64,000 nucleotides of DNA, from contig CAVPHV010000017.1 in NCBI GenBank assembly GCA_963704825.1, positions 359,325-423,324 on the forward strand, written 5' to 3'. How positions within the stretch are numbered: the stretch's first letter is position 1; the number at the start of each line of letters is the position of its first letter. Both the position numbers and the translations under genes were made by a program. Of the stretch, positions 1 to 64,000 are shown piece after piece. The stretch comes from an uncultured Acidimicrobiia bacterium. Lineage in GTDB: Bacteria; Actinomycetota; Acidimicrobiia; Spongiisociales; UBA5794. Below the pieces are notes generated by a model that was not told the origin of the DNA, did no database searches, and was given only the letters and a program-made list of their open reading frames with translations.

Positions 1-374
1 ATCGGCCGGGGATGCCGGTGACCGGCGGCCAACAACCCATCGCGGGCGCTCTCACCGAGCGGCCACGACGGAGGGGTCTGCAATGCGGACTCGTCGAGGC
101 CGACTTCGTTCAGCATCGAGCGGACGATGGCGACGTGGATGGGAAAGCCGCCGTGGCTCGCAGAGGCGATCGCCATCTGCTCTGGCTTCAAAGAAGCCCC
201 ACACTCTTGAGCGACGGTTGCCTGGATGGGCTTGATCGCCGACCGGTAGAAGAGTGGTTCGTCGGGGTCGCCCCACGCGGCGAGGACTCTGCCGGAGGCG
301 TCGAGGGCGATGGCCGTTCCGTCGAACGTCGACTCGATGAGGTCGGAGCGGACCGTGCGGGCAAGCGTGGTCAT
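1..374 (-). CDS. Asparaginase-II-family-like protein (PF06089-like). N-terminal about 124 aa only; the C-terminus runs off the window start. No stop in window, so it is absent from the ORF track.
   Basis: Minus-strand ATG at 374..372. Translation MTTLARTVRSDLIESTFDGTAIALDASGRVLAAWGDPDEPLFYRSAIKPIQATVAQEC... carries the G-x-P-D-x-x-(I/F)-(F/Y)-(P/R)-S-A-(I/V)-K-P-(I/L)-Q-A pattern typical of asparaginase II-type proteins. Same strand as the downstream minus-strand genes. Confidence 0.5.
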   Translation of the reverse strand, partial: MTTLARTVRSDLIESTFDGTAIALDASGRVLAAWGDPDEPLFYRSAIKPIQATVAQECGASLKPEQMAIASASHGGFPIHVAIVRSMLNEVGLDESALQTPPSWPLGESARDGLLAAGHRHPRP

Positions 375-427
375 CTGACTCGCTCGGCAAATCTCAGACC
401 AGTGCGGGCGGACCAGGTCACGGCCAC

Positions 428-889
428 TCAGTCGTGGGAGAGCAACTCGTCGACGTTGGCCAAGCCTTCTTGGTAGCGCCGGGTGATCTCTTCGAGGATG
501 ATCTCCATGGCCTCGTACACGTAGCGCCGCTGCCTCGAGATGTCCTCCTCGGTGGAGGTGAGCATCTCTTGGATCTCGTCGAGCTCGGCGTTGTCGATCG
601 TGGGGAGATGGGTGAGGAAGTCGTCGCCCAGAACCCGATCGATGGCGCGCCTGCCTTCGCCGGGGTCGGGAGGCTCGATCGGAAGGGGCTTGGCAACCTC
701 GGTGCGCAGCGGCGTTCCGATGTCACTTCCGGCCAGGATCTCGGGCAGGGCCTCGATGAGGCTCCTGGTTTCCTCGCCGGTGCGGCGGCGTTGCTCAAAC
801 GACAGCAGATCCATCCGACCGTGGAGCAAACGGCGGTAGTAGGAGAACTCGGTGTCGAGTTCGGCGCAGAGATCGCGGCGCGCCCGCAA
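428..889 (-). CDS. Conserved coiled-coil protein with two degenerate RsiG-type c-di-GMP-binding-like motifs (RsiG / 'aerial mycelium formation'-annotated family candidate).
   Basis: 153 aa. Contains DTEFSYYRRLLHGRMD and EEDISRQRRYVYEAME, which fit E/D-x3-S-x2-R-x3-(Q/H/Y)-x3-(D/E). Predicted helical, acidic. Confidence 0.5.
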   Translation of the reverse strand: MRARRDLCAELDTEFSYYRRLLHGRMDLLSFEQRRRTGEETRSLIEALPEILAGSDIGTPLRTEVAKPLPIEPPDPGEGRRAIDRVLGDDFLTHLPTIDNAELDEIQEMLTSTEEDISRQRRYVYEAMEIILEEITRRYQEGLANVDELLSHD

Positions 890-1046
890 TTCCTCGAGCG
901 ACTCCGCGGCGAGGTCCGCGGTGAACTCGGGATCCTTGACGATGTCGATGCGACGACGGGTCTGTTCCAGGGCTAATCCCTTTCTACGGGAGCTGGTGCC
1001 GGCACGCAGGGTACCAAGCCCGGAGATGATCTGGGGCCAAGTGGCG

Positions 1047-2138
1047 TCACCCGCAGTAATACCGGACCGTTGGGTACGGATTCACCGGGGCGCCACCACC
1101 GGGGTGAATCTGGAAATGGAGGTGCGGTGAGGTACCGATGGCGTTGCCGGTGTTGCCGACATATCCGATGGTTTGGCCGGTCGAGACCCGCTGTCCGGAC
1201 TTGATGCCGGGGGCGTAGCCGTCCATGTGGGCGTAGTAGAAGGAAAAGCCGTAATCGGTGTTGACCCTGGCGACGGTTCCGCCGAGGTTGTTGGTGTAGA
1301 GCCGGACCGACCCGTTGCCAACGGCGACGAGCGGCGTACCCCGGGCCGCGAACATGTCGGTGCCCTTGTGGGTGCGGCCTCCAGAGCGGGGGAATCCCCA
1401 GTCGTTGATGAATCCGACCTGTCCCTTGACCGGGCATACAAAACCCGGCGTTGCGGCGGGGGAGAGTCCACCTCCGGCTCCCTGGCGGCGGGTCAGCTCT
1501 GCCAGCTTGCGGCGCCGTTCTGCGGCCTGCCAGGCGGCGTAGGCTTCGCGTGCTTCGCGGTCTGCCGCGGCGTACGCGGTCGAGGCGGCGGCCTGCGCCG
1601 CATCGAGCCGGTCGACGACGGCTTGAGCCTCGTCGCGCAGCGTTTCCACCTCCGCCTGATTCCGGGCCAGTTGCTCGGAGAGCCTGCCCATTTCGCGGCT
1701 GACCGCATCGAGCCGGTCCAGATCGACGATGTCGTGTTCTGTCGCCCGGCTGATGAGTACTTGGCTGGTGAGCACTTCCTGGATGGACCCTGCTTCCAGG
1801 GCGACGTTCATGAGTTCGGCTCCGCCGTTCACGTAGGCGTCGATCACCAGTGAGCGAGCGCGATCCTCGAGGTCGATAGCTTCAGCCTCGTATTCCCCGA
1901 CGCGGTCGTAGAGGACGGTGATGCGCCAGTTGAGGTCTTCGAGCCTGCTGTTGATCTCTTGATACTCGAGGAGGGCGGCGTCGAGTTCCTCGTTGATGGC
2001 AACCAGCGTGGCCGCAGCCTCGTCTCGGGCCTGTTCGGTGCGCTCGACATCATCCCGGGTCTGCGCGCCGGCTGAGATGGGAATTGCGACCAGGACCGCA
2101 AAGACCAGGAGGATGGTGAGCGCGCGAAGACTTCGCAT
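1047..2138 (-). CDS. Secreted M23 (LytM-type) metallopeptidase with an N-terminal coiled-coil domain.
   Basis: Signal peptide MRSLRALTILLVFAVLVAIPISAGA (start chosen at the internal Met, 2138, of the 407-aa ORF). C-terminal M23 signature HxxxD...HLHF (GTDMFAARGTP...SPHLHFQIH). Long Ala/Glu/Leu-rich coiled coil in between. Confidence 0.8.
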   Translation of the reverse strand: MRSLRALTILLVFAVLVAIPISAGAQTRDDVERTEQARDEAAATLVAINEELDAALLEYQEINSRLEDLNWRITVLYDRVGEYEAEAIDLEDRARSLVIDAYVNGGAELMNVALEAGSIQEVLTSQVLISRATEHDIVDLDRLDAVSREMGRLSEQLARNQAEVETLRDEAQAVVDRLDAAQAAASTAYAAADREAREAYAAWQAAERRRKLAELTRRQGAGGGLSPAATPGFVCPVKGQVGFINDWGFPRSGGRTHKGTDMFAARGTPLVAVGNGSVRLYTNNLGGTVARVNTDYGFSFYYAHMDGYAPGIKSGQRVSTGQTIGYVGNTGNAIGTSPHLHFQIHPGGGAPVNPYPTVRYYCG

Positions 2139-2367
2139 CGGGCTCATATCGGTCGGCATGCTACCACTCACTCGGTTCTGGTTCATCGGTCCAGCCTTCA
2201 TACGCTGGGGGAACGGTGCTGCGAGCGGCCGGCAGCGGTCGGGAGGAACGTCCATCCATGGGTCATTCATCGGTGCAACATGGCGTCGGGTTCAGCAAGT
2301 CTTACAGAAATGTTTTTCGCGTTCTGGCCGGAGGAATCGTCCCACGATTGGATTCCGGGGGGCGGCC

Positions 2368-3363
2368 CTACGCAAAGACCGTGATTGCAGCCCAGAAGAG
2401 GGGAACCGCCACGATGGCTCCGTCGAACATCGTCAGGACCCCCGGGGCGCGCACGGTGTGAACGACGGGCCCGGAACGCACCATCGAGCCCAGGGTGCGG
2501 CCGGCGATGTAGCCGCCACCGACGGCAACGGCTGCGAGCATCACGGTCGCCAGGGGCAGGGTGTCGGTGGTCAGCGCCGCCACGAGGCCGGCGAGCAGGG
2601 CGCCGGCAATCGCGGCCAGGTTGGGGTCCATCATGGCGGTGTCTGGGGCAAACCGCTGGGCGGCCCAGGCGGCGAGACCGGTGATCGCGATGATCGCCAG
2701 CATCATCATGACCACCTCGCCTTCGTCGCGCAGCCGCAAGAGGATGATGCTTCCGGTGGCGAGGGCGGCGGTACTGCCGAGCACCAGGGTCACGGCGACG
2801 CTGTCGAGCGAGCGCAGCCGGTCATCGAACACCGACCAGGCCAGGATCACGCAGATCCCCACGGCGAGTCCTCCGGAAAATCCGTCATTGCCCCAGGCGT
2901 AGGCGCCGTTGCCGGCGGCGGCGGCGGCCAGAAAAGCGGGGATGGCACCAATGGCGAGGCGGCGCATGGCCAACACGTCGCGCACATCCCAAATCCACGC
3001 CAGGGCGACGACAACCACCACGAAGGTGAGGAGTTCGACCGACACAACATTGGCGACGACCACGGAGATCAGCAGGGCGAGGACGAGCAGCGCTTGCATG
3101 GTCTCCTGGGAGCTTGCGATGGCGGTGGCTCCCCCCGACACCGGCGGGATCAGAGCGATCTCGTCCTTGTCGTTGACGGTGGTGCTGTCGGTGGCTGGTT
3201 CACCGTTCACCCACACCTTGGCGACCTGCAAACCGCGCTCGAAGTTGGGTCCATACTCAGCGACGGCCGCGGAGACCACGGCGCCGACGGTCTCACCGGG
3301 AAGGTCGACAATCGACGTACCCGCAGCCTCACGTAGATTTGCAAACAGGCGGAGCTTTGCCAT
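2368..3363 (-). CDS. Fusion of an N-terminal MoaD/ThiS-like beta-grasp domain (ends in Gly-Gly) to a roughly 7-TM membrane domain with weak resemblance to the CdsA/CTP-transferase_1 family.
   Basis: N-terminus MAKLRLFANLREAAGTSIVDL...VWVNGEPA...DEIALIPPVSGG matches the MoaD pattern (LFFA.LRE..G, V.VNG, DE.A.-PPV-GG). An uninterrupted ORF continues into hydrophobic helices. ...GGGYIAGRTLG...APGVLTMFDGAIVAVPLF faintly resembles CdsA C-terminal motifs but the catalytic residues are not conserved. Confidence 0.65.
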   Translation of the reverse strand: MAKLRLFANLREAAGTSIVDLPGETVGAVVSAAVAEYGPNFERGLQVAKVWVNGEPATDSTTVNDKDEIALIPPVSGGATAIASSQETMQALLVLALLISVVVANVVSVELLTFVVVVVALAWIWDVRDVLAMRRLAIGAIPAFLAAAAAGNGAYAWGNDGFSGGLAVGICVILAWSVFDDRLRSLDSVAVTLVLGSTAALATGSIILLRLRDEGEVVMMMLAIIAITGLAAWAAQRFAPDTAMMDPNLAAIAGALLAGLVAALTTDTLPLATVMLAAVAVGGGYIAGRTLGSMVRSGPVVHTVRAPGVLTMFDGAIVAVPLFWAAITVFA

Positions 3364-3376
3364 CGCCAGGACGTTA

Positions 3377-4171
3377 CTACCGGTTCTGGCGGATATCCGC
3401 GCACCATAGTGCGCTCATGTCCGCCAAAACGGGGACGGGGTGGCTGGTCGCCACCGAACGCAGCACCGTGGCGCGGACCCTGCGCAGGATGGTCGCGCCG
3501 ATGGTGTGGTGTCGCCAGGTCAGCCCGGCCCGGCCGAGGCGGAAGGTCGCGGGATCGGTCTCTTCGAGGATGGCAACCAGGGCCGTCTCGGAAGCATGAT
3601 CGGCGGCGAGTGCGGCGGCTCCCACCATGTTGAGGATTCCGGGGCGATCTGTGGTGCGCACCACATGATCGAGGCCCCAGGCGACGAAGGGCACACCGGT
3701 GCGTTCGGAGTCGCTGATGAACCGAGCCGCAACTACCGAGTCCTGGGCGGATCCCGTCGCGACGTCGACCAGGGCGGCCACCGGTATCGCCATGGCAGTG
3801 GTCGCTTCGGCAATCCCTGCCCGCCCCGGTGGAGCGGCAAGGACGATGCGAGCGGCTGGTTCCATCGCCGCCGAGAATGCCTGCTTCGCGGTGACGGCCG
3901 CGCCGAGGTCGCCGTCGATAACGATGGTGATCGGCCACGAGGCCTCGGTGGCGGCCATCGTGGTCACCAGCTCCCCCGACAATTCGATGAGCCGAGAGGC
4001 GGGGCAGAGGAAGCTTCCCAGTACGGGGGCTGCGGTGGTGGCACGAGCGGCTCGGTAGCCGGCGACGGCGTCGCGCAACGCCGGCTGATCGGGGCCGAGC
4101 ATGCTGGCGTCGTCGATCAGCGATACCAACAGGTCTCGGCTCGCGTTTGGTAGCGGCAGACGGCTGGACAT
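3377..4171 (-). CDS. Hypothetical protein (264 aa), Ala-rich, co-operonic with the MoaD-membrane fusion gene.
   Basis: Start at internal ATG 4171 with an AGGAG-like SD 6-10 nt upstream. There is a 14-nt gap to the downstream gene. No family recognised by eye. Confidence 0.5.
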   Translation of the reverse strand: MSSRLPLPNASRDLLVSLIDDASMLGPDQPALRDAVAGYRAARATTAAPVLGSFLCPASRLIELSGELVTTMAATEASWPITIVIDGDLGAAVTAKQAFSAAMEPAARIVLAAPPGRAGIAEATTAMAIPVAALVDVATGSAQDSVVAARFISDSERTGVPFVAWGLDHVVRTTDRPGILNMVGAAALAADHASETALVAILEETDPATFRLGRAGLTWRHHTIGATILRRVRATVLRSVATSHPVPVLADMSALWCADIRQNR

Positions 4172-4460
4172 GGGGACTCCTGGGATGGCCGGCGCCGGTG
4201 GCGAAGTCGTCGGTACGGTAACGAAGAACGGGGGCATGACGCGGGTTGAACCAGTGACTAGCCCAATTGGCACTGCTCACAAACCTCTTTGCCCCCTCAG
4301 GTAGTCACGGATACGGTGATGGTGGTGCAGGGACAACACCCTTGGTGGGTGGGGCGGGGCGACCGGTGGGCACGGTCGAACCTGACGGGGAGGTAGACGT
4401 GGAGATCAGGAGCAGACACACGGGGATGACATGCCCCGTTTTGGATAGGACGCCGCCAGC

Positions 4461-5174
4461 ATGACAACGCAGGCTCGCTCCGCCACCAATGTGACCCTGC
4501 CGTTGCATGCGCTCTTCGAGGCCATGTCCGACGGTGTCCTGATCATCGACGCCGCCGGCGTCCGCACCTACGCCAACCCGGCGCTGACCGAGCTTCTGGG
4601 CTGTGATCCGCGTGAGCCGTTGGGTTCGAGCGAGGTGCCGCCGTGGATTCCCGAGGATCAGCGCACCCGCTATCGCGACTACGTCGGTGACGGATCGCGC
4701 GCCGTGCGCAGCGCCACGATCGCCCTCGAATGGGCTGTCATCGACGCCAGCGGCGAGCGAATCCCGGTGGTGCTGCGGCTGCTCCCGGTGCGAGCTTCGA
4801 TGGGTTCGCCGGCCGCCACGCTGTGGATGGTGCAGCAAGAGGCTCCGGTAGCTCCGGCGTCGGAAGCTGTCGCCGGCCGGGTCCACCTCCTGGAGAAGGG
4901 GCTGGAGCGGATCGCTTCAGACCTTGCCAGGCTAGGGTTTGCCGGCAACGGCGCTCCTCGGCCCACTGCGGGGTTCCCCGGTGCGGAGCGCCTGTCGCCA
5001 CGCGAGTCGGAGATCGTCGGACTCCTGCTCGAGGGTCATCGAGTCGTGTCCATCTCCACCGAGCTTTGTGTCAGCGAACACACGGTGCGCAACCACCTCA
5101 AGTCTGTCTTCCGCAAGCTCGGCGTGCATTCCCAGGCCGAATTGGTGCGGCGGGCTCGCAACGGCTCCTCCTGA
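4461..5174 (+). CDS. PAS domain / LuxR-family (GerE-type HTH) transcriptional regulator.
   Basis: N-terminal PAS-like segment (LFEAMSDGVLIIDAAGVRTYANPALTELLG). C-terminal LSPRESEIVGLLLEGHRVVSISTELCVSEHTVRNHLKSVFRKLGV is a LuxR HTH. Transcribed divergently from the 4171 gene. Confidence 0.8.
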   Translation: MTTQARSATNVTLPLHALFEAMSDGVLIIDAAGVRTYANPALTELLGCDPREPLGSSEVPPWIPEDQRTRYRDYVGDGSRAVRSATIALEWAVIDASGERIPVVLRLLPVRASMGSPAATLWMVQQEAPVAPASEAVAGRVHLLEKGLERIASDLARLGFAGNGAPRPTAGFPGAERLSPRESEIVGLLLEGHRVVSISTELCVSEHTVRNHLKSVFRKLGVHSQAELVRRARNGSS

Positions 5175-5221
5175 GCTGACCTGACGGGAACCGATCAGCG
5201 CGTGGTGTCGTTGCCATCGTT

Positions 5222-5683
5222 GTGACCGCCATCACCTTGAGCACGATGTCGATCGAGGACTGTCCTGCGGTTGCCGAGTTGTGTTTCGAATTGGGCTACA
5301 ACGTGACCGCGACCCAGGTGGAAGAGGCCTGGGTGAGTCTGCAGCCCAACCGGGACGCGGTCGTGCTGGTCGCCGTCTCGGATGGCAAGATCGTTGGCTG
5401 GGTTCAAGGCACAATCTCGACCTCCATCCAAACCGGCCGCTTCCTCGAGGTCGGTGGCCTTGTGGTCACGACCGGGCAGCGCGGCACCGGCGTCGGTCGC
5501 CGATTGCTGGCGGGGGTTGAGGCGTGGGCCGCGGCCAGAGGGCTTGATCGGGTGCGGCTGCGATCCAATGTGGTGCGCCGGGAAGCGCACACGTTCTACG
5601 AGAGAATCGGCTACGAGAGGGAGAAGACCTCCTACACGTTCTCCAAGTCTGTTGGCGTCGAGCTGCCAGACTGCGGTCGATGA
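5222..5683 (+). CDS. GNAT-family N-acetyltransferase.
   Basis: Motif A (Q/R)xxGxG: GQRGTGVGRRLLAGVEAWAAARG; C-terminal ...FYERIGYE. Confidence 0.8.
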   Translation: MTAITLSTMSIEDCPAVAELCFELGYNVTATQVEEAWVSLQPNRDAVVLVAVSDGKIVGWVQGTISTSIQTGRFLEVGGLVVTTGQRGTGVGRRLLAGVEAWAAARGLDRVRLRSNVVRREAHTFYERIGYEREKTSYTFSKSVGVELPDCGR

Positions 5684-6576
5684 GCCGCACCATCACCATC
5701 GTCGAGTCGGGGCCGCGCGACGGCCTGCAGAGCGAGCAGCGGGTTCTGCCCACCGTCGACAAGGTCGAGATGATCAACCGAATGGTGGCGGCCGGGGTTG
5801 CCCGGATCGAAGTCGCTTCTTTTGTGCATCCCCGCCTCGTACCCCAGATGGCCGATGCCGAGGAGGTGGTCGCCGTCCTCGGCCCGAGCCCGGCCCATGC
5901 GTCGTATTCGGGGCTCGTGCTGAACCGGCGCGGCTTGGACCGGGCCCTGGCAACGACGGTGGACGAGATCGGGTTTGTCGTAGCCGCCGCCGAGGGATAC
6001 AACCAGGCGAATCAGCGAGCGTCGGTCGACCAGACCATGGCTGAGATCGAGGCAATGATCCCCGAAGCACACGGCGCCGGCCGGTTCGGCAGTGTGACCA
6101 TCAGCGTCGCCTGGGGTGATCCGTATGACGGTGAGGTGCCCATTGCCAACGTCGTGGAGCTGGCGGCACGTGCCGCCGCAGCGGGCGCCGACGAGGTTGC
6201 GCTCGGCGACACCATCGGGGTCGCTGTGCCGGCGACCGTGGCGGCGGTCCTCGGCGCCATCCAGAATGCGGTTCCGGATCTGGCGTTGCGCTGTCACTTT
6301 CACAACACTCGGCAGACCGGGCTCGCCAACGTGGTGGCTGCGCTCAACGCCGGGGTCACCGTGTTCGACACCTCGGTCGGAGGCATCGGCGGGTCGCCGT
6401 TTGCACCCGGCGCCGGCGGCAACGTGGCTACCGAGGACCTCCTGTTCCTGGCATCCCGCAGCGATCTGGAAACGGGAGTCGACCTCGCGGCCACGGTGCA
6501 CACGGCTCGCTGGCTCAGCGAACGGCTCGGCCACGAACTCCCCGGGTCCGGTCACCGCCTCGATCCGTGGCCGTAG
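5680..6576 (+). CDS. Hydroxymethylglutaryl-CoA lyase (HMGL-like family).
   Basis: Hallmarks ESGPRDGLQ, DTIG, HFHNTRQTGLANVVAAL and GGIGGSPFAPGAGGNVATEDL. Its ATG overlaps the GNAT stop by 4 nt (ATGA). Confidence 0.85.
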   Translation: MSRTITIVESGPRDGLQSEQRVLPTVDKVEMINRMVAAGVARIEVASFVHPRLVPQMADAEEVVAVLGPSPAHASYSGLVLNRRGLDRALATTVDEIGFVVAAAEGYNQANQRASVDQTMAEIEAMIPEAHGAGRFGSVTISVAWGDPYDGEVPIANVVELAARAAAAGADEVALGDTIGVAVPATVAAVLGAIQNAVPDLALRCHFHNTRQTGLANVVAALNAGVTVFDTSVGGIGGSPFAPGAGGNVATEDLLFLASRSDLETGVDLAATVHTARWLSERLGHELPGSGHRLDPWP

Positions 6577-6634
6577 GCGCCGTCCCGGAATGTCCTGTGG
6601 TTTGGCATACTGGAGGTGACGACGAGGAGCGCCG

Positions 6635-7177
6635 ATGGCTGAACTCGAATGGGAGCCGATGGATGGTGGCTACACGAGTGGGCGCTATCACATTGCTCCG
6701 CTCGACGGTGGCTCCAAGCACCATTGGCGGTTGTTCACGATTGACCATTCGGTTCCGGCCGCCGACTTCAAGACGCTGAGCATTGCCCGGCAAGCGGCCG
6801 TGGGATTGGAGCGAGCCCGCATCCGTCGCTCCCGGATTCTGACGGATCTGACCGTCGGCGTTGCCGCCGCAATCGTCGCCGTGGCGGCAGGTGCGGTCAT
6901 GAAGGAGCTTCTCGGGTTTGTCGTGATGATGGCGGCGGTTTGGCTTGCTGTGCGCTCGTTCGTCGGCGCGATGTCCGAGCATCTCGGCGATGCCTGGAGC
7001 TGGAATCGCGCCCCGGGAACCCCGCGGCGGATCACCCCGTTCGATCGAGCGTGGGCCGGGGTGGTCGATACGACCAAGGACAAGGTCGTCGAACGGATCA
7101 GTGTCGTCGCGCAGGACAGTTCCGGCGCCGGCGCCGAGCCCAAGATTCGTATCCTTCCTCCCGAGCCGCCCGGGTAA
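6635..7177 (+). CDS. Hypothetical membrane-anchored protein (180 aa).
   Basis: Two central hydrophobic helices (LTVGVAAAIVAVAAGAVMKELLGFVVMMAAVWLAV). No recognisable motif. Confidence 0.45.
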   Translation: MAELEWEPMDGGYTSGRYHIAPLDGGSKHHWRLFTIDHSVPAADFKTLSIARQAAVGLERARIRRSRILTDLTVGVAAAIVAVAAGAVMKELLGFVVMMAAVWLAVRSFVGAMSEHLGDAWSWNRAPGTPRRITPFDRAWAGVVDTTKDKVVERISVVAQDSSGAGAEPKIRILPPEPPG

Positions 7178-7188
7178 CCTGCCGGGCC

Positions 7189-8046
7189 ATGACTTCGGTT
7201 CCGATTTCCTTTCTGTCCGACTTCGGGCACGCCGACGAGTTCGTCGGCGTGGTGCACGGTGTCGTCGCCCGCATCGCCCCCGAGGTGCGGGTCATCGACG
7301 TGACCCATGGCATCCCGCGCGGCGACGTCCGAGCCGGAGCGCTGGCTTTGCTGCGGGCCATCCAATACCTGCCGGGCGGCGTGGCTCTCGCCGTGGTTGA
7401 TCCCGGAGTGGGTGCCGGACGGCGTGGCATCGCGGCCCGCACCGAGTGGGGCTACTTCGTTGGCCCCGACAATGGTTTGCTGGCGCCGGCCGTGGCGATG
7501 GTGGGCGGCGCCGACATGATCGTTTCGCTGGAGAATCCCGAGCTGCGCCTTCCCGCCGAGGGTGCCACTTTCGACGGCCGGGATCTGTTCGGCCCGGCCG
7601 CGGCGGTGCTCGCCTCGGAGCAGGCGGATTTCGAAGACCTTGGCCCGGCCGTTGCGCTCGAGACGGTCATGCCGCTCATGATTCCGTTGGTCGATGTGGC
7701 CCCCGGTCGGGTCGAGGGCCGGGTGCTGTGGGTTGATCACTTCGGCAACGCCCAAACCAATATCGCCCCCCACGACCTCGCCGCGGCGGGGCTGGCCAAA
7801 GGCGACGATTTGGTGCTGCGGATCGGGGCGATGGAGTTCCCGATCGGCTGGGTCGATGCCTACGGCGATGTCGCTTCAGGCGAAGGCCTGCTCCACATCG
7901 ACTCCTACGGCCAGCTGGCCGTTGCGGTCCGGGAGGGACGCGCCGATGACAAGTATCCGCTGGAGGCAAACCTCGTTGTGACGGTCAAGGCGCCGGCGGA
8001 CGAGCCCGGCCGGGTCGACATTCAGGGCGTTGCCCCGGCCAGGTAG
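7189..8046 (+). CDS. S-adenosyl-L-methionine hydroxide adenosyltransferase (DUF62; fluorinase/chlorinase-like SAM hydrolase family).
   Basis: Start at internal Met MTSVPISFLSDFGHADEFVGVVHGV... (SDFG..D.FVG signature). C-terminal HIDSYGQLAVAV. The N-terminal 83 aa of the longer ORF 6940.. overlap the upstream gene and were discarded. Confidence 0.8.
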   Translation: MTSVPISFLSDFGHADEFVGVVHGVVARIAPEVRVIDVTHGIPRGDVRAGALALLRAIQYLPGGVALAVVDPGVGAGRRGIAARTEWGYFVGPDNGLLAPAVAMVGGADMIVSLENPELRLPAEGATFDGRDLFGPAAAVLASEQADFEDLGPAVALETVMPLMIPLVDVAPGRVEGRVLWVDHFGNAQTNIAPHDLAAAGLAKGDDLVLRIGAMEFPIGWVDAYGDVASGEGLLHIDSYGQLAVAVREGRADDKYPLEANLVVTVKAPADEPGRVDIQGVAPAR

Positions 8047-8122
8047 AGCTGCCAGAGGAAGGCGCCGACGATGAGCACCAGGAGTCCGACGATGACGGCG
8101 GCGGTGACGGGTCGCATGAGCC

Positions 8123-8395
8123 GTGGACGATAGCGGCGCCGGCTCCCCAGCCGGTGGCCACGACTTCACCTTCCTCACCAGGCAAGGGTGCCCGATGTGC
8201 GACGAGGCCCTGGAACTCGTCCGGCGTCATGCCCGCGGCTCGGTCGAGGTGGTTGACGTCGACCTCGACCTCGACTTGCTCGAGCGCTACAACGAACTTG
8301 TTCCGGTCGTGCTCGACGCAACGGGGCGGGTGCTGGCGACCGGGCCGCTCAGCTCTGGACAGGCAAAGCGTCTGGTGCGCCGGTTCAACCGCTGA
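8123..8395 (+). CDS. Glutaredoxin-like / thioredoxin-fold protein (DUF836-like), GTG start.
   Basis: F.F.TRQGCPMCDEALELV...VEVVDVD...ERYNELVPVV has a CPxC active site and a glutaredoxin-family pattern. The last about 19 codons lie inside copy 1 of the 56-bp tandem repeat. Confidence 0.65.
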   Translation: MDDSGAGSPAGGHDFTFLTRQGCPMCDEALELVRRHARGSVEVVDVDLDLDLLERYNELVPVVLDATGRVLATGPLSSGQAKRLVRRFNR

Positions 8396-8569
8396 CCGGG
8401 CCGTTCAGCTCCGGGCAGGCAAAGCGTCTGGTACGCAGGTTCAACCGCTGACCGGGCCGCTCAGCTCCGGGCAGGCAAAGCGTCTGGTACGCAGGTTCAA
8501 CCGCTGACCGGGCCGCTCAGCTCCGGGCAGGCAAAGCGTCTGGTACGCAGGTTCAACCGCTGACCGGGT
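8338..8569. repeat. MIRU-like VNTR: about 4.1 tandem direct copies of a 56-bp unit (consensus ~GACCGGGCCGCTCAGCTCCGGGCAGGCAAAGCGTCTGGTACGCAGGTTCAACCGCT), each carrying an in-frame TGA.
   Basis: Copy starts at about 8338, 8394, 8450, 8506 and 8562 (period 56). Copy 1 is slightly diverged and forms the 3' end plus stop of the Grx-like CDS. Every further copy re-encodes LTGPLSSGQAKRLVRRFNR* in a shifted frame (56 = 2 mod 3). No spacers, so not CRISPR. Confidence 0.85.
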
Positions 8570-8610
8570 GCTGATTCTGGCGCCGCGACCCCCCACTATC
8601 CTCCAAAAAC

Positions 8611-9237
8611 GTGAAGACGAGCATCCCGAAAGCCACCATTGCCAGGCTGCCGCTCTACCTGCGGTGCCTCAGCGACCTCGCTGCGGCACAGACGACCTGC
8701 TCGTCCGATCAGTTGGCGACCAATGCCGGAGTCAACTCCGCCCAGGTGCGCAAAGACCTGTCCTATTTGGACGTCAGCGGGGTGCGCGGGGTGGGCTACT
8801 CCGTGGTCGAACTGCGCCACCAGTTGTCTACCGCCCTTGGCTTGAACCAGGGGTATGCGGTGGCGATCGTCGGCGCCGGCAATCTGGGGACGGCGTTGAG
8901 CAATTACGGTGGGTTCGCCGCGTGGGGCTTCACTGTGGCAGGGGTGTTCGACATCGATGCGGCAAAGGTCGGCACCGAGGTTGGCGGCCACCTGGTGCGT
9001 CCGCTGGTCGACTTGGAGGAGATCGTGCAGCAGCGCGACATCGCCATCGGCATCGTCGCCACGCCGGCAAATGCCGCTCAGCAGGTCGCCGACAGGTTCA
9101 TCGCCTCCGGGCTGCGGTCAATCCTCAACTTTGCGCCGACGGTGCTCCAGGTGCCCGACAACGTGTCGGTACGACGAGTGGATCTCTCCACCGAATTGCA
9201 GATTCTCACGTTCCATCTTCAGCAGGACGCCGGCTGA
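8611..9237 (+). CDS. rex: Redox-sensing transcriptional repressor Rex.
   Basis: N-terminus IPKATIARLPLYLRCL (winged HTH); Rossmann GAGNLGTAL. Typical 208-aa size. Confidence 0.9.
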   Translation: MKTSIPKATIARLPLYLRCLSDLAAAQTTCSSDQLATNAGVNSAQVRKDLSYLDVSGVRGVGYSVVELRHQLSTALGLNQGYAVAIVGAGNLGTALSNYGGFAAWGFTVAGVFDIDAAKVGTEVGGHLVRPLVDLEEIVQQRDIAIGIVATPANAAQQVADRFIASGLRSILNFAPTVLQVPDNVSVRRVDLSTELQILTFHLQQDAG

Positions 9238-9284
9238 CCGTCGGCTTTGGAGGCGGTGCCGCGTTGATCAGATGGGGCGCCCGT

Positions 9285-9794
9285 TCAGGCGGACTCTTCC
9301 GCCGCGTTCTCATAGCGGTCGAGTGCCGCGACGAACATCAGGAACAGGATCAGTGAGCCGAGGGTGAGCGCAATCGCAGGCACCCGAACCTGGAAGGCGT
9401 TCAGCCCTTCAACATCGGAGGGCCGCAGCCCGCGCGGGGCGTAGACCACGAACAGGGCGCTGCCGATGACCAGCCAACCAAACGTGGCGGCGCCGGTGAC
9501 GAGGAAGGCGAGGCGGGCGCCCAGGTTGGTGTAGAGCAGTAGGTAGCCGCTGCCGATGAACGCGATGATCGAGGTCACGGTGATGAGTACCCCTCGGGTC
9601 GCAACCGAGAAGGCCGTTACCCGGCCGGTGTCGGGATCGACCTGCTTGAAGATGGCGTCGTAGATGTCCCCGAACAGGCCCCGCACCGGCGGAATGAACG
9701 AAAGGATGGCGACGATGATGGCAAAGACGCCAAGCCACTCGAGGGCAGTCAGCCCTGCTTCATCACTATGGAATCGCCGGCGCAGGTTGCTCAC
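9285..9794 (-). CDS. Small integral membrane protein (169 aa, about 4 TM), last gene of the bc-complex operon.
   Basis: Its ATG overlaps the stop of the upstream cytochrome c gene (ATGA). The N-terminal GLTALEWLG is superficially Flp/TadE-prepilin-like (G-x-T-A-x-E-[YF]), probably coincidental. Four hydrophobic helices. Confidence 0.5.
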   Translation of the reverse strand: MSNLRRRFHSDEAGLTALEWLGVFAIIVAILSFIPPVRGLFGDIYDAIFKQVDPDTGRVTAFSVATRGVLITVTSIIAFIGSGYLLLYTNLGARLAFLVTGAATFGWLVIGSALFVVYAPRGLRPSDVEGLNAFQVRVPAIALTLGSLILFLMFVAALDRYENAAEESA

Positions 9795-11464
9795 ATCGAC
9801 CTTTCATACTGGACGATGAGTCGGATGTCTTCCTCAGACAGGATCTGCCCAAATGCGGGCATCCAGCCATTGCCGATCCCGTTGACGCCGTAGTTCCTGG
9901 CCAGCTCGGAACCCTCGATGATGAACTTGACCTGGTCGTCCGCATTCGGGAACTGGCTGACGGAGGCACCACCGACAAGCGATGGCCCCCAGGCCCCGCT
10001 GCCGGCTTCCTGCTCGAAGGCAACCCCGGCGCTGTAGCCGGCGGTGTGACAGCGGGCGCAGTAGCCGTTGAACAGACCGACGGCCCGCTCGCTGTCGGCC
10101 ACGCTGAGCCCGGTGTTGGCAGCCACCTCGTCGAAGTCGACCGCCCACAGTTGCTCTGCCTCGGCGTCACGTAGGAAGTTGAGGCCCTCGACTGCAGTGT
10201 TCAGGAAGACCTCTTGGCGCTCGGTCACCACGCCAAGGGTGAGATGTGCGGTGCTGAGGTCATTCATCCAAGCGTCGAGCGAGTCGATGTCGGCAATGGC
10301 CACTCCCGCAGCGTCGGTCATCGTGAAAGCCTTGCTCGGGTCGAGCATGAGGTCGTACAGGTGTGGATACAAGCCGACGTTGGGCACGATCGTCACCTCA
10401 TACGTGATGTTCCCGTCGTCGTCCTCGACCGGGGACACCACCCGCACCACCACGGTGTCCGCGGTGATGGCGGCCAGCGAGTTCGGATCCCGCTCACCGT
10501 CCACGGACCCGGCGATGAGGCGTTCGGCTTCGTCGCTGATTCCGTCGCGGTCGGTGTCGAGCCCGGCCTGGTTGCAGGATGACCCGACCATGGCGGCGGA
10601 CTCATCGGTGCAGGTCCCGTCGCCGGCCAGGATGAAAGCGATGTTGGTCGGTGTGGCGCCTGCCTGCTCCAGTGTCTCGAACTTTGCCGGGGCGTCATTC
10701 AAGTCGGCGATGACTGCTTGTTCGGCGGCAATACGGGCGGCGACTGCCTCGGCGCCGCCGGCGATGCGGGCCAGGGCGGCGTCCACCGTCGGTTGGATCT
10801 TGGCGAGGGCATCGCCCTGGGAGATTTGGAACGACTCGATGAAGGCCATGACCTGGTCGACTTCCTGGGTGCTCATGGCGCCGCCGCCTTCGAGACCGTT
10901 GGCCGGCATCGGGGTGCCGGCGCGCCCGTAGACGACCCAGAACTCGACCTCTTCTTCGCTATAGCGGTAGAAGACATCGTTGAGCGAGGGAACGGCCCAC
11001 GAGGTCTCCAACCCGCTGCGTTCCTCCGTGTAGGCCGCGCCGCCACCGCCCCCGTCGGCGCCGTGGCAGTTGGTGCACACGAAGTTGGTGTACCACCTGT
11101 GGCCCTCTTCGATGTAGAGCTCGCTTTGGGCCTCCGCCGCCTCAGCCTGGCGGTCTGACTCGATGATGTAGTAGACCGGGATGAGGAGAGCAAGAACGCC
11201 GGCTGCAACTACGGCCGACGTCAGGATCTTGGTTAGCCGTCTGTTCTCCAGCTCATCGTCGGAGAGGTACGGCTGAAGGTTGGGCGGGGTTTCGTCGGCC
11301 TTCTTCTTGCCGACCCGCCTGCTGTTGATGATGAGGTAGCCCACCCAGATCAGGAAGGCGCCGATGACCACGATGAGCACAAACGCGCCGAGCCCGACGT
11401 TGGCAGGACCGGCCGGTGTGCTGTCGGTCTCCGCCGTCGCGAGGATGATCGATGCCGCCGTCAC
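9791..11464 (-). CDS. Membrane-anchored dihaem cytochrome c (about 557 aa) with a roughly 300-aa insert between the two haem domains.
   Basis: Two CxxCH motifs (CTNCHGADG and CARCHTAGYS). N-terminal TM VGLGAFVLIVVIGAFLIWVGYLII. The insert contains DTDRDGISDEAE (DxDxDG Ca-binding-like). Start assigned to GTG 11464, overlapping the Rieske stop (GTGA); the 620-aa ORF start at 11653 lies deep inside the Rieske gene. Confidence 0.75.
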   Translation of the reverse strand: MTAASIILATAETDSTPAGPANVGLGAFVLIVVIGAFLIWVGYLIINSRRVGKKKADETPPNLQPYLSDDELENRRLTKILTSAVVAAGVLALLIPVYYIIESDRQAEAAEAQSELYIEEGHRWYTNFVCTNCHGADGGGGGAAYTEERSGLETSWAVPSLNDVFYRYSEEEVEFWVVYGRAGTPMPANGLEGGGAMSTQEVDQVMAFIESFQISQGDALAKIQPTVDAALARIAGGAEAVAARIAAEQAVIADLNDAPAKFETLEQAGATPTNIAFILAGDGTCTDESAAMVGSSCNQAGLDTDRDGISDEAERLIAGSVDGERDPNSLAAITADTVVVRVVSPVEDDDGNITYEVTIVPNVGLYPHLYDLMLDPSKAFTMTDAAGVAIADIDSLDAWMNDLSTAHLTLGVVTERQEVFLNTAVEGLNFLRDAEAEQLWAVDFDEVAANTGLSVADSERAVGLFNGYCARCHTAGYSAGVAFEQEAGSGAWGPSLVGGASVSQFPNADDQVKFIIEGSELARNYGVNGIGNGWMPAFGQILSEEDIRLIVQYERSM

Positions 11465-12360
11465 ACGCACGATGGTCCCTGCGGATAGGCAATGGTCTTG
11501 ATGGTGGCCCGGGAGGTCTCGAGGACCTGGCCCGTCTGAACGACGAGGTCGCCGTTGTCGTTGATCTCGACGGCGAAGCGGTCCATGTTGCGCGGCGCCG
11601 GTCCATCCACGTACTCGCCGTGGAAGTTGTACTTGGAGCCGTGACAGGGGCATTCAAAACCCTGCGACGACAGACACTCGGGGACCCGGCAGCCGAGGTG
11701 GACACAGCGCTGCCAGAGTGCCATCAGGCCCGGCTCGCTGCCGTCGGTGGCGACCACGGGAAGACCAGCGAATGAGCTGGCATCCTGGACATTGGAGTCG
11801 AACGGAACGATCCACGATTGGGCCGCGGCCACGAAGACCGGCTGGACGGAGCCGTCGGCTTGGATCATCTGGAGCTGCAGCTCGGTGAAGTTGCCTGCGT
11901 TGATTGGTGAGCCAAAGCCACCCTTCAGCTTCGGCCACAGGAAGGCCAGGAAGCTCAGCGATAGTCCTCCGAGGAAGGCACCGACGAACAGACCGAACAA
12001 TGCTCGGTTCAGGAACTTGCGGCGGGTGACGCCGTACTCGGCGGACGTGATCGGGATCCTCTCCAGTGCCGGATCTGGCGGCGGGGCCGCCGGCCCAGTA
12101 GCCGTCTCAGACTCGGCCGTTGTGGCGGTGTCGTCTTCAGCGGTTGCCGTCAACGTGGCAACCGCGGTTCCGCCTCCGTCGGCAGCAGACGCCTGTCGTC
12201 GGCGGTCGGAGCGAACCGCACGCTTGTCGAGCTTGCCGGTTGCGGCCGAGGTGATGGGTTCGGCGGACGGGCCGCGGCGCCATGCCACAGTGAACACCGC
12301 GAGGGCCGCCAGCCCTGCGGCGGCGACAATGCCAATGACGAAGATGGTGGTTGCGCTCAT
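11461..12360 (-). CDS. Rieske [2Fe-2S] iron-sulfur subunit of a cytochrome bc-type complex (Tat signal).
   Basis: CVHLGCRV...CPCHGSKY Rieske boxes. Twin-arginine RRKFLNRALFGLFVG. Start taken at the internal ATG 12360 (MSATTIFVIG...), which overlaps the upstream stop (ATGA). Confidence 0.85.
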   Translation of the reverse strand: MSATTIFVIGIVAAAGLAALAVFTVAWRRGPSAEPITSAATGKLDKRAVRSDRRRQASAADGGGTAVATLTATAEDDTATTAESETATGPAAPPPDPALERIPITSAEYGVTRRKFLNRALFGLFVGAFLGGLSLSFLAFLWPKLKGGFGSPINAGNFTELQLQMIQADGSVQPVFVAAAQSWIVPFDSNVQDASSFAGLPVVATDGSEPGLMALWQRCVHLGCRVPECLSSQGFECPCHGSKYNFHGEYVDGPAPRNMDRFAVEINDNGDLVVQTGQVLETSRATIKTIAYPQGPSCV

Positions 12361-13577
12361 CAGAAATCGAAGAAGACGCCGTCGACCCAGGGGAACGTGA
12401 AGTTGAATCCCGGTCCTCGGAAGAACGACCCGTAGATGGTCAGCACTGCGGCTGCGAACAGGAAGAAGCTGAAGATCATGATGGCCAGCTTTCGGTCGGA
12501 CGGCCGCACCGATGGGTTGCGGTCGACGTAGGGAATCATGGCGAGCCCAATGGCACCGAAGGTCGGGACGATGATCCCGGCGACCTGAGGGTCGAAGTAA
12601 GAGAGCAGTTCTTGGAGTCCGAGGAAGTACCACGGCGCCTTGGATGGGTTGGGCTGTTCGTTGAAGTTGGCGAACTCGAGTAACGGGGCGTCAACAAACA
12701 CCGAGAAGACGAACAATGCCGCCAGCACCACCATGAGAGCGACAAACTCGATGGCGAGCAGATGCGGCCAGACGCTCACCTTGTCATGCGGTTCGGACTT
12801 GACCTGTTGGATCGCCCCGGCTTTGACGACGGTCAGCAAACGTTGGGTGCGGACGCCCTCTGGAATCGCCTGTGCGGCGGCAGGTGCGGCGGCAGCCGCC
12901 GCACCACCGGCGGCGGGGACGGCCGCGGGTGGCGGGGCAGGTGCGCCGCCTGCCATCGTGGGAACGGCGGTGCCGTCCTTCCTCGCTCTGGCCACCATCG
13001 CCCGTTGCAGGAGAGGTACCGGTACTCCGTAGGTTGCGGACTCGGCATCGAGGTCGCGCACCGGCCCGGTGGGTGCTGCCAATGGAGCGGGGGCGGCTGC
13101 GGCGGGTTGAGCAGCGGGCGGCGCTTCGGCCACGGCCGCCTCTCCTGCGGGCGTTGCACCCATGAGTTCAGCCATGACCTCATCGACCGAGCGACCTTCC
13201 CTCTTGGCCCGCGCCTCGGCGGATCGTCGGACGAGGTGTTCGGGGAGACCCGGCCCGCCGCCGGTCGGTGCCGCGGCGGCAGGTGCAGCCGGTTCGGGGG
13301 CGGCGGCCGGTGGAGCAGCCCCGGTCAGCTCGGCCATCACTTCCTCAACGGAGCGGCCCTCCTTCTTGGCGCGAGCCTCGGCGGTCCGGCGGAGGAGGGC
13401 TTCGGGGATCTGTGCGGCCTCGCCACTTGCGGCGGCAGGTGCAGCAGGTTCGGGTGCGGCGGGCGGTGGAGCGGCTTCACCCTTCATCTCTGCCAGCACT
13501 TCGTCGACGCTCCGCCCCTCGGCCTTGGCACGGGCCTCGGCGGATCGCCTCAGAATGCTTTCGGGTATCTCTGCCAC
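12360..13577 (-). CDS. Cytochrome b6f subunit-IV-like / cytochrome b C-terminal-domain protein with a long N-terminal Ala/Pro-rich extension carrying 3.5 copies of a roughly 25-aa motif.
   Basis: C-terminal about 140 aa have 3 TM helices and the P(E)WY motif (APWYFLGLQELL). N-terminal repeats IPESILRRSAEARAKAEGRSVDEVLAEMKG / IPEALLRRTAEARAKKEGRSVEEVMAELTG / LPEHLVRRSAEARAKREGRSVDEVMAELMG are separated by AP-rich linkers. Confidence 0.75.
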   Translation of the reverse strand: MAEIPESILRRSAEARAKAEGRSVDEVLAEMKGEAAPPPAAPEPAAPAAASGEAAQIPEALLRRTAEARAKKEGRSVEEVMAELTGAAPPAAAPEPAAPAAAAPTGGGPGLPEHLVRRSAEARAKREGRSVDEVMAELMGATPAGEAAVAEAPPAAQPAAAAPAPLAAPTGPVRDLDAESATYGVPVPLLQRAMVARARKDGTAVPTMAGGAPAPPPAAVPAAGGAAAAAAPAAAQAIPEGVRTQRLLTVVKAGAIQQVKSEPHDKVSVWPHLLAIEFVALMVVLAALFVFSVFVDAPLLEFANFNEQPNPSKAPWYFLGLQELLSYFDPQVAGIIVPTFGAIGLAMIPYVDRNPSVRPSDRKLAIMIFSFFLFAAAVLTIYGSFFRGPGFNFTFPWVDGVFFDF

Positions 13578-13586
13578 GCGGTCTCC

Positions 13587-14369
13587 TTAGAGCGGACCCG
13601 AGATGCCGCCGTCTTTGCGCACTCGCCAGAAGTGCACGGCCATGAACACCACGATCACGAACGGGAAGAACAAGACGTGGAGGACGTACCACCGCAGCAG
13701 CGTGTCCGGCGTGATCTGGACGCCGCCGATCAACGCAAAGGACACTTGATCTCCCAACACCGGCGCATAGGCCCCCATGTTGGTGCCGACGGTCACCGCC
13801 CATACAGCCAATTGGTCCCACGGCAGCAGGTAGCCGGTGAACGAGAGGAGCAGGGTGAGGAGAAGGAGGATGATGCCGACCACCCAGTTGAATTCGCGGG
13901 GCGGCTTGTAGGCGCCGTGGTAGAAGACCCGAGCCATGTGGAGGAACACGGTCAGCACCATCAGGTGGGCACCCCATCGGTGCATGTTGCGTACCAACTG
14001 ACCAAAGGCCACGTCGGTCGAAAGCGCCTGGATGTCCTGGAAGGCGGCCGGTGACGTCGGCCGGTAGTAGAACATCAGGAAGATGCCGGTGATCGTGAGC
14101 AGGATGAACAGGAAGAACGAGAGTCCGCCGAGACAGAGGGTGTAGGAGAGCCGGACGCCGTGGCGCTTCACCTTCACCGGGTGGAGGTGGTAGAGCACGT
14201 TGTTCATGATCACATAGGAGCGGTTGCGGGGGCTGTCCGAGTAGCCAGCGCGCAGCGGTGAGCCGGGGCGGAAGATGCTCGACCACACCTGGCTGGATTG
14301 GATGCTCTCACCGACTTGGACCAGGCGCTCTTTCAGCCCGACCTTGCCGTCTCCGTTCCCGTTCGCCAC
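13587..14369 (-). CDS. Cytochrome b6-type (short, 260 aa) cytochrome b N-terminal domain protein.
   Basis: Four TM helices with bis-haem His pairs (MHRWGAHLMVLTVFLHM and RWYVLHVLFFPFVIVVFMAVHFWRVRKDGGISGP), typical of PetB/QcrB (Bacillus-type). Confidence 0.85.
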   Translation of the reverse strand: MANGNGDGKVGLKERLVQVGESIQSSQVWSSIFRPGSPLRAGYSDSPRNRSYVIMNNVLYHLHPVKVKRHGVRLSYTLCLGGLSFFLFILLTITGIFLMFYYRPTSPAAFQDIQALSTDVAFGQLVRNMHRWGAHLMVLTVFLHMARVFYHGAYKPPREFNWVVGIILLLLTLLLSFTGYLLPWDQLAVWAVTVGTNMGAYAPVLGDQVSFALIGGVQITPDTLLRWYVLHVLFFPFVIVVFMAVHFWRVRKDGGISGPL

Positions 14370-14433
14370 CCGACCTCCTCAAAGGCGTCGATAGTCTCAC
14401 CCACGGCAAGCGCCGGTCAAAATCGACCGTCGC

Positions 14434-14880
14434 TCACCAACGTACTCCGTATGCATACCCGTTCTTGAAGTCGCGAGCTCCTGTGTCGTACTCCCACGGC
14501 GCCAGACCGTGCTCATCTGCTTCCGCCGACAGCGAGCCGGCGAATTTGCCGAGCGAGATCACGCCGGTGGGGCAGCGGTCGATGCAGAGTGCACATCTGG
14601 TGCACTCATCCTCGTCGACCACGAAAAACCCCTTGTTCTCGGCATTTGACCCGGGGTCATCAACGTTGACCCCCTCGGCGATGGCGTCAACCGACAAGTA
14701 GTGGATGCACTTCCAGGGACAGATGTCGACACATCCCTCACACAGAATGCACTCGGCCTGGTTGATGTGAAGGAACTGCTTCGGCTTGACTGCTGCGATC
14801 AGGTACGCCCCGTCGACGGCGGCGAGTTGATAGTCGTCGCGCATCGGCGGGGTTTCGAACCAGACGTCGCTCTTGGCCAT
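14434..14880 (-). CDS. 2x[4Fe-4S] ferredoxin-like protein encoded inside the bc-complex operon.
   Basis: Two CxxCxxCxxxCP motifs (CILCEGCVDICP and CTRCALCIDRCP). Start at internal ATG 14880 (MAKSDVWF...). There is a 5-nt gap to the upstream gene. Confidence 0.75.
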   Translation of the reverse strand: MAKSDVWFETPPMRDDYQLAAVDGAYLIAAVKPKQFLHINQAECILCEGCVDICPWKCIHYLSVDAIAEGVNVDDPGSNAENKGFFVVDEDECTRCALCIDRCPTGVISLGKFAGSLSAEADEHGLAPWEYDTGARDFKNGYAYGVRW

Positions 14881-14885
14881 CTTCG

Positions 14886-15404
14886 CTACCTCTCGACCTT
14901 GGTCATGGGCCGACCATACGTCGAGACCGGTTGCGGCGGCGGACCGGATGCGATCTTCTTCTGCTGGTCCTGCCACTTGATCATCACGAAGGCGATGGCG
15001 CCGGTGATGGCGACGGAGTAGCCGGCCACGATCATGTCCTTGATGACTGCGTAGCTGATGGAAACGTCGTTGTTGAGCACAAGCACAGGGGGAATCGTGA
15101 GGAAGTTCTTCTGGGGCGTCCACTCCCATACCGCCTGAGTGAGCGTGAGCCATTGGTTGGGGATGACGCCGTAGAGGATGACCATCAGGCCGGTGAAGAG
15201 TGCGGCACCGAGCGAGGCGCGGGCCCAGGTCATCTTCCGCTTGTAGAGGAAGGCGAGTGTGGCGCTCGCCATGGCGAGGAGCACGCCGCCCAGGGCGACG
15301 AGTTGACCGAACAGTACGAAGCCCCACCCACGGGGGATTGCGGGGTAGATCTCCCGGCCGAGGTCGTCGAACTCGTTGAGACCGGTGAAGTGCGCAATGA
15401 GCAC
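14886..15404 (-). CDS. Integral membrane protein (172 aa, about 4 TM), first gene of the bc-complex operon; GTG start.
   Basis: Hydrophobic helices (WGFVLFGQLVALGGVLLAMASATLAF..., LGAALFTGLMVILYGVI...). No recognisable family. Confidence 0.5.
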   Translation of the reverse strand: MLIAHFTGLNEFDDLGREIYPAIPRGWGFVLFGQLVALGGVLLAMASATLAFLYKRKMTWARASLGAALFTGLMVILYGVIPNQWLTLTQAVWEWTPQKNFLTIPPVLVLNNDVSISYAVIKDMIVAGYSVAITGAIAFVMIKWQDQQKKIASGPPPQPVSTYGRPMTKVER

Positions 15405-15630
15405 TCCGATGACCAGCGTGACCAGGCCAACGAAGATGCCGGCGATGCCTGCCCTGAAGTAGTTTCGATGCTCCAGTTCGCCCTCCTGGTCCGTGCGGTG
15501 CGCACCTTACCGCGCCGAGATCGCCCCGGCCGCCGTCATTCTATGCAGACCGATGCCACTCTCGAAGCTCGACAGAGTTTTTCCCTTCCTGTCTGATAGC
15601 TAGGCTGCGCCCCGCCCGACGGGACGACCA

Positions 15631-17607
15631 ATGGAGGACGCGCGAGCGGTGGCCGCAGAGACGAAGACCGACGCTTCCGAGCCCGTACAGTCTGTGGCGG
15701 TATCTGGGTACTCCGGAGCAGCCCGCGCCCACATCTTTGTAGCGCTCGGCTCGCTCTTTGCCGGCGTCATGCTTGCCCTGGTTGCCGTGACGCAACTGGT
15801 CCTTCCCGATGTGTTCTCCGGCGTCGGCATGCTGAGCTACGGCAGGGTGCTTCCCGCTGCGACCAACGTTCTCGTCTACGGCTGGCTGACGGTTGGATTG
15901 ATCGGCGCCGCCTACTACATCGTTTCCGAGGTCGCCGGAGTCAAACTCCAGTTCGAGCCGCTCGCCCGAGTGGGCGCTCTGTTGCTCGCCATCGGTGTCA
16001 TCGCCGGCGCCGGCGGGATCGCACTCGGTTGGAGTGAGGGACGCACCTACGTCGAGATGCCGCTGTGGGCGGACTTCTTCGTTCTCCTCGGCTTGCTGAT
16101 CGCGGTGCGGGTCATCACCGCAACCATCTCCGATCGCACCAACCGCGAGATGGGTCCGGCCCTGTGGTTCCTCGGCGCCGCACCACTGTGGCTGTTGTTT
16201 GCCTTCGTGGTCGGCAACATCCCCGGCCTGGTCGGGATGAACAGCGTCATCCAGACCGCCTTCTACCGCGGCGCCCTTGCCGGGCTCTGGTTGTCGGTAG
16301 CCGGCTTCGGGATCGTGTACTACCTCATACCGAAGGTGACCGGCCGCGGACCGGCCAAGCCGACCAAGCTCGCGGTCATGGGTTTCTGGTCGCTCGGGTT
16401 CGTCTGGGCGTTTGCCGGAGCCGCCAACCTCACGTACACCCCGGCCCCCGGCTGGCTGCAGACCATCGGTGTCGTGTTCTCGATCGCGCTCTTCCTTCCG
16501 CTCGCCATGCTGTTCACAGATCTGGTTGGTCTGATGCGTGGCCGCTGGGGTCGGGCACGCGACCGGATGACGATGCGCTTCATCGGGGCGGGAGCAATCC
16601 TGTTGCTGGTGACGGCGGTCATCAACCTGCTCCAGGCGCTGCGGGCATCGAACGCCGTTGTCGGCTACACCATCTGGGGTGCCGCCTTCGAGTACGCCAC
16701 GTTCTACGGGGCATTCACGCTGTGGCTGGCCGCCTTCATCTACGCCGCGGCCGGTGATCTGCTCGGAGGTGTCTTCAAGCCTTCGGTGGCGAGAGGGCAC
16801 TACCGCCTCACGACGTTCTCGATCACCGTCATCCTGGCGACGACGCTGATCGGAGGCCTGCAAACCGGGTTCTTGTGGATCGCCGACGCCAACAGTCCCG
16901 AAAGTACCGTGGCTTACGGGCCAGGGTGGAAGGCCGTCGTTGAATCGCTTCAGCCGCACTACTGGATCTTGTTCCTGGCGATGGTTCTGTTTGTCTTCGC
17001 TCAGGTCCGCTTTGTCGCCGGCGGGGTCGCCGCGGCCATCAACGCGAGACCGGCGGAGCCGGAGACGGCCGACCACGACGACCTCGAAGGACCCGACCTC
17101 GCGGATGCCGGCTGGATGGCGACCAACGGAGTGTCCGCCCGCCACCTGTGGCTCGGGTCGACTGGTCTCCTTGTGCTGGCGGCCCTGCTGGTGGTGCTGC
17201 TGCCCTCGCTCGAGGCTTCTCACGTGGACGGGACCATCCTCTCGGACCGCTCCCGCAACTACCGCTCCGATGACTTCTTGGAGCGCGGCCGCGGGTTGTA
17301 CCTGGCCGAGGGGTGCTGGTACTGCCACACCCAGGACGTCCGGCCCATCGTCACGGACGTGGAATTGGGTGCGGTCAGCCAGCCCGGCGATTACGCAAAT
17401 GAGGTTCCGGCCTTGCTCGGCACGGCTCGGGTGGGACCCGACCTGATGCACGCCGCGACCCGGGAGGAAGCCGGTTCGAGCGCGTTCCTTTTTGATCACT
17501 TGACCGACCCGCGGGTCGACCGCCCCTGGTCGATCATGCCGAGTTATGACTACCTGTCGGAGAACGACCGGTTGGCCCTCGCCGCCTACATCACGAGTCT
17601 GGACTGA
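15631..17607 (+). CDS. cbb3-type oxidase subunit I (CcoN)-like 12-TM domain lacking all canonical haem/CuB histidine ligands, fused to a CcoO/FixO-like monohaem cytochrome c domain.
   Basis: Block-wise similarity to CcoN as I remember it: [34 protein letters not shown] vs [53 protein letters not shown] vs [33 protein letters not shown] vs GPHHLHYT. The C-terminus [22 protein letters not shown]...VGPDL...IMPSYDYL matches the CcoO haem-c site. Confidence 0.75.
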   Translation: [658 protein letters not shown]

Positions 17608-17610
17608 GCG

Positions 17611-18483
17611 ATGGAAGATCAGATCCAAAGAGTTGCCGAACAAACCGGGGTCCCTAGTGGCCTGTTACAACGCGCCGCCGCCGCCCGCGCCACCGCGGCA
17701 GGCACCTCGACCGAGGTCATCGTGGCGAAGTGGGCCGGCGAGGACGCGGCAGCTCCGGCAGCAGCCACGGCCGCTCCCGCTCCGGCCGCGCCGCCGGTCG
17801 CTCCGGCCCCGGCGCAGCCGCCGGCAGACAGTTCGACGCCGGCAGTTGAGGTGCTTGAACCGGTCGCCGCGGCTCCCAGCACGGTCGGAGCGGATGCGTC
17901 GGAACCTGAACCGGAGCCCGAGCCTGCAGCCGCAGGCGGGTTCCCCAAGTGGCTGGCCGCCGCCTTCATTGTGATCCCTGCCATTGCGCTGTTCTATGCC
18001 CTGCTCTTCCCGAATGGTCCTGACTGCGGTTCGGCCGGTCAGTTGGCCGTCGATCCCGGCACCGGTGTCGCCGTGAACTGTGACGGCAGCGCGTTCGGGT
18101 CCGAGGAGTTCAGCTACTTCGGCACCGGCGAGGTCATCTACGCCGAACGGTGTGCCGCGTGCCATGGTGCCAACGGCGCCGGTGGCGCCAACTTTCCCGC
18201 TCTGGCCGGTGGGGCCGTGGTTGCGACCTTTGGCTCCTGCACCGATCACGTTGCGTGGGTTGGGTTGGGAACGGCCGGATTCCAGGAAGCCGGCATCGCC
18301 ACCTACGGCGACAGTGAGAAACCCGTGGGCGGCGCCGGGGTTCCCATGCCGGGCTTTGAGGGTGTCATCTCCGAGCAAGATCTGATTGCGGTCGCCCTCT
18401 ACGAGCGAGTCGCCTTCGGCGGCGAGGATCTTGCGGTTGCTGAGGAACTCTGCGTCGGCCAAGAGGCCGTGGCTTCTCCGTAG
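17611..18483 (+). CDS. Membrane-anchored monohaem cytochrome c (CcoP-like) with an N-terminal motif related to the subunit-IV repeats.
   Basis: CAACHGANGAGG (CxxCH) with flanking FPALAGG as in CcoP. Central TM FPKWLAAAFIVIPAIALFYALLF. The N-terminal LLQRAAAARATAAGTSTEVIVAKWAGE resembles LLRRSAEARAKAEGRSVDEVLAEMKGE. ATG is 4 nt after the upstream stop. Confidence 0.7.
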   Translation: MEDQIQRVAEQTGVPSGLLQRAAAARATAAGTSTEVIVAKWAGEDAAAPAAATAAPAPAAPPVAPAPAQPPADSSTPAVEVLEPVAAAPSTVGADASEPEPEPEPAAAGGFPKWLAAAFIVIPAIALFYALLFPNGPDCGSAGQLAVDPGTGVAVNCDGSAFGSEEFSYFGTGEVIYAERCAACHGANGAGGANFPALAGGAVVATFGSCTDHVAWVGLGTAGFQEAGIATYGDSEKPVGGAGVPMPGFEGVISEQDLIAVALYERVAFGGEDLAVAEELCVGQEAVASP

Positions 18484-18511
18484 TCTCGGCGCGCTCGGTA
18501 CGCTCCCTGCC

Positions 18512-19774
18512 ATGACTTCACCGGATGTACTGGTTGTCGGCGGCGGCCCCGCCGGGGCCTCTGCCGCCTATTGGATGGCGCAGCGTGGGGTGTCCGTCCT
18601 GGTCGTCGAGAAGAAGACCTACCCGCGTGAGAAGACCTGCGGTGACGGGCTGACCCCGCGGGCGGTCAAGCAACTGATCGACATGGGGTTCGATTTCGAC
18701 ATTCCCGAACTCCATCGGATCGACGGGCTGCGCGCCTACGCCGGTGACCTGATGCTGGAGCTGCCCTGGCCGGAGCGCACCACCTATCCATCGTGGGGCG
18801 CCGTCATCCGCCGTGCCGACCTCGATGGGCGGGTCGCCATGCTCGCCGAAAAGCAGGGGGCGGTGATTCAGCAGGGGACCGAGGCCACGGCCATTGTCGA
18901 CGACGGCAGACTGGTCGCGGTCGACCTGAAGGTCGGCAACGGCTCGGGAGAGTCAGAGATCACCCGGGTCACGCCCCGGCTGGTTGTCATCGCCGATGGG
19001 TCGCTGTCGCGTTTCGGGCGAAAGCTCGGCACGGCGCGACGTCGCGACTACCCATACGGTCTTGCCGTGCGCGCCTACTACTCGAGCCCCAACTCGGGCG
19101 ATCGATTCCTCGAGAGCCAGCTCAACATCACCGACCGCAACGGCCGTCACATGCCGGGGTACGGCTGGATCTTCCCGCTCGGCGACGGCACCATCAACAT
19201 CGGCGCCGGAGCCCTTTCCACCTTCAAGGGGTGGAAAGACCTCAATACGACCGAACTCCTCGAGGCTTATGTATCCGGCCTGCCATCGCGTTGGGAGGTC
19301 ACGGCGGCGTCGCTGCTCACCGAGCCGACCGGGGGCAAGCTGCCGATGGCCTTCTCGATCGGACCCAAGGTCGGTCCGAATTGGGTTGTGGTCGGAGACG
19401 CGTCAGGGGCGGTCAATCCCTTCAACGGCGAAGGAATCGACTACGCCTACGAGACGGGACGCCTGGCCGCCGGCTATGTCGCCGACGCTCTGGCGACGGG
19501 CGACAGTGGACCCCTCTACGGCTACGCCCAAGCGATCGAGCAGGAATACGGCGATTACCACAAGGTCGCCAGGATCTTTGCGCTGGCGATCGGGAACCCG
19601 GCCGTGATCAAGACCCTCACCCAGGTGGGAATGCGTTCCCGTCCACTGATGGAGTGGGTACTGAAGGTCATGGCCAACCTGCTCGAACCGGAGGAGCGCG
19701 GGATGACCGAGCGGGTCTACGGAGCCATTGAACGGGTCGTCAAGATCGCCCCCGAGCCCAACCGATCTCGGTAA
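18512..19774 (+). CDS. FAD-dependent geranylgeranyl reductase-family oxidoreductase (candidate menaquinone/isoprenoid side-chain reductase, MenJ-like).
   Basis: Start at internal ATG 18512 (MTSPDVLVVGGGPAGASAAYWMAQRGVSVLVVEKK: GxGxxG FAD fold). ...TCGDGL... and GDASGAVNPFNGEGI are typical of the GGR family. Confidence 0.8.
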   Translation: MTSPDVLVVGGGPAGASAAYWMAQRGVSVLVVEKKTYPREKTCGDGLTPRAVKQLIDMGFDFDIPELHRIDGLRAYAGDLMLELPWPERTTYPSWGAVIRRADLDGRVAMLAEKQGAVIQQGTEATAIVDDGRLVAVDLKVGNGSGESEITRVTPRLVVIADGSLSRFGRKLGTARRRDYPYGLAVRAYYSSPNSGDRFLESQLNITDRNGRHMPGYGWIFPLGDGTINIGAGALSTFKGWKDLNTTELLEAYVSGLPSRWEVTAASLLTEPTGGKLPMAFSIGPKVGPNWVVVGDASGAVNPFNGEGIDYAYETGRLAAGYVADALATGDSGPLYGYAQAIEQEYGDYHKVARIFALAIGNPAVIKTLTQVGMRSRPLMEWVLKVMANLLEPEERGMTERVYGAIERVVKIAPEPNRSR

Positions 19775-19803
19775 CCGGTGCCTCATCCCGTTAGGCTTGG
19801 GGG

Positions 19804-22800
19804 GTGACGACGTCGGGGGATTTCAGCGAAGTCGATCTTGACCAGTTGGTCGAGCAGATCGTCGCTGCCGATGAGGTGGCGAGTGATGTGCTGGCGGCGT
19901 TCGCCCGGGCCTATCTGAGCCGAGTCCCGCAGGAGCGTCTCGCCGCCTGGCCGCCGGACGAGCTTGGGGCTCACGTTCGCCACCTCTTTGAATTCGCCGC
20001 CGACCGCCGCGGCGACGACGTCGAGGTTCGTGTCTTCAACCCAACCGTCGAGACCGCCGGCTATGCGCTGAGCGGAGCCGTCGTCGAGGTGGCGGCGCCG
20101 GACATGGCGTTCCTGGTGGACTCGATCACCAACGAGATCCAGTCGCACGGTTTCAACGTCGAACGTGTCGTCCATCCCGTGGTCGGCACCGGACGCGACG
20201 CCACCGGGCGCTTGGTCGAGATCAGGCCGGCCCGCACCTCGATGTTGCGCGAGTCGATCCAGCACTACGAGCTGAGCCGGCCGATCGGGGAGCACGACGC
20301 TGCGGAATTGGAGACAGGCGTGCGGCGGGTGTTGCTCGACGTCGCTCGCGCCGTTGACGACTTCGAGCCGATGCAGGGCGCCATCTACCGCATGATCAAG
20401 GTGACTCGGGACGGTGCGGCCCGCTATTCGAAAGAGGAGATCGATGAGGATGTTGCCTTTCTCGAATGGCTGCTCGACCTCAACTTCGTGTTCCTGGGCT
20501 ACCGCGAGTATCGGATCGCACCGGGGGTGACCGAACCCGAGTTGTCGGTGGTTCCGGGTTCCGGTCTCGGCATCCTGCGCGACGACACCGAGTCGGGTTT
20601 TGCATCGCCGGTTCCGATGTCTGAGGTACGGCCCTCGCTGCGGGCCCGGTACGAGAGCGGCGATCTGCTGGTGATCAGCAAGACGAACTCGCCATCCCGG
20701 GTCCACCGCAATGCGAAGATGGACTACGTCGGCGTCCGGCACGTTGGACCCGACGGGACCGTGATCGGCGAAGCGCGGATGGTCGGCCTGTTCACCTCGA
20801 AGGCGTATATGGCGGCGGCCGATTCGATCCCGCTGCTGCACCGCAAGCTCACCCAGATCATCGAGGCGGAGGACTTGATCGAGGGCTCGCACTCCTACAA
20901 GGAGGTCGTCGGGCTCTTCAACAGCTTCCCCAAGGACGAATTGTTCACCACACCGACGCCCGACATTCGGCGCAGCATTGTCGGTCTGCTCCAACTTCAA
21001 GAGCAGCGCCACGTCCGGCTCTTTGTACGGCGCGATCTGCTGCGGCGCAGCGCGTCGGTGCTGGTGGTGATGCCACGAGACAGGTTCAACGCCGCCCTGC
21101 GTCACCGGCTCCAGGCCCTGTTGCTTGAGCGGTTCGGCGGGACCTCCATCGACTACCGATTGTCGCTCGGCGACGCCGATACGGCCCGGCTGCACTTCAC
21201 GGTATGGGTTGCCGGAGGAGAGGTTCCCGACGTGTCAATCGAGGTTCTCGAGGCAGAGGTCGTTGCCGAGGCACAGACCTGGGAGGAGCGCCTCGCCGGA
21301 GAGGTCGATGCCCGCTACGGCTCCGAACGCGGTCGGGCGTTGCTCGACGAGTGGGCCGGCAAGTTTCCCGATCACTACCGGGCATCCATCCCGTTGTCGA
21401 TTGCAGCCGGTGACCTCGGCAAACTCGACGAACTGGTAGCCGGCTCAGGGAGGGCGGTTGTCGGACTTCAGAACGAACCTGGGCCGGGCGAGCAGCTCAC
21501 CCGGCTCGCCGTGTATCGCTCAGACGGCAAGTTGGAACTCTCTGCCATCATGCCGACCCTCGAGGCGCTCGGGCTTCGGGTGGTCGAAGAAGTGCCCACG
21601 CGGCTCCGCGGCGGGGACGGCGGGCTCTTCATCCACGACTTCGGGGTGCTCGACCTCGATGGAGCCATGCTCGACCTCGACGATGTCGCCGACCGGGTGG
21701 CCGACACTGTGGTTGCGGTTCTCGCGGGTCAAGCCGAATCCGATTCTCTCAACCGGTTGATCATCAGCGCCGGACTCGACCATCGCCAAGTGACGATCCT
21801 GCGGGCCTATCGCACCTACTGGCGGCGGGTCAGTCCAGGATTCACGGTTGAGTACATCAACGACGCCTTTGCCGCCCATCCCGAGATCGCCGCGGATCTG
21901 GTCGAGTTGTTCGCCACTCGCTTCGACCCCGGGCTCGGCGAGGCAGAAGAGGCTCCTACCCTGGCTCGGATCCTTTTCGAGTTGGACCAGGTCTCCAGCC
22001 TCGACGAGGACCGCATTCTGCGCGGCTTTCTGGGACTCGTGCTCGCCACCAAGCGGACCAATGTGTACCTGCCCGGCGCCGACAGCCTCAGCTTCAAGTT
22101 CCGTTCGAGCGAGGTGCCGGCCATGCCGGAGCCGGCTCCGCTGTTCGAGATCTTCGTTTACGCCGGCGAGGTCGAAGGCATCCACCTGCGGGGCGGACGG
22201 GTGGCTCGTGGTGGTATCCGCTGGTCGACCCGCAAAGAGGACTACCGCACAGAGGTGCTCGGGCTGATGAAGGCGCAGATGACCAAGAACGCCGTCATCG
22301 TTCCCACCGGATCAAAGGGCGGCTTTGTGCTGCGTCGGCCGCCGGCGGATCCGGCCGAACTGCGCGACGCGGTGCTCGCCGGCTACATGATTTTCATCCG
22401 CGGGTTGCTGGACGTCACCGACAACCTGGTGGAAGGGACGGCGGTGCATCCCGCCGGAGTTCGAATCCATGATGACGGCGATCCTTACTTGGTGGTTGCG
22501 GCCGACAAGGGCACCGCCACGTTCTCCGACACCGCTAACGAGATCGCCGCGGCCTACGACTTCTGGCTGGGCGATGCGTTCGCGTCCGGCGGTTCGGCCG
22601 GATACGACCACAAGGCCCTCGGCATCACGGCTCGGGGCGCATGGGAGTCGGTCAAGTGGCACTTCCGCGAACTGGGTATCGACATCATGCACGAGCCCTT
22701 CACCGTGGTCGGCATCGGCGACATGTCGGGTGATGTCTTTGGAAACGGGATGCTGTTGTCACCACACATCCGGCTCGTCGCCGCCTTCGATCACCGCCAC

Positions 22801-24588
22801 ATCTTCATCGACCCCGATCCCGATCCGGCGACGTCCTTCGCCGAACGCCGCCGGATGTTCGCTCTGCAAAGGTCGAGTTGGGAGGACTACGACGACTCGC
22901 TGATCTCGGCCGGGGGCGGGGTGTTCTCTCGCACCGCAAAACGGATCGACCTGACCGATGAGATACGGCTGGCTCTCGGCACCAACGCCCACCAGCTGAC
23001 ACCCGACGAGCTGATCCAGGCCATTCTGAGAGCACCGATTGACTTGCTGTGGAACGGCGGCATCGGAACGTACGTCAAGGCAGCCGCCGAGACCAGCGAG
23101 CAGGTCGGAGACCGCGTCAACGATGCCTTGCGCGTCAACGGCTTCGAACTGCGTTGCAGGGTGATCGGAGAAGGCGGCAACCTCGGGCTGACTCAGCCGG
23201 GTCGCATCGAGTTCGCTCGCGGCGGCGGTCGGGTCAACACCGACTTCATCGACAACTCCGGCGGGGTCCATTGTTCGGACCGCGAGGTGAATCTGAAGAT
23301 CCTGCTGGGTTTGGCCGAGGTGCGCGGCGAGCTGGATCGCGGGGGACGCGACGCCCTCGTCACCGACGTCGTTGACGATGTGGTCTCCGCCATCGTCTAC
23401 GACAATTTCCTCCAGGCGCAGATCATGGCCCAGGAGGTCCACGGCTCGGCTCAATCCCTCGAGGCGTACGAGGATCTGATGTCGCTGTTGGAGAGCGAGG
23501 GAGCACTCGATCGTCGCATTGAGCGGTTGCCCACCACCGAAGAGATGAGCGAGCGGGCTCGCCTCGGCGAAGGAATGCCCGCCCCGGAACTTGCCGTGCT
23601 GCTCGCCTATTCGAAGCGCAGTTTGCGCGACTGGCTGCTCGACTCGGAGTTGCCGGATTGGGACGACTTCAGCGATGAAGCGCGTGGGTACTTCCCTGCC
23701 GAGGTTGTGCGCCGATTTGGTGATCTGATCCCCGAGCATCCACTGCGTCGTGAGCTGGTGGCGACCATCGTGGCCAACCGGGTCGTCAACTCGGAAGGGG
23801 CGACGTTCGTGACCCGGCTCATGGCCGAGACCGGGGCAGCCCCCGAGCAGGTGGTGCGGGCATATCACATCGCCAGGGGCGTCACCGACGCCCCCAATCG
23901 CTGGCGAGCCGTCGAGTCGCTGGTCGGCCGGGTCCCTGCCGAGGTCGAGCGTGATTTGTTGGAGGGAATCGACGGATTGGTCGAGAACATTGCTCGGTGG
24001 TACCTGACTAATCCGTCTGCCGAGTTCATGAGCGAGGTGACGGCGACCGCCAAACCGGCATTCGACGAGATGGCAGAGATCATTGCCGAGATCGGGCCGG
24101 CCCAGTGGCGGGCCGATCGTGACGCCGCAGTAGTCGTCTGGGCCGAGCAAGGCGTTCCCGCCGAGGTCGCCATCCGCCACGTCTACCAAGAGGAGTTGAT
24201 CCACGCTCCCGATGTGATCGTGGTGGCGCAGCGCACCGGGCGTTCGGTGCGCGACGTCGCCCAACTGTTCCTGCTCATCGGTCCGGTGTTCGAGATCGAC
24301 TGGCTCGAGGAGCAGGTCGCCGCGTTGCCCGCTGCCGGCCGCTGGCACCGCCGGGCCATCAAGACCGTCGAAGACGATCTTGTCCTGCTGCGGCGCCAAC
24401 TCGCCGAGCACATCCTGGCGGTCTCGGACGACGCCGTTCCACACGCCGCGCTCGACCACTACCTCGTTGAGCACACCCACGAACTCGGCCGCCTCACACG
24501 CTTCATGCGCTCTCTCGCCATCGATGGCGTGGACGACGTGGCCTCGGTGATCGTCGCCATCCGCCAAATCCGATCCCTGGCCACCTGA
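19804..24588 (+). CDS. gdh: NAD-specific glutamate dehydrogenase, large (about 180 kDa) bacterial type (Bac_GDH, PF05088).
   Basis: 1594 aa. Catalytic core motifs PTGSKGGFVL, VVAADKGTATFSD, GGSAGYDHKALGITARGAWESV, GDMSGDVFGNGML and NSGGVHCSDREVNLKIL. Confidence 0.9.
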   Translation: MTTSGDFSEVDLDQLVEQIVAADEVASDVLAAFARAYLSRVPQERLAAWPPDELGAHVRHLFEFAADRRGDDVEVRVFNPTVETAGYALSGAVVEVAAPDMAFLVDSITNEIQSHGFNVERVVHPVVGTGRDATGRLVEIRPARTSMLRESIQHYELSRPIGEHDAAELETGVRRVLLDVARAVDDFEPMQGAIYRMIKVTRDGAARYSKEEIDEDVAFLEWLLDLNFVFLGYREYRIAPGVTEPELSVVPGSGLGILRDDTESGFASPVPMSEVRPSLRARYESGDLLVISKTNSPSRVHRNAKMDYVGVRHVGPDGTVIGEARMVGLFTSKAYMAAADSIPLLHRKLTQIIEAEDLIEGSHSYKEVVGLFNSFPKDELFTTPTPDIRRSIVGLLQLQEQRHVRLFVRRDLLRRSASVLVVMPRDRFNAALRHRLQALLLERFGGTSIDYRLSLGDADTARLHFTVWVAGGEVPDVSIEVLEAEVVAEAQTWEERLAGEVDARYGSERGRALLDEWAGKFPDHYRASIPLSIAAGDLGKLDELVAGSGRAVVGLQNEPGPGEQLTRLAVYRSDGKLELSAIMPTLEALGLRVVEEVPTRLRGGDGGLFIHDFGVLDLDGAMLDLDDVADRVADTVVAVLAGQAESDSLNRLIISAGLDHRQVTILRAYRTYWRRVSPGFTVEYINDAFAAHPEIAADLVELFATRFDPGLGEAEEAPTLARILFELDQVSSLDEDRILRGFLGLVLATKRTNVYLPGADSLSFKFRSSEVPAMPEPAPLFEIFVYAGEVEGIHLRGGRVARGGIRWSTRKEDYRTEVLGLMKAQMTKNAVIVPTGSKGGFVLRRPPADPAELRDAVLAGYMIFIRGLLDVTDNLVEGTAVHPAGVRIHDDGDPYLVVAADKGTATFSDTANEIAAAYDFWLGDAFASGGSAGYDHKALGITARGAWESVKWHFRELGIDIMHEPFTVVGIGDMSGDVFGNGMLLSPHIRLVAAFDHRHIFIDPDPDPATSFAERRRMFALQRSSWEDYDDSLISAGGGVFSRTAKRIDLTDEIRLALGTNAHQLTPDELIQAILRAPIDLLWNGGIGTYVKAAAETSEQVGDRVNDALRVNGFELRCRVIGEGGNLGLTQPGRIEFARGGGRVNTDFIDNSGGVHCSDREVNLKILLGLAEVRGELDRGGRDALVTDVVDDVVSAIVYDNFLQAQIMAQEVHGSAQSLEAYEDLMSLLESEGALDRRIERLPTTEEMSERARLGEGMPAPELAVLLAYSKRSLRDWLLDSELPDWDDFSDEARGYFPAEVVRRFGDLIPEHPLRRELVATIVANRVVNSEGATFVTRLMAETGAAPEQVVRAYHIARGVTDAPNRWRAVESLVGRVPAEVERDLLEGIDGLVENIARWYLTNPSAEFMSEVTATAKPAFDEMAEIIAEIGPAQWRADRDAAVVVWAEQGVPAEVAIRHVYQEELIHAPDVIVVAQRTGRSVRDVAQLFLLIGPVFEIDWLEEQVAALPAAGRWHRRAIKTVEDDLVLLRRQLAEHILAVSDDAVPHAALDHYLVEHTHELGRLTRFMRSLAIDGVDDVASVIVAIRQIRSLAT

Positions 24589-24606
24589 GCACCCGGCCTC
24601 GCTAGC

Positions 24607-24635
24607 TTGGACACCATCACCACGACCCCTAATCT
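24607..24635 (+). promoter_or_regulatory. Candidate sigma-70-type promoter of the nuoA-N operon: -35 TTGGAC, 17-nt spacer, -10 TAATCT; AGAGG SD 11 nt upstream of the nuoA GTG.
   Basis: Read directly in the 71-nt gdh-nuoA intergenic region. Sequence-only prediction. Confidence 0.3.
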
Positions 24636-24659
24636 CCCGACCCAGAGGTTCTCCACCAC

Positions 24660-25091
24660 GTGACGCTTGCTGCCTACCTACCAATCGCGCTCATGTTCCT
24701 GCTGGGAACAGGATTCGCCGCGGTCATGATGTGGTTCTCCTGGCTGATTGCGCCGAACAACCCGACTCCGGAGAAGCTGGCCCCGTACGAGTGTGGGATC
24801 GTGCCGCTCCAAGAGCCGGCAGAACGCTTCCCGGTCAAGTTCTATCTGGTTGCGATGTTGTTTGTGATCTTCGACGTCGAGATCATCTTCCTCTTTGCCT
24901 GGGCGGTCAGATTCGACCAGTTCGGGTGGCCCGGCGTCCTCGCCGTCGGCATCTTCATCGCCCTCCTGGCCGAGACCCTGGTCTATGCCTGGAAGCGTGG
25001 CGCGCTCGACTGGAACGTGGCGCGCCGCGAACGCTACCGCCGCGAAGTTGTTCGGGGTGACACGAAGTCCGTGGTGGAGGACGCCGCCTGA
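24660..25091 (+). CDS. nuoA: NADH-quinone oxidoreductase subunit A (with a roughly 25-aa C-terminal extension), GTG start.
   Basis: [10 protein letters not shown]...[22 protein letters not shown] signature. First gene of the 14-gene operon. Confidence 0.9.
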
Positions 25092-25561
25092 TGGCAGGAG
25101 CATCACAGCCGTCCGGGTTCCTTCTCGGCACTCTGGAGAAGGGCGTGAATTGGGCTCGTACCCGGTCGATGTGGGGCGCCACGTTTGGTCTGGCGTGCTG
25201 CGCCATCGAGATGATGGGGACCGGCGCGTCGCACAACGACCTCGGGCGTTTTGGCATGGAGGTGTGGCGCGCCTCGCCGCGTCAGGCAGATCTCATGGTG
25301 GTGGCAGGACGCGTCTCCCAGAAGATGGCGCCGGTGTTGCGCCAGGTGTACGACCAGATGGCGGAGCCGAAGTGGGTCATCTCGATGGGGGCGTGTGCCT
25401 CGACCGGCGGGATGTTCAACAACTATGCAATCGTCCAAGGGGTCGACGAGGTCGTTCCCGTCGACATCTATGTGCCCGGGTGCCCGCCGGGACCGCAGTC
25501 GCTGATGCACGGCATCTTGACGCTGCACGAAAAAATCATGGCCGGCGAGATCGTTCGGTGA
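25091..25561 (+). CDS. nuoB: NADH-quinone oxidoreductase subunit B.
   Basis: [22 protein letters not shown] and VPGCPP are N2-cluster Cys motifs. Its ATG overlaps the nuoA TGA. Confidence 0.9.
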
Positions 25562-25571
25562 GTGGATTGCG

Positions 25572-26108
25572 ATGACTGACGACACCACCACGGAGCCGGC
25601 AGAGACCGCCGAAGACGCCGACGCCGTAGCTGAGGCCCTGATCGAGGACGCCGCGTTGAGCGCGCTCGACGCAGCCGAACTCGAGGTCGCCGCCGACGGG
25701 AAAACCGTCACCGCCCGGATCGACCGCGAAGGCTACGTGGCGTTGATGACCGCGGCCCGTGACGTGGGGTTCGACACCTTTGTAGATCTCTGTGCCGTCG
25801 ATTACTTCCGGCGCCAACCCCGGTTCGAGGTCGTCGTGATCGTGTTTGCGCTCGAGCAACGCCGCCGGTTGCTCGTGAAGGTCGGGGTTCCGGGCGGCGA
25901 GCCGAGCCTCGATTCACTGACGTCCCTGTGGCCGGGCGCCAACTTCTACGAGCGCGAGGCGTACGACCTCTTCGGCATCCACTTCTCCGGCCACCCAGAT
26001 CTGACCAGGATCCTGCTGCCCGACGATTGGGAGGGCCATCCGCTGCGCAAGGACTACGCGGTTGGATCGGTGCCCGTGCAGTTCAAGGGAGCGCACCAGA
26101 CGCCATGA
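25572..26108 (+). CDS. nuoC: NADH-quinone oxidoreductase subunit C (30-kDa subunit).
   Basis: ERE(A/V)YD(L/M)FGI motif ([20 protein letters not shown]). Confidence 0.85.
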
Positions 26109-27538
26109 GTGACACTCCGAACATCGTTACCGGCGACTTCGAAGCGCCCACCATCGAACCGCCGCCCGAGTCCGGGGCCGCGCCGGGTACGGCGGGCAAG
26201 CAGCGGCGTGAGATCCACGACGTCTGGATTGCAGGCACCGAAGAGCCCCGGGTGGCCCAATCGACCGACGAGGGCGCGCAGGAATTGCTGCCGGCCGGCC
26301 AGGAGCCAGCTGCTGCGGTCCAGCGCGGGACCGTGGTCGATGACGACTATCTCTTTGGGTACGACTCGGACCAGGAAGAGCGCCAGATCATCAACATGGG
26401 CCCACAGCACCCGTCGACCCACGGGGTCCTTCGGCTGCAAATGGAGCTCGAGGGTGAGACTATCTGCCGGGTCAAGCCGATCATCGGCTACCTCCACACC
26501 GGGATGGAGAAGACGGCTGAGACCCTCACCTGGCTCCAAGGTCCGACCAACGTGACCCGGATGGACTACCTGTCGCCGTTCTTCAACGAGTTGGCATTCT
26601 CCATGGCGGCCGAGGACCTGCTCGGCGTCGATATCCCGGCTCGGGGTCAGGCAATCCGGATCCTGATGACCGAGCTGAACCGGATTTCGAGCCACCTGAT
26701 CTGGCTGTCGACCCAGGGCATGGACATCGGGGCCCTTTCGCTCATGCTGTATGGCTGGCGGGAGCGTGAGTTGCTGCTTGCCTTCTTCGAGAAGACAACC
26801 GGACTGCGGATGAACCACAACTACATCCGACCCGGCGGCGTCGCCGCCGACCTGCCCGACGGCTGGGAGGACGACGTCGAAGAGATCCTCGCGGTCATCC
26901 CGAAGGCCATGGAGGAGTACGACGAACTGATCGCCGCGAACCCGATCTTCCTGGACCGTACCCAGGGCATCGGTGTGCTCACCATGGAGGAATGCAAGGC
27001 GTACGGCGTCACCGGGCCGATTGCTCGGGCGTCGGGGATCGCAGTCGATCTGCGCAAGATCTTCCCTTACAGCGGCATCGAGCAGTACGAGTTCGATGTA
27101 CCGGTCGGCAAGACCGGTGACACCTACGACCGCTATCTCGTCCGGATGGAGGAAATGCGTCAGTCGTTGCGCATCGTGCGTCAGGTACTCGAGACGATGC
27201 CGGCTGGTGACTACCGCACCGAGGACCGCAAGGTCACTCCGCCGCCCCGCAAGCGGATCGATGAGTCGATGGAAGCGCTCATCCACCACTTCAAGATCTT
27301 CACCTCAGGGTTCAAGGTGCCGGCCGGCGACGTCTACCGCGCCGTCGAGTCGCCGCGTGGCGAGCTCGGCATGTACATCGTCTCGACCGGGGGTACCCGG
27401 CCGTGGCGGGTCCACGCCCGGGCGCCTTCCTTCAACCATGTCCAAGCGCTGCCGGCGATGATGACCGATTCGCTGGTGGCCGACATCATCGCCACGCTTG
27501 CCAGCGTCGACCCGGTGTTGGGGGACGTCGACCGATGA
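26105..27538 (+). CDS. nuoD: NADH-quinone oxidoreductase subunit D (49-kDa), with a roughly 70-aa N-terminal extension.
   Basis: [16 protein letters not shown] and the C-terminal ...[20 protein letters not shown] overlap with nuoC. Confidence 0.9.
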
Positions 27539-28164
27539 CACATCCCACCGCGCCGTGGAGCGGACCGAACCAGGAACGGGCCAAGCGTCTGCTCGAGCTG
27601 TATCCCGACTCGCGCTCGGCCGTGATGCCGTTGCTGTACGTGGGCTCGCTCGAACACGGCTCCGTCACCGACGCTGTGATGCGTGAAGTCGCAGAGATGA
27701 CCGGCCTGACCGCGGCACAGGTGCAATCGGTGGCGAGCTTCTACACGATGTATAGGCGCAACGGCGTCGGCCGCTATCTCATCTCGGTGTGCAGTTCGAT
27801 CTCGTGCTTCCTGCTCGGCGCCGACGACGTGCTGGCTGCGGTCGAGGCAGAGAGCGCCGTCCCCGATGGCGAGACCGGCGAGGACGGCATGTTCTCGGTC
27901 GAGCATGTCGAATGCATCGGTGCCTGCGGTGGGGCCCCGGCGGTTCAGGTCAACTACGAATTGATCGAAGGCGTTACCCCGGAGAAGGGTGCGGAGTTGT
28001 GCCGCTGGCTGCGCGACAGCAAGCCTGGCGTGGTCGGTGGCGACGAACTGCAGCAGCTCTTCGGCGGCCGCCGATCCTTCGAGTGGGGACCTATCGAGCC
28101 AGAAGGAGCGGTGCTCGCCGCGCCGGCGTTCGACCCATACGGCACGGCGGAGGAGGCGCGATGA
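27535..28164 (+). CDS. nuoE: NADH-quinone oxidoreductase subunit E (24-kDa, [2Fe-2S]).
   Basis: CSSISCFLLGADDV...VECIGACGGAPAVQVN has the four Cys of the thioredoxin-like [2Fe-2S] site. ATGA overlap with nuoD. Confidence 0.9.
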   Translation: MTHPTAPWSGPNQERAKRLLELYPDSRSAVMPLLYVGSLEHGSVTDAVMREVAEMTGLTAAQVQSVASFYTMYRRNGVGRYLISVCSSISCFLLGADDVLAAVEAESAVPDGETGEDGMFSVEHVECIGACGGAPAVQVNYELIEGVTPEKGAELCRWLRDSKPGVVGGDELQQLFGGRRSFEWGPIEPEGAVLAAPAFDPYGTAEEAR

Positions 28165-29474
28165 CCACCCGCATCCTCACCACCCGAATGGACGAGTACC
28201 CCACAGACTCGAACACCCTCGGGCGCTATCGCGGGACCGGCGGCTACGTGGCGCTCGAGAAGGCTCTGGGCACGATGACGCCCGACGAGGTCAAGGAGAC
28301 GGTCAAGGCGTCCAATATCCGCGGTCGCGGCGGCGCCAACTTCCCGACCGGGATCAAGTGGGGCTTTCTCCCGCCGACCAAGCCCCGCTATCTGGTGATC
28401 AACGGCGACGAGTCCGAGCCGGGTACCTTCAAGGACCGCCAGTTGCTCGAACGTGACCCGCACCAATTGGTCGAGGGCATCATCCTCTCCGCTTTTGCCC
28501 TCGAGGTCCACCACGCCTTCATCTACATCCGTGGTGAGTACCCGAAGCCCGCCCGCCGGGTGCAGCGGGCCATCGACGAGGCCTACGAAGCCGGCTTCCT
28601 CGGCACCAACATTCTCGGCAGCGGGTTTGATCTGGAGATCACGGTTCACCTCGGCGCCGGCGCGTACATCTGCGGAGAGGAGACGGCACTGCTCAATTCG
28701 CTCGAAGGCCGCCGTGGCGAACCTCGCATCAAGCCACCCTTCCCTGCCGTTGAGGGCCTCTACGCCCGTCCGACCATCGTCAACAACGTCGAAACACTGT
28801 CCGACATCCCCTGGATCGTGGCCAACGGTGGCCCGGCCTACGCCGCCATCGGGCCGGCTACCTCGGCAGGGACGCGGATGTTCTCAATGTCGGGACACAT
28901 CAACAAGCCGGGCAACTACGAGCTGGTGATGGGGATGACGTGGCAAGACCTCATCTTCGATATCTGCGGTGGCATCCGCGATGGCAACGAGCTGAAGTGC
29001 TGGATTCCGGGCGGGGCTTCGGCTCCCTGGTTTGTTCCCGACCTGCACCTCGACACGCCGCTGACCATCGACGACGTGGGCAAGAACGGTTCCATGCTTG
29101 GATCGGGCGCCGTCATTGTCATGGACGAAACCACCAACGTCGTGGCTGCGGCGCACCGGATCGTGCGCTTCTTCGCCCACGAGTCGTGTGGCCAGTGCAC
29201 CCCGTGCCGCGAAGGCACCACTTGGATGGAGCAGATCCTGTGGCGAATTCTCAACGGCCACGGCCGCCCGGCGGACCTCGACCTCCTCCTCGACGTTTCC
29301 GACAACATCAGCCCGGGATTGCGGTGGCCGCCGGCGCAGACGACGATCTGCCCTCTTGGTCCATCCGCGGTGTCGCCCATTCGGTCGATCATGACCTACT
29401 TCCGCGATGAGGTGGAGTCGATGGCGGCCGCGAGCGCCGAGCTCGCCGACGAGGAAGGGGTGCCGGTTGGCTGA
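28161..29474 (+). CDS. nuoF: NADH-quinone oxidoreductase subunit F (51-kDa; FMN, NADH and N3 [4Fe-4S]).
   Basis: GRGGANFPTG (FMN), ICGEETALLNSLEG and ESCGQCTPCREGT (N3 cluster). ATGA overlap with nuoE. Confidence 0.9.
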   Translation: MTTRILTTRMDEYPTDSNTLGRYRGTGGYVALEKALGTMTPDEVKETVKASNIRGRGGANFPTGIKWGFLPPTKPRYLVINGDESEPGTFKDRQLLERDPHQLVEGIILSAFALEVHHAFIYIRGEYPKPARRVQRAIDEAYEAGFLGTNILGSGFDLEITVHLGAGAYICGEETALLNSLEGRRGEPRIKPPFPAVEGLYARPTIVNNVETLSDIPWIVANGGPAYAAIGPATSAGTRMFSMSGHINKPGNYELVMGMTWQDLIFDICGGIRDGNELKCWIPGGASAPWFVPDLHLDTPLTIDDVGKNGSMLGSGAVIVMDETTNVVAAAHRIVRFFAHESCGQCTPCREGTTWMEQILWRILNGHGRPADLDLLLDVSDNISPGLRWPPAQTTICPLGPSAVSPIRSIMTYFRDEVESMAAASAELADEEGVPVG

Positions 29475-31920
29475 GCAGCCCGAAGCGGTGACGATCACGA
29501 TCGACGGCGTTGCCCGTGAGGTTCCCGCCGGCCAACTGGTGATTGCCGCGGCGCAGGCCGGCGGCACGTACATCCCGCGCTTCTGCTGGCACCCCAGGAT
29601 GAAGCCGGTTGGGATGTGCCGGATGTGCCTGGTCGAAATCGACACCCCACGGGGCAAGATGCTCACCACGTCGTGCACGACGCCAGTCGCCGACGGTATG
29701 GCGGTCGACACCGAGTCCGAGGTCGTGCAGAAGGCTCAAGAAGGCATCCTCGAGTTCCTCCTCATCAACCACCCGCTCGATTGCCCGGTTTGTGACCGCG
29801 GCGGCGAATGCCCCCTCCAGGACCAGACCGTGGCGTACGGGCCGGGCGAGAGCCGGTTCGTCGAGGAGAAGCGCCACTACCAAAAACCCATCGAAATCTC
29901 GGATCTCGTGCTGCTCGATCGGGAGCGCTGCATCCTGTGCGCTCGATGCACGCGTTTCAGCGACGAGATCTCCGGCGACCCTTTGATCGAATTCAAAGAC
30001 CGCGGCAGCTACACCCAGGTGATCACGTTTCCCGGCGAGCCGTTTGTGTCCTACTTCTCGGGCAACACGGTGCAGATCTGCCCGGTTGGGGCGCTGACTG
30101 CCAAGCCGTACCGCTTCCGGGCCCGCCCCTGGGACCTCGAGGCGGTTGAGAGCGTCTCGCCGGTCGATTCGTTTGGATCGAAGGTCTCGGTGCAGTCGAG
30201 CCAGAACGAGATCGTGAGGATCAACGGCGTCGACAACGACGCAACCAACCAGAGCTGGCTATCGGACAAAGATCGATTCGCCTTCCAGTACCTCCAGTCC
30301 GCGGAACGGGTCACCGAACCGTTGATTCGCGACGGTGACGGATTCCGCGCCGCGTCGTGGGGTGAGGCGCTCGAACTGGTCTCCGAGCAACTCAGTGCGT
30401 TGATCGGGACCGAGATCGCCGGTCTCGGCGGCGCCCGCAACACCAATGAAGAGGTCTTTGCGTTCCAGAAGTTCCTCAGGACCGAGATCGTCACCCCGCA
30501 CCTCGACGCCCAACTCGACGACGGACTCGACCACGAACTGATGGCCGGGATCAGCCCGCGGGCCACCGTCGATGACTTGGAGAAGGCTCGGACCGTTCTG
30601 CTGTGGGCCGGCGACCTCAAGGAGGAGTTGCCGGTGCTGTATCTGCGGGTGCGACGAGCGGCGACGGCGCTGGGCGCCAACCTGATCGTGGTGCATCCCC
30701 GGGCGACGGGTCTCGACGATGTTGCGGCTCACAAGATCACCTACAAGCCCGGAGAGGGCCCCGACATTCTGCGCAAGTTGGCCGCGGGAGCGGTTGGTGA
30801 TGGTGACTTCCATGCCGCTCGCCAACTGCTCGAGGATGGGCCGGTGGTTGTCCTCTGTGGACGCACCGGGCTCACCGAGGATCCCCGCCTGGCCGAGGCG
30901 GTCGCCGCCTTCGCCGGAACCCTTCCCGACGCCACCGTGCTGCCGGTGGTGCGGCGCGGCAACGTGTTCGGCGCCATCGACATGGGAATGGCGCCCACCC
31001 TGCTGCCGGGTCGGGTACCCACCACCAACACCGCCGGCCGCACCGCTCTCGAAGACCGCTGGGGACCGATCCCGGAGGGAATCGGCTACGACGCAGCCGG
31101 CATCCTCGAGGCGCTCGCCGCCGGCGAACTCAAGGCACTGGTCATGCTCGGTGTCGATCCCGTCCGTGACTTCCCTCGGCCCCGACTGGCTCGGGCCGCG
31201 CTGGAAGCCGCCGAGTTTGTCGTCGCCTTCGATCTCTTCCTCAGCCATTCGTCCCGTCTCGCCGACGTGGTGTTGCCCGTCGCGGGGTTCGCTGAGGTGG
31301 AGGGCACCGTGACCAACCTCGAGGGGAGGGTGCAGAAGGTCAACCGCCTCACCCCTCGCCCCGGGCAGGCTCGCCCCGTCTGGTCGGTGCTCGAAGACCT
31401 CGCCCGCCGCATGGGCGGCGCACTCGGGGCGTTGTCGGCTGAGACACTCTCCAAGGAGATCGCCGCGGTCGCCCCTGCCTACCGGGGGGTCACCTGGGAT
31501 CTGCTCGACTGGGGCGAGGGTCGCGAAGGACTGGTCGTGCCGCTCGCGGAGGGTGAGCAGGTGTTGGCGTACGAGCCGGTTGATGCCGGGCTGCGGGCGT
31601 CGACCAGCCGCTTGACGCTGCACCTCGGCCGAGTGCTCTACGACGACGGGATGATGACCCGCATGAGCCCGGCGATTGCCGGCCTCATGCCGGATGCCCG
31701 GGTGTATTTGCATCCCCGCGACGCCGGTTCGCTCGCCGTCGGTCCCGGTCAGCGTGCCGAGGTTTCCGGTGATGAAGGCACGGTGACGCTCGAGGTCGGG
31801 ATCGACCCAACGCTGGCGGTCGGCGCGGTGTACGTGCCGTTCAACCTTCCGGCCACGGCCGACCTCGGTATCTCCGATGCAGTCAAGATCACTCCGTTGC
31901 GAACGGAGGGCGGGGCCTGA
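29467..31920 (+). CDS. nuoG: NADH-quinone oxidoreductase subunit G (75-kDa).
   Basis: VTITIDG...IPRFCWHPRMKPVGMCRMCLVEI ([2Fe-2S]); HPLDCPVCDRGGECPLQD; RCILCARCTRF. Start uncertain: TTG 29467 overlaps nuoF by 8 nt, GTG 29488 is the alternative. The ORF-track ATG 29407 is unlikely because it overlaps nuoF by 68 nt. Confidence 0.85.
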   Translation: MAEQPEAVTITIDGVAREVPAGQLVIAAAQAGGTYIPRFCWHPRMKPVGMCRMCLVEIDTPRGKMLTTSCTTPVADGMAVDTESEVVQKAQEGILEFLLINHPLDCPVCDRGGECPLQDQTVAYGPGESRFVEEKRHYQKPIEISDLVLLDRERCILCARCTRFSDEISGDPLIEFKDRGSYTQVITFPGEPFVSYFSGNTVQICPVGALTAKPYRFRARPWDLEAVESVSPVDSFGSKVSVQSSQNEIVRINGVDNDATNQSWLSDKDRFAFQYLQSAERVTEPLIRDGDGFRAASWGEALELVSEQLSALIGTEIAGLGGARNTNEEVFAFQKFLRTEIVTPHLDAQLDDGLDHELMAGISPRATVDDLEKARTVLLWAGDLKEELPVLYLRVRRAATALGANLIVVHPRATGLDDVAAHKITYKPGEGPDILRKLAAGAVGDGDFHAARQLLEDGPVVVLCGRTGLTEDPRLAEAVAAFAGTLPDATVLPVVRRGNVFGAIDMGMAPTLLPGRVPTTNTAGRTALEDRWGPIPEGIGYDAAGILEALAAGELKALVMLGVDPVRDFPRPRLARAALEAAEFVVAFDLFLSHSSRLADVVLPVAGFAEVEGTVTNLEGRVQKVNRLTPRPGQARPVWSVLEDLARRMGGALGALSAETLSKEIAAVAPAYRGVTWDLLDWGEGREGLVVPLAEGEQVLAYEPVDAGLRASTSRLTLHLGRVLYDDGMMTRMSPAIAGLMPDARVYLHPRDAGSLAVGPGQRAEVSGDEGTVTLEVGIDPTLAVGAVYVPFNLPATADLGISDAVKITPLRTEGGA

Positions 31921-32975
31921 TGTTGAGCGGTTGGGAGATCTTCCTCGAGGCAGCGATCAAGGTGGTCGCCATCTTCATCATGCTCCTGGTGACGGTGATC
32001 ATGCTCGTGTGGATCGAGCGCAAGATCGTCGCCGACATGCAGAACCGGATCGGCCCCAGCCGGGCCGGGCCCTTTGGCATCCTGCAGACCGTGGCCGACG
32101 GTACCAAGCTGTTGTTCAAGGAGTCGATGACGCCGCGCAAGGTCGATTTCCCGCTCTACATCATCGCCCCGATCGCGGCGCTGGTCCCGGCGTTGCTGAT
32201 CTTCCTCGTCGTCCCGATTGGGCGCCCGTTCTACATCGGTGACCGGCTGATCACCTTGCAGGGCACCGACCTCAACATCGCGGTGCTCTACGTGCTCGCC
32301 CTGTCGTCGCTGGCGGTGTACGCCGTCGTGCTCGCCGGGTGGTCGTCGGGTTCCAAGTACCCGTTGCTCGGTTCGGTCCGGGCCTCGGCCCAGATGATCT
32401 CGTATGAAGCTGCAATGGGGCTGGCGCTGGTTCCCGTCATCATCTTCACCGGCACCACGTCGATGTCGGGCATCGTGGAATCCCAGGCGGGTGATTGGCT
32501 CGGCTTCCTCGGCGTGTGGAACGTCGTGTTGATCCCGTCGTTTGTGGTGTTCTTCGTCGCCGGCGTCGCCGAAACCAACCGGGCTCCATTCGACTTGGTC
32601 GAAGCCGAGTCAGAGATCGTCGGTGGGTATCACACCGAGTACAGCGGCTTCCGCTTCGCGTTGTTCTTCCTCGCCGAGTACATCAACATCTTCAACATCT
32701 CGGCGCTGACGGTGACGATCTTCCTGGGCGGCTGGGCGGGCCCCGACTTCGGCACCCCGGCGGCCATCTCGTGGATCTTCCCGATCTTCTGGTTCTTCTT
32801 CAAGACGCTCGGCCTCGTGTTTGTGTTCGTGTGGATTCGGGCTTCGCTGCCTCGGATGCGATACGACCAGCTGATGGCCTTCGGGTGGAAGCGGATGATC
32901 CCGCTGTCGCTGATTTGGATTGTGTTGTCGACGCTGGCCATCGGTGTACGCCGATTTGGCCTGCCGTGGTCGTGA
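31920..32975 (+). CDS. nuoH: NADH-quinone oxidoreductase subunit H.
   Basis: WIERKIVADMQNRIGPSRAGPFGILQ... and GWSSGSKYPLLGSVRASAQMISYE. Overlaps the nuoG stop. Confidence 0.9.
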   Translation: MLSGWEIFLEAAIKVVAIFIMLLVTVIMLVWIERKIVADMQNRIGPSRAGPFGILQTVADGTKLLFKESMTPRKVDFPLYIIAPIAALVPALLIFLVVPIGRPFYIGDRLITLQGTDLNIAVLYVLALSSLAVYAVVLAGWSSGSKYPLLGSVRASAQMISYEAAMGLALVPVIIFTGTTSMSGIVESQAGDWLGFLGVWNVVLIPSFVVFFVAGVAETNRAPFDLVEAESEIVGGYHTEYSGFRFALFFLAEYINIFNISALTVTIFLGGWAGPDFGTPAAISWIFPIFWFFFKTLGLVFVFVWIRASLPRMRYDQLMAFGWKRMIPLSLIWIVLSTLAIGVRRFGLPWS

Positions 32976-32985
32976 GGGGATAGCG

Positions 32986-33753
32986 ATGGGCTGGTTCTCC
33001 GACATGCTGGGGCCCTTCTCAGGGTTTGCCACGACGTTCCGCCAGATGTTCAAACCACGGGTGACGATTCAGTACCCCAAAGAGATGCGCACCAAACCGC
33101 AGCGCTTCCACGGCCGCCACGTGCTCAATCGGTACTCCGACGGCATGGAGAAGTGCATTGGTTGCGAGCTGTGCGCCGGGGTGTGTCCGGCCCGCTGTAT
33201 CTATGTGCGGGGGGCCGACAATCCGCCGGACAATCCGGTCAGCCCGGGCGAGCGCTTCGGCTTCGTCTACGAGATCAACATGTTGCGCTGCATCTTCTGC
33301 GGCCTGTGCGTCGAGGCTTGCCCGACCGAGGCGATCACGATGACCCACCTCTTCGAGATGAGCGTCACCGACCGCGACGACGCCATCTACACCAAGGACG
33401 AACTGCTGGTCGACGTCGACGGGACACCACGCCATCCCCAACCGGACGGTCCGTTGATCGACATCGGTGAGTTGAAGCTCGGTGACGGCTGGATGCGGGC
33501 GACCGCACCGTCGGGCCGGGCCGCCTACGAAGGCGTGGTGGCCTGGACCGCGTCGGCCACCGCAGGGCTCCGACCACCCGAGCGGGGCCAGAGCGGAGAT
33601 CACGAACCGGTGCTGCTTGATCCCGAGAAGCCCGATGCGACTCCCCAAGCCACGTCTGAGGAACCGCCGGCCGTTGCGGATGCGGCGAAAGAGGCCGCAG
33701 CAGACGGACCCGAAGCCGGGCCGGAAGCGGTCACGGAGGAAGAGTCTTCGTGA
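32986..33753 (+). CDS. nuoI: NADH-quinone oxidoreductase subunit I (2x[4Fe-4S]) with an acidic, Pro/Ala-rich C-terminal tail of about 100 aa.
   Basis: CIGCELCAGVCP and CIFCGLCVEACP. Start at internal ATG (MGWFSDMLGPF), which is preceded by a GAGGGGA SD. Confidence 0.85.
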   Translation: MGWFSDMLGPFSGFATTFRQMFKPRVTIQYPKEMRTKPQRFHGRHVLNRYSDGMEKCIGCELCAGVCPARCIYVRGADNPPDNPVSPGERFGFVYEINMLRCIFCGLCVEACPTEAITMTHLFEMSVTDRDDAIYTKDELLVDVDGTPRHPQPDGPLIDIGELKLGDGWMRATAPSGRAAYEGVVAWTASATAGLRPPERGQSGDHEPVLLDPEKPDATPQATSEEPPAVADAAKEAAADGPEAGPEAVTEEESS

Positions 33754-34394
33754 ACGCCGAACTCGTCGTATTCGTCATCTTCGCCATAGCGGCCCTGGCC
33801 GGGGCGTTTGTCCTCGTTTTGGCGCGCAACCCGGTTTACTCGGCAATGGGTTTGCTGATGACGATGTGCTCGATGGCGGTGTTCTACATCCTCAACGAAG
33901 CACCGTTCATCGCTGCCGTCCAGGTGCTGATCTATGCCGGGGCGGTGATGACGCTGTTCCTGTTTGTGATCATGTTCATCGGCGTCGACAAATCGTTCGA
34001 TCCCACGGAGACGATTCCGTTCCAGCGTCCCATCGCGATCGTGCTTGGTGTCGGGCTCTTCATTCTGGTGGCGCTGGGCGCCCAGGGAGTCTGGGTCACC
34101 GGGCAGTCACTGTTCGCCGGCGAGGCGCTCGGCACCATCGAGAACGTGTCAGATGAGCTATTCGGCAACTGGCTGCTGCCCTTCGAGGCCACCGTGCTGT
34201 TGCTGACCATCGCCGCGGTCGGGACCGTGGCGCTGGCCCGATTTGAGATCTCGGAGCCTCGGCCGGTCGTTGCAGCCGTCACAGTGGACGAAGAGGATGC
34301 GGCGGAGCCTCAGCCCGAAGACGCCTCTGCACCGCCTGAGGATTCGCCGGCCGCGTCGACGGACGATGCGCCATCAGCAGGGGAGGAGAGCTGA
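33750..34394 (+). CDS. nuoJ: NADH-quinone oxidoreductase subunit J, GTG start overlapping the nuoI stop.
   Basis: [50 protein letters not shown]. Confidence 0.85.
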
Positions 34395-34699
34395 TGGAAG
34401 TCACCGCAGGCTGGTACATGCTCCTTGCTGCGGGGCTTTTCGCCATTGGCGCCATCGGGCTGCTGGTGCGACGCAACGCGCTGGTCATGTTCATGTCGAT
34501 CGAGCTGATGCTGAACTCGGTCAACCTCACCTTTGTCGCCGCCGGGCGGGAGTTGGGCCTGCTCGAAGGCCAGCTCGCGGTCCTCTTCGTCATGGTGGTC
34601 GCCGCGGCTGAGGTGACCGTCGGCCTGGCCATCATCGTTGCCGTGTTCCGCTATCGGAGCTCAGCCGATGTCGACGATCTCGCGGAGCTGAAGGGGTAG
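34394..34699 (+). CDS. nuoK: NADH-quinone oxidoreductase subunit K.
   Basis: 101 aa, 3 TM, conserved [18 protein letters not shown]. Overlaps the nuoJ stop. Confidence 0.9.
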
Positions 34700-34701
34700 C
34701 C

Positions 34702-36581
34702 ATGGTGTCCGCGATCTGGCTCGTCATCGCCCTCCCCCTCGCCGGGGCCGCCTTCCTGCTGCTGTTCGGCAAACGGATCCGTGAACCCTGGCCCGGCTGG
34801 ATCGCCAGCGCAACGATGGGTGCTGCCTTCGTGGTTGGCGTGGCGGCGACTTCCGGGTTCGTCGACGGGTCGCCAGCATCCGGAGACGGTCGGATTGTTC
34901 GAGTGGATTCCCGGACTCGGGCGTCAATGCCAGCATTCTGTGGGATCCGCTCTCGGCGACGATGGTGCTGATTGTCACCGGGGTCGGTGCCCTGATCCAC
35001 GTCTACTCGATCGGCTACATGCACGGCGACCCCGGGTACGGTCGCTATTTCGCCTACCTCAACCTGTTTGCCGCCTCGATGCTGGTGCTGGTCCTAGCCG
35101 ACAACTACGGCTTCCTGTTCCTCGGGTGGGAGTTGGTCGGGCTCTGCTCCTACCTTCTGATCTCGTTCTGGTTCGAGAAGCCGTCGGCGGCGGCCGCCGG
35201 CAAGAAGGCGTTTGTGGTCAACCGGATCGGCGATTTCGGATTCATCATCGCGATGATGCTCATGTTCGCCACCTTCGGCACCCTGTCCTATGTCACCGTG
35301 TTCGCCGAGGCGCCGATCCTGCTCACCGAAGGGACCGCCACCGCCATCACCCTGCTGTTGCTGGTCGGCGCCGCGGGCAAGTCGGCTCAGTTGCCACTCT
35401 ATGTGTGGCTGCCCGACGCGATGGAGGGCCCCACCCCGGTATCGGCCCTCATCCACGCCGCGACCATGGTGACCGCAGGGGTCTATCTCGTTGCTCGCTC
35501 CGGAGCCCTGTTCCAGCTGGCGCCGTTCTCAGCGGGCACGGTCGCCACCGTTGGCGCCCTCACCGCGGTGTTCGCCGCAGTCATCGCCATCGGCCAGAAG
35601 GACATCAAGCGGGTCCTCGCCTACTCGACGATCAGCCAGCTCGGCTACATGTTCATGGGCGTCGGCGCCGGGGCCTACGTGGCCGGAGTCTTCCACCTGA
35701 TGACCCACGCTTTCTTCAAGGCACTGTTGTTCATGGGTGCCGGCTCGGTGATCCACGCCATGCGCGGCGAGCAGAACATGGAGAAGATGGGCGGGCTGCG
35801 CAAGGCGATGCCGTGGACGTTCATCACAATGGTGATTGCCTGGCTCGCCATCATCGGCATCCCTCCGTTCGCCGGGTTCTGGTCCAAGGACGAGATCCTG
35901 GCGTTCACCTTCGAAAAGGGCGGCGGCTTCCTGGCGCTGTGGGTGATCGGCCTGATCACGGCCGGGCTCACCGCCTTCTACATGAGCCGGATGATGTTCC
36001 TGACCTTCTGGGGAAAGCAGCGTTGGGCCGAGGGCGAAGATCCTCACGAGTCGCCCGTCACGATGGTGGTCCCGTTGGTGGCACTCGCCGGCCTCACCGT
36101 TGTCGGCGGTCTGATCAACACCCCGTTCCGGCTCAGCTTGGAGCACTTCCTCGAGCCCGCCTTCGAACAGTTCGCTGTCATCCTGCCCGGCGAAGGGTCG
36201 TTGGCCGAGATCACGCTGCTGGCTCTGGTGGTGCTGGCGGTCGTGGTGGTTGGTGCGGTGTGGGCCTACTTGCGGTATCTACGCGGTGAGGTTCCCGCCG
36301 AGACCGGGGTTGCCTGGGATCGGCTCGAGAACGGCTTCTATGTCGACGACTTCTACGGCAAGACCATCGTGTTGCCCGGCAAGAAGGTGGCCGAGGTTGC
36401 TGCGTTCGATGTGGACACCAAGGTCATCGACGGCGCGGTGAACGGTGCCGGCCGCGGCATCAAGGGCGCTTCGGAACGGCTCCGGCCGCTGCAGACCGGC
36501 TTGGTCCGCAGCTACGCCGCCGGGATCCTGTTGGGAGCCGTCGGCTTGCTGATCTGGCTGCTGGCGAGGGGGGCCTTCTAA
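34702..36581 (+). pseudogene. nuoL: nuoL (NADH-quinone oxidoreductase subunit L) interrupted by two +1 frameshifts about 45 nt apart near codons 58-75. The alternatives are a genuine pseudogene or local sequencing/assembly indels.
   Basis: NuoL N-terminus MVSAIWLVIALPLAGAAFLLLFGKRIREPWPGWIASATMGAAFVVGVAATSGFVDGSP is in frame 1 (ORF 34702..34971). HPETVGLFEWIPGLG is only in frame 2 (inside ORF 34781..). VNASILWDPLSATMVLIVTGVGALIHVYSIGYMHGD and the remaining 530 aa are in frame 3 (ORF 34962..36581). Extra nucleotides sit near 34876 and 34922. Confidence 0.7.
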
Positions 36582-38143
36582 TGGGTTTCCCGATTCTCGC
36601 CACATTGGTTCTGTTGCCCGCCGCCGGGGCGCTGGTCATCGGGCTGATCCCGTCGCACCGCCGCGACCTGCTGTTGCCCGTCGCCGTTGGGATCAGCACG
36701 TTGCCGCTTGCCCTGGTCGGCTACCTGATCTGGGAGTTCGCCACCGCCGACGCCGCGTTCCAGTTCACCCAGCGCCTTATCTGGTTCGAGTCGTGGGATG
36801 CGGGGTGGAATGTCGGCGTCGACGGCATCTCGCTGTTCCTGCTGGCGCTCACCGCGCTCTTGTTCCCGCTGTCGCTGCTCGCTTCGGTGTCGATCACCGA
36901 CCGGGTCAAGACCTACCTGATTGCCATGCTGATTCTCGAGACGGGGTTGCTCGGTGCCTTCGTGGCCCTCGACCTGCTGCTGTTCTTTGCGTTCTTCGAG
37001 ATCACGCTGGTGCCGATGTTCCTGCTGATCGGGATCTGGGGGAGTGGCAACCGGGTCTACGCCGCCATCAAGTTCTTCCTGTACACGGCGCTGGGTTCGG
37101 CCTTCCTGCTCGGCGGCATCATCGCGCTCGCCATCATCGGCAAGGATCAATTGGGAGGGATCACCTTCGACCTCGGCAGACTGCTCACTCTCGACCTCTC
37201 GTCCCAGACCCAGTTCTGGCTGTTCCTGGCCTTCGCCGCAGCCTTTGCCGTCAAGGTGCCGCTGTTCCCGTTCCACACCTGGCTGCCCGACGCCCACACC
37301 GAGGCGCCGACGGCAGGGTCGGTGCTGCTCGCCGGCGTGCTGCTGAAGCTCGGCACCTACGGCTTCATTCGCTTCAACCTGACCCTTTTCCCCGACGCTG
37401 CGGTGCGTCTGGCGCCATGGCTGGCCGGCCTCGCCGTGATCGGCATCATCTACGGCGCCCTGGTCGCCATCGTCCAGCCGGACGTGAAGCGCCTGGTGGC
37501 GTACTCCTCGGTGAGTCACCTCGGCTTCATCGTGCTCGGCATCTTTGCCCTCACCGCCCAGGGTCTCCAAGGTGGCGTGATCCAGATGGTCAACCACGGT
37601 CTCATCACCGGTGCGCTGTTCTTGCTGATCGGCATGATCTACGACCGGCGCCACACCCGGCTCATCTCCGATTACGGCGGGCTGGCCAGAGTCATGCCGC
37701 TCTACGCCGGGGCCTTCCTGTTCGTGGCCTTTGCCTCCATCGGGCTGCCCGGGTTGGCCGGGTTCATCGGTGAGTTCGAGGTGCTGCTGGGCAGTTACCT
37801 GAGCCTGCCGGTGTACGCCATCATCGCCGCCTTCGGAGTGGTGCTCGCCGCCGTCTACCTGCTGTGGGCGTACGAGCGGATGTTTACCGGTCCGCTGACC
37901 AAACCCGAAAACGAGAACCTGGTCGACCTCAGCGGGCGGGAGATACTGATCCTCGTTCCGCTGGTGGCCCTGATCGTCTTCCTCGGTGTCTACCCCAAAC
38001 CGGTGCTCGACCGCATCGAGCCTTCGGTCGACGTCATCCTCGAGCGAATCGAAGCCACCACCGACTACGAGGTGCCCGAGTTCGGCACCTTTGATGAGGT
38101 CGAACAGGTAGCGGAGTCCGGAGGGGAGCTCCACGATGAGTAA
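36581..38143 (+). CDS. nuoM: NADH-quinone oxidoreductase subunit M.
   Basis: 520 aa, about 14 TM, NuoM/antiporter-like motifs (FFEITLVPMFLLIGIWG, HTWLPDAHTEAPTAGSVLLAG). Confidence 0.9.
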   Translation: MGFPILATLVLLPAAGALVIGLIPSHRRDLLLPVAVGISTLPLALVGYLIWEFATADAAFQFTQRLIWFESWDAGWNVGVDGISLFLLALTALLFPLSLLASVSITDRVKTYLIAMLILETGLLGAFVALDLLLFFAFFEITLVPMFLLIGIWGSGNRVYAAIKFFLYTALGSAFLLGGIIALAIIGKDQLGGITFDLGRLLTLDLSSQTQFWLFLAFAAAFAVKVPLFPFHTWLPDAHTEAPTAGSVLLAGVLLKLGTYGFIRFNLTLFPDAAVRLAPWLAGLAVIGIIYGALVAIVQPDVKRLVAYSSVSHLGFIVLGIFALTAQGLQGGVIQMVNHGLITGALFLLIGMIYDRRHTRLISDYGGLARVMPLYAGAFLFVAFASIGLPGLAGFIGEFEVLLGSYLSLPVYAIIAAFGVVLAAVYLLWAYERMFTGPLTKPENENLVDLSGREILILVPLVALIVFLGVYPKPVLDRIEPSVDVILERIEATTDYEVPEFGTFDEVEQVAESGGELHDE

Positions 38144-39653
38144 CACGTCGTTCCTTCCGATCGCCCCAGAAGTGATTCTCCTGCTCGGCGCGGTCTTGGT
38201 GCTGATGGCCGAGGTGACGCTCACGGCGGGTCGCAAGGCGTGGGCCGGACTGGCCGCCGTCTCGCTGATCGGGGCCGCAGCCTTCTCGTGGCTGCAGTGG
38301 CTGAAGGTCGACGACCTGGTCGCCGAAGGGTCTTCGCAGCTCTTCTTCTCCATGGACATACCCGGTGTCACCCGGCTACCGATGGTCGTGATGGACTACT
38401 TCTCGGCCTTCGGCGGCTTGGTCATTTTCGGCGTGGCGGCTCTGGCATTCTTGGCGGCATGGCAACTCATCGCCGGTTTGGGGTCACGTGGTGCCGAGTT
38501 CACCGCGCTTGCGCTGCTGGCGGTCGCCGGGCTGCACATGATGACGATGTCGGCCAACCTCATCCTGCTGTTCATGGGTCTCGAAACCGCTTCGATCGCC
38601 CTCTACGTCATCGCCGGCTTCACCCGAAATTACCTGCGGTCGGATGAGGCAGCGACGAAATACTTCCTGCTCGGGTCGTTTGCCTCGGCGTTGTTCCTGT
38701 ACGGCGTTGCCCTGATCTTCGCCGCCACCGGTTCGACGTCGCTGTACGGCAATGGAGGGATCAACGAGTTCCTTGCCACCAACGTGCTCACCAGCAACGG
38801 CATCCTGCTCGCCGGTATCGGCCTCGTGATCGTCGGTCTCGGCTTCAAGGTGTCGGCGGCTCCCTTCCACCAGTGGGCGCCGGATGTGTACCAGGGTGCT
38901 CCCGGCGGCGCGGTGCCGCTGATGTCGGCCGGGGTCAAGGTCGCCGGGTTCGCCGCCCTGGCGCGGATCCTGGTCGGTGGCCTGCATGGGATGCAGCCGG
39001 ATTGGGCGCCGGCGCTGGCGCTGGTCGCGGCGATCTCGGTTGCGATCGGTATTGGCTTTGCCATCGCCCAGACCGACCTGAAGCGGATGCTGGCGTACTC
39101 CGGGGTGGCCCATGCCGGGTTCATCCTCACCGGCCTGGTGGCCGGGGTCGACGGGGTGCCGGCGATGTGGTTCTACGTGGCGACGTATGCCGTGCAGTTG
39201 GTCGGTGCGTTCACCGTGGCCGCCGTGCTGAGTGGCCCCCAGGGCGGTCCAACACCATTCGAAGACTTGCGCGGTCTGGCGTCACGGGCGCCGTCGCTGG
39301 CCGCGATGCTGGCGCTGTTCATGCTGGCGATGGGGGGTATCCCGCTTACGGCCGGCTTCGTCGCCAAGGTCGGCGTGTTCGGTGCGGCCATCGACGCCGG
39401 CTACGAATGGCTGGCGATCTTCGCACTGGTAGCCGCTGTTGCCGGGCTCTACTTCTATCTGCGGGTGATCGTGCTGATGTACTTCCAGGAGCCGGTCGTC
39501 GCCGAAGCCCCCGGTACCGCTACCGCGCAGCCCGAGCCCAGTACCGCGGCCGCCACGGTGTTGGGCATCGCCGCCGCCATCACCGTCGTTTTTGGGCTCA
39601 TCCCCTGGCCCCTACTCGACGTGGTCAAGAATGCCCTGCCGCTGCCGTTCTAA
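38136..39653 (+). CDS. nuoN: NADH-quinone oxidoreductase subunit N.
   Basis: 505 aa, antiporter-like (LFMGLETASIALYVIAGF, FHQWAPDVYQGAPG). Last gene of the operon. Confidence 0.9.
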   Translation: MSNTSFLPIAPEVILLLGAVLVLMAEVTLTAGRKAWAGLAAVSLIGAAAFSWLQWLKVDDLVAEGSSQLFFSMDIPGVTRLPMVVMDYFSAFGGLVIFGVAALAFLAAWQLIAGLGSRGAEFTALALLAVAGLHMMTMSANLILLFMGLETASIALYVIAGFTRNYLRSDEAATKYFLLGSFASALFLYGVALIFAATGSTSLYGNGGINEFLATNVLTSNGILLAGIGLVIVGLGFKVSAAPFHQWAPDVYQGAPGGAVPLMSAGVKVAGFAALARILVGGLHGMQPDWAPALALVAAISVAIGIGFAIAQTDLKRMLAYSGVAHAGFILTGLVAGVDGVPAMWFYVATYAVQLVGAFTVAAVLSGPQGGPTPFEDLRGLASRAPSLAAMLALFMLAMGGIPLTAGFVAKVGVFGAAIDAGYEWLAIFALVAAVAGLYFYLRVIVLMYFQEPVVAEAPGTATAQPEPSTAAATVLGIAAAITVVFGLIPWPLLDVVKNALPLPF

Positions 39654-39668
39654 CGGTGGGGCGTTGGG

Positions 39669-40166
39669 CTAGACCGGGATGAGTTGCCCGTTGGCGTCGA
39701 AGTAGGCCCAACCATCCATGTCGGGCGGCTCGACCCCGAGTTGGGTCAGGATCGTCGCCACCTGGGAGCGGTGCTCGGTACCGTGATTGATGGCCTGCAC
39801 CAGGAACAGCGATACCGGCATGCTCCAGGTACCCACCGGGTCGTCACCGCTGACGTGGACGTCGCGTTCTTGGAAGGAACCTGTCGCCGCCTCGAGGAGT
39901 TGGGCGTCGCCCTGCGCCATCCGTTCAGCGAGAGCTTCGAACCCCGGAAATGGGTCCTCGGTGAGCGGTTCGGGCCGCTCGGTGTCGAGGAGTCGCGCCG
40001 CATACCCGACCTGGGCGTTGGCGATGTGGACCAGCGTGGCGCCGATGGTCCCGTAGGTACCGACGACCGTGGCGTCGAGGTGCTTCGGCGATAGCTGTTC
40101 GCACACCTCGATGAGTCGCCCATTCATCATGGCGTTGTGGCGGAAGAATTCTGCGAGGAGATCCAC
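39669..40166 (-). CDS. DinB_2/YfiT-like metal-dependent (mycothiol-type) family protein.
   Basis: His triad context ...GTIGATLVHI...NHGTEHRSQ... is typical of DinB_2-superfamily proteins. Convergent with nuoN. Confidence 0.65.
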   Translation of the reverse strand: MDLLAEFFRHNAMMNGRLIEVCEQLSPKHLDATVVGTYGTIGATLVHIANAQVGYAARLLDTERPEPLTEDPFPGFEALAERMAQGDAQLLEAATGSFQERDVHVSGDDPVGTWSMPVSLFLVQAINHGTEHRSQVATILTQLGVEPPDMDGWAYFDANGQLIPV

Positions 40167-40295
40167 GCCAGCAGGCTAGTGATGGACGGGCCCGTGGTGC
40201 CGGTGGATTGTCGCTTGGCAGGGTTCCTTCAAGTAGGCGTGGTTGTGTCCAGTTGGGGCGGGTTTGTGTCACTAGGTGGTGATAGTGTCGAACGT

Positions 40296-41519
40296 ATGTT
40301 CGATATAGATGACACACAGGCGGCTACCGTTTCGGGTGATCCAATGGTGCGCCTCAAAGAGGACCTCAAGGCCCTGGCGGGGGTGGATCGGTCCGGTTGG
40401 ACCGGCGACGCCCTCTCCGAAGAGTTGGTGGGGATGCTCAAAGCGCAGGAACGCCTCGACGCGGAGATCGTCAGGACCATGGCCCAGTGGCGGCGGATGC
40501 GGGCGTGGGAGGCCGACGGGTCCCTGTCTGCGGTGGCGTGGCTGACGCATCGGGCCCCGGTTGGGGCGTCGGAGGCGCGGCGGTTGGTCAAGACCGCCAG
40601 GATCGTCGACGACGCCCCGTTGTTGGGCGACGCGTTGGCGGGCGGGGAGACCACGACGGCGCATGTGAGGGCGTTGGCGGGGGTGATGTCGGATCGGCGC
40701 CGCACCGTGCTACCTGATCATGAACAGGTGCTGGCTGAACACGCCGAGTCGCTGTCGGTCAAGGAGTTCACGGTGTTGGCGCGGCGGTGGGCGGCGATCG
40801 CCGATGACTACCTCGCCGGTGACACCCACGACGAGCACCAACCCCGCAACCGGTTGCATGCGTCGGTGACGATGGATGGCCGGGTGGCGGGGAATTTCGA
40901 CCTCGAACCCGTCGCCGGCGCTGAACTGTTGAACGTGTTGGACCATCTGGCACCCCCCGACCCGAAGGATGCCCCCGACGGGGTACGTTCCCTCTCGGAG
41001 CGGCGTGGTGACGCCGTTGCGGACCTGGCGCATTGGTATCACCAGGGTGCCGAACCCGGTGGCAACCCACCAAACCTCGACACCATCATCGACATCGCCA
41101 CCTTGAACGGTGACACCCCCGAACTCGCCCGGGCCCGCTGCGACGTCGAAGGGATCGGGCCGGTCACCCAAGCCACGCTGGAACGGATCGGGTGTGGCGC
41201 CACGCTCCGTCGAGTGGTGATGGCCGGAGAGTCGGTCATGTTGGATATGGGCCGCAAGACCCGCCTCGCCACGCCGGCCCAAACCCGGGCGGTGCGGATC
41301 CGCGACGCCGGGTGCATCTTCCCGTCATGTGACCGGCCCGCGCAGTGGTGCGACATCCACCACGTCTACGGATGGACCCACCACGGTGGCGAAACCAACG
41401 TCGAGAACCTCGTCTGCCTCTGCACCCGTCACCACACCCTGGTTCACAACTCGCAATGGACCATTGGGATCAACCCCGACGGCACCTTCACCACCACCCA
41501 CCCCACCCGAGCCCCCTAG
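40296..41519 (+). CDS. DUF222-family HNH endonuclease (REP13E12-type selfish/repeat-element gene of Actinobacteria).
   Basis: C-terminal HNH motif ...DAGCIFPSCDRPAQWCDIHHVYGWTHHGGETNVENLVCLCTRHHTLVHN. The N-terminal DUF222-like region is rich in Arg/Ala. Start taken at internal ATG 40296 inside a locally lower-GC segment (gtatgttcgatatagatgacacac). Confidence 0.8.
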   Translation: MFDIDDTQAATVSGDPMVRLKEDLKALAGVDRSGWTGDALSEELVGMLKAQERLDAEIVRTMAQWRRMRAWEADGSLSAVAWLTHRAPVGASEARRLVKTARIVDDAPLLGDALAGGETTTAHVRALAGVMSDRRRTVLPDHEQVLAEHAESLSVKEFTVLARRWAAIADDYLAGDTHDEHQPRNRLHASVTMDGRVAGNFDLEPVAGAELLNVLDHLAPPDPKDAPDGVRSLSERRGDAVADLAHWYHQGAEPGGNPPNLDTIIDIATLNGDTPELARARCDVEGIGPVTQATLERIGCGATLRRVVMAGESVMLDMGRKTRLATPAQTRAVRIRDAGCIFPSCDRPAQWCDIHHVYGWTHHGGETNVENLVCLCTRHHTLVHNSQWTIGINPDGTFTTTHPTRAP

Positions 41520-41560
41520 CCGAACCACGCCTACTCGCCGGCGGCATCTAGCCTGCCGAC

Positions 41561-42814
41561 ATGAGTCGGCTCCGTACCCGCGTCGTGTTCTTCTCGGTCG
41601 GCGTCCTTGCCGTGCTCGGGGTGATGGTGCCGCGGGTGGTCGCCGCCGTCATCGACACCTCGATCTTCATCGTCCAGGAAGACGACGTCATCGACGAGGA
41701 CGTTTATGTCGGCGCCGATCGGGGCCGGATCGACGGCGTCATCGCCGGGGACCTCATCATCGGTCTTGCCGGCGACCTGATGATCTCGGGCCGAGTCGAG
41801 GGCGATGTCCTTGTCGCCGCCGGCGGCCGGGTGACCGTTGCCGACACCGGCGCCGTTGGAGGCTCGGTGCGGGGTGCGGTGCGTGAGGTCGTCGTCGACG
41901 GCTCGGTTGGAGTCGACGTCGCCGTCGGAGCTTTGTCGACCACCGTCAACGGGTCCATCGGTCGGGATGTCATCATGGCGGGGGGCACATTGCTCCACGA
42001 CGGCCCGGTCGGCCGAGACATCCAGGGTTGGATGTTCACCGCCGTCATCGACGGTGCGGTCGGCAACGATGTCGACATCCGGGTGCAGTCACTCGAGATC
42101 GGCCCCAGCGCGGACGTCACCGGCGACTTGGTCTACCGCTCGACTCAAGAGGCCACTACCTCGGTGAGTGCCGAGGTCGGCGGCCAATTCGCCCGACTCG
42201 AACCCCGCTCACCGTTTGTCGTCGACCTCTACCTGACCTTGGCAACGGTGCTGAGCTTCCTCGCCTTCCTCCTCATCGGGATCCTGACGATCTGGCTCTT
42301 CCGTTCGACGACGCCTCGCGCCGCCGCCGTCATCCAGAAGAAGCCCTGGAAGACTCTTGGCATCGGCTTTGTCGCCGCCGTGGCCCTCCCGGTGCTCGGG
42401 ACCCTGCTCGTGGTGCTGGCGGCGCCGTTCCTGGCCAAGGCCGCCGTCATGACGCTGCTCGTCCTGCTGTCGTTGCTGGTGTTCATCTTTGGTCCGATCC
42501 CAGCCCTCATCGCCTTCGGAAACTGGGCGCTGCGGCGCCGCGGCGGGCTCTTCGGGGCCTTTGTGTTCGGCGCCGCGGTCTGGCGCTTCGGGGTCACCTT
42601 CATCCCACTGGTCGGCCTGGCGCTGACTCTGGCCGCCATGACGTGGGGTGTCGGCGGCTGGCTTCTCGCCGCCTGGGAGTCACGCCGCCGACATGTCCCT
42701 CCGGACCCGTTGCTTCCCCCGGCCATCGTGCCGGAAGCAGAGGACACCGTCGACGCCGACTGGGAACCGCCCCTGCCGCCCGCCCCGGTAGGCAGGCCCC
42801 GCGAGCCGGGTTGA
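41561..42814 (+). CDS. Secreted/membrane protein with bactofilin-like (polymer-forming, DUF583-like) beta-helical repeats followed by a 5-6-TM C-terminal domain.
   Basis: Signal-anchor MSRLRTRVVFFSVGVLAVLGVMV. Repeats of G-x-V-x-G-x-V of the type GDLIIGLAGDLMISGRVEGDVLVAAGGRVTV and GAVGGSVRGAV. C-terminal hydrophobic helices. Confidence 0.5.
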   Translation: MSRLRTRVVFFSVGVLAVLGVMVPRVVAAVIDTSIFIVQEDDVIDEDVYVGADRGRIDGVIAGDLIIGLAGDLMISGRVEGDVLVAAGGRVTVADTGAVGGSVRGAVREVVVDGSVGVDVAVGALSTTVNGSIGRDVIMAGGTLLHDGPVGRDIQGWMFTAVIDGAVGNDVDIRVQSLEIGPSADVTGDLVYRSTQEATTSVSAEVGGQFARLEPRSPFVVDLYLTLATVLSFLAFLLIGILTIWLFRSTTPRAAAVIQKKPWKTLGIGFVAAVALPVLGTLLVVLAAPFLAKAAVMTLLVLLSLLVFIFGPIPALIAFGNWALRRRGGLFGAFVFGAAVWRFGVTFIPLVGLALTLAAMTWGVGGWLLAAWESRRRHVPPDPLLPPAIVPEAEDTVDADWEPPLPPAPVGRPREPG

Positions 42815-42889
42815 GCCATAGTGCCCTCCCCTGCCGAGCGGGCATTCCCCGTTAGGTCGGACGCCGCTTGCCGAGCGCGCGGCAGAGCG

Positions 42890-44857
42890 CTACTCGGCCT
42901 GGTCCTCGACCACGGCGAGAACTTGGTCGGCGTCCACTTGCTGGTCGACCGCAACCGGAATCGAGGTGACGATGCCGTCACTGGGCGAGCGCACGGCATG
43001 CTCCATCTTCATGGCTTCGATGACGACCACGATGTCGCCGGCCGCAACGGTGTCGCCCTCCCTGCGGGTGATCTGGACCACCTTGCCCGGCATCGGTGAC
43101 AGCAGCGACCCGGGGGCATCAACCACTTCCGGTTCGGGGAAGCGGCTTATCTGGGTGAGCTCGGTGTGTCCCAGCGGGCTGCTGACCCACATCTCGCGGG
43201 CGACTCGCGCCACCCGGTAGCGGCGCCGGATGCCGTCCGCCGTCATGTCTATCTCGTCGGGCGTCGCGGCGTGAAGAACGGTCTCGACCGGTAGGCCGTC
43301 GAGGTGGACGATCAGGCCATCACGGCTGAACAGGTACCCGACGGCGACCGGACCCTGTGGGGTGTCCCATCCCTGGATCTGCAACTGCGACGGGGCGTTG
43401 CGCCATCCCGATGGGATCGTGCCCAGCACCGGGGCGCGTTGACGGCGGGCCTCTTGACCGGCGAGGGTGGCTGCCAGCGCGTGGAGGCGATGATCGGCGG
43501 TGAGCGGCGCGGAAAGGGCCACCACATCGATGCGGTCGATGAACTGCGTGTCGGTCTCACCGGCAAGGAACTCGGGCGACTGGAGGATGCGCACCAGCAG
43601 TCGGCGGTTTGTGGTCGGCCCGTAGATCTCGGCCTCGGCGAGTGCCTTGGCAAGGGTCAGCGCCGCTTCCTCCCTGGTCTGGGCGTGGGCGACGACCTTG
43701 GCGAGCATCGGGTCGTAGTGAACCGAGATCTCGGTTCCGTCGCCGACCCCACTGTCGACCCTGACGTGATCGGGAACCCGGAAGCGATGGAGCGTACCGG
43801 TGACGGGCAGGAAGTCGTTCGCCGGATCCTCGGCGTAGAGGCGTGCCTCAATGGCGTGCCCATTGATCTCGGGATCGGTGACGTCGCGCGGCAGCGGCCT
43901 GCCCTCGGCCACCAGGATCTGAATCCGCACCAGGTCGAGGCCGGTGATCATCTCGGTGACGGGGTGCTCCACCTGGAGGCGTGTGTTCATCTCGAGGAAG
44001 AAGAACTCATCGCCGATCAGCATGAACTCCACGGTGCCGGCGCCGACATACCCCACGGCCCGGCCCGCCTCGACCGCGGCGCGGCCCATCGCTTCGCGCA
44101 GGTCGGTCGTCATCACCGGCGACGGGGCCTCTTCGATGATCTTCTGGTGGCGGCGCTGGATCGAGCACTCCCGCTCGAACAGGTCGACGATGGTGCCGTG
44201 GGTGTCGCCGACCACCTGGATCTCGACATGGCGGGCACCAACCAAGTAGCGCTCCAGGAACACCGTCTCATCCCCGAACGCCCCGGCAGCTTCCCGCTTG
44301 GCGCCGGCAACGGCGTCCGCCAAATCGGCGGGATCGGCAACGATCCGCATACCCTTGCCGCCGCCACCGGCCGACGCCTTCACCAGGACCGGGTACCCGA
44401 TGGCCTCGGCGGTGGCCGCCAGGGTCGCTCCATCCATGGTGGTGACATCGACCCCCTCGAGGATCGGGACCCCGGCTTCCTTCATGATCCGCTTCGACTC
44501 GATCTTGGAACCCATCGCCGCAATCGCTTCGGGGGTGGGGCCGATGAACGTGACCCCGGCCGCGGCGCACGCCGCGGCGAACTCGGCGTTCTCGGCAAGG
44601 AAGCCGTAGCCGGGGTGAATCGCATCGGCGCCGGTCAATGCCGCGGCATCGAGGATCAGATCCTGACGGAGATAGGTGTCAGTTGGCGAGAACCCAGGGA
44701 GGCGCACCGCCTCGTCGGCGGCATGGACAAACGGGGCGTCCGCATCGGCATCCGAATACACCGCCACCGTCGCGATGCCCAACTCCCGGCAGGTGCGGGC
44801 GATGCGGCACGCGATCTCACCCCGGTTGGAGATCAGGATCTTGGCGATGCGTTCCAT
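42890..44857 (-). CDS. Biotin-dependent acyl-CoA carboxylase alpha subunit (biotin carboxylase + BCCP); likely methylcrotonoyl-CoA carboxylase alpha (MccA/LiuD-like).
   Basis: Start at internal ATG (MERIAKILISNRGEIACRIARTCRELGI). ATP-grasp motifs. C-terminal biotinyl-Lys EAMKMEH. Confidence 0.85.
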   Translation of the reverse strand: MERIAKILISNRGEIACRIARTCRELGIATVAVYSDADADAPFVHAADEAVRLPGFSPTDTYLRQDLILDAAALTGADAIHPGYGFLAENAEFAAACAAAGVTFIGPTPEAIAAMGSKIESKRIMKEAGVPILEGVDVTTMDGATLAATAEAIGYPVLVKASAGGGGKGMRIVADPADLADAVAGAKREAAGAFGDETVFLERYLVGARHVEIQVVGDTHGTIVDLFERECSIQRRHQKIIEEAPSPVMTTDLREAMGRAAVEAGRAVGYVGAGTVEFMLIGDEFFFLEMNTRLQVEHPVTEMITGLDLVRIQILVAEGRPLPRDVTDPEINGHAIEARLYAEDPANDFLPVTGTLHRFRVPDHVRVDSGVGDGTEISVHYDPMLAKVVAHAQTREEAALTLAKALAEAEIYGPTTNRRLLVRILQSPEFLAGETDTQFIDRIDVVALSAPLTADHRLHALAATLAGQEARRQRAPVLGTIPSGWRNAPSQLQIQGWDTPQGPVAVGYLFSRDGLIVHLDGLPVETVLHAATPDEIDMTADGIRRRYRVARVAREMWVSSPLGHTELTQISRFPEPEVVDAPGSLLSPMPGKVVQITRREGDTVAAGDIVVVIEAMKMEHAVRSPSDGIVTSIPVAVDQQVDADQVLAVVEDQAE

Positions 44858-44883
44858 GGGTCTTGTGGTTCCTTGGGTCTGGG

Positions 44884-46482
44884 TCACATCCGGAAAATGC
44901 CCCACTCGTTGGTGCCGGCGACGACGTTGGAGTGGACCGCCGACAGGGTCATTCCGAGCACGGTGCGAGTGTCGCGGGGGTCGATGATCCCGTCGTCACG
45001 GTTATTGGCGGTCATGAACACCGCCTCCTCCTCACGATGGATCTGGGTCTCGATCATCTGGCGCACCACGGCGTCGTGGTCCTCATCAAAGACCTCGCCC
45101 CGAGCCTCGGCGGCAGCGCGGTTGACGATCGACATCACCCCGGCCAACTGCTCGCCACCCATGACCGACACCTTGGCCGACGGCCACATGAACAGGAAAC
45201 GCGGGTTGTAGGCCTGGCCGGACATGCCGTAGTTGCCTGCGCCATACGAGGCTCCGGCGATGATCGAGATGTGGGGCACGGTGGAGTTGGCGACCACGTT
45301 GATCATCTTGGCCCCATCCTTGATGATGCCGCCCTGCTCGTATTTGGCCCCCACCATGTAACCGGTCACGTTGTGGAGGAAGATGATCGGCAGGTCGTAA
45401 ACGTTGCACAGTTGGATGAACTCGGTTGCCTTGTTGGCCTCGTCCGAGAACAGCACCCCCTGCTGGTTGGCGATGATGCCGCAGGCGTAACCGTGGACCG
45501 AGCCCCAGCCGGTGATCAGCGACGTGCCGTACTCCCGCTTGTACTCGTCGAAGCGGGACCCGTCGAGCACCCTGGCCAAGACCTCTCGCATGTCCATCGG
45601 CTTCTTCAGGTCGGGTGGGACCAGGCCCAGGATCTCATCGGAGTCGTAGAGGGGATCATCGGCAGGTTCGGTCGGCCCGTAGCCGAGCTTGCGCCAATTG
45701 AGGTGGCGTACGATCTGGCGGCCGATGCGGATTGCGTCGTGTTCGTCGAGCGCCAGGTAGTCGGAGAGCCCCGACGTTCGGCTGTGCATCTCAGCGCCGC
45801 CGAGTTCCTCGTCGGTCGACTCTTCTCCCGTCGCCATCTTGACCAGCGGCGGTCCGCCGAGAAAGACTTTGGCCCGATCCTTCACCATGACGGCGTAGTC
45901 GGCCATTCCCGGCACGTAGGCGCCGCCGGCGGTTGAATTGCCGAATACAAGGGCAATCGTCGGGATCCGGGCCTTCGAGAGCTGAGTCATGTTGCGGAAC
46001 CACTTGCCGCCCGGCACGAACACCTTGTGTTGGTTGGGGAGGTCGGCGCCACCGGATTCGACGAGGTTGATCAGCGGCAGCCGGTTCTCCATCGCCAGGT
46101 CTTGGGACCGCAGCGACTTCCCCAGCGTGTAAGGGTTCGATGATCCGCCGCGTACCGTCGGGTCGTGACCCGAGATGACACACTCGACCCCCGAAACCAC
46201 TCCGATACCGTGGACGCTCGAAGCACCGGTGTGGAACTCGGTTTCGGCGGCCGACAGCATCGACAATTCGAGGAAAGGCGAATCACGGTCGAGCAACAAC
46301 TCCAGCCGTTCCCGAACGAGCAGCTTGCCCCGCTTGCGGTGCCGGTCGACGTATTTGTCGCCGCCGCCGTCGAGCGCCTGCTGCTGGAGGGCATCGATGG
46401 CGGCGATCTTGGCGCGCAGCGCATCCCGGTTGGCGCGGAACTCCTCCGAGTTGGGATCAACCTTGGAGTGAAGCGGCGGCAT
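44884..46482 (-). CDS. Carboxyltransferase (beta) subunit, methylcrotonoyl-CoA carboxylase beta type (MccB/LiuB-like, 532 aa).
   Basis: Start at internal ATG (MPPLHSKVDPNSEEFRANRDAL...). Overall block similarity to LiuB-type beta subunits (GKLLVRERLELLLDRDSPFLELS, VVSGVECVISGHDPTVRGGS, GNSTAGGAYVPGMAD). Confidence 0.85.
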   Translation of the reverse strand: MPPLHSKVDPNSEEFRANRDALRAKIAAIDALQQQALDGGGDKYVDRHRKRGKLLVRERLELLLDRDSPFLELSMLSAAETEFHTGASSVHGIGVVSGVECVISGHDPTVRGGSSNPYTLGKSLRSQDLAMENRLPLINLVESGGADLPNQHKVFVPGGKWFRNMTQLSKARIPTIALVFGNSTAGGAYVPGMADYAVMVKDRAKVFLGGPPLVKMATGEESTDEELGGAEMHSRTSGLSDYLALDEHDAIRIGRQIVRHLNWRKLGYGPTEPADDPLYDSDEILGLVPPDLKKPMDMREVLARVLDGSRFDEYKREYGTSLITGWGSVHGYACGIIANQQGVLFSDEANKATEFIQLCNVYDLPIIFLHNVTGYMVGAKYEQGGIIKDGAKMINVVANSTVPHISIIAGASYGAGNYGMSGQAYNPRFLFMWPSAKVSVMGGEQLAGVMSIVNRAAAEARGEVFDEDHDAVVRQMIETQIHREEEAVFMTANNRDDGIIDPRDTRTVLGMTLSAVHSNVVAGTNEWGIFRM

Positions 46483-46557
46483 GACCTGGAGGTTAGTGGG
46501 GAGGCAGGCGGGGATCGCGGCCGGCCGGCTGTCAGCCGGCCGCGGCGACCGCGGCAC

Positions 46558-47586
46558 TCAGGCCGGGAAGACCACGACTTCGTCGACACCGACCTCGACC
46601 CTGTCGCCCGAGGTGAAGATGGGGCTGGCACCGATGCGGGACTGGAGGCGGCGGCCATCGTCGAACTCGAGGACAAGGAGTTGATCGTGGCCGTAGAACT
46701 CCTGCTCGACGATCCTGGCGGGGCCATCGGCCGCGGCGATGGGGTGGATCCACTCGGGGCGGATCATCACCCGAACCTCGCCCCGCAGGTCTGAGACCTG
46801 AGGGAAGGCCCCGAGCTCGGTCTGCACTGAGCCGATGCCGGCGATGCCGGCGATGAACTCGCTCTCGCCGATGAACCCGGCCACCCACGGATCTGCGGGG
46901 CGGCGGTAGAGCTGGTGGGGCGACCCGACCTGAAGGATCCGGCCGGAACGCATCACGGCAACCACGTCGGCGATTGCCAGTGCCTCCTCTTGATCGTGGG
47001 TGACGAACACGGCGGTCGCTCCCGCCTCTTTGAGAATGCGGCGGACGTCGCGGCGCATCCGGTCGCGCAGCGTCGCATCGAGATTGGAGAACGGCTCGTC
47101 CAACAGCACCACCTCGGGCCGCGGGGCCAAAGCCCGGGCCAGGGCCACCCGTTGCTGTTCGCCGCCGGAAAGCTCATGCGGCATTCGGTCACCGAAATCG
47201 CTCAGCCCAACGAGGTCGAGGACCTCGGCAACCCGGGACGCGGTGTCACGGTCGACGAGGCCGTACCCGACGTTGCGGGCCACGGTCATGTGGGGGAAGA
47301 GGGCGTAGTCCTGGAACACCATGCCCACTCGGCGGCGCTCCGGCGGAAGGTTGACGGACGCTGAGACGACGGTGGTCGCTCCGATCGTGACCGAGCCGGC
47401 GTCGGGGTCTTCGAAGCCGGCGATGACCCGCAGCGCCGAGGTCTTCCCGCACCCCGACGGGCCCAACAGGCTGAGAACCTGGCCCCGGGTGATCTCCAAC
47501 TCGAACTCGTCGAGCGCCAATGTGTCGTTGTAGCGCTTGACGAGGCGATGGCAGTGGATGGCGGATATGGCGGGTGGGGTAGTCAT
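46558..47586 (-). CDS. ABC transporter ATP-binding protein (FbpC/PotA-like, with a C-terminal TOBE-like domain).
   Basis: Walker A GPSGCGKTS, signature LSGGEQQRVALARAL, Walker B VVLLDEPFSNLD. Start at internal ATG overlapping the permease stop (ATGA). Confidence 0.85.
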   Translation of the reverse strand: MTTPPAISAIHCHRLVKRYNDTLALDEFELEITRGQVLSLLGPSGCGKTSALRVIAGFEDPDAGSVTIGATTVVSASVNLPPERRRVGMVFQDYALFPHMTVARNVGYGLVDRDTASRVAEVLDLVGLSDFGDRMPHELSGGEQQRVALARALAPRPEVVLLDEPFSNLDATLRDRMRRDVRRILKEAGATAVFVTHDQEEALAIADVVAVMRSGRILQVGSPHQLYRRPADPWVAGFIGESEFIAGIAGIGSVQTELGAFPQVSDLRGEVRVMIRPEWIHPIAAADGPARIVEQEFYGHDQLLVLEFDDGRRLQSRIGASPIFTSGDRVEVGVDEVVVFPA

Positions 47587-49217
47587 GCGCTCGGGTCTCG
47601 AAGGCGGCTCAGGATCAGATAAGTGGGCACGGCCGACACGACGACCAGCAGCAGAGCGGGTGCGGCGGCACGGGCATAGAACAGCTCGTTGGCCGTCGAC
47701 CATATCCGCACGGCAAGCGTATCAAAACCGGTAGGCCGCAATAGCAGCGTCGCCGGCAGTTCCTTCATGGTGGTGAGGAAGACTAGAGCACCCCCGGCGA
47801 GCAACCCCCGCCAGATGAGCGGCACGGTGATCTCGCGCATTGTCCGCATCGGGCCGCGGCCCAAGGCCCGGGCGGCGTCTTCGAGATGAGGGTTCACCTG
47901 GAGCAGGGCGGCACCGCCGGAACCCGTCGCCTGGGCGAGGAAGAGGATGGCGTAGACGATTACCAGCACGAGGAAGCTCTGATAGAGCGGTCCCAGGTAC
48001 TGCGCACCGAACAGCACGACGGCGAGCGCCACCGTGATGTGGGGGAGCGAGAAGACCACGTACACAGCGCGGTCCAGTGCCACCGAGGGACGGCTGCGGT
48101 AGCGCACGGTCAGTACGACCACGGGGATGGCAGCCGCAATTGCGATCAGCGCTGCCGCGGTTGATCCGCTGAGTGATCCGAGCACCGCTCCCCAGCGCAT
48201 GTCGATGACGTCGCCGCGCGCCACCCCGCGCAGCCACCAGATCAGCAGTGTTGTCAGGGGCAGCAGCAGGCCGATGGCTACGACGCTTCCCAGGAAGGCG
48301 TAGACCGCGAGTCGTGCCCGCTTGCTCACCTGGATGCGGCGCATCGGCCGGGTCGGCCGTCGTGAGAAGTAGGCGGCTCGGCCCCGGGACTTCTGCTCGG
48401 CCCACAGCACGATGAGGGCGATCACGACGAGTACCACCGACAACACCGCCGCCGGGGTGCGGTCCAGCCGGCCTTGGTACTGGGCGTAGATGACTCGGGT
48501 GAAGCTGTCGAAGCGCATCAGAGAGACCGCACCGAAGTCCGAGAGCGTATAGAGGGCGACCAGCAGAGACCCTGCCGCGATCGACGGGCGTAGCTGGGGG
48601 AGCACGACGGTACGGAACGCCCGCCAACTCGATGCCCCAAGACCTCGCGCCGCCTCCTCGTAGGCCGGGTCGACCCGTCGCAGTGCGGTCCGGGTGATCA
48701 GAAAGACGTAGGGGTAGGTCGACAACGTCAGCGCCATCCAGGCGCCCCAGAATCCCGAGATGGCCGGCAGTCCCACCCCGGTCAATTCGGCGAACAGGCC
48801 GCGGCCTCCGAAGAATGAGATCAGGGTCAGAGCGATCACGTACGACGGAACAACGAGGGGAAGCATCACAAGGACGGTCCATACCCGCCGCCCCCACAAT
48901 TCGATCCTGAAGGTGATCCAGGCCGCGGAAACGCCGATCAGGGCGGCGGTCGCCGTAACCGCAGCCGTGAAGAGCAGCGAGCGGACGATGAGTTCCAGGG
49001 TTCGGGTGCTGAACAGGATGTTCCACGCCGTCGAACTGGACGCGATGACATCGGCCCCCAGGAAGGCCATCGGGATCGCAACCGGAACCAGCACCAGCCA
49101 TGCCGCCAGCCACAGCCACCACGGAGCCCGCCTGCCGCGACGAGCCCGGGGCGGCGGCCGGTCCCGGTACCCGATTGCACGGTCGGGACCGGGTCCTTCC
49201 TCGAGGACGACGGTCAC
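47583..49217 (-). CDS. ABC transporter permease, duplicated (two-module) FbpB/ThiP-type (iron(III)/thiamine family).
   Basis: 544 aa, about 12 TM, two EAA-like loops. Overlaps the SBP stop and the ATPase start. Confidence 0.8.
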   Translation of the reverse strand: MTVVLEEGPGPDRAIGYRDRPPPRARRGRRAPWWLWLAAWLVLVPVAIPMAFLGADVIASSSTAWNILFSTRTLELIVRSLLFTAAVTATAALIGVSAAWITFRIELWGRRVWTVLVMLPLVVPSYVIALTLISFFGGRGLFAELTGVGLPAISGFWGAWMALTLSTYPYVFLITRTALRRVDPAYEEAARGLGASSWRAFRTVVLPQLRPSIAAGSLLVALYTLSDFGAVSLMRFDSFTRVIYAQYQGRLDRTPAAVLSVVLVVIALIVLWAEQKSRGRAAYFSRRPTRPMRRIQVSKRARLAVYAFLGSVVAIGLLLPLTTLLIWWLRGVARGDVIDMRWGAVLGSLSGSTAAALIAIAAAIPVVVLTVRYRSRPSVALDRAVYVVFSLPHITVALAVVLFGAQYLGPLYQSFLVLVIVYAILFLAQATGSGGAALLQVNPHLEDAARALGRGPMRTMREITVPLIWRGLLAGGALVFLTTMKELPATLLLRPTGFDTLAVRIWSTANELFYARAAAPALLLVVVSAVPTYLILSRLRDPSA

Positions 49218-50209
49218 AGCAGTCCGGCCTCCGCAACCAGATCGGTGGCTCGGTCGAGGACGGTGGCGAGCAGGGAGAGGTCGATGTCCGGCGGGTTGAG
49301 CGAGCCGAGCGCCGGAAGATCGGGATGTGCCTCGACCCCGGCAACCAGCGGATACTCAAATGTCTCGTGGGCAAAATACCGCTGGGCGTCGTCGGAGAGC
49401 AGAAAGGCCACGAACGCAGCCGCGCCGTCGGTGGACTCCAAGACCCCGACGCCGGCAGGCATGACCAGGGAGCCCGCGCTGCCGCCCGGCAGGAAGTAGT
49501 TGGCGGCGACGACCGAGTCGGCGCCTTCTTCGTCGATTCGCCTGAACAGGTAGTAGTGATTGACCAGGCCGCTGTCGACCTCGCCGTCGTCCACTGCGGA
49601 GACGATGACCGCGTTGCCCGAGTAGGTAGGCGACTCGTTGGCCTTCATCGCTTCGAGCCAGGCGAGGGTGGCATCCTCACCGTCGAGAAGGATCTTGGCG
49701 GCGACGAAGGCCAGAAACGACCCATTGGTGGGAGCAATGGCGACCCGACCCTTCCACTGCGGTTCGACGAAGCCGTCCTCGGTGGAGGGCAGGTCGTCGG
49801 GGTCGACCTTGGTCGTGTCATACACCACCGAACGAGCCCGTCCCGAGACGCCGGTCCACAGGCCGTTGGGGTCGCGGAGCTCGGCGGGGACGACGGCGAT
49901 GGTTGCGGCGTCGAGCGGTACAAAGAGGTCGGCGAGGGCGACGGCGCCAAGCGAGGCTGGTTCTTGGGCGAAGAACACGTCGGCCGGGGAGTTGTCGCCC
50001 TCGGCAAGGATCTGGGCGGCGAGCTCGGCGCTGTCGCCGTAGCGCACTTCAACGGAACGCCCGGTTGACTCCTCGAAGAGTTCGATCAGGGGGGCGACCA
50101 GCTCTTCGCTGCGGCCTGAGTAGACGGTCAGGGTGTCATCGGAGTCGCCGCAGGCGGTTGCCGCGACGGCGAGCGCGACCGACAGGATGAGGAACCGGAT
50201 ACGCATCAC
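49214..50209 (-). CDS. ABC transporter substrate-binding lipoprotein, FbpA/AfuA (iron(III))- or thiamine-type periplasmic binding protein.
   Basis: Lipobox LAVAATAC|G. TVYSGRSEELVAPLIELFEESTGRSVEVRYGDSAELAAQI matches the PBP2_Fbp-like fold family. Confidence 0.75.
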   Translation of the reverse strand: MMRIRFLILSVALAVAATACGDSDDTLTVYSGRSEELVAPLIELFEESTGRSVEVRYGDSAELAAQILAEGDNSPADVFFAQEPASLGAVALADLFVPLDAATIAVVPAELRDPNGLWTGVSGRARSVVYDTTKVDPDDLPSTEDGFVEPQWKGRVAIAPTNGSFLAFVAAKILLDGEDATLAWLEAMKANESPTYSGNAVIVSAVDDGEVDSGLVNHYYLFRRIDEEGADSVVAANYFLPGGSAGSLVMPAGVGVLESTDGAAAFVAFLLSDDAQRYFAHETFEYPLVAGVEAHPDLPALGSLNPPDIDLSLLATVLDRATDLVAEAGLL

Positions 50210-50242
50210 ATCTCCAACGGGTGCCAGCCGCCAGGCTATTCA

Positions 50243-50258
50243 CACTACCGCCGTAGTG
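50243..50258 (-). promoter_or_regulatory. Perfect palindrome CACTAC-cgcc-GTAGTG about 35 nt upstream of the ABC-transporter SBP start codon; candidate operator.
   Basis: Seen in the 60-nt intergenic space. It does not match IdeR/Zur/Fur boxes that I know. Confidence 0.2.
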
Positions 50259-50269
50259 CAAATAGGTGG

Positions 50270-51445
50270 TCAGCCATCGCCACCGTGGGCACGTCGAGCC
50301 GCCGCCTCGCGGCGGGTCTTGCGCAGACCGTGGCGCCAGGTCACCCATGCACCCAGACCGAGGGGAATGGGAACCAGGAACGTGGCGCCGCGGAAGATGA
50401 GCACGCCGGCGACGATCTCGGCCGTGGTGGTCGGGTCGGCGCCGAGCGCCAGGATGGCCGAAAACCCGAGTTCGGCCACGCCGGCGCCGCCCGGCGTGAT
50501 CGGGACCGCAATCAACAGCCGGACAAACGCGAAGGCGAGCAGCACCCGATAGAAACTCACGTCGGCACCCGAAACGCCGACGAAGCGCAGCGACGCCCAA
50601 AGCAGCAGGAACGTGGCGATGTGCCCGGCAAGAATCGATAGGCCAACCCACCAGCCTCGACTCTTGAGGAGAGCAACCGTCTTGTGGCGGAAGCCGAGGA
50701 ACACCTCGATCCAATCGCGGTGGACGAAGGTCCAGTTCTCCGGCAACCGCTTGCAGATCCGATTGGCCAGTCTGCCAATGCCGGTGGCTGCCGTATCCGA
50801 ACGCAAGATGAGCCAGACGATGATGGCGAGGGTGATCATCACCACCACGGCGGCGGCGACGGCAATCTGAAGTCGCGTATCGAGATCGCCACGGATGACG
50901 GCGAGCGAGGCGACTGCGGTCGGTAGGGCGAGTCGCAAAAAGAGATCCCAGAAGCCGTAGACGAGCAAGCCGGCGGCCACGGCGTCGCCCTTGACCTTCC
51001 ACGAGTTCAGCATGGCGATCTGGATACCGAAGGCAAAGGCGCCGCCGGCCGGGACGGTGTTGGCCACCGCCGTCGAGGCTAGGTGGATCTCGGCGGCATT
51101 GCGGAACTTGATGGTGGGGAAGGCGCCCATGAAGGCCAGCCAGAACGGGACCAGGGTCAGGATGGTGAGCGCGATCAGGCCAAGTACGTGCCCCAACGTG
51201 AGGTATTTGATTGCCTCCCACGCATCGCGGTAGTCGGCGATCTTGGGGAGCAGGAACGCAAAGACGATGACGACGACGACCAGCGAAACGAGGCCGAGGC
51301 CGATGCGCAGCCAAATACCGCGCATCTTCTTCTTCGCCTTCGCCTCTTCTTCCGAAGGACGTGAAGCGCCCGGGGTGGCGTCCGCAGCGTTTGGGTTGTC
51401 GCCGGGGGTCAGCTCAGATTCGTCCGTTGGTGGGGTGGCGTCCAT
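50270..51445 (-). CDS. Lysylphosphatidylglycerol-synthase-TM-domain-like (UPF0104 / flippase-like) membrane protein.
   Basis: 391 aa, about 8 TM, acidic/Ala-rich N-terminal tail. Architecture and helix pattern fit the LPG_synthase_TM family. Confidence 0.6.
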   Translation of the reverse strand: MDATPPTDESELTPGDNPNAADATPGASRPSEEEAKAKKKMRGIWLRIGLGLVSLVVVVIVFAFLLPKIADYRDAWEAIKYLTLGHVLGLIALTILTLVPFWLAFMGAFPTIKFRNAAEIHLASTAVANTVPAGGAFAFGIQIAMLNSWKVKGDAVAAGLLVYGFWDLFLRLALPTAVASLAVIRGDLDTRLQIAVAAAVVVMITLAIIVWLILRSDTAATGIGRLANRICKRLPENWTFVHRDWIEVFLGFRHKTVALLKSRGWWVGLSILAGHIATFLLLWASLRFVGVSGADVSFYRVLLAFAFVRLLIAVPITPGGAGVAELGFSAILALGADPTTTAEIVAGVLIFRGATFLVPIPLGLGAWVTWRHGLRKTRREAAARRAHGGDG

Positions 51446-51489
51446 GGACTGCCACTATCCCACGACGGGTTCGAGCTGCGCCGCCAGGT

Positions 51490-51741
51490 TTACTGTCCCC
51501 GGCGAATCAGGCGCCAGATGGCCAGCACGATGATGGCGCCGACGATGGAGCCGATGAGACCGCTCATGCGAATGTCGAAACCGTCGCCCGCGATGAGGCT
51601 GGCGAGCAGACCGCCGACGAACGAACCAACCAGGCCGACGACCAGCGCCTCGGTCCAGTTGACCTTCTGACCGCGGTTGACGACCAGCTCGGCGATCCAT
51701 CCGGCTGCAATGCCGATAACGAGGATGGCCAGAATCAACAT
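51490..51741 (-). CDS. GlsB/YeaQ/YmgE-family (transglycosylase-associated) small membrane stress protein.
   Basis: 83 aa from internal ATG. MLILAILVIGIAAGWIAELVV...GLVGSFVGGLLASLIAG...GSIVGAIIVLAIWRLI is the typical three-helix Gly-zipper pattern. Confidence 0.7.
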   Translation of the reverse strand: MLILAILVIGIAAGWIAELVVNRGQKVNWTEALVVGLVGSFVGGLLASLIAGDGFDIRMSGLIGSIVGAIIVLAIWRLIRRGQ

Positions 51742-51926
51742 GTTCACACTCCAAGGGGTTTGCGGGTCGGCGCAGTCTACGAGCCGCCGGAGCGCTCGAC
51801 CAGTCTGGGCTCCGGCGACGGCCGGATGGCTTTGCGGCGGGCGGGATTCCGGCGCTGGCGCTGGCGCCGACGCCGAAGATGGCTCCGCCGATGGCGGCCA
51901 CACGATTCTCCTAGGCTGACCGGCAC

Positions 51927-53264
51927 ATGACGGCGCCACCTCCGCCCCCCCAAAGTCGCAAGGACCGCTTCATTCGCACCCTCGCCTATCGGCTGGTGTG
52001 GCTGCTCTATCGCGACGTCGAGGTGTTTTTCGCCCCCGGCCAGGTGACCGACGGTCCCGAGGTGGGTGTGTCGAATCACTTCGGGGGGTTCGCCGATCCG
52101 CTGCTGTTGATGTCGGTGCTGCCGCGCCGGCCGCGGATCGTCGCCAGAGACAAGATCTGGAAGATCCCCGTGGTCGGTTGGATCATGACGTGGGTCGGCG
52201 GCATTCCGGTGCATCGCGCCGTCGACAAAGGCCGGTCCGGAAACGACCAGATGTTTGGCTCTTGCTACAAGGCGTTGCATGAGGGCGACGAGATCATGAT
52301 CTTTCCCGAGGGGGTGACCCGGGACGACCCTTCGATCGCCCCGGTCAAGACCGGTGCCGCACGAATTGCGATGGGAGCCCGCAGCGACGGGGTGACGGGC
52401 ATCAGGATCACTCCCGCCGGGATCCACTACGAGAACAAGGCGGCGCTGCGCAGCAGGGTTTCCATCCACGTGGGCGAGCAGCTCGACCTCGACGCCGACA
52501 TCGGGCAGTTCGTTAAGCCCGGCGAACCCGACGACACCTCGAACCACGATGCGGTGCGGGCGCTCACGGCGGACATCGAGCAGCGACTTCGCCGGGTCGC
52601 CCCCAACTTCGATGACTGGACCGAGGCCAGGGCGTTGACGTTCGGGTCCGAGGTGTTGCTGCGCACCACCCAGGATGACCCGGGTGCGCCGGTCCCAATC
52701 TCGGAGCGAGACCGGGTTGCCGCCCTCCTCGGCAGACGCCCCGAACCGGCCCGGGCCGAGGTCGTCGCTGCGGTGGGGGCCTATGAGTCTGTTCTCGAAG
52801 CGGTCGGGCTCAGCGACGAGGACCTCTATCAGAACTCGTCAACCGGGAAGTTCCTTTGGCACGTCGTGTGGAATCTGCTCGTCGCTCTGCTGCTGCTGCC
52901 GTTTGGGTTGATCGGCATCGCGGTCAACTGGATCCCGATGCTGCTGTTGTGGCTTCTCGGCAGGCTGCGAGTGGCTCCGGCGGTGAAGGCGACGGTCCTC
53001 CCGATGGGAGCGATTCTGCTCTTCGGGATCACCTGGGGATTGACCGCCTGGGGTGCCGACCAGCTGTTCGGATTGGAAGGGGTGGGAGCAATCCTGCTCT
53101 TGATGCCGATCTACCTGTTTGCCGTAATCGTGCTCTCCGAACGGCTGGTGCTGATTTGGCAGTCGTGGCGGACCTGGATCCGCAAAGGGAGGGCCGGCAA
53201 CCTGAAGGAGCGCATCCTGGCCGACCGCCGGCAGGTCGTCGATGCGGTTGCTGATGCGTTATAA
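51927..53264 (+). CDS. 1-acyl-sn-glycerol-3-phosphate (lysophospholipid) acyltransferase, PlsC family, with a C-terminal membrane extension.
   Basis: Motif I NHFGGFAD (HxxxxD), motif III FPEGVTRD, motif IV PVKTGAARIA. Confidence 0.8.
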   Translation: MTAPPPPPQSRKDRFIRTLAYRLVWLLYRDVEVFFAPGQVTDGPEVGVSNHFGGFADPLLLMSVLPRRPRIVARDKIWKIPVVGWIMTWVGGIPVHRAVDKGRSGNDQMFGSCYKALHEGDEIMIFPEGVTRDDPSIAPVKTGAARIAMGARSDGVTGIRITPAGIHYENKAALRSRVSIHVGEQLDLDADIGQFVKPGEPDDTSNHDAVRALTADIEQRLRRVAPNFDDWTEARALTFGSEVLLRTTQDDPGAPVPISERDRVAALLGRRPEPARAEVVAAVGAYESVLEAVGLSDEDLYQNSSTGKFLWHVVWNLLVALLLLPFGLIGIAVNWIPMLLLWLLGRLRVAPAVKATVLPMGAILLFGITWGLTAWGADQLFGLEGVGAILLLMPIYLFAVIVLSERLVLIWQSWRTWIRKGRAGNLKERILADRRQVVDAVADAL

Positions 53265-54033
53265 GGACGAGCTGCTTCCTGACGACCTCTGGCGGCCATC
53301 GCGCTGGAGGTTCGAGGTTCCCGATCGTCCGCCGGGGATACCGTGGGCGATGCTGGCAACGCTGACGATCGTCATCGTCTACAACCCGGTTGGCAACGAG
53401 GCGCTGGCCGCCTGGGCCTACATCCCGGCCAATCTCGTCGTCGGTGTGGTGCTCATCGCGGTCGCCCGCTGGTCGGGGCTCTCCTGGGATCTGATGGGTA
53501 TGCGCCCCGACCGCCTCGCCACGGGCGCCAAGGTCGGACTTGTTGCGGCCGGAGTGATTCTGCTGGTCGTGGCCTTCGGGATCGTGCTTCCCCCGGTGCG
53601 GGAGTACTTTGCCGACGACCGCTTTGTTGGTGAGGGGTGGGGTGACATGCTCTACCAGGCGATGGTGCGGATCCCGATTGGGACGGCGGCCTTCGAGGAA
53701 GTGGTGTTCCGCGGCGTGCTGCTCGGGTTCTTCCTGCAACGCATGGCCGTATGGAAGGCGGCGACCCTCTCGTCGGTCTTGTTCGGTCTGTGGCATATCC
53801 TGCCGACGTTCGACAGTATCGAAACCAACCCCGGAGGAGACCTGCTCGAGGGCGGGTTGGCCGTCACCGCCGCCGTCGTCGGCGCCGTGCTCGTCACGGG
53901 TGTCGCCGGCTACGCCTTCGCCTGGCTCCGGCTGCGAGCCAACAGCCTGCTCGCTCCGATCCTGGCGCACTTCGCCATCAACAGTGTCGCCTACGTGGCG
54001 GGATGGATGGTGGTCCGCTACGGATGGGCCTGA
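53242..54033 (+). CDS. CPBP-family intramembrane metalloprotease (CAAX protease/Abi family).
   Basis: Motifs EExxFR (FEEVVFRG), FxxxH (FGLWHI) and HxxxN (HFAINS). Overlaps the PlsC-like gene by 23 nt. Confidence 0.8.
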   Translation: MRLLMRYKDELLPDDLWRPSRWRFEVPDRPPGIPWAMLATLTIVIVYNPVGNEALAAWAYIPANLVVGVVLIAVARWSGLSWDLMGMRPDRLATGAKVGLVAAGVILLVVAFGIVLPPVREYFADDRFVGEGWGDMLYQAMVRIPIGTAAFEEVVFRGVLLGFFLQRMAVWKAATLSSVLFGLWHILPTFDSIETNPGGDLLEGGLAVTAAVVGAVLVTGVAGYAFAWLRLRANSLLAPILAHFAINSVAYVAGWMVVRYGWA

Positions 54034-54049
54034 GGCGGGGCGATCGCCG

Positions 54050-55471
54050 CTACTTGATCAGCACGTAGACGGTCTCGCCGGGGGTGCCGTTGGCGCCGTC
54101 GCGCAGGGTCTCGGGCAGCGCCAGGCTGGGGATCATGATGGCGGTCAGCGCTTCGATCTGGGCGCCTCCGGCGTTGCCGGATCCGCCGACGGTTTCTGCC
54201 GGGTCGTAGACGATGCCGCAGCTCTTGCTCTTGCACTTCCACAACGTGGTCTGCAGGTAGACCGGGCGGAAGTCGCGGATCGTACGGTCGGTATTCCCGT
54301 TGCCGAGATCGTCCTCCCAGAAGATCGGCACCCAGGCCCACCGGACGGCGTCCTGGAGTTCCTCGGTGAAGATCGGGCCGTCGTCAGAACTCCAGGTGTC
54401 GAGGCAGGCGACCATGGCGTCGTGGTCGGCGACACCGCCGCACAGGTTCTGTCCGTTGGTGTTGAGGAACTGCCACAGTGGCGTGTCGTCGAGGCCGGCG
54501 CCTCCGACGTTGCGGAGATTCTCGCCCCGCGCCAGTCGGCCGGAGACGCCATCGCCGGGGAACCCGGTGACGAGGCCGGTTTGGAGCACGCCCGTCTTGT
54601 TGCCGGTCTCGGTGGTCAGGGTGTAGGGCTCGAGGTGGTGGTCGCCGCTGGTGCACACGTCGCGATCGACCAATGGTGTCTCTCCGGCGGTGGCCGCCTT
54701 CGACAGCTTGTGATCGGCGCCCTGGGCGACGTTGCGCGACAAGCGGCCGATGGTGTTGCCGGTGCACGTGGTCGAGGTACCCAGCGAGTCGCTCCCGAAC
54801 TGGGTGATGTCGAGGAACCCGAAGTTCCCCGTATCGGGGCCGTCGCACGGCGGAACCCCCTTGGGGTTGGCGCCGCTCTTGAGGCAGACCTCGATGTCGC
54901 CGCTGACGGCCCACGGGAGGCCAAAGGGCAACACCCCGCCTGCCTTGGTCGACGGGATCAGTTCGACTTCGGCCTCGCCCGACGTCGCGATGGTCTGATG
55001 GCCGAGCACCTGGGCGAACGCGGTCTGCATTTCGATGTCGGGCAGCCGAACTCGCATCTTGGTCAGGTCGGCGTTGAACGACACGCAATCCGAACTGTTG
55101 GTCTTGGTGTATTCGCCGGGCTTCTCGGCGTCGACACACGCCGCCCAGGCGGTCTCCCACTCGTCGAACGTCAGGTCGGGTTCGATGGTGTTGTAGGTGA
55201 TCCGAATGACTTCGGTTTCGGCGTCGTCCATTGCCTGACCTTCGGGCTTGTCCGCAACGAACTGGGCGCCGGCAAGGGCTCCGGTGTCGGCCGCGGCCTG
55301 GTTCTCACGAACCTGCGACCATGCCATGGCCCCGTCAACGGCGATGGCGGCGAAGCCGAACAGCATGACGAGCGAAAGGGCGACGAGGATGAGGGTGGCC
55401 CCCTCCTCGTCACGGCGGAGGCGGTCCCTCAGGGACACGTGTAGCTCCCTCCCGCACCATCGACCCACCAA
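54050..55471 (-). CDS. TadG-like (Flp-pilus assembly, TadE-domain N-terminus) large pseudopilin-like protein.
   Basis: N-terminal EGATLILVALSLVMLFGFAAIAVDGAMAW is the TadE-like motif. The remainder is Thr/Gly/Asp-rich extracellular. Confidence 0.6.
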   Translation of the reverse strand: MVGRWCGRELHVSLRDRLRRDEEGATLILVALSLVMLFGFAAIAVDGAMAWSQVRENQAAADTGALAGAQFVADKPEGQAMDDAETEVIRITYNTIEPDLTFDEWETAWAACVDAEKPGEYTKTNSSDCVSFNADLTKMRVRLPDIEMQTAFAQVLGHQTIATSGEAEVELIPSTKAGGVLPFGLPWAVSGDIEVCLKSGANPKGVPPCDGPDTGNFGFLDITQFGSDSLGTSTTCTGNTIGRLSRNVAQGADHKLSKAATAGETPLVDRDVCTSGDHHLEPYTLTTETGNKTGVLQTGLVTGFPGDGVSGRLARGENLRNVGGAGLDDTPLWQFLNTNGQNLCGGVADHDAMVACLDTWSSDDGPIFTEELQDAVRWAWVPIFWEDDLGNGNTDRTIRDFRPVYLQTTLWKCKSKSCGIVYDPAETVGGSGNAGGAQIEALTAIMIPSLALPETLRDGANGTPGETVYVLIK

Positions 55472-55899
55472 TCGGTTTCACCGCTCAGTGGCTGCTCGAT
55501 GCGAAATTCGATCGTTGATTCGATGTCGAGGTTTCCGAAGATGCCGTCGAGCATGCCGGTGATGGTCTGGTAGGTGCTCGAGATCGTGATCTGGGCGAGG
55601 CCGCCGGTGCTGCCTTCGGCTGAGATCGGCGTGATTGTGACCTCAGGAGTGGTGGCCGGGTAGACGATGTCCATCCGGGCGCACGCCTCTTGGGCAACGG
55701 CTTGGACGTCGCCGTAGTTGACGGCCGCCAGGCGGGCCGCTTCACGGGTGCCGTGGCGCACGTCGTTCTGCTGGGCGAAGGCCCAAGAGGCCTCGAGAAT
55801 GCCAAACAGCATCACGATCAGCAGGGGGAGGATGATGGCGAACTCGACGAGCGCGGCGCCTTCCTCGGATTTCTTGCCCTTGGTGAGCAGCCGAAACAT
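55429..55899 (-). CDS. TadE-like pseudopilin (TadE/TadF family).
   Basis: Start at internal ATG (MFRLLTKGKKSEEGAALVEFAIILPLLIVMLFGILEASWAF) with a GGGAG SD upstream. 156 aa. Confidence 0.7.
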   Translation of the reverse strand: MFRLLTKGKKSEEGAALVEFAIILPLLIVMLFGILEASWAFAQQNDVRHGTREAARLAAVNYGDVQAVAQEACARMDIVYPATTPEVTITPISAEGSTGGLAQITISSTYQTITGMLDGIFGNLDIESTIEFRIEQPLSGETDWWVDGAGGSYTCP

Positions 55900-56057
55900 C
55901 GGCCGACTCCCTTCGTAGTGTTCGTCCGTTCCGCAGCCTCTCGGCAGGGAACCCTGTCCATACCCAGGTTGTCGACCCGAAATGGGGTCAAACTTGAGGT
56001 CCAAAAGGTGAATAGTCATGACCGCCGGAGCGGCGCGGTGGTGACGAGACCGTCGGG

Positions 56058-57152
56058 TCAGCCCGCCACGAGCAGCGGGATGCGGCGTTCGGCGTCGGTG
56101 AGGGCGCCGTGGTTGCCGACCATGCGGTCGTCGCTGCGGCGGTGCAGCAGCAGGTAGTCGTCGTTGGCGACGAGGACGCCGTCGGGGGCACGATCGGCGA
56201 ACGCGGGATGGTTGGGCCCGGGACCCCACCAATGAGCCATGTCGGCGATCGGCACCCACGTCGCCGGGAGTCGGGCGGCCAGGGACTCGCCATCACCACG
56301 GACGAGCATGGCCCGTCCGTCGCCGTAGAAGACCCGGCCCTGATGATCGGATTTTGCAATCCGGGTCTGGCGAACCTTGGGAAAGTCGATGTGGCCGTGG
56401 TCGGCGGTCCCCACCGCCACCGCATGGGCCGGCAGCGTGAGGACCAGTTGCTCCCACCCCCAGGCGACCGTGCGTACCGCCTCGGCGTACTCGTCGGACC
56501 GTTGTCCATGGATATGCGCGGCGAAGTCCACATTGGGCAGGTAGGCGACGACGAGTCTGCCGGGCTCGGCGGCCAGTTGCGCCGTTGCCTCAACCCACTG
56601 CGCATACGTGGTGATGCCTTCGAAGCGGCATCCGCGATACAGGGCTTTCGTGAGTGGTGATCCCTCGAACCCGGCGGGCTGGACGGTGATGGCCTCGATG
56701 GATGCGGCACGGAGTCGCTCCCACAGATTCGGAGCCGGCAGCAGTTGGCTGGTGTCGTAGGCGACTGCGTCTCCAAACAGGGTCGTCCACTTGATGGTGT
56801 TGACCACCGCGGCCACTTCGGGGATCCACGACTGATACCCGAGCAGGCCGTGCTGGGACGGTGGCAGGCCCGTGGCGATCGTTGCCAGGCTGACCGTGGT
56901 GGTGGCCGGGAAGGGTGAGTCGATCGCTGCGCCGCGGGAGTCTCGTAACGCTTTCGCTGCGGGGTGGGAGAGTTGTTGGTCGCCGAGGCCGTCGAAGACC
57001 ACCAACACGTAGGACTCGGCATCTGGGATCAGGCCGGCGAGATCGGCGTGCAAGGGCACGAAGGCCGCCGAACCGGTGAGCCGGGTTTCCAGTTCGGCGA
57101 CGAGATTCGGCAACGATCCGCCCGAGTAGTCGGGAACCGTGATGGATGGCAT
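56058..57152 (-). CDS. Alkaline-phosphatase-superfamily protein (type I phosphodiesterase/nucleotide pyrophosphatase-like).
   Basis: Start at internal ATG (MPSITVPDYSGGSLPNL...). VVFDGLGDQQL and ...GTADHGHID... are metal-ligand motifs typical of the AP/NPP superfamily. Confidence 0.65.
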   Translation of the reverse strand: MPSITVPDYSGGSLPNLVAELETRLTGSAAFVPLHADLAGLIPDAESYVLVVFDGLGDQQLSHPAAKALRDSRGAAIDSPFPATTTVSLATIATGLPPSQHGLLGYQSWIPEVAAVVNTIKWTTLFGDAVAYDTSQLLPAPNLWERLRAASIEAITVQPAGFEGSPLTKALYRGCRFEGITTYAQWVEATAQLAAEPGRLVVAYLPNVDFAAHIHGQRSDEYAEAVRTVAWGWEQLVLTLPAHAVAVGTADHGHIDFPKVRQTRIAKSDHQGRVFYGDGRAMLVRGDGESLAARLPATWVPIADMAHWWGPGPNHPAFADRAPDGVLVANDDYLLLHRRSDDRMVGNHGALTDAERRIPLLVAG

Positions 57153-57363
57153 GAGGAGAGTTTCGGCGGTTGCGAGGCCGTCCACAACTCGCCACGATGC
57201 AGCTGCAATCGGACACCCCGGTGGTGTCCGCGAAGGGTGGTTCCTGCTCTGTGCGGCCAAATGCCGTGGCATGACTTTGGGGCTTCCAAGGCACTTCCTA
57301 TACTCGCCCCGGACGCTGGGGTGAGCCCCAGGGAAGGCCGCTACCTGCTGAGGGGTTTGACGG

Positions 57364-57747
57364 GTGCTCGAATCGTATTTTGAGGGCTACATCACGGTCG
57401 CGGTATTCGCGGGAGTTGGTGCTCTGATTGTCGGTGCCGGACTCTTCGTCTCCAAGTTGATCCGGCCCAACAACCCCAACCTCATGAAGGCCCAGGCCTA
57501 TGAGTGCGGCATCGACCCCGTCGGGTTCGGGTGGAGCCAATCGCACATCCGCTACTACATCTTTGCGCTGCTGTTCCTGATCTTCGACGTCGAGGCGGTG
57601 TTCATCTTTCCCTGGGCTTCGCAGCTGGAGACGTTCGCCGATGCGGGGCTCGGTGGGTTCGTGCTCGTCGAGATGCTGATCTTCATTGGGATTCTCGTGC
57701 TCGGTCTCGTGTATGCGATCCGCAAAGGGGTCGTCCGGTGGGAGTGA
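57364..57747 (+). CDS. nuoA: NADH-quinone oxidoreductase subunit A, paralog 2 (11-subunit-type cluster), GTG start.
   Basis: [10 protein letters not shown]...[22 protein letters not shown]. Confidence 0.85.
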
Positions 57748-58235
57748 TCGACAAGTTCGGTCGACTGAAGCCGGTTTCCTGGCTGCTCAACTGGTCCCGG
57801 ACCTACTCCTTGTGGTATTTCCAGTTCGGTCTTGCCTGCTGCGCCATCGAGGTCATGGCCGCGGCAGGCCCCCGCTACGACATGATGCGCTTTGGCATCA
57901 TCCCGCTCCCGGCTTCACCACGGCAGTCGGACCTGATGGTTGTCGCCGGCACCGTCACCGACAAGATGGCTCCCGCCGTGCGGCGTCTCTACGACCAGAT
58001 GCCCGATCCGAAGTACGTGATTTCGATGGGTTCTTGCGCCAACTGTGGCGGCCCCTACTGGGACTCGTATTCGGTTACCAAGGGTGTCGATCAGATCATC
58101 CCCGTTGACGTCTACGTGCCCGGTTGCCCGCCGCGGCCGGAAGCGTTGATGCAAGGCATATTGCTGCTGCAGCAGCAGATCAGGAACGAAGACATTCCGG
58201 ACAAGTGGAGCCAGAGTGACCGACTCCCCGCCTGA
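57744..58235 (+). CDS. nuoB: NADH-quinone oxidoreductase subunit B, paralog 2 (GTG start overlapping the nuoA stop).
   Basis: [22 protein letters not shown] and VPGCPP. Confidence 0.85.
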
Positions 58236-58881
58236 CGGCGACCTGGTCGACGAAGCGGCCGACTCGGTCGAGGCCGACGCCGACGAGACAGAACTCGAGG
58301 AGATTGGCTTCGCCGCGGAACTGGCCGAAATGGTTGGTGCCTCGTTGTGGGTCGACGAGTTCGACACGATCCGCATCTACGTGGCCAGAGACGCCTGGGT
58401 CGAGTCTCTGCGGCTGGCCCGCGACGAAGCCGGGCTCACGTTCTTCGGGTGGCTGTCCGCCATCGACTGGTCAACCGAGGTGGCCGTCGGCGAGCAAGTC
58501 AGCGAGCCGGATGAACTGATCGAGCGGTACGAGGTGGTGTGCCGGCTTTCGTCGGTCACCAGCGCAAAGGGCGCCCACTTCTTCACCGAGGTGCCCAAAG
58601 ACGACGCCGTCATCGACTCGATCGTTTCGTTGTTCGCCGGCGCCGAGTGGCATGAGCGAGAAGCGGCCGAGATGTTCGGCATCACGTTCGTCGGCCACCC
58701 CTATCCGCTCAAGCTGTATCTGCCCGACTCGTTCCAGGGCTTTCCGCTGCGCAAGTCCTACCCGCTGCTGTCCCGCGAGCTCAAGCCGTGGCCGGGGACG
58801 GTTGATGTCGAGAGCATGCCCGAAGCCGGCGGCCCATCGACGACCAACGTCGAGGCCGGAGACAACGGAGGCGACGAGTGA
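58216..58881 (+). CDS. nuoC: NADH-quinone oxidoreductase subunit C, paralog 2 (GTG start).
   Basis: [40 protein letters not shown]. Confidence 0.85.
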
Positions 58882-60074
58882 CCGACGTCGACGCTCGCGC
58901 CGCAATGCACCTCTCCGATGCTTCGGTCTCGGTAGAACTCGAGACTCAGGGTATGACGCTCAACATCGGGCCGCAGCACCCGTCGACCCACGGGGTGCTG
59001 CGCCTCGTTGCCAAGGTCGAGGGCGAGCGAGTGATGAGCGTTCAGCCGGTGATCGGCTACATGCACCGGGGGTACGAGAAGCTGACTGAGGTCAGGACGT
59101 ATGCCCAGATCACCGCGTTGGTCAACCGGATCGACTGGGTTTCCGGGTTCGCCAACGAGATCCCATGGATCCGCTCGGTCGAGAAGCTGATGCAGATCGA
59201 GGTGCCCGAACGGGCCCAGTGGATCCGCCTCATCCTCACCGAGATGACCAGGATCTCGTCCCATCTGCTCTTCATGTCGTCCTATCCGCTCGAGCTCGGT
59301 GCGGCGACTCCGCTGATGTACGCCCTGCGCGAACGCGAATACGTGATGGACCTCATCGAGAGTGTCACCGGGGGCCGCTTCCACCCGAACTTCAACCGAG
59401 TTGGCGGTGTCAAGCCGGCAGCGGGTGGTGGTTCCGCCCAGAAGAAGGTCTCACAGGATCTGCCGGCCGGCTTCTTCCAGGGCGCCCGGGAGGCGATGGA
59501 CCGGGTCGATTCGGTGATGGACGAACTCGACGAACTCGTCACCGGGAACGAATTGATCCGAGCCAGAACCATCGGGGTCGGGGTCATTCCACCCGAAAAG
59601 GCCATCGAGTTCGGGCTGTCGGGTCCAAACGCCCGGGCGTCCGGCATCGACTTCGATCTGCGCCGCGACGGCGAGCCCTACCTGCCATACGAACAGGTCG
59701 ACTTCGACGTCATCACCGAGCAGGCCGGCGACTCCTACGCCAGGTACCTCGTCCGCAAGGAAGAGATACGCCAGGCGGTCCGCATCGTGCGCCAGGCGAT
59801 CGACACCATCAAGCCGGGGCCACTCCAGGCCAAGGTGCCGAGAGTGCTCAAAGTGCCCAAAGGGCAGGCGTACGTTCGTACGGAGAACCCGAAGGGAGAG
59901 ATGGGCTTCTACCTGATCTCGGAGGGTGGCCGCATTCCCTACCGGGTCAAGATCCGTTCGGCTTCGTTCTGCAACCTCTCGATCCTCTCCTGGATCCTCG
60001 AGGGCGCCCTCGTTCCCGACCTGGTCGCCATCATGGGCAGCCTCGACTTCGTCCTCGGAGACGTAGATCGATGA
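58878..60074 (+). CDS. nuoD: NADH-quinone oxidoreductase subunit D, paralog 2.
   Basis: [16 protein letters not shown]... 398 aa (canonical length; no N-terminal extension, unlike cluster 1). Confidence 0.9.
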   Translation: MTDVDARAAMHLSDASVSVELETQGMTLNIGPQHPSTHGVLRLVAKVEGERVMSVQPVIGYMHRGYEKLTEVRTYAQITALVNRIDWVSGFANEIPWIRSVEKLMQIEVPERAQWIRLILTEMTRISSHLLFMSSYPLELGAATPLMYALREREYVMDLIESVTGGRFHPNFNRVGGVKPAAGGGSAQKKVSQDLPAGFFQGAREAMDRVDSVMDELDELVTGNELIRARTIGVGVIPPEKAIEFGLSGPNARASGIDFDLRRDGEPYLPYEQVDFDVITEQAGDSYARYLVRKEEIRQAVRIVRQAIDTIKPGPLQAKVPRVLKVPKGQAYVRTENPKGEMGFYLISEGGRIPYRVKIRSASFCNLSILSWILEGALVPDLVAIMGSLDFVLGDVDR

Positions 60075-60101
60075 GGGCTCCCTACGTTGCTGCGCGAGCG
60101 A

Positions 60102-60151
60102 GGAGTTTCGGCTCCGCCGAAACTCCCAACGGCACTTCCGAAGGAAGTGCC
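60102..60151 (+). promoter_or_regulatory. Two consecutive perfect stem-loops in the 79-nt nuoD2-nuoH2 spacer. HP1 is GGAGTTTCGG-ctccg-CCGAAACTCC (60102..60126). HP2 is GGCACTTCC-gaa-GGAAGTGCC (60131..60151), and its 3' arm contains the GGAAG Shine-Dalgarno of nuoH2.
   Basis: Read directly. No U-tract follows, so they are not classical intrinsic terminators. They sit at the position where nuoEFG lie in the 14-gene operon. Confidence 0.5.
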
Positions 60152-60153
60152 GC

Positions 60154-61161
60154 ATGAACTTCTGGTTGGAGCTGGTCATCAAGACGGTGTTGGTGCTGAT
60201 CTTGGTGGTGCTGCCGGTGGCGCTGGTGGTCATCTTTGGGGAACTCAAGATCTCCGCTCACATCCAGAGCCGGATCGGGCCCTACTTCGCCGGGGGGCGT
60301 TTTGGATGGGCGCAGCCGCTCGCCGATGGTGCCAAGTTCATTCAGAAGGAGGATCTGATCCCGGCGGGTGCGGACAACGCCGTCTTCCGCTTTGCCCCGT
60401 ATGTGGTGCTGATGGGGACGTTCGCCACCTTTGTGGTCATCCCGTTTGGTCCCGACCTCGCGGCGGAGAACCTCGATGTCGGGATCTTCTTCCTGCTGGC
60501 GGTTTCGTCGATCTCAACGCTTGGGGTGCTGATGGCCGGCTGGTCGTCGGCCAACAAGTACTCCCTGATCGGTGGCTTGCGGGCGGCCGCCCAGCTGATC
60601 GCCTACGAATTGCCGCTGGTATTGGCCGCCCTCGCCGTTGTCGTCCAGGCCGGCACGCTGTCACTCCCGGGCATCGTCGAAGCGCAGGCCAACATGGAGA
60701 TCTTCGGGCTCGGCATCCACCTGCCTTACGTGCTGACCGGCCAGATTCTCAGCTTCATCATCTTCACCATCGCCGCGCTTGCGGAGCTCTCACGGATCCC
60801 GTTCGATATGCCGATCGCCGAATCCGAGCTCACCATGGGCTATCTGACCGAGTACTCGGGACTGCGCTTCACGATGTTCTTCCTTGGTGAGTACGCCGCG
60901 ATGATCTCGCTTGCTGCGGTCGCCTCGACCCTCTTCCTCGGGGGCTACTACCTCCCCGGCTTGAATGCGGACGCTCTCAAGGTCGCCGGGCCGTTCATTC
61001 TGCTCGGCAAAACCCTGGTTCTCTGCTTCGTGTTCATCTGGATGCGCTGGTCGTGGCCAAGGTTGCGTGAGGATCAGCTTCAATCGTTGGCCTGGAAATG
61101 GCTCATCCCGCTGGCCCTCGCCAATATCGTCGTCATCTCCATCCTCAAGGTGGTGTTCTGA
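60154..61161 (+). CDS. nuoH: NADH-quinone oxidoreductase subunit H, paralog 2.
   Basis: [34 protein letters not shown]... and [24 protein letters not shown]. Confidence 0.9.
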
Positions 61162-61640
61162 TGGCCCAGCCACCCAGCGGCGGCGGGTTTCCGCTCAAGG
61201 GCCTCATGACGGGGATGAAGGTCACCTTCTTCGAGCTGCTCAAGAAGCCGGTGACGGTCAACTATCCCAAGGAGAAGGAGATCCCGGTGGCGCGGGCGCG
61301 CGGCGTCATCGCTCTCGACACCGAAGCCTGCACCGTGTGCATGTTGTGTGCCCGGGAATGCCCCGACTGGTGCATCTACATCGAAGGTCACAAGGAAGAG
61401 GTTCCCCCGGCCAAGGAGGGCGGCCGGGTTCGCACCCGAGCCAAGCTCGACCGTTTTGATATCGACTACGCGTTGTGCATGTACTGCGGCATCTGCGTCG
61501 AGGTGTGCCCGTTCGACGCCCTCTTCTGGAGCCCCGACTACGAGTACAGCGAATTCTCGATCGCCGACATGTTGCACGACAAGGAACGCTTGACCGAGTG
61601 GCTGGAGACCGTACCCGATCCTCCGGCCTTGGAGAACTGA
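61161..61640 (+). CDS. nuoI: NADH-quinone oxidoreductase subunit I, paralog 2 (2x[4Fe-4S]).
   Basis: [12 protein letters not shown] and [12 protein letters not shown]. Start at internal ATG overlapping the nuoH2 stop. Confidence 0.85.
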
Positions 61641-61642
61641 CC

Positions 61643-62227
61643 ATGACGATGAGCGAGTGGCTGAGCCAGCCCGAGAACTACGTGTTCCTCGTGATCGCGT
61701 TGCCGATGGTCTTTGGCGCCTGGCGGGTGGTGACGACCCGCAACGTCGTGCATGCGGCCCTCTATCTGGTGCTGGCGCTCGGCGGCTCGGCGGCGCTGTT
61801 CCTGCTGATGGGCGCAGAGTTCGTGGCCTGGACCGTGGTATTGGTATACATCGGCGCCGTCGTCGTCTTGTTCCTCTTCGGGGTGATGATCACTCGAGCT
61901 CCGCTTGGGCGCCAAGAGCACCTCAGCCACGGCGCCAACGTCAGGGTGCCCGCCGCCGCCGTCTCGTTTGCGCTGTTCATCATCATGGGTGGCTCGATGC
62001 TGAGCTACTTCGGTGGTGAGGAGTTCACCGCCGATGCCGGGGTCACCCGCACCGCGGACATCGGCTTCGTCATCTTCGACCGTTTCGTGATCCCATTCGA
62101 GGTCGTCTCCCTGGTGCTGCTGGCGGCACTGATTGGCGGCATCGTGCTGGCTCGCAAGGATCCCGAACCGGACAACGCCTCGGGAGCCGACGTTGCGGTC
62201 GCATCCGCCGAAGGGAGTGACGCATGA
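61643..62227 (+). CDS. nuoJ: NADH-quinone oxidoreductase subunit J, paralog 2.
   Basis: Start at internal ATG ([30 protein letters not shown]...). NuoJ helix pattern. Confidence 0.8.
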
Positions 62228-62529
62228 TCATCATGCAGTTCCTGATCCTCGGCGCCACGTTGTTCTCACTCGGCGTCTACGGCGTGCTGACCCGGCGCAA
62301 TGCGGTCCTGGTGCTGCTCTCCGTTGAACTGATGCTTGCCGCCGTCAACATCAACTTCGTTGCGTTCGACCGCTTCCTCGGGGATGAAATGGCCGGTGGG
62401 CAGATCTTTGCGCTGTTCATCATTGCCATCGCCGCCGCCGAGGTGGGGATTGGTCTTGCCATCATCCTGCTGATCTACCGGAACCGGCACGACGCCAACG
62501 TCGACGACTTGGACCTGATGAAGCTATGA
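62224..62529 (+). CDS. nuoK: NADH-quinone oxidoreductase subunit K, paralog 2.
   Basis: 101 aa; [17 protein letters not shown]. Confidence 0.9.
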
Positions 62530-64000
62530 ACGCGATCCTCGCCAACGCTTCGCTGCTCCTCGCCACTGCGGCTGAGGAGGGCGCCGAGCACGCCGAAACC
62601 GTTCTTTCCGACGGGGGCACTCTGGCATCGGCCGCCTGGCTGATTCCGGTGGTGCCGATGGTCGTGACATTCCTGATCGTCTTCTTCGGCAAGCGGTCAC
62701 CGCTCAAGGGTTGGGGGATGGCCGTCGGGGCCATGGGCTTTGTCGCTCTCTACGGCACGGTGCTCTTCGGCCAGGCGATGTTCGGCGATCCCATCGGGTA
62801 TCAGGGTGCCGTCGCCATCGGCGATATTGGGACGGCCACGGTCGATGGTCACACCAGCCTGCTGCATCTCGAGTGGGGATGGATGGTCGACGGACTGTCG
62901 TCGATGATGTACTTCGTCGTCGGCGTGGTCGGCTTGCTGGTCTTCATCTATGCCAAGAGCTACATGAAGGGCGACATCCGTTTCACGTGGTTCTTTGCCA
63001 GCTTCTCGCTCTTCGCCGGAGGCATGCTGGTGCTGGTCTCGGCGCCGAACCTGATTCAGCTCATCGTCGGGTGGGAGCTGGTTGGGGTGGCCTCGTACCT
63101 GCTGATCGGGCACTACTGGGAGGACCACGAGAACTCGTCGGCGGCGATCAAGGCGTTCCTCGTCAACAAGGTCGCCGACGTGGGTCTGTTCGTCGGCGCC
63201 ATCATGATCGGCCTCTCGGTGGGGTCGTTCCGGTTCACCGACATCATGGAGGTCGTTTCCGGTGGCGGCGGCACGCCGCTGGCCAGGGTTGGGTTCTGGG
63301 CCGGCGTCGCTCTCTTCATCGGGGCGATGGGCAAGAGTGCCCAGTTCCCGCTCCATGTGTGGCTGCCGGACGCCATGGCCGGGCCGACTCCGGTCTCGGC
63401 GCTGATGCACGCCGCCACCATGGTCACCGCAGGCGTATTCCTGATTGGGCGGATGTTCCCGTTTTACAACAGCCCTGAGTACGCCGAGGAGATGCGCTGG
63501 ATCATCGTCATCATCGGCTCACTCACCCTCCTCCTGCCCGGGCTGATCGCCCTCGTCCAGGATGACATCAAGAAGGTCCTCGCCTATTCCACGGTGTCCC
63601 AGCTCGGCTACATGATGGTGGCGATGGGTGCCGGCGCCTATACCGCAGGCCTGTTCCACCTCTTCACCCACGCCTTCTTCAAGGCGTTGCTGTTCCTCGG
63701 TGCCGGTTCGGTCATCCACGCCGTCCACTCCAACAACATGTCGGACATGGGCGGGCTGCGCAAGTACATGCCGTGGACGTTCTGGACGTTCCTGATCGGC
63801 TCGGCGTCCCTCGCCGGTATCTTCCCGCTCGCCGGGTTCTGGTCAAAGGATGAGATCTTGGCGTCGCTCCAGTACGCCGGCGAGAACTACTCGGTACAAG
63901 CCGGTGGGGGGGCGCTGGCGAACGTGGCGCTGGTGGTTGCCATCGTCGGAGCGTTTGTCACCGCGTTCTACATGACCAGAGCCGTTTCGCTGACCTTCTT
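62526..64000 (+). CDS. nuoL: NADH-quinone oxidoreductase subunit L, paralog 2 (intact over the 491 codons visible; 3' end beyond the window).
   Basis: ATG 62526 overlaps the nuoK2 stop (ATGA). Open frame to the window end with NuoL motifs (WEGVGLCSY-like [40 protein letters not shown]). Absent from the ORF track only because it has no stop in the window. Confidence 0.85.

Follow-up and report, generated by a model that had tools for sequence, protein, structure and literature searches.

A MoaD-type sulfur carrier domain with an internal diglycine fused to a remote CdsA homologue in Acidimicrobiia

Introduction

The chemistry of ThiS/MoaD proteins depends on a free Gly-Gly carboxylate, which is acyl-adenylated by an E1-like enzyme and then turned into a thiocarboxylate. 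These prokaryotic carriers are the ancestors of ubiquitin, and in the known ThiS/MoaD fusions the carrier is joined to a soluble enzyme that uses its sulfur. In a 64,000-nucleotide stretch of DNA from an uncultured Acidimicrobiia bacterium (the window), a MoaD-like sequence does not end at its Gly-Gly and runs on into a multi-pass membrane protein, which raises the question of how such a carrier could work. The initial annotation of the locus offered three readings, namely proteolytic processing after the Gly-Gly, a non-catalytic regulatory or targeting module, and a membrane domain that tethers a sulfur carrier. We therefore examined the fusion, its homologues and its surroundings.

The fusion gene and its homologues

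The fusion was read from the window as one open reading frame of 331 codons without an internal stop. The features of the locus are as follows.

428..889, minus strand: RsiG-family anti-sigma factor, conserved anchor of the syntenic block (PF22802 homologues, tblastn synteny)
1047..2270, minus strand: M23 peptidase downstream of the fusion, with a signal/anchor segment and a coiled coil (PF01551 at residues 300-398, E 4e-22)
2368..3363, minus strand: fusion gene, MoaD/ThiS beta-grasp domain, linker and CdsA-fold membrane domain in a single ORF (331 aa and stop)
2371..3111, minus strand: membrane domain, residues 85-331, remote CdsA (CTP_transf_1) homologue with nine predicted TM helices and the N-terminus inside (hhalign, Foldseek, positive-inside count)
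2419..2502, minus strand: signature G288-R-x-x-G-S-x-x-R296 ... P307-G308-x5-D314-G315, counterpart of CdsA GDxxES..KR....KD......PGHGGxxDRxD
2620..2628, minus strand: D246-P247-N248, aligned to the CdsA S-P-x-K loop (hhalign, column counts)
2986..2997, minus strand: W123-x-W125-D126 motif in TM2 (W123 and D126 invariant in 51/51 sequences)
3112..3129, minus strand: linker ATAIAS, residues 79-84 (alignments, low pLDDT at residues 83-85)
3130..3135, minus strand: Gly77-Gly78 codons GGG GGA in a G6 run, internal diglycine with a putative cleavage site between GG and A (read from sequence)
3130..3363, minus strand: MoaD/ThiS beta-grasp domain, residues 1-78 (PF02597, Foldseek, conserved columns)
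3377..4171, minus strand: upstream 264-aa ORF (298 aa from an alternative GTG start at 4273), not a conserved partner
4461..5174, plus strand: divergent PAS-LuxR (GerE) regulator (profile match)

A hidden frameshift or stop, named in the initial annotation as what would undo the fusion, was not supported. The in-frame architecture is shared by more than 120 full-length homologues (~330 aa, 44-91% identity), which are clusters from assemblies of NCBI, ENA, JGI and Logan, and is carried by about 26 species-level genomes, so the fusion is not a frameshift. The reading frame and the homologues agree that the chain continues past the Gly-Gly into the membrane domain, and MoaD and a nine-helix membrane protein form one chain in this bacterium as in dozens of its Acidimicrobiia relatives. 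We conclude that the fusion is genuine and ancient. When 1.84 billion proteins were searched with a profile of the membrane domain only, just 111 clusters (50% identity) were recovered, confined to Acidimicrobiia and mostly full-length fusions; many of the shorter members are fragments, and one seemingly stand-alone membrane domain, P0145, proved to be a truncated fusion. The AlphaFold2 model of the fusion protein had a pLDDT of 85 and a pTM of 0.74. In the literature we found no published description of a MoaD-CdsA-fold membrane fusion.

The MoaD domain and its diglycine

The Pfam ThiS model PF02597 matched residues 5-78 of the fusion (profile positions 2-76 of 76, E 4.4e-12, 46.8 bits against a cut-off of 22.5), and the motifs LFANLREAAG, VWVNGE and DEIALIPPVSGG, quoted when the domain was first assigned to MoaD, were all verified in the N-terminal domain. 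The assignment holds by the PF02597 match, while the extent then given, residues 1-76, has to be corrected to 78 residues with the Gly-Gly at 77-78. The best-scoring NCBIfam model was the moaD equivalog TIGR01682 (50.1 bits, under its cut-off of 66.15), and moaD_arch (43.0, cut-off 49.5) and SAMP1 (39.1, cut-off 60) also matched below threshold. AlphaFold2 predicted a mixed beta/alpha domain, which Foldseek matched to CysO (3dwg_C), SAMP1 (3po0) and MoaD (1fm0_D) with TMt of 0.67-0.75, or 0.64-0.75 with Urm1 chains included; CysO and SAMP1 are the nearest solved folds. With the Pfam match, the model and Foldseek in agreement on a MoaD-type beta-grasp, the objection that the N-terminus might not be one fails.

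The columns typical of canonical MoaE-linked MoaD (F7, R11, E12, G15, N53, D67, E68, A70, L71 and PPVSGG) show equal or higher conservation among the fused proteins, and neighbour-joining branch lengths of fused forms are similar to those of free forms. Judged from these alignments, the constraint on the Gly-Gly and on the MoaD surface motifs equals that seen in free MoaDs. In free carriers, the PPVSGG-type tail inserts into the E1 and MoaE active sites.

The last residues of the domain are PPVSGG, and G77-G78 align with the final positions of the PF02597 profile. As first proposed, this Gly-Gly is internal: it precedes the linker and the membrane domain, and the primary translation product has 253 residues beyond it. 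It is retained in 30/30 close homologues and in 43/43 divergent full-length representatives, the latter retrieved via the membrane domain alone and thus an unbiased test. All 43 show PPV(S/A)GG followed at +1 by a small residue; the linker after it varies in sequence and length across the family (about 7-30 aa). This invariant internal Gly-Gly suggests that the carrier is cut free. The AlphaFold2 pLDDT falls below 50 at residues 75-78 and 83-85. The diglycine could also serve as a hinge and not as a cleavage site, and the membrane domain is seen without a beta-grasp domain at the loci L085 and L087.

The membrane domain

Searches of Pfam, NCBIfam and PDB sequences gave no match to the membrane domain. 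Pfam CTP_transf_1 (PF01148) did not match the window protein at E<=1 or any of 15 membrane domains at E<=10, and a PDB sequence search with the membrane-domain profile was likewise empty. The faint CdsA-like remnants described at the outset are thus not seen by PF01148, but they are borne out at the level of profile and fold. Alignment with hhalign against actinobacterial CdsA reached 93% with one sequence and 95.3% with the profile (E 2.2e-8, 227 columns), hmmsearch tied the domain to a bona fide CdsA (E 8.5e-5), and the best PDB matches in Foldseek were 4q2e_A (TmCdsA, top) and 4q2g_B (E 2-3e-3, probability 1.00, TMt 0.60-0.62, 253-278 columns).

The AlphaFold2 model of the membrane part contains eight DSSP helices, of which the 40-residue helix 140-179 divides into two by hydropathy and CdsA homology, giving nine TM helices in place of the roughly seven of the initial annotation. 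Lys and Arg counted 6.3 in predicted inside loops versus 2.3 outside, and these counts agree with hydropathy on nine helices and a cytoplasmic N-terminus; the predicted outside loops have only a few residues each. Together, Foldseek, hhalign and hydropathy support a nine-helix CdsA fold whose cavity would face the cytoplasm.

Enzymes of the CdsA family work at the boundary of membrane and cytoplasm, where they transfer nucleotidyl groups to lipid substrates; the N-terminus and cavity of TmCdsA face the cytoplasm, and mutagenesis showed D144, K167, D219, E222, K226, D246 and D249 to be essential (PMC4083444). At least four of these seven (D144, K167, D219 and E222) are replaced here under either plausible alignment. 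The D144 position is variable (G/V/A/T) in the membrane domain family, the essential Lys at 167 corresponds to L/T/S/V, the metal-binding D219 aligns with the non-acidic R289 or S293, and E222 aligns with G292 or R296, the C-terminal residue pairs being alignment-dependent as the hhalign and motif-spacing alignments disagree. Just one Lys/Arg (R296) and one Asp (D314) are left of the CdsA C-terminal motif. With few of the Mg/K-binding and accessory residues retained, the domain is not a canonical CDP-diacylglycerol synthase. The invariant set consists of three Asp (D126, D246 and D314) and three Arg (R184, R289 and R296), D246 being retained in 49/51 sequences, and by the predicted topology these residues would cluster toward the cytoplasmic side. 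On profile and fold evidence, we regard the domain as remotely homologous to CdsA and remodelled in the region of the active site.

Orthologues and gene neighbourhood

At the same RsiG-linked position, sister Acidimicrobiales carry a stand-alone MoaD of 75-78 aa that ends PPVSGG-stop. In another Actinomycetota lineage the orthologues stop at GG or carry GG plus 2-8 residues, so extensions beyond the Gly-Gly occur within the orthologous group. Sequence and position identify the fused MoaD domain as an orthologue of these free RsiG-linked MoaDs. A MoaE gene lies 2.4 kb from one free orthologue (L048), and tblastn with MoaE gave no match in the fused loci. In the other Actinomycetota lineage, a diacylglycerol-kinase-like gene follows the free orthologue at about 12 loci, which count as one evolutionary event because they are closely related.

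L085 and L087 hold membrane-domain-only genes, the latter with a decayed in-frame PPLAGG remnant upstream; the membrane domain is apparently able to work without a beta-grasp domain in cis. L086, on one contig, is the single split example; it is broken at the G-run, and a 2-nt deletion in that run can explain it.

The conserved neighbours lie downstream of the fusion, first the M23 peptidase and then RsiG, whose homologues are annotated PF22802 in L001-L004, L086 and L087. The M23 gene follows the fused gene at about 26/32 fused loci, and also at split and membrane-domain-only loci; the exceptions are L001 and three loci ending too soon. The M23 protein has intact HxxxD and HxH motifs, as read from its sequence, and a long coiled coil. 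Asparaginase II joins M23 and RsiG among the neighbours of the fusion, and the M23-RsiG pair also occurs in lineages without the membrane domain.

Upstream, the 264-aa ORF ends 13 bp before the fusion ATG and was taken for an operon partner in the initial annotation. That role did not hold up: only 14 homologues are detectable, and in relatives the family is found in homogentisate-pathway clusters with varying orientation, its longer members (~315 aa) adjoining HPPD, cupin and FahA genes. The protein is indeed unrecognised, with no Pfam, NCBIfam or PADLOC match, and its AlphaFold2 model (pLDDT 66) gave no significant fold match. The divergent PAS-LuxR gene was verified in the window. It is not conserved beside the fusion: L003 and L004 have a similar PAS/GerE or GerE-only regulator within a few kb upstream, and L001 and L002 do not.

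The window ORFs that were scanned included no JAMM, E1 or MoaE gene, and none lay in the annotated 7-8 kb flanks of four homologues. For the scanned ORFs, this answers the suggestion to look for a JAMM/MPN+ protease or an E1-like gene nearby. PADLOC models gave no match at E<=0.01 for the fusion, the 264-aa protein, M23 or RsiG.

Proposed mechanism and alternatives

By analogy with the mycobacterial MoaD-MoaE fusion MoaX, our preferred explanation, held with moderate confidence, is that the protein is a precursor with an internal Gly-Gly, and that cleavage frees the carrier from a non-canonical partner or anchor of the CdsA fold. The cut in MoaX between Gly82 and Ser83 is required for function, and the protease was left unidentified (PMC4326299); for the Deinococcus MoaD-MoaE fusion, cleavage by DRJAMM is reported (PMC8832034). 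In the present protein, the 78-residue beta-grasp domain would lie in the cytoplasm, tied by a short flexible linker to TM1, with the conserved polar cavity of the CdsA-fold domain presumably facing the same compartment. Since the chemistry needs a free Gly-Gly and the constraint matches that of free MoaDs, cleavage most probably follows Gly78, between GG and A/S/T, and would be the work of a protease encoded elsewhere. Candidates would be a JAMM/MPN+ enzyme or the actinobacterial activity that cuts MoaX between GG and S. We infer that the membrane domain binds a ligand or partner; it may act as the membrane anchor or release platform of the carrier, or receive the activated carrier. With the Gly-Gly kept in 43/43 representatives beside a variable linker, and stand-alone orthologues ending at the Gly-Gly, the sequence evidence favours processing over the other two readings of the initial annotation.

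The main rival, possible in our tentative estimate, is that the beta-grasp domain is never cut and forms a permanent cytoplasmic regulatory, plug or docking module, with the Gly-Gly as a flexible hinge. Such a module could recruit an E1-like or MoaE-like partner, or gate the CdsA-fold cavity. That fusion is the rule among the 111 membrane-domain clusters, that the apparent stand-alone P0145 is truncated, and that no protease or E1 gene was found in the neighbourhood would all fit. An uncleaved beta-grasp domain on a polytopic membrane protein also has a precedent in the YukD-like domain of actinobacterial EccD (PMC1779556), and the EccD chains 6umm_B and 6sgx_C appear in the Foldseek list, though with TM-scores <0.2. 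However, an uncleaved module leaves it unexplained why the Gly-Gly is invariant next to a varying linker, why the whole MoaD conservation profile is kept, PPVSGG tail included, and why the sister-lineage orthologue is a free carrier ending at the Gly-Gly. To our knowledge, the diglycine is not kept in EccD-type beta-grasp domains or in others that are not conjugated. In addition, the MoaD fusions with an internal Gly-Gly that have been tested so far, MoaX (PMC4326299) and, as reported, the Deinococcus MoaD-MoaE protein (PMC8832034), are cleaved.

We consider it unlikely that the CdsA-fold domain is an active enzyme acting on the released carrier, whether the MoaD thiocarboxylate thiolates a lipid or nucleotide-lipid, or the Gly-Gly carboxylate is joined to a lipid head group in the manner of Atg8-PE. 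We know of no thiolated lipid or lipidated ubiquitin-like protein in bacteria. ThiS/MoaD fusions usually pair the carrier with its user enzyme, such as MoaE, ThiG, sulfite reductase or aldehyde oxidoreductase (PMC1779556), and the lipid-directed nucleotidyl transfer of the CdsA family (PMC4083444), the six invariant Asp and Arg residues predicted to point toward a cytoplasm-facing site and the diacylglycerol-kinase-like gene after the free orthologue (~12 related loci, one evolutionary event) are in keeping with such a role. A two-metal centre as in TmCdsA is nevertheless impossible with Arg/Ser at D219, Gly/Arg at E222 and no conservation of D144 and K167; no E1 gene lies nearby, and the gene-neighbourhood signal is weak. 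Quite unlikely, too, is the specific form in which a re-tooled enzyme would take the released, activated carrier at the membrane-cytoplasm interface or, as a variant, the Asp cluster would itself cut between GG and A in cis. Polytopic aspartyl peptidases do cut after Gly. Equally doubtful is the step to follow, in which this enzyme would hand the sulfur of the thiocarboxylate to a lipid or nucleotide-lipid, or link a phospholipid head group to the Gly carboxylate.

Very unlikely is a function of the membrane domain with the adjacent secreted M23 protein in cell-envelope remodelling, with MoaD as a cytoplasmic input module. FtsX working with EnvC is a model for such a pairing, and the M23 gene, whose product combines a signal/anchor segment and intact motifs with a long coiled coil, is found downstream at the split locus and both membrane-domain-only loci as well as at most fused ones. 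Yet the M23-RsiG pair exists in lineages without the membrane domain, and the adjacency can be inherited synteny; the predicted outside loops are also too short to hold a coiled coil. M23 is an unlikely processing enzyme because the Gly-Gly bond is cytoplasmic and M23 is secreted. Finally, an assembly error or frameshift joining moaD to a separate membrane-protein gene, to which the G6 homopolymer of the Gly-Gly codons, the split of L086 at that run and an ENA contig (P0374) with the upstream gene fused onto the fusion gene might point, has negligible probability and was rejected given the recurrence of the in-frame architecture in the >120 clusters of four sources and the Gly-Gly in 43/43.

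By its sequence, then, a carrier that shows all the hallmarks of an active MoaD is, across a class-level lineage, built into one chain with a membrane protein of a lipid-nucleotide enzyme family. The finding defines an unannotated membrane protein family, remotely related to CdsA with a remodelled active site, and makes a case for asking how a nucleotidyltransferase fold becomes repurposed. If processed, the membrane-tethered precursor would join the short list of carriers with an internal Gly-Gly and would point to a Gly-Gly-specific protease in Actinomycetota, unidentified even for MoaX of M. tuberculosis. If the membrane domain is the functional partner of the carrier, sulfur-carrier or ubiquitin-like chemistry would be tied to bacterial membrane lipids, a link unseen so far.

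Comparison with known systems

Carriers trimmed by JAMM/MPN+ proteases (QbsE/QbsD, CysO-Mec+ and the archaeal SAMPs) have the same ThiS/MoaD fold and a Gly-Gly exposed by proteolysis. Their extensions are a few residues long, in contrast to the 250-aa membrane protein here, and their JAMM and E1 genes, which we did not find at this locus, are usually in the same operon (PMC1779556). Membership of an anti-phage ubiquitin-like system was rejected, PADLOC having found no defence-model match at E<=0.01.

EccD resembles the fusion in being actinobacterial and in placing a cytoplasmic N-terminal beta-grasp domain directly before a multi-pass membrane domain. It differs in that its beta-grasp is YukD-type, without a diglycine, unprocessed and in an ESX context, and its membrane domain is unrelated, with 12 helices predicted in a 2006 survey (PMC1779556). 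We rejected EccD/ESX membership on the ThiS/MoaD domain with its Gly-Gly, the low Foldseek TM-scores and the M23, RsiG and asparaginase II neighbours.

With CdsA (TmCdsA, PDB 4Q2E/4Q2G) the membrane domain shares the fold, collinear helices over the whole domain, the predicted N-in topology and the cytoplasm-facing site; one Lys/Arg-Asp pair can still be made out, as can the Pro-Gly ... Asp-Gly part of the signature. Unlike CdsA, it has a shortened KRxxxxKD loop, four essential residues replaced and a fused beta-grasp domain.

MoaX and the Deinococcus fusion share with our protein an N-terminal MoaD, a conserved internal Gly-Gly and a small residue after it (S in MoaX, A/S/T here) ahead of a second domain, and MoaX also shares the actinobacterial setting. 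The second domain is soluble MoaE in MoaX, whereas here it is a nine-helix CdsA-fold domain with no MoaE adjacent, and an RsiG/M23 block stands in place of a moa operon. In its proposed role as partner of the released carrier, this membrane domain would parallel MoaE in the MoaD-MoaE fusions.

A MoaD/ThiS domain continuous with a membrane domain

The genes around the fusion are arranged in the window as follows:
428..889 (-), RsiG, anti-sigma factor
1047..2270 (-), M23 peptidase
2368..3363 (-), MoaD-TM fusion, 331 aa
3377..4171 (-), 264-aa ORF
4461..5174 (+), PAS-LuxR regulator

A single open reading frame of 331 codons spans 2368..3363 (-) and encodes a beta-grasp domain (residues 1-78), a linker and a membrane domain (residues 85-331). 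PF02597 (ThiS/MoaD) covered residues 5-78 from the first to the last model position (E 4.4e-12, 46.8 bits, cut-off 22.5), which confirmed the MoaD/ThiS nature of the N-terminus and makes the protein a member of this family by Pfam. The best NCBIfam models were moaD, archaeal MoaD and SAMP1, with every score below its equivalog cut-off. The domain ends in DEIALIPPVSGG, the codons of Gly77-Gly78 are GGG GGA at 3130-3135 (-), and 253 further in-frame residues follow Gly78. The initial annotation had described a MoaD-like domain with Gly-Gly fused in-frame to a membrane domain; this was correct apart from its residue count of 76 (the GG lies at 77-78) and its estimate of about 7 helices, where a nine-helix topology fits.

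The Ser-Gly-Gly codons TCG GGG GGA (3130-3138 (-)) form a G6 homopolymer precisely at the domain junction. The split relative L086 departs from this sequence at the equivalent run. Since G homopolymer runs are indel-prone, occasional split or mis-called genes may result in assemblies. Programmed frameshifting or slippage at G6 as the source of a free GG end was rejected after both shifted frames were read by hand, as no product ends at GG. An internal start at Met89 behind AGGAG (both found by eye) is not a family feature, because the homologues do not conserve this Met. Scanning window 1-4700 for promoters and terminators was uninformative.

Conservation of the Gly-Gly motif

A protein search returned 414 relatives, of which the best 120 are full-length, about 330 aa and 44-91% identical. 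These 120 come from NCBI, ENA, JGI and Logan assemblies and carry no annotation more specific than 'MoaD/ThiS family protein' from Acidimicrobiia; P73-P74-V75-S76-G77-G78 was invariant in the 30 of them that were aligned. For a set unbiased with respect to GG, we removed the MoaD part, built a profile from the remaining membrane domain and ran it against 1.84 billion representative proteins. Only 111 clusters matched, most of them about 330 aa with the membrane domain starting from residue 80-105, and many others being short fragments. PPV[S/A]GG was present in all 43 divergent full-length members (29-48% identity to the window protein; retrieved independently of the MoaD motif). In these 43, the residue directly after GG is Ala, Ser, Thr, Glu or Gln, and it is followed by 7-30 residues whose sequence and length vary freely; the stretch right after GG is also predicted to be flexible in the AlphaFold2 model of the window protein.

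With one genome scanned per species, about 26 species-level MAGs proved to carry the fused gene. Almost all of them are labelled Acidimicrobiia; the few other labels are probably mis-binned. The homologues of about 330 aa, the 26 or so MAGs and the GG in 43/43 members rule out a frameshift or artefact as the origin of the fusion. The undetected frameshift that the initial annotation had named as refuting its claim is likewise countered by the in-frame architecture of the best 120 relatives across several assembly sources.

Exceptions were checked individually. P0145, a candidate stand-alone membrane domain, is really a fusion cut by the contig end, and its first bases read VALIPPVSGGAM. In locus L086 (protein P0166) the gene is split: MoaD ends ...PPVSGGDR with two stop codons, followed by a membrane-domain gene that starts with GTG in the +1 frame and then by M23 and RsiG. 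Our reading of the sequence is that this is what a 2-nt deletion in the G-run would give, and thus a recent event or a single-contig error. P0142 (L085) and P0158 (L087) carry the membrane domain without MoaD, so the membrane domain can exist without a beta-grasp domain in cis, but rarely. At about 1400-1480 of L087, the GTG start is immediately preceded by an in-frame ...QPPLAGGPS, apparently the decayed remnant of a MoaD tail. The membrane-domain gene of L085 (1-393) overlaps by 4 nt an ORF that appears by eye to be hot-dog/MaoC-like.

Relatives of the MoaD domain and their loci

We ran tblastn across 88 fetched loci and translated the MoaD frames through to the stop in about 50 of them. Four locus types were distinguished, with the protein names of type (c) taken from reading N-terminal sequences in L037-L052.

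Table. Locus types of the MoaD domain.
(a) Fused Acidimicrobiia: MoaD-TM, M23 peptidase, RsiG, asparaginase II, FemAB-like acetyltransferase, GT4 glycosyltransferase, YbjN
(b) Acidimicrobiales MAGs: MoaD of 75-78 aa with a stop right after PPVSGG, then directly RsiG; same block without the membrane domain
(c) Another (non-Acidimicrobiia) Actinomycetota lineage: free MoaD, diacylglycerol-kinase-like, CysH, ATP sulfurylase, M23, RsiG, asparaginase II
(d) Other phyla: canonical MoaD-MoaE pairs or fusions

In the window, the block at 1-2270 (-) contains M23 (coiled coil plus M23), RsiG and asparaginase II, and its synteny holds in MAGs of Acidimicrobiia and of other Actinomycetota; the block of relatives extends into the FemAB-like acetyltransferase, the GT4 (MshA-like) glycosyltransferase and YbjN. 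At the type (c) loci L037-L052 (e.g. L037 10001-11160), a diacylglycerol-kinase-like gene directly follows the free MoaD, in the slot held by the CdsA-like domain in Acidimicrobiia. This arrangement occurs at about 12 loci; given their close relationship (genes 78-84% identical to that of L037), they count as one event.

Type (c) MoaDs stop at GG or carry 2-8 residues beyond it. The extra residues were seen in free MoaDs at the RsiG locus of L038, L041, L043, L044, L047 and L051 (e.g. GGAFGTAASS, GGSPMRNSRR and GGRG), whereas in close relatives the stop codon comes directly after GG. Such tails hint at a GG-exposing protease at work in those Actinomycetota.

The N-domains of type (a) share a mean identity of 57% among themselves, 49% with types (b) and (c), and 38% with type (d). 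A neighbour-joining tree of the 78 aa placed (a), (b) and (c) in one clade separate from (d), with similar branch lengths for fused and free forms and without resolving the fused forms as monophyletic. Every column strongly conserved in MoaE-linked MoaDs was conserved at least as much in the fused set; retrieval of these loci relied on two MoaD motifs, which biases the motif columns, whereas the GG set obtained with the membrane domain alone is unbiased.

In ThiS/MoaD, Urm1 and ubiquitin chemistry, the carrier acts only via a free Gly-Gly carboxylate, which is adenylated and then thiocarboxylated or conjugated. The GG, the PPVSGG tail and the MoaD surface motifs are kept as strictly as in free orthologues beside a freely varying linker, a pattern best explained by a released carrier. 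Judging from sequence, we hold at about even confidence that the fusion is a processed precursor, in which the carrier would be freed by cutting after GG and the CdsA-fold domain would serve as its membrane anchor or partner. The main rival, which we regard as rather unlikely, is a permanent, uncleaved beta-grasp module of a membrane protein; EccD offers a precedent for such a module (PMC1779556), but the invariance of GG counts against it.

The membrane domain resembles CDP-diacylglycerol synthase

The membrane domain had no match in Pfam (E<=10, 15 members), NCBIfam, PADLOC or PDB sequences, and the lack of PADLOC matches led us to discard a defence-system reading. The search for PF01148 (CTP_transf_1) proposed in the initial annotation was thus negative at E<=10 in 15 membrane domains. 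Its impression of a CdsA-like domain nevertheless held up at the level of HMM search, hhalign and AlphaFold2/Foldseek matches to the PDB. An exhaustive HMM search with the membrane-domain profile reached the actinobacterial CdsA P0235 (E 8.5e-5), itself a bona fide CdsA with 6,594 PF01148 homologues and a match to the structurally solved TmCdsA. With hhalign, the domain matched P0235 at 93% probability, and a 12-sequence CdsA profile at 95.3% (E 2.2e-8, 227 columns, whole domain aligned). The best PDB matches of the AlphaFold2 model (pLDDT 85, pTM 0.74) were TmCdsA 4q2e_A and 4q2g_B, with a probability of 1.00, a target TM-score of 0.60-0.62 and 253-278 columns. Three independent lines therefore tie the membrane domain to CDP-diacylglycerol synthase.

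TmCdsA is a nine-helix protein whose N-terminus is cytoplasmic and whose funnel-shaped cavity opens to the cytoplasm, and mutagenesis identified seven essential residues, D144, K167, D219, E222, K226, D246 and D249 (PMC4083444). By hhalign, D144 faces a variable position (G/V/A/T) and K167 faces L/T/S/V, while the S-P-x-K loop of CdsA becomes D246-P-N-L in the fusion. The equivalences at the C-terminal signature are provisional: hhalign pairs S293 with D219, R296 with E222, and D314-G315 with D249-G250, with the KRxxxxKD loop deleted, whereas motif spacing (G-x4-S-x2-[K/R] ... P-G-x5-D) pairs R289 with D219, G292 with E222, R296 with K226, and D314 with D246. Under both alignments D144, K167, D219 and E222 are missing, so the Mg/K centre cannot form as in TmCdsA. 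The CdsA-fold domain is non-canonical and probably not a cytidylyltransferase. It has the fold of CTP_transf_1, but neither Pfam nor its catalytic residues make it a member of that family.

Residues W123, D126, G161, R184, D246, G288, R289, G292, R296, G308 and D314 are kept across the family. Hydropathy divides the long helix 140-179 into two segments, and the Lys+Arg count is higher in the predicted inside loops (6.3) than in the outside ones (2.3), which fits a nine-helix protein with its N-terminus inside, like TmCdsA. This predicted topology would place the conserved charged residues in cytoplasmic loops or near cytoplasmic helix ends, which is also the side of the MoaD domain. An enzyme using the activated carrier on a lipid substrate would suit the invariant Asp/Arg cluster and the general fusion of carriers to their user enzymes (PMC1779556), but the metal ligands are lost and we consider it quite improbable.

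Neighbouring genes

No E1/ThiF, JAMM or MoaE gene was present among the 24 window ORFs scanned or found within 7-8 kb of the fused gene in four relatives (L001-L004), and the nearby JAMM/MPN+ or E1-like gene suggested in the initial annotation was accordingly not encountered there. Given its signal/anchor segment and the cytoplasmic location of the GG, the M23 peptidase is unlikely to be the GG protease.

The 264-aa ORF (3377-4171 (-)), initially proposed as a co-operonic partner, proved to be a neighbour only, as judged from its 14 detectable homologues and from locus comparison. Its relatives of about 315 aa (L002 6014-6967; L003 4746-5687) adjoin 4-hydroxyphenylpyruvate-dioxygenase-like, cupin and fumarylacetoacetase genes in either orientation, have no Pfam model, and may represent an as yet uncharacterised component of the homogentisate pathway. 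Some 45 internal residues are missing from the window copy, as are these pathway neighbours. Its model was poor (pLDDT 66), with no significant PDB match and only weak alpha/beta-barrel-like matches (E>=0.026). In a close relative (P0374, ENA contig of 102,928 bp), this gene and the MoaD-TM gene are called as one 582-aa protein because the reading frame changes close to the end of the 264-aa gene; for this reason the 264-aa-type protein P0366 was grouped with the fusion in one 90% cluster. Among L001-L004, regulators occur upstream of the fusion in two, one of PAS/GerE type at a distance of a few kb in L003 and one of GerE type immediately upstream in L004; L001 and L002 have neither.

Further features were seen elsewhere in the window:
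9791-11653 and 13587-14369, cytochrome b and multi-haem cytochrome c genes, close to the next gene
15631-17607 (+), 658-aa protein, haem-copper oxidase subunit I (COX1) with a C-terminal FixO/cytochrome c domain
24660-39653 (+) and 57364-64000 (+), apparently two separate NADH:quinone oxidoreductase (nuo-like) clusters (by eye, from N-terminal sequences)
50270-54033, LPG_synthase_TM protein, acyltransferase and Rce1-like (CAAX/CPBP) intramembrane protease
The last of these, a small group related to membrane lipids, is some 50 kb away from the fusion, and we found no link between the two.

Comparison with known carrier fusions

A 2006 survey of prokaryotic ubiquitin-like proteins lists the fusions MoaD-MoaE, ThiS-ThiG, ThiS-sulfite reductase, MoaD-aldehyde oxidoreductase and YukD-12TM, and a MoaD-CdsA-like membrane fusion is absent from them (PMC1779556). 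Full-text searches returned no paper connecting MoaD with a CdsA-like or membrane domain or with Acidimicrobiia, nor did searches on MoaD with phosphatidate cytidylyltransferase or on membrane-anchored sulfur carriers yield an account of the MoaD-TM architecture.

For the processed precursor that we favour, the direct precedent is MoaX, likewise a GG-internal carrier precursor, which is cut between Gly82 and Ser83 by an unknown protease and is inactive when uncut (PMC4326299). A second precedent for the proposed cleavage is the Deinococcus MoaD-MoaE fusion, which is reported to be cut by a JAMM protease (PMC8832034). We class the fusion with this known type, the GG-internal sulfur-carrier precursor, and its partner domain is a new, unannotated family.

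Follow-up and report, generated by a model that had tools for sequence, protein, structure and literature searches.

A conserved ferredoxin gene in the b6c-type Rieske/cytochrome b operon of Acidimicrobiia, encoding a possible cytoplasmic-side FeS subunit

The 64-kb window, which is the whole stretch of DNA analysed here, contains an operon that, judged from its sequence, is that of a b6c-type menaquinol:cytochrome c oxidoreductase of the 'APWY clade' of Rieske/cytochrome b complexes. Its product is probably the complex III of the Acidimicrobiia. The operon includes a gene for a 2x[4Fe-4S] ferredoxin, and we favour, with some confidence, the reading that this protein is a stoichiometric FeS subunit on the cytoplasmic side that would link the low-potential chain of the menaquinol:cytochrome c reductase to a cytoplasmic partner. 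The features of the locus are the following.

8611..9237, plus strand: Rex redox-sensing repressor, convergent with g7
9285..9794, minus strand: g7, polytopic membrane protein of 169 aa, coupled translationally to the cytochrome c gene
9791..11464, minus strand: membrane-anchored dihaem cytochrome c of 557 aa, with CTNCH and CARCH
11461..12360, minus strand: Rieske [2Fe-2S] protein of 299 aa (PF00355, E 9e-9)
12360..13577, minus strand: subunit IV of 405 aa (PF00032, E 7.5e-7)
13587..14369, minus strand: cytochrome b6 of 260 aa (PF00033, E 3.6e-48)
14405..14439, minus strand: RNA hairpin of about 14 bp in the ferredoxin-b6 spacer, covering the ferredoxin stop codon
14434..14880, minus strand: 2x[4Fe-4S] ferredoxin-like protein of 148 aa (Fer4 families at E 3e-11)
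14886..15476, minus strand: g1, polytopic membrane protein, with the probable CTG start at 15476 196 aa long with about four TM helices
15538..15565, minus strand: promoter-like site TCGAGA-16 nt-TAGAAT upstream of g1, in the intergenic region between g1 and the divergent ccoNO
15631..17607, plus strand: CcoN-CcoO, fused subunits I and II of a cbb3-type oxidase, 658 aa, divergent from the operon
17611..18483, plus strand: CcoP-like c-type cytochrome of 290 aa, a context gene

Domain searches and inspection of the sequence confirmed the gene calls and the operon order of an earlier sequence-only reading. Seven co-directional ORFs are present on the minus strand in the order g1, ferredoxin, cytochrome b6, subunit IV, Rieske, dihaem cytochrome c and g7, and PF00033, PF00032, PF00355 and Fer4 matched b6, subunit IV, the Rieske protein and the ferredoxin, respectively. 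The proposed translational coupling was also found, with an ATGA overlap at the subunit IV/Rieske junction and GTGA overlaps at the Rieske/cytochrome c and cytochrome c/g7 junctions. The gaps are 5 nt between g1 and the ferredoxin gene, 9 nt between b6 and subunit IV and 64 nt between the ferredoxin gene and b6. Since the latter is the longest spacer of the operon and contains the hairpin, differential expression of ferredoxin and b6 is possible. The hairpin was not significant (z-score -1.5), is not followed by a U-tract and is not a canonical terminator. A GC3 filter was passed by b6, g1 and g7 and by the ORF in which the cytochrome c gene lies (GC3 0.80-0.88); it listed no ferredoxin, subunit IV or Rieske ORF and says nothing on these three. 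The promoter-like site was the sole sigma-70-like match in 8500-15700, where 0.9 are expected by chance, and its position is the one thing that speaks for it. A search of the promoter region of the operon for a canonical Rex operator gave none.

Conservation was analysed in 80 species-level Acidimicrobiia loci and in 80 more distant metagenome loci. The whole arrangement, including the divergent ccoNO/ccoP and Rex, was kept in essentially all of the Acidimicrobiia loci and is therefore the norm of the lineage. CcoN-CcoO adjoined the operon in 73 and Rex in 58 of these 80 loci, and all 80 carried both the ferredoxin and g1. In the 80 distant loci the core order ferredoxin-b6-subunit IV-Rieske-cytochrome c was kept, with ferredoxins that were 30-60% identical; few members of these distant ferredoxin clusters are named, and those that are come from Actinomycetota MAGs. 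A split cytochrome b in deep-branching Actinobacteria was published by Kao & Hunte in 2014 for Rubrobacter, Patulibacter, Conexibacter and the Acidimicrobidae member Ilumatobacter coccineum (PMC4122944). The claim that the operon is unusual for its lineage is thus not supported: the split b is published and the accessory genes g1 and ferredoxin occur in 80/80 loci. A described norm of this kind had been named as what would count against the claim, and half of it was found: the arrangement is the genomic norm in Acidimicrobiia, yet only the split b had been described.

Cytochrome b6 has the haem-ligand histidines H130, H144, H231 and H246 and ends in GISGPL, as b6 does. Cys79 lies in LCLGG, which aligned on the YCLGG motif of haem ci, and the CxGG motif was present in 140/141 orthologues. 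This cysteine of b6, together with the Qo motif of subunit IV, which reads APWY, places the pair in the published APWY clade by its markers (PMC4122944). The b6f-like character that had been suggested was right, as the best matches were cyanobacterial and chloroplast b6 at 164 bits, compared with 83 bits for actinobacterial QcrB. On NCBIfam QcrB_actin, b6 reached 111 bits, against a cutoff of 500. An N-terminal extension of about 53 aa carries the motifs VWSSIFRPG and HLHPV, and H61 and H63 of b6 were invariant in all 141 sequences. Subunit IV matches b6f subunit IV (E 0.008) and has three TM helices and APWY in its C-terminal part. Its N-terminal region of about 250 aa is Ala/Pro-rich and cytoplasmic, and contains 3-4 copies of the 30-aa motif IPExLLRRSAEARAKxEGRSVDEVxAEM. 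An HMM built solely from the subunit IV repeats found one weaker copy at the N-terminus of the CcoP-like protein (E 0.011).

The Rieske protein has an N-terminal TM helix, a cytoplasmic linker of about 100 aa, a TRRKFL Tat motif, a second TM helix and the cluster domain; the first helix and the linker before the Tat motif had been missed. The cluster domain contains CVHLGC and CPCHGSKY, the Ser+Tyr 'high-potential' signature, which Baymann et al. read as a potential of at least +300 mV (PMC3509893). CPCHGS(K/R/Q)Y was present in 99 of the 100 Actinomycetota-type loci in which box II was found, and the remaining one had CGCHGSMY. In the cytochrome c, two N-terminal TM helices are followed by haem domain 1 (C130xxCH, M186), an insert and haem domain 2 (C469xxCH, M535). 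The insert is about 240 aa long (residues ~216-455), not roughly 300 aa as first estimated, and in it are an invariant pair of Cys residues and the loop DxDRDGxxDxxE. The DxDxDG motif noted there, DTDRDGISDEAE, is real: D303, D305, R306, D307, G308 and E314 were invariant in 40 homologues, as were the preceding C285 and C297, and D311 was conserved in at least 90% of them. The insert had a pLDDT of 90-98 in the predicted structure, and its fold gave no match in the PDB (best E 0.18).

The listed ORF of g1 covers 14886-15404 and would give 172 aa from the GTG at 15404. In homologues of g1, a further, conserved TM helix precedes this point and the protein is about 25-30 codons longer at its N-terminus, so the start very probably lies upstream of 15404. 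The corresponding upstream peptide of the window lacks ATG, GTG and TTG, and AGGAGG is found there, followed after 5 nt by CTG at 15476. From the homologue starts and this AGGAGG-CTG, the operon probably reaches at least 15476. No Pfam, NCBIfam or PDB match was found for g1 and no Pfam or NCBIfam family for g7, and neither matched the CCB-like Pfam families. The median identity of g1 in the Acidimicrobiia loci was 51%, and g7 was present in 60/80 of them at 58%, its absences falling mostly on truncated contigs. Among the distant loci, g1 was detected in 25/80 and g7 in 17/80. The two may be either extra membrane subunits or assembly factors.

The ferredoxin contains two complete CxxCxxCxxxCP motifs, a conserved N-terminal extension of about 40 aa and the aromatic C-terminal tail GYAYGVRW, and has neither a signal peptide nor a TM segment. 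Its AlphaFold2 model was unusable (mean pLDDT 48). In the informative loci b6 lay directly downstream of its gene in 71/71 Acidimicrobiia and 52/53 distant cases, 123/124 together. The median identity of 77% in 78 Acidimicrobiia loci was exceeded among the operon proteins only by b6 (83%), and such conservation, compared with 51% for Rieske and 44% for cytochrome c, is the constraint that would be expected of a tightly packed subunit. The family is narrow: a search of 1.84 billion proteins gave only 20 cluster representatives with an E below 1e-30. Outside it, the best single-domain relatives were the C-terminal Fer4 domains of GltD-like Fer4_20 + Pyr_redox_2 flavoproteins (70-75 bits, 38-40% identity), compared with at most 29 bits per domain for ferredoxins of solved structure; polyferredoxins scored equally well through multiple repeats. 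Similarity between 2x[4Fe-4S] domains is promiscuous.

In 5 of the 6 loci retrieved, from Planctomycetes, Nitrospinota and Chloroflexi, the related flavoprotein gene lay immediately upstream of Rieske/cytochrome b genes, in Chloroflexi in the order flavoFd-b6-subunit IV. The exception, L163, had been picked by ferredoxin similarity alone. Four of these loci include the cytochrome b gene, and all four have APWY and the N-terminal VWxSIFRxG...LH(L/I)HPV, as window b6. A flavoprotein upstream of an APWY-type Rieske/cytochrome b is the gene-cluster type described for anammox bacteria, where the FeS clusters of an n-side NAD(P) oxidoreductase form a chain to the cytochrome b dimer (PMC12954380). 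By sequence, the ferredoxin resembles the FeS domain of the anammox-type cytoplasmic subunit. AlphaFold3 models of the anammox complexes contain an extra haem b that has an N-terminal His of the b6-like subunit as ligand (PMC12954380), to be set beside the invariant H61 and H63 of window b6. HLHPV lies inside the region covered by the model of ExtP, which comes from a Geobacter gene cluster that lacks a ferredoxin (PMC5877670), and is therefore not specific to the ferredoxin-bearing forms. An apparent similarity between the N-terminal 40 residues of the ferredoxin and the flavoprotein linker failed the HMM test, with no match above the shuffled control. The four flavoprotein-linked cytochromes b lack the haem-ci Cys that window b6 has in Cys79, which may mean that the two kinds of complex differ in mechanism.

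Gene content, motifs, conservation, synteny and sequence relationships were read directly, whereas we infer that the ferredoxin, g1 and g7 associate physically with the complex. The electron-transfer steps are likewise proposed, and menaquinone is assumed as the quinone on the basis of general knowledge of the class. From knowledge of the family, a Qo site built by b6 and subunit IV would oxidise the quinol. One electron would pass by the Tat-inserted Rieske cluster to the dihaem cytochrome c and on to the neighbouring cbb3-type oxidase, the likely acceptor of the complex, or another oxidase, possibly inside a supercomplex. The other would cross the membrane via the two b haems to a Qi site with covalent haem ci. 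The ferredoxin would be a peripheral subunit on the n face, probably docked on the conserved N-terminal extension of b6, and its two clusters would bridge the low-potential chain, at its haem bN/ci end, and the cytoplasmic partner. It would then correspond, in minimal form and without a flavin, to the FeS module by which the anammox-type Rieske/cytochrome b is connected with its NAD(P) oxidoreductase subunit. As to direction, one possibility, at less than even odds, is an output, in which quinol-driven bifurcation sends some low-potential electrons to a ferredoxin-level acceptor; the high-potential Rieske signature together with the assumed menaquinone fits this. Only slightly less likely is an input, in which the Qi site or haem ci would receive electrons from reduced donors in the cytoplasm, by analogy with cyclic flow through b6f, for which ferredoxin has been proposed as the electron donor.

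The ferredoxin could also be no subunit at all and act as a soluble cytoplasmic carrier or as a maturation or assembly factor, for example in covalent haem-ci attachment or FeS insertion, co-expressed with an ordinary b6c complex, with g1 and g7 as assembly factors. In b6f, haem-ci maturation needs dedicated membrane proteins, the CCB system, and g1 and g7 have no recognisable family and are found in a minority of the distant loci; their lack of a CCB-like match argues the other way. The ferredoxin has no TM segment and its gene is set apart by the 64-nt spacer and the hairpin, whereas the downstream genes overlap, but it adjoins b6 in 123/124 loci and evolves more slowly than Rieske and cytochrome c. 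Similar domains are fused to the flavoprotein in Rieske/cytochrome b clusters, likewise upstream of cytochrome b, and the anammox subunit of that kind is described as part of the complex (PMC12954380). We therefore regard the role as carrier or factor as unlikely.

The complex might instead run mainly in reverse or outside respiration, passing electrons from a high-potential donor via cytochrome c to the quinone pool or the ferredoxin at the expense of the proton-motive force; the main aerobic complex III would then be another one. Acidimicrobiia are largely aerobic heterotrophs, the operon stands in essentially every Acidimicrobiia genome fetched, as part of a conserved island of aerobic respiration genes (cbb3 oxidase, Rex, nuo), and no other complex III genes were seen within the 64-kb window. 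This makes reverse flow improbable, although Kao & Hunte hold APWY to be characteristic of complexes operating in reverse (PMC4122944) and relatives occur in nitrite oxidisers (PMC3578206) and anammox bacteria (PMC12954380), which need it. The NCBIfam equivalog would name the locus an ExtOPQ (Cbc6)-type module, which serves to reduce selenite/tellurite or extracellular metals, and this reading is highly improbable. With 304 bits b6 exceeds the curated cutoff of 290 of NF040969 (ExtP), but subunit IV reached only 55 bits on ExtQ, far under the cutoff of 150, and the ExtP match reflects common APWY-clade ancestry. What defines the ext cluster of Geobacter is the presence of a rhodanese, a porin and cytochromes with 4 to 12 haems (PMC5877670), none of which was seen among the genes examined around the operon, where cbb3 oxidase, Rex and nuo are the neighbours.

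The sequence-only reading had called the ferredoxin unusual for any bc complex. This was too strong, as FeS-bearing cytoplasmic subunits are known in the anammox complexes (PMC12954380); our literature search found no published description of a member of this family that is encoded as a separate ferredoxin within a b6-type operon. In conclusion, the ferredoxin may serve the complex as an additional port for electrons at its cytoplasmic face.

All seven co-directional open reading frames that the sequence-only reading had placed on the minus strand between 9285 and 15404 were found there, and its domain calls were upheld by Pfam and NCBIfam. The genes, named g1 to g7 from the first to the last membrane-protein gene, and the features within them are as follows.

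14886-15404, minus strand: g1 as listed, polytopic membrane protein
14434-14880, minus strand: ferredoxin, 148 aa, two complete CxxCxxCxxxCP motifs, Fer4 families at E ~1e-11
14405-14439, minus strand: RNA hairpin of ~14 bp with a UUUU loop, over the ferredoxin stop codon and in the ferredoxin-b6 spacer
13587-14369, minus strand: cytochrome b6, 260 aa, PF00033 (E 3.6e-48)
12360-13577, minus strand: subunit IV, 405 aa, the C-terminal third matching PF00032 (E 7.5e-7) and b6f subunit IV in the PDB (E 0.008)
12825-13577, minus strand: 3-4 copies of a ~30-aa motif in the cytoplasmic N-terminal ~250 residues of subunit IV
11461-12360, minus strand: Rieske protein with CVHLGC and CPCHGSKY, PF00355 (E 9e-9)
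9791-11464, minus strand: dihaem cytochrome c, 557 aa, CTNCH and CARCH
10100-10820, minus strand: insert of cytochrome c (residues ~216-455) between the haem domains, with long helical hairpins and a beta-rich head predicted
9285-9794, minus strand: g7, polytopic membrane protein

Translational coupling, also claimed before, was read in the sequence as an ATGA overlap of subunit IV and Rieske and as GTGA at the Rieske/cytochrome c and cytochrome c/g7 junctions. The intergenic gaps are 5 nt between g1 and the ferredoxin gene, 64 nt between the ferredoxin gene and b6, and 9 nt between b6 and subunit IV. Four ORFs, those of b6, g1 and g7 and the one in which the cytochrome c gene lies, passed the GC3 filter with values of 0.80-0.88. 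A search of the ferredoxin-b6 spacer for terminators and promoters gave a single weak hairpin call at chance level and nothing else, and the promoter-like site upstream of g1 was likewise a match at chance level. The spacer hairpin has no trailing U-tract and is not significant when compared to shuffled sequences (z = -1.5); it might tune the ratio of ferredoxin to b6 expression. The sequence gave no sign of a separate transcription of the ferredoxin gene, and none that would prove co-transcription. When the Rex operator TTGTGAA-N4-TTCACAA was searched with up to 3 mismatches, no site was observed in the promoter region of the operon and one chance-level match was found elsewhere.

For g1 and g7, no family was found in Pfam or NCBIfam and no sequence match in the PDB. 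The start of g1 is probably a CTG at 15476 instead of the listed GTG at 15404, since this CTG is located 5 nt after an AGGAGG, the g1 homologues exceed the listed ORF by 25-30 codons at the start, where they have a conserved additional TM helix, and no canonical start (ATG, GTG or TTG) exists in the window upstream of that helix. In the near-identical loci L001 and L002, canonical g1 starts occur only within or after the helix, and no plausible start was found before it.

The b6 protein is closest to the b6 of cyanobacteria and chloroplasts, scoring 164 bits compared to 83 bits for the actinobacterial QcrB, and the best match of solved structure has an E value of 3e-47. Its four histidine ligands for haems bL and bH, H130/H144 and H231/H246, have spacings of 14 and 15 residues and align on His86/100/187/202 of b6; together with the Rieske cluster boxes they place the complex in the Rieske/cytochrome b (bc) superfamily. 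The C-terminus ends with GISGPL as in the b6 of b6f, and the sequence LCLGG aligns on the haem-ci motif YCLGG. The haem-ci cysteine of CxGG, where haem attachment is predicted, was kept in 140 of 141 b6 orthologues. As in the b6f-like 'green clade', the first four helices of the cytochrome b are encoded by b6 and the remainder by a separate subunit IV gene, with three hydrophobic helices in the C-terminal part of subunit IV. The Qo motif of subunit IV is APWY, within SKAPWYFLG, and APWY was also present in all four relatives that were compared; the window b6 is 52% identical to the APWY-type cytochrome b in the locus L161. With APWY and CxGG, the complex shows the motifs that mark out the APWY clade among the Rieske/cytochrome b complexes (Kao & Hunte 2014). 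Actinobacteria are listed in this clade, none of whose enzymes has been characterised according to that study (PMC4122944). The same study reported split cytochromes b in Rubrobacter, Patulibacter, Conexibacter and the Acidimicrobidae member Ilumatobacter coccineum, the last being placed in either the APWY or the PEWY-cyt c clade. A split cytochrome b in an actinobacterium, the central point of the sequence-only reading, is therefore correct as an observation but has been published since 2014 (PMC4122944).

The window b6 also scored above the cutoff of the NCBIfam equivalog ExtP (304 bits, cutoff 290), whereas subunit IV remained below that of ExtQ (55 bits, cutoff 150). ExtP belongs to the split-b Rieske complex of the Geobacter ext/Cbc6 cluster (PMC5877670, PMC2825233), and the extHIJKLMNOPQS cluster is defined by rhodanese, porin and multihaem cytochromes (PMC5877670). 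No rhodanese, porin or multihaem genes were found among the genes examined around the operon, and an ExtP-type function in selenite or tellurite reduction was ruled out by the genomic context. Since b6 exceeds the ExtP cutoff, automated annotation may misname the Acidimicrobiia b6 as a selenite/tellurite reduction cytochrome. The N-terminal extension of b6, about 53 aa upstream of residue 54, is outside of the 205-position ExtP model and may therefore be the part that goes with an FeS partner. The HLHPV motif, whose H61 and H63 were invariant in 141 sequences, is inside the region of the model and thus not specific for the FeS-bearing forms.

The motif that is repeated in the N-terminal part of subunit IV reads [ILV]PExLLRRSAEARAKxEGRSVDEVxAEM. 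A weaker single copy was found on the plus strand at 17611-17760, at the N-terminus of the CcoP-like cytochrome. An HMM made only of copies from subunit IV detected the motif in the subunit IV orthologues of 78 loci, with 1-5 copies, and many divergent cytochrome c genes gave a match as well. In Pfam and NCBIfam it matched no family, with only a sub-threshold hit to VAPB_antitox (E 0.008). The motif may tag both proteins for a cytoplasmic partner that they have in common, or for the assembly of a supercomplex.

Of the 100 Actinomycetota-type loci in which box II of the Rieske protein could be located, 99 have CPCHGS(K/R/Q)Y, a Ser+Tyr signature that Baymann et al. take to indicate a potential of at least +300 mV (PMC3509893). 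The Rieske protein starts with an N-terminal TM helix, followed by a cytoplasmic linker of ~100 aa, the Tat motif TRRKFL and a second TM helix. With the quinone of this class, which we take to be menaquinone, a high-potential Rieske protein would imply a very low-potential b chain. An argument of this kind was used by Hauser et al. for the anammox enzymes. The cytochrome c has two N-terminal TM helices. The insert proposed for it was present, with a size of ~240 aa and not ~300 aa, and was predicted with a pLDDT of 90-98. It contains an invariant cysteine pair, and the calcium-loop-like DxDRDGxxDxxE that had been pointed out in it is a conserved feature, being invariant in the homologues (D311 ≥90%). 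A Foldseek search of the insert against the PDB gave no significant match; the best was at E 0.18 to flagellin-like helices with a TM score below 0.25.

We then asked how widely the operon occurs. About 2,000 proteins are close homologues of the ferredoxin, the best 120 of which are all at least 74% identical, and the matches carrying an organism name were mostly labelled Acidimicrobiia. A scan with one genome per species yielded at least 442 loci. The best 80 of these were mostly assigned to Acidimicrobiia, Acidimicrobiaceae or Actinomycetota, with a few other bin labels; one locus (isolate MFD03804.bin.2.108) was 99% identical. When all window proteins were searched by tblastn against the 80 loci, the full arrangement from g1 to g7 was observed wherever the contig was long enough, and the divergent CcoN-CcoO fusion, the CcoP-like cytochrome and the convergent Rex were kept alongside the operon. 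Among the informative loci, the ferredoxin gene was directly followed by b6 in all 71 from genomes and in 52 of the 53 from metagenomes. The metagenome loci had been fetched with distant ferredoxin relatives of 30-60% identity and retain the order ferredoxin-b6-subunit IV-Rieske-cytochrome c; few members of these distant ferredoxin clusters bear a name, and those that do are Actinomycetota MAGs. The conservation across the loci shows that the arrangement is the norm of the lineage and no oddity of this genome.

The genes around the operon form a respiratory and redox island (8123-39653).

8123-8395: glutaredoxin-like gene
8611-9237: Rex, convergent with g7
15631-17607, plus strand: CcoN-CcoO fusion of 658 aa, cbb3-type, PF00115 and FixO, NCBIfam bifunctional subunit I/II
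18386-19774: FAD-dependent oxidoreductase
19804-24588: NAD-glutamate dehydrogenase, 1594 aa
from 24660: nuo operon (nuoA-N)

The ccoNO gene and the following CcoP-like cytochrome gene were divergent from the b6c operon in 73 of the 80 loci. The locus probably encodes the Acidimicrobiia complex III, a b6c-type menaquinol:cytochrome c reductase of the APWY clade beside a cbb3-type oxidase.

In median identity, the ferredoxin (77%) ranks second among the operon proteins, after b6 (83%) and before Rieske (51%) and cytochrome c (44%). It has neither a signal peptide nor a TM segment and is therefore cytoplasmic. Its family is narrow, with 20 cluster representatives below E 1e-30 among 1.84 billion proteins, and its N- and C-terminal extensions are family-specific. 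No ferredoxin of solved structure reached more than 29 bits per domain against it, and an AlphaFold2 model computed from a 13-sequence alignment was set aside with a mean pLDDT of 48. The 148 residues contain Fer4 domains only, with no FAD or NAD(P) domain, and a GltD-like gene was found neither within the operon nor in the neighbours that were examined. In the literature, we found neither this ferredoxin nor the complex of Acidimicrobiia described, apart from the 2014 note on the split cytochrome b.

Beyond its own family and the multi-repeat polyferredoxins, the ferredoxin was best matched by the C-terminal ferredoxin domains of proteins of 550-650 aa. These are GltD-like flavoproteins with Fer4_20, Pyr_redox_2 and 2x[4Fe-4S], and their ferredoxin domains scored 70-75 bits at 38-40% identity. 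Three flavoproteins on record were chosen purely by their ferredoxin similarity, and two of these have Rieske and cytochrome b genes immediately downstream of their own, whereas the third (P0218 in the locus L163) had no adjoining Rieske or cytochrome b genes. Three more were picked by the phylum label, from Planctomycetes, Nitrospinota and Chloroflexi, and all three are immediately upstream of Rieske/cytochrome b genes; the order in Chloroflexi is flavoprotein-b6-subunit IV. A cytochrome b gene was included in four of the flavoprotein loci, and all four show APWY; their N-terminal extension with VWxSIFRxG...LH(L/I)HPV is shared by the window b6. The haem-ci cysteine was absent in all four of these cytochromes b but is kept in the Actinomycetota forms, so that the two kinds of complexes may differ at the Qi site. 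As a separate observation, the locus L161 (2-2444) has two tandem GltD-like flavoprotein-ferredoxin genes upstream of Rieske, an unsplit APWY cytochrome b and a multihaem cytochrome c of 760 aa.

This type of flavoprotein-Rieske/cytochrome b cluster is that known from the anammox bacteria. Two complexes of Kuenenia have an NAD(P) oxidoreductase subunit on the cytoplasmic side, with FeS clusters that line up towards the cytochrome b dimer, and were proposed to produce NAD(P)H by quinol-based bifurcation (PMC12954380). AlphaFold3 models of these complexes have an extra haem b at the dimer interface with an N-terminal histidine of the b6-like subunit as a ligand (PMC12954380). A MAFFT alignment had suggested that the N-terminal ~40 residues of the window ferredoxin are homologous to the linker of the flavoproteins. 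An HMM of that region searched against 123 flavoproteins gave nothing above the shuffled control, and the suggestion was dropped. At the sequence level, the demonstrable similarity is confined to the 2x[4Fe-4S] cluster-binding domain, and such domains are promiscuous.

The operon was compared to the known Rieske/cytochrome b systems. With the APWY clade, including Geobacter ExtO/P/Q, it shares the split b6-like cytochrome b, the subunit IV-like protein, APWY and CxGG, but the typical WCMGG of the clade is LCLGG in the window b6. The published description of the clade (PMC4122944) makes no mention of a ferredoxin, g1, g7 or subunit IV repeats. The Geobacter ext cluster comprises multihaem cytochromes, a porin and a rhodanese without a ferredoxin (PMC5877670), whereas the window operon has one. 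The likeness to the anammox type (Kuste4569-4574 and Kustd1480-1485 of Kuenenia) is in the b6f-like cytochrome b and in the place of an FeS module directly upstream of the cytochrome b or Rieske genes, the sequences compared being the clusters from Planctomycetes, Nitrospinota and Chloroflexi. Potentials above +300 mV were measured for the Kuenenia Rieske proteins (PMC12954380), and the window Rieske has the high-potential signature. In contrast to the anammox type with its FAD/NAD(P) and Fer4_20 domains, the window ferredoxin stands alone; the cytochrome c is dihaem and not hexa- or octahaem, subunit IV has three instead of five TM helices and the genomic context is aerobic.

The cyanobacterial and chloroplast b6f is alike in the split point between b6 and subunit IV, the 4+3 TM helices, the GISGPL end and the haem-ci cysteine. 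It differs by cytochrome f and PetG/L/M/N, for which the window operon has no genes, by PEWY in place of APWY and by the use of plastoquinone, where the window complex presumably uses menaquinone. Unlike b6f, the window operon includes a dedicated ferredoxin gene; a ferredoxin has long been proposed to feed electrons to the haem ci of b6f (PMC5600118). The QcrABC (b6c) of Bacillus and Geobacillus is likewise a respiratory split-b complex with menaquinol and haem ci, as known generally and from PMC4122944. In Bacillus, however, a single protein comprises subunit IV and the cytochrome c, PDWY is found at the Qo motif, the gene order is different and the ferredoxin, g1 and g7 are missing. The actinomycete QcrCAB shares the phylum, a dihaem cytochrome c and a multi-TM Rieske protein with an internal Tat motif, and both complexes are probably wired straight to the oxidase without a soluble cytochrome c. 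Its cytochrome b, QcrB, is long and unsplit and lacks haem ci, whereas the window b is split. The window proteins scored below the NCBIfam cutoffs for this type, with 111 bits for QcrB_actin (cutoff 500), 26 for QcrA_actin (cutoff 275) and 27 for QcrC_actin (cutoff 200).

Taken together, the split cytochrome b was already known, and the ferredoxin is the part that we found undescribed in the literature. The balance tilts towards the ferredoxin being a bound subunit of the complex. Its likeliest role would then be that of an FeS port on the low-potential chain at the n-side, the cytoplasmic face, as a flavin-less counterpart of the FeS module of the anammox type. For the direction of the electrons, two readings are at hand. 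An output of low-potential electrons would be favoured by the Rieske signature and by the analogy to the anammox enzymes, whereas an input to the Qi site would be favoured by the retained haem ci and the analogy to b6f. A more far-reaching proposal is that the complex, b6f-like and widespread among aerobic Actinomycetota, holds a permanently bound 2x[4Fe-4S] ferredoxin that is wired to haem ci or bN, such that a quinol-driven bifurcation gives a ferredoxin-level reductant and feeds the oxidase or, in reverse, the complex operates as a true ferredoxin:quinone reductase. We regard this proposal as rather unlikely. If it were true, in either direction, it would represent a natural and genetically hard-wired form of the link between ferredoxin and b6f that has long been under debate in cyclic electron flow. 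Should the ferredoxin be no more than a carrier that is co-expressed with the complex, what remains is that an operon typical of the lineage has been annotated correctly.

Oceans, soils and wastewater harbour abundant Acidimicrobiia, whose complex III is commonly annotated piecemeal. If the ferredoxin is indeed an n-side subunit, there would be aerobes with a b6-type complex whose low-potential chain has an exit or entrance made of FeS clusters. [quoted passage not shown] The Actinomycetota form would be the simplest version, with the haem-ci cysteine kept, two clusters and no flavoprotein. Since relatives exist in cultured organisms, the question is experimentally tractable, and the interest of the operon is as a simple, widespread and culturable system for probing the electron transfer from FeS clusters to haem ci.

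Follow-up and report, generated by a model that had tools for sequence, protein, structure and literature searches.

Membrane-anchored cytochromes c of the cytochrome cy and CcoP type take part in the bc1-cbb3 supercomplexes of Rhodobacter capsulatus and Pseudomonas aeruginosa (PMC7876108, PMC10556555). The locus described here, in a stretch of 64,000 nucleotides from an uncultured Acidimicrobiia bacterium (the window), resembles these systems in that an anchored c-type cytochrome with a flexible linker is encoded beside a Rieske/cytochrome b complex and a cbb3-type oxidase, between which it presumably works. In cytochrome cy, however, the linker is periplasmic and connects the anchor to the haem domain, whereas here the linker and an extra domain are cytoplasmic and lie N-terminal to the anchor. 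A further difference is that the same domain is found on subunit IV as well.

Accessory proteins also bind the n-side of b6f complexes, examples being PetP and FNR, which co-purifies with b6f (cited in PMC5600118). The likeness is that peripheral proteins attach to a b6-type complex on its cytoplasmic or stromal side, where the N-terminal part of subunit IV takes part, and the difference is that PetP and FNR bind a compact native surface. Within the phylum of the Acidimicrobiia, Mycobacterium and Corynebacterium form an obligate CIII2CIV2 supercomplex (PMC8523172, PMC5040959). The two sides share the need to hand electrons from a dihaem cytochrome c complex on to an oxidase with no soluble carrier in between. 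In contrast to our locus, CIII2CIV2 relies on membrane and periplasmic contacts of a bcc complex with unsplit cytochrome b, and has no cytoplasmic repeat module; a supercomplex in Acidimicrobiia is hypothetical. To our knowledge, all structurally known respiratory supercomplexes are joined by membrane-embedded or p-side contacts, and we know of no tethered repeated domain on the n-side of b6f, nor of one shared with oxidase subunits. Acidimicrobiia are abundant and little-studied bacteria that are common in soils, oceans and sponges. A literature search found no paper on their respiratory complexes and none containing the motif strings of the domain.

The protein that carries the repeats is a cytochrome b6c/b6f-type subunit IV (Table 1). 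Its gene starts with GTG downstream of an AAGGAG ribosome-binding site. The Pfam profile PF00032 (Cytochrom_B_C) matches aa 303-384 with 29.8 bits (cut-off 20.7), and aa 269-375 match the subunit IV chain 1vf5_B of the PDB (E=0.0078). With just 13.7 against a cut-off of 127, the score of the equivalog TIGR01156 is so low that the protein has to be considered a divergent member of the family. It has three C-terminal transmembrane helices (AF2 helices 270-304, 315-352 and 359-386) and the PEWY variant APWY within the invariant stretch PNPSKAPWYFLGLQE. The cytochrome b6 gene (13587..14369; PF00033, E=3.6e-48) directly precedes that of subunit IV, the Rieske gene (11461..12360; PF00355) adjoins it, and the three are translationally coupled in an order that is kept in 74-80 of 80 loci. 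Profile, gene context and transmembrane helices with the Qo motif all identify the product as PetD. A gene for a ferredoxin-like protein (2x[4Fe-4S]) is part of 72 of 80 operons. Cytochrome b6 retains a CxGG cysteine. The module is absent from four other products of the operon (Rieske protein, dihaem cytochrome c, cytochrome b6 and ferredoxin-like protein) and is therefore not a mark of every subunit.

The initial annotation had described 3.5 copies of a motif of about 25 aa at the N-terminus of subunit IV. All four peptides that it quoted are found in the 405-aa translation, and its approximate DNA positions for the repeats lie inside copies 3, 2 and 1. Three full copies are indeed present, with a longer unit of 30-33 aa, which reaches 44 aa in the three-helix form discussed below. 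The fourth, taken to be degenerate, turned out to be something else: the peptide (aa 187-210, 12948-13019) falls within a separately conserved membrane-proximal subtype, B, whose pattern RDLxAESxxYGVPxxLLxRAxxARAxxxG is present in 119 of the 120 best homologues. This copy has an additional upstream helix and a shortened last element, and linker 4 connects it with the conserved pre-membrane segment.

Table 1. Features of the two genes that carry the domain; positions are those of the window.
Feature	Position	Strand	Description
Cytochrome b6c/b6f-type subunit IV gene	12360..13577	-	405 aa, 236-aa N-terminal extension
A-type copy 1 (aa 4-33), IPESILRRSAEARAKAEGRSVDEVLAEMKG	13479..13568	-	predicted two-helix hairpin; AF2 helices 6-20, 24-32, pLDDT ~87
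Ala/Pro-rich linker 1 (aa 34-56)	13410..13478	-	74% Ala+Pro, net charge -3; pLDDT <50 over aa 40-54
A-type copy 2 (aa 57-86), IPEALLRRTAEARAKKEGRSVEEVMAELTG	13320..13409	-	AF2 helices 59-73, 77-85, pLDDT 93-94
Ala/Pro-rich linker 2 (aa 87-110)	13248..13319	-	75% Ala+Pro; pLDDT <50 over aa 89-109
A-type copy 3 (aa 111-140), LPEHLVRRSAEARAKREGRSVDEVMAELMG	13158..13247	-	AF2 helices 113-127, 131-139, pLDDT 91-95
Ala/Pro-rich linker 3 (aa 141-172)	13062..13157	-	72% Ala+Pro; pLDDT <50 over aa 141-170
B-type membrane-proximal copy (aa 173-210), VRDLDAESATYGVPVPLLQRAMVARARKDGTAVPTMAG	12948..13061	-	AF2 helices 176-183, 187-201, pLDDT 85-91
Ala/Pro-rich linker 4 (aa 211-236)	12870..12947	-	81% Ala+Pro; pLDDT <50 over aa 215-239
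Subunit IV core (aa 237-405)	12363..12869	-	conserved n-side segment, transmembrane helices, APWY at Qo-motif position
Membrane-anchored monohaem cytochrome c gene ('CcoP' position), 290 aa	17611..18483	+	PF13442, PF00034 (Pfam)
Three-helix domain form (aa 1-44), MEDQIQRVAEQTGVPSGLLQRAAAARATAAGTSTEVIVAKWAGE	17611..17742	+	AF2 pLDDT 93.5, helices 2-12, 16-30, 34-42
Acidic Ala/Pro linker (aa 45-110), domain to membrane anchor	17743..17940	+	61% Ala+Pro, net charge -9

The three full copies are 73-77% identical as protein and 67-74% identical as DNA, with only 43-50% identity at third codon positions, and this difference indicates selection on the protein rather than on the DNA. Tandem Repeats Finder reports a 159-bp period at 13273-13574. 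In an alignment of 23 sequences (A1) copy 1 is nearly invariant, and nearly all residues of its first helix are invariant or at least 90% conserved. These include R10, R11, E14, R16, E20 and R22, charged residues that cannot all be buried. In the same alignment the linkers of subunit IV vary freely, and the length of linker 1 differs among homologues. Copy 2 has a positional orthologue in relatives with 3-5 copies. The A copies have a net charge of 0, the cytochrome c copy one of -1, and the linkers are acidic; the columns P, R, R-A and G do not change in any domain variant. As the initial annotation had suspected, copy number varies, and it does so by tandem duplication: there are 2-5 copies in the 120 best homologues and up to seven elsewhere (1-7 per protein overall), and one relative with 97% identity carries an exact additional copy.

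That annotation had also placed a related copy on a CcoP-like cytochrome c of the neighbouring operon. The relationship holds. Run against 1044 six-frame segments from the window, an HMM built from copies 1-3 has its top non-self match at the N-terminus of this protein (E=0.002). A single-sequence search in the reverse direction gives E=4.7e-7, and the relationship becomes unambiguous once homologues are included, so that profile searches confirm a module common to both operons. The carrier itself is not a canonical CcoP, the dihaem subunit III of cbb3 oxidases: it is monohaem, with a single CxxCH at aa 181, and scores 18.3 with TIGR00782 (cut-off 179.95). Its CcoP-like traits are only the gene position, 3 nt past the stop codon of a fused ccoNO, and the N-terminal anchor. 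In at least 24 loci the anchored cytochrome c gene adjoins the b6c operon without ccoNO. Orthologous N-termini of the three-helix form occur in 49 neighbouring cytochrome c ORFs, and the linker of the present protein contains a 27-bp tandem repeat at 17752-17825 (Tandem Repeats Finder).

Structure prediction bears out the expectation of a helix-turn-helix-like mini-domain. AF2 models the cytochrome c copy as a three-helix bundle (pLDDT 93.5) and the copies of subunit IV as two-helix hairpins (pLDDT 85-95 over all four) with disordered linkers in between (<50); with a pTM of 0.25, the model of full-length subunit IV gives no sign of packing between copies. The domain is thus predicted to fold independently in three forms, namely a three-helix form of ~44 aa, a two-helix A hairpin of ~30 aa and the membrane-proximal form B. 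The earlier statement that it matches no named domain stands: whole proteins and 48 isolated copies gave no Pfam or NCBIfam family above threshold for the module, and a PDB sequence profile search with the domain alignment returned only chance-level matches such as a 20-aa stretch of arsenite oxidase (E=0.1). A Tat signal peptide was rejected, since the RR is followed by a charged helix (SAEARAKAEGR) and a long hydrophilic linker and the motif recurs internally. In its architecture the module resembles the peripheral-subunit-binding and lipoyl domains of 2-oxoacid dehydrogenase E2 cores, which are likewise helical mini-domains of about 35 aa that fold independently, with an Arg-rich first helix, flanking Ala/Pro-rich extended linkers and a tandem module number that varies between species. 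The E2 peripheral-subunit-binding domain docks partner enzymes. The resemblance is architectural only: E2 domains are attached to a soluble catalytic core and ours to integral membrane respiratory subunits, and E3_binding (PF02817) matches neither the proteins nor any of the 48 isolated copies at E<=1.

An exhaustive HMM search of 1.84 billion representative proteins detected just 456 clusters, 160 of them at E<=1e-10, which established the significance that the initial annotation had left to such a profile. CcoO-like and 5-6-TM proteins are carriers beyond those that it had described. Named records are mostly Acidimicrobiia or Actinomycetota. Carrier classes were taken from the best 150 of the 456 clusters; the 144 that were classified are those new relative to earlier searches, and many are fragments. 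Among the matches listed, the full-length carriers comprise subunit IV, a fusion that joins it to the membrane protein encoded last in the operon, the anchored monohaem cytochrome c, CcoO-like proteins and a 5-6-TM protein; for one member of this last group the gene adjoins a caa3 oxidase operon. Every carrier is an N-in membrane protein and either forms part of a respiratory complex or, like the 5-6-TM protein, has its gene next to one. No fusion to a soluble enzyme occurs among the 150 matches listed, which therefore offer no Rosetta-stone clue. Four seemingly soluble or odd carriers (P0239, P0191, P0295 and P0237) were discarded as Arg-rich, apparently out-of-frame translations that probably stem from error-prone assemblies. 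Where CcoO is a separate protein, it also carries the domain, and A-type-like copies lie inside cytochrome c proteins at two loci (L002 and L007). A reduced one-helix box, (M)TEIPEHLLKR[AS]xxA+xKA, starts both subunit IV (two copies) and a divergently encoded cytochrome c in Ilumatobacteraceae, Microthrixaceae and the cultured Salinilacustrithrix. A word-indexed search with a 46-aa profile, superseded by the exhaustive one, had returned 55 proteins of 39-80 aa that are uninformative on architecture; the 14 whose sequences were inspected end inside the Ala/Pro/Glu-rich linker, and several are 'partial' at source.

Further evidence comes from co-variation between carriers. The CcoO and cytochrome c domains are 79% identical within a genome and 66% identical between genomes (permutation p<5e-5), with little signal at synonymous sites (0.45 within versus 0.37 between, p=0.03). 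Such co-variation is expected if both domains fit the same partner or each other; the likeness within genomes could instead stem from old gene conversion. The subunit IV A copy hardly varies, in contrast to the drifting copies of CcoO and cytochrome c, and this argues against a simple one-to-one co-evolution between them.

The domain exists, is under purifying selection and is confined to a specific set of carriers. The topology of PetD is known and haem c is attached on the p-side, which puts the domain in the cytoplasm. A conserved charged surface combined with freely varying linkers is what one would expect of a binding surface and not of a spacer. On balance we favour the reading that the module is a putative multivalent docking handle for protein-protein contacts in the cytoplasm; a role in docking, tethering or supercomplex formation fits both the anatomy and the pattern of conservation. 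The domain sits at the N-terminal, cytoplasmic end of membrane subunits in the menaquinol-to-oxygen branch of respiration, and disordered Ala/Pro(/Glu)-rich tethers of 20-170 residues keep it off the membrane. The b6c complex, through 1-7 copies on subunit IV, and the anchored cytochrome c would show one conserved surface, which separate CcoO and an uncharacterised polytopic protein (one beside a caa3 operon) would also display. The carriers could then be gathered on the n-side round a common partner or each other.

These two routes differ in what the handle would bind. Each copy may serve as the docking site of one conserved cytoplasmic protein in Acidimicrobiia, which we regard as possible rather than probable; this protein could be a factor for assembly or quality control, a regulator, or a redox partner on the n-side, for example the 2x[4Fe-4S] ferredoxin-like protein of the operon. 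The minimal form found across the class is a short basic helix with which different proteins begin, and it resembles a linear motif that a folded receptor would recognise; the invariant exposed charged residues as well as the architectural parallel to E2 domains would agree with such a receptor. The widely kept ferredoxin-like gene and the CxGG cysteine of cytochrome b6 speak for the redox candidate, yet it is hard to explain why a periplasmic cytochrome c should recruit a ferredoxin to its cytoplasmic tail, and a shared soluble partner of any kind sits less well with the lack of soluble-enzyme fusions among the matches listed. Alternatively, the domains of subunit IV, cytochrome c and CcoO might bind to each other, like to like or across types, perhaps as small helical bundles, and so tie b6c, the anchored cytochrome c and the oxidase from the cytoplasmic side into a loose supercomplex or membrane patch. 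We consider this somewhat doubtful. The module does lie on consecutive electron-transfer partners and is multivalent with long tethers, and the co-variation of the CcoO and cytochrome c copies within genomes would be in line with mutual binding. The A hairpins lack the first helix of the three-helix form, and where that form has its conserved Trp they have Met or Leu, which would fit an open face on these hairpins. In addition, many Actinomycetota have no soluble cytochrome c and depend on III-IV supercomplexes (PMC8523172, PMC4505504). Against this, the invariant A copy fails to track its variable counterparts, and the single 18-aa helix present in most of the class is unlikely to self-associate.

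Explanations other than docking fare worse. A non-specific structural role is improbable: as an N-terminal cap with acidic Ala/Pro bristles, the extension would fix the N-in topology, keep the tail soluble or shield it from FtsH-type proteolysis. The location of the domain, always N-terminal, cytoplasmic and on N-in subunits, and the roughly neutral domains between acidic linkers suit this idea, but neither topology nor capping needs multiplication to seven copies, and it does not account for surface residues conserved to the same degree as the membrane core, for the same sequence retained on unrelated subunits throughout the class, or for the co-variation of the CcoO and cytochrome c copies. 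Even less credible is the idea that the basic helix is left over from a ribbon-helix-helix or HTH domain and binds nucleic acids or the membrane surface. The Arg/Lys-rich helix recalls such proteins, and so does the succession of helix, G-R-S turn and helix with the pattern LPxxL...RA...G(R)S...E seen in ribbon-helix-helix antitoxins; the ribbon-helix-helix proteins AvtR and VapB are among the non-significant Foldseek matches. Yet the Pfam scores stay below threshold (14.9 versus 27 bits for the FitA-like PF22513, 17.4 versus 27.9 for VapB, PF02697), just 5 of 48 copies match, and weakly, no N-terminal beta-strand is predicted, and only three residues (MAE) precede the helix in copy 1. The absence of a beta-ribbon, the neutral to acidic net charge, the acidic linkers and the fusion to membrane proteins outside any DNA-binding context set the module apart from the antitoxins; ribbon-helix-helix identity, DNA binding and lipid binding were all rejected from these sequence features. 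Finally, an Ala-rich region in a genome of 65% GC, together with a leave-out HMM E-value of just 0.002 within the window, might raise the suspicion of low-complexity similarity or an assembly artefact. This is refuted by a 100% identical protein (P0002) on an independent 350-kb contig, more than 7000 homologues, the invariant columns, the confident AF2 fold and the 160 clusters at E<=1e-10.

In its widest form, the docking-handle reading would mean that Acidimicrobiia build their menaquinol-to-oxygen branch from the cytoplasmic side, with a mini-domain in 1-7 copies that cross-links b6c, the anchored cytochrome c, cbb3-type subunits and perhaps a caa3-linked protein, directly or via one adaptor, into a respiratory patch; this picture is speculative, and we think it rather unlikely. 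The module is a new family of 30-44 aa mini-domains and a candidate addition to domain databases, and Salinilacustrithrix flava provides a cultured carrier for experiments. If the handle recruits a soluble factor, it would point to a hitherto unknown protein that serves the assembly or regulation of several respiratory complexes. If the docking role is true, different complexes of one bacterial class would share a conserved modular handle on the n-side, unlike the known contacts of supercomplexes, and the domain would offer a sequence-defined, testable entry into the organisation of electron transfer in Acidimicrobiia.

Subunit IV and the neighbouring cytochrome c share a small helical module, an observation of the initial annotation that is confirmed and proves broader than could be seen from the window. 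Within the window the evidence is modest and specific: an HMM built from copies 1-3 alone ranked the cytochrome c N-terminus first of 1044 six-frame segments (E=0.002), and the reverse search from this 44-aa segment found subunit IV at E=4.7e-7. Homologues give the decisive answer: more than 7000 proteins belong to the subunit IV family at E<=0.001. In 80 loci of species-representative genomes, both subunit IV and the neighbouring cytochrome c carry the module, as does the CcoO-like subunit where ccoO is separate. All variants fit one ungapped alignment with P, R and R-A invariant and G near-invariant.

Features of the module and its carriers (window positions unless a locus of a relative or aa is stated; predicted helices from AlphaFold2)
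Feature	Position	Strand	Details
Rex-like gene	8611-9237	+	adjoins b6c operon; N-terminal sequence presumably that of redox-sensing repressor Rex
Seven-gene operon	9285-15404	-	
169-aa membrane protein	9285..9794		last of operon
Dihaem cytochrome c	9791..11464		translationally coupled with subunit IV gene
Rieske	11461..12360		translationally coupled to subunit IV gene
Subunit IV	12360..13577	-	405 aa, GTG start, AAGGAG ahead
N-terminal extension	aa 1-236		part noticed in the initial annotation
A copy 1	aa 4-33		helices 6-20, 24-32; pLDDT about 87
A copy 2	aa 57-86		helices 59-73, 77-85; pLDDT 93-94
A copy 3	aa 111-140		helices 113-127, 131-139; pLDDT 91-95
B copy (divergent)	aa 173-210		helices 176-183, 187-201; pLDDT 85-91
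All subunit IV linkers			no helices; pLDDT <50
Subunit IV core	aa 237-405		split cytochrome b complex subunit IV
Cytochrome b6	13587..14369	-	PF00033 E=3.6e-48; followed by subunit IV gene
2x[4Fe-4S] ferredoxin-like protein	14434..14880		in operon
Fused CcoN-CcoO	15631-17607	+	658 aa; COX1 aa 31-450, FixO aa 550-646
Cytochrome c	17611..18483	+	one membrane anchor, one CxxCH; directly after fused ccoN-ccoO
Cytochrome c N-terminus			helices 2-12, 16-30, 34-42; pLDDT 93.5 (48-sequence alignment)
27-bp tandem repeat	17752-17825	+	2.8 copies, 79% matches; in cytochrome c Ala/Pro linker
Geranylgeranyl reductase-like gene	18386/18509..19774		presumed, from reading of the sequence
1594-aa ORF	19804-24588	+	downstream of the preceding; presumably large-type NAD-specific glutamate dehydrogenase
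Cytochrome c of locus L002	4579-6129	-	A-type-like beside three-helix copies
Cytochrome c of locus L007	4750-5871	-	A-type-like beside three-helix copies
P0270, 401 aa	L081 8001-9206		three-helix domain, linker, 5-6 TM helices
Three-helix form, ~44 aa			MSDLxAAAAALGIPExLVQRSAEARAxAxGxSVDEVLAAWAGG; heads cytochrome c and CcoO-like proteins
A form			(M)AEIPEHILRRSAEARAKAEGRxVEEVLAEMKGE; without first helix
B form			RDLxAESxxYGVPxxLLxRAxxARAxxxG...P.FAG; first two helices kept, third shortened

Three forms of the module can be distinguished, and the AlphaFold2 predictions are consistent with this division. The three-helix form is represented in the window by MEDQIQRVAEQTGVPSGLLQRAAAARATAAGTSTEVIVAKWAGE. 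The A form, the unit multiplied in subunit IV, carries Met or Leu where the third helix otherwise has a conserved Trp. The B form always lies closest to the membrane in the subunit IV proteins of the window's clade. In more distant Acidimicrobiia (Ilumatobacteraceae, Microthrixaceae and the cultured Salinilacustrithrix flava) the central basic helix alone remains; there, subunit IV starts with MTEIPEHLLKRAQxARxKA and has a second box, ...RIPAHLLERSKAAKAK, and the neighbouring anchored cytochrome c starts with (M/V)TEIPEHLLKRSxxAKAKAxG.

The linkers between the subunit IV units consist of 72-81% Ala and Pro. Identity among the three full copies is 73-77% as protein, 67-74% as DNA and just 43-50% at third codon positions, which makes them old duplicates held alike by selection at the protein level; a recent DNA repeat and an assembly artefact are both excluded as their source. 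Variation in repeat number, earlier suggested from the sequence, was indeed found: one to seven copies occur, and a relative with 97% identity has an exact extra copy. Among the best 120 subunit IV homologues, all of which carry the module, 82 have two copies, 31 have three, five have four, and one each has five and a single detected copy. Linker length in cytochrome c likely varies through its 27-bp tandem repeat.

The module represents a mini-domain family not described before, which occurs largely in Acidimicrobiia, on subunits of the Rieske/cytochrome b complex and the cbb3-type oxidase, on the anchored cytochrome c and on one group of membrane proteins. Pfam and NCBIfam, a profile search against PDB sequences and a Foldseek comparison with PDB all gave no significant match, in keeping with the initial annotation, which recognised no named domain here; the motif was not found in the literature searched. 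The best sub-threshold matches, for 5 of 48 copies only, were ribbon-helix-helix antitoxin models (15-17 bits against cut-offs of 27-28), whose helices A and B resemble the local pattern of helix, G-R-S turn and helix. This assignment was rejected: the DNA-binding strand is missing, and acidic linkers accompany a domain that is itself neutral to acidic.

Scoring an all-variant profile against each of 1.84 billion representative proteins yielded 456 clusters at E<=0.001, of which 160 reached E<=1e-10, with at most seven copies in one protein. Named records are chiefly from Acidimicrobiia or unclassified Actinomycetota, and three are labelled Acidobacteria or Acidobacteriota. We classified the 144 listed matches that were new relative to earlier searches, many of them fragments ending in a linker. 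Full-length carriers were subunit IV, anchored monohaem cytochrome c, CcoO-like proteins, fusions that join 3-7 copies to the first helix of subunit IV and to a relative of the 169-aa membrane protein, and a 5-6-TM protein without a Pfam or NCBIfam family. The fusions, seen in the metagenome proteins P0176 (7 copies) and P0183 (3 copies), suggest that the 169-aa protein is a physical neighbour of subunit IV. One member of the 5-6-TM group, P0270, is encoded convergently with an adjoining caa3 oxidase operon (COX2-cytochrome c, COX1, COX3, COX4_pro, CtaG); P0291, P0298 and P0304 are similar to it. No fusion with a recognisable soluble domain appeared among 150 listed matches, the 64-kb window holds no further copy, and in 81 loci (about 1.4 Mb) the module is absent from the Rieske protein, dihaem cytochrome c, cytochrome b6 and the ferredoxin-like protein.

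The cytochrome c had been labelled 'CcoP-like', a name that failed the CcoP tests (one haem motif; TIGR00782 at 18 versus 180 bits). In much of the class its gene adjoins the b6c operon and ccoNO is lacking, and 'membrane-anchored monohaem cytochrome c' is the more fitting name. A sister clade encodes CcoN and CcoO separately, and CcoO has its own N-terminal three-helix domain (loci L010, L013-L016, L022, L027, L030 and L036). The A-type-like copy in cytochrome c of L002 and L007, LPEALLRRSAAARAKREGRPLDEVLVEMG, shows that the subunit IV module type has moved to or re-evolved in another gene.

The subunit IV core exceeds the threshold of PF00032, and its sole PDB sequence match is the cyanobacterial b6f subunit IV 1vf5_B, which aligns with residues 269-375 of the window's protein. 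This alignment and the established b6f topology, in which the PetD N-terminus is on the n-side, place the subunit IV N-terminus on the n-side. Those of cytochrome c and the CcoO-like proteins are cytoplasmic, given one anchor each and a domain for haem binding that must mature outside the cell. Every copy is thus placed in the cytoplasm, separated from the first membrane helix by 20 to more than 170 residues.

Besides subunit IV, cytochrome b6, the Rieske protein and dihaem cytochrome c, the operon encodes the ferredoxin-like protein and two membrane proteins without a Pfam or NCBIfam family, one of 172 aa ahead of the ferredoxin-like gene and the 169-aa one; each of the seven genes was found in 64-80 of the 80 Acidimicrobiia loci. 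A ferredoxin gene within a Rieske/cytochrome b operon is unusual, and here it is kept at 72 of the 80 loci. Cytochrome b6 retains a Cys at aa 79 in a CxGG context (YTLCLGGLSF), which we take to resemble the covalent haem ci site of b6f and Firmicute b6c complexes. Together, this Cys and the ferredoxin-like gene hint at electron input on the n-side. The Rex-like gene lies beside the operon in 22 of the 80 loci, chiefly in closer relatives of the window.

What the module does can be approached through its conservation. From four features, a surface for specific protein binding is more plausible than a spacer: almost all residues of the first A helix are invariant or >=90% conserved in a 23-sequence alignment, including charged ones that cannot all be buried, and the linkers are unconstrained; unrelated subunits across the class maintain the same sequence; the module has been multiplied and exchanged between genes (one to seven copies, A-type-like copies in cytochrome c); and paired CcoO-like and cytochrome c copies (loci L010-L036) share lineage-specific substitutions, with 79% identity within and 66% between genomes (permutation p<5e-5). 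The last pattern fits co-evolution under a constraint that both share, for example one partner in common or each other as partners, but could also stem from old gene conversion; synonymous sites are only slightly more alike within genomes, at 0.45 versus 0.37 between genomes (p=0.03).

In one version of a docking role, every copy would bind the same conserved factor in the cytoplasm, a tentative possibility: in most of the class one short helix is all that is left of the module, resembling a linear motif that a folded receptor would recognise, but no candidate receptor emerged, and the operon's ferredoxin-like protein would have no evident reason to be recruited to a cytochrome c tail. Somewhat more doubtful is the other version, in which the copies bind each other and so tie complexes together, for which speak the run of electron-transfer partners bearing the module and the complementary helix loss in A and B copies. 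Less likely than docking are a purely structural role, which we consider improbable given the features above, binding of nucleic acid or lipid, which seems very remote, and an artefact, to which we give practically no weight. We therefore lean towards a putative docking handle, multivalent, cytoplasmic and held on flexible tethers. The E2 cores of 2-oxoacid dehydrogenases offer a clear precedent for such a design, since they likewise combine a helical domain of small size with Ala/Pro tethers and a variable repeat number.
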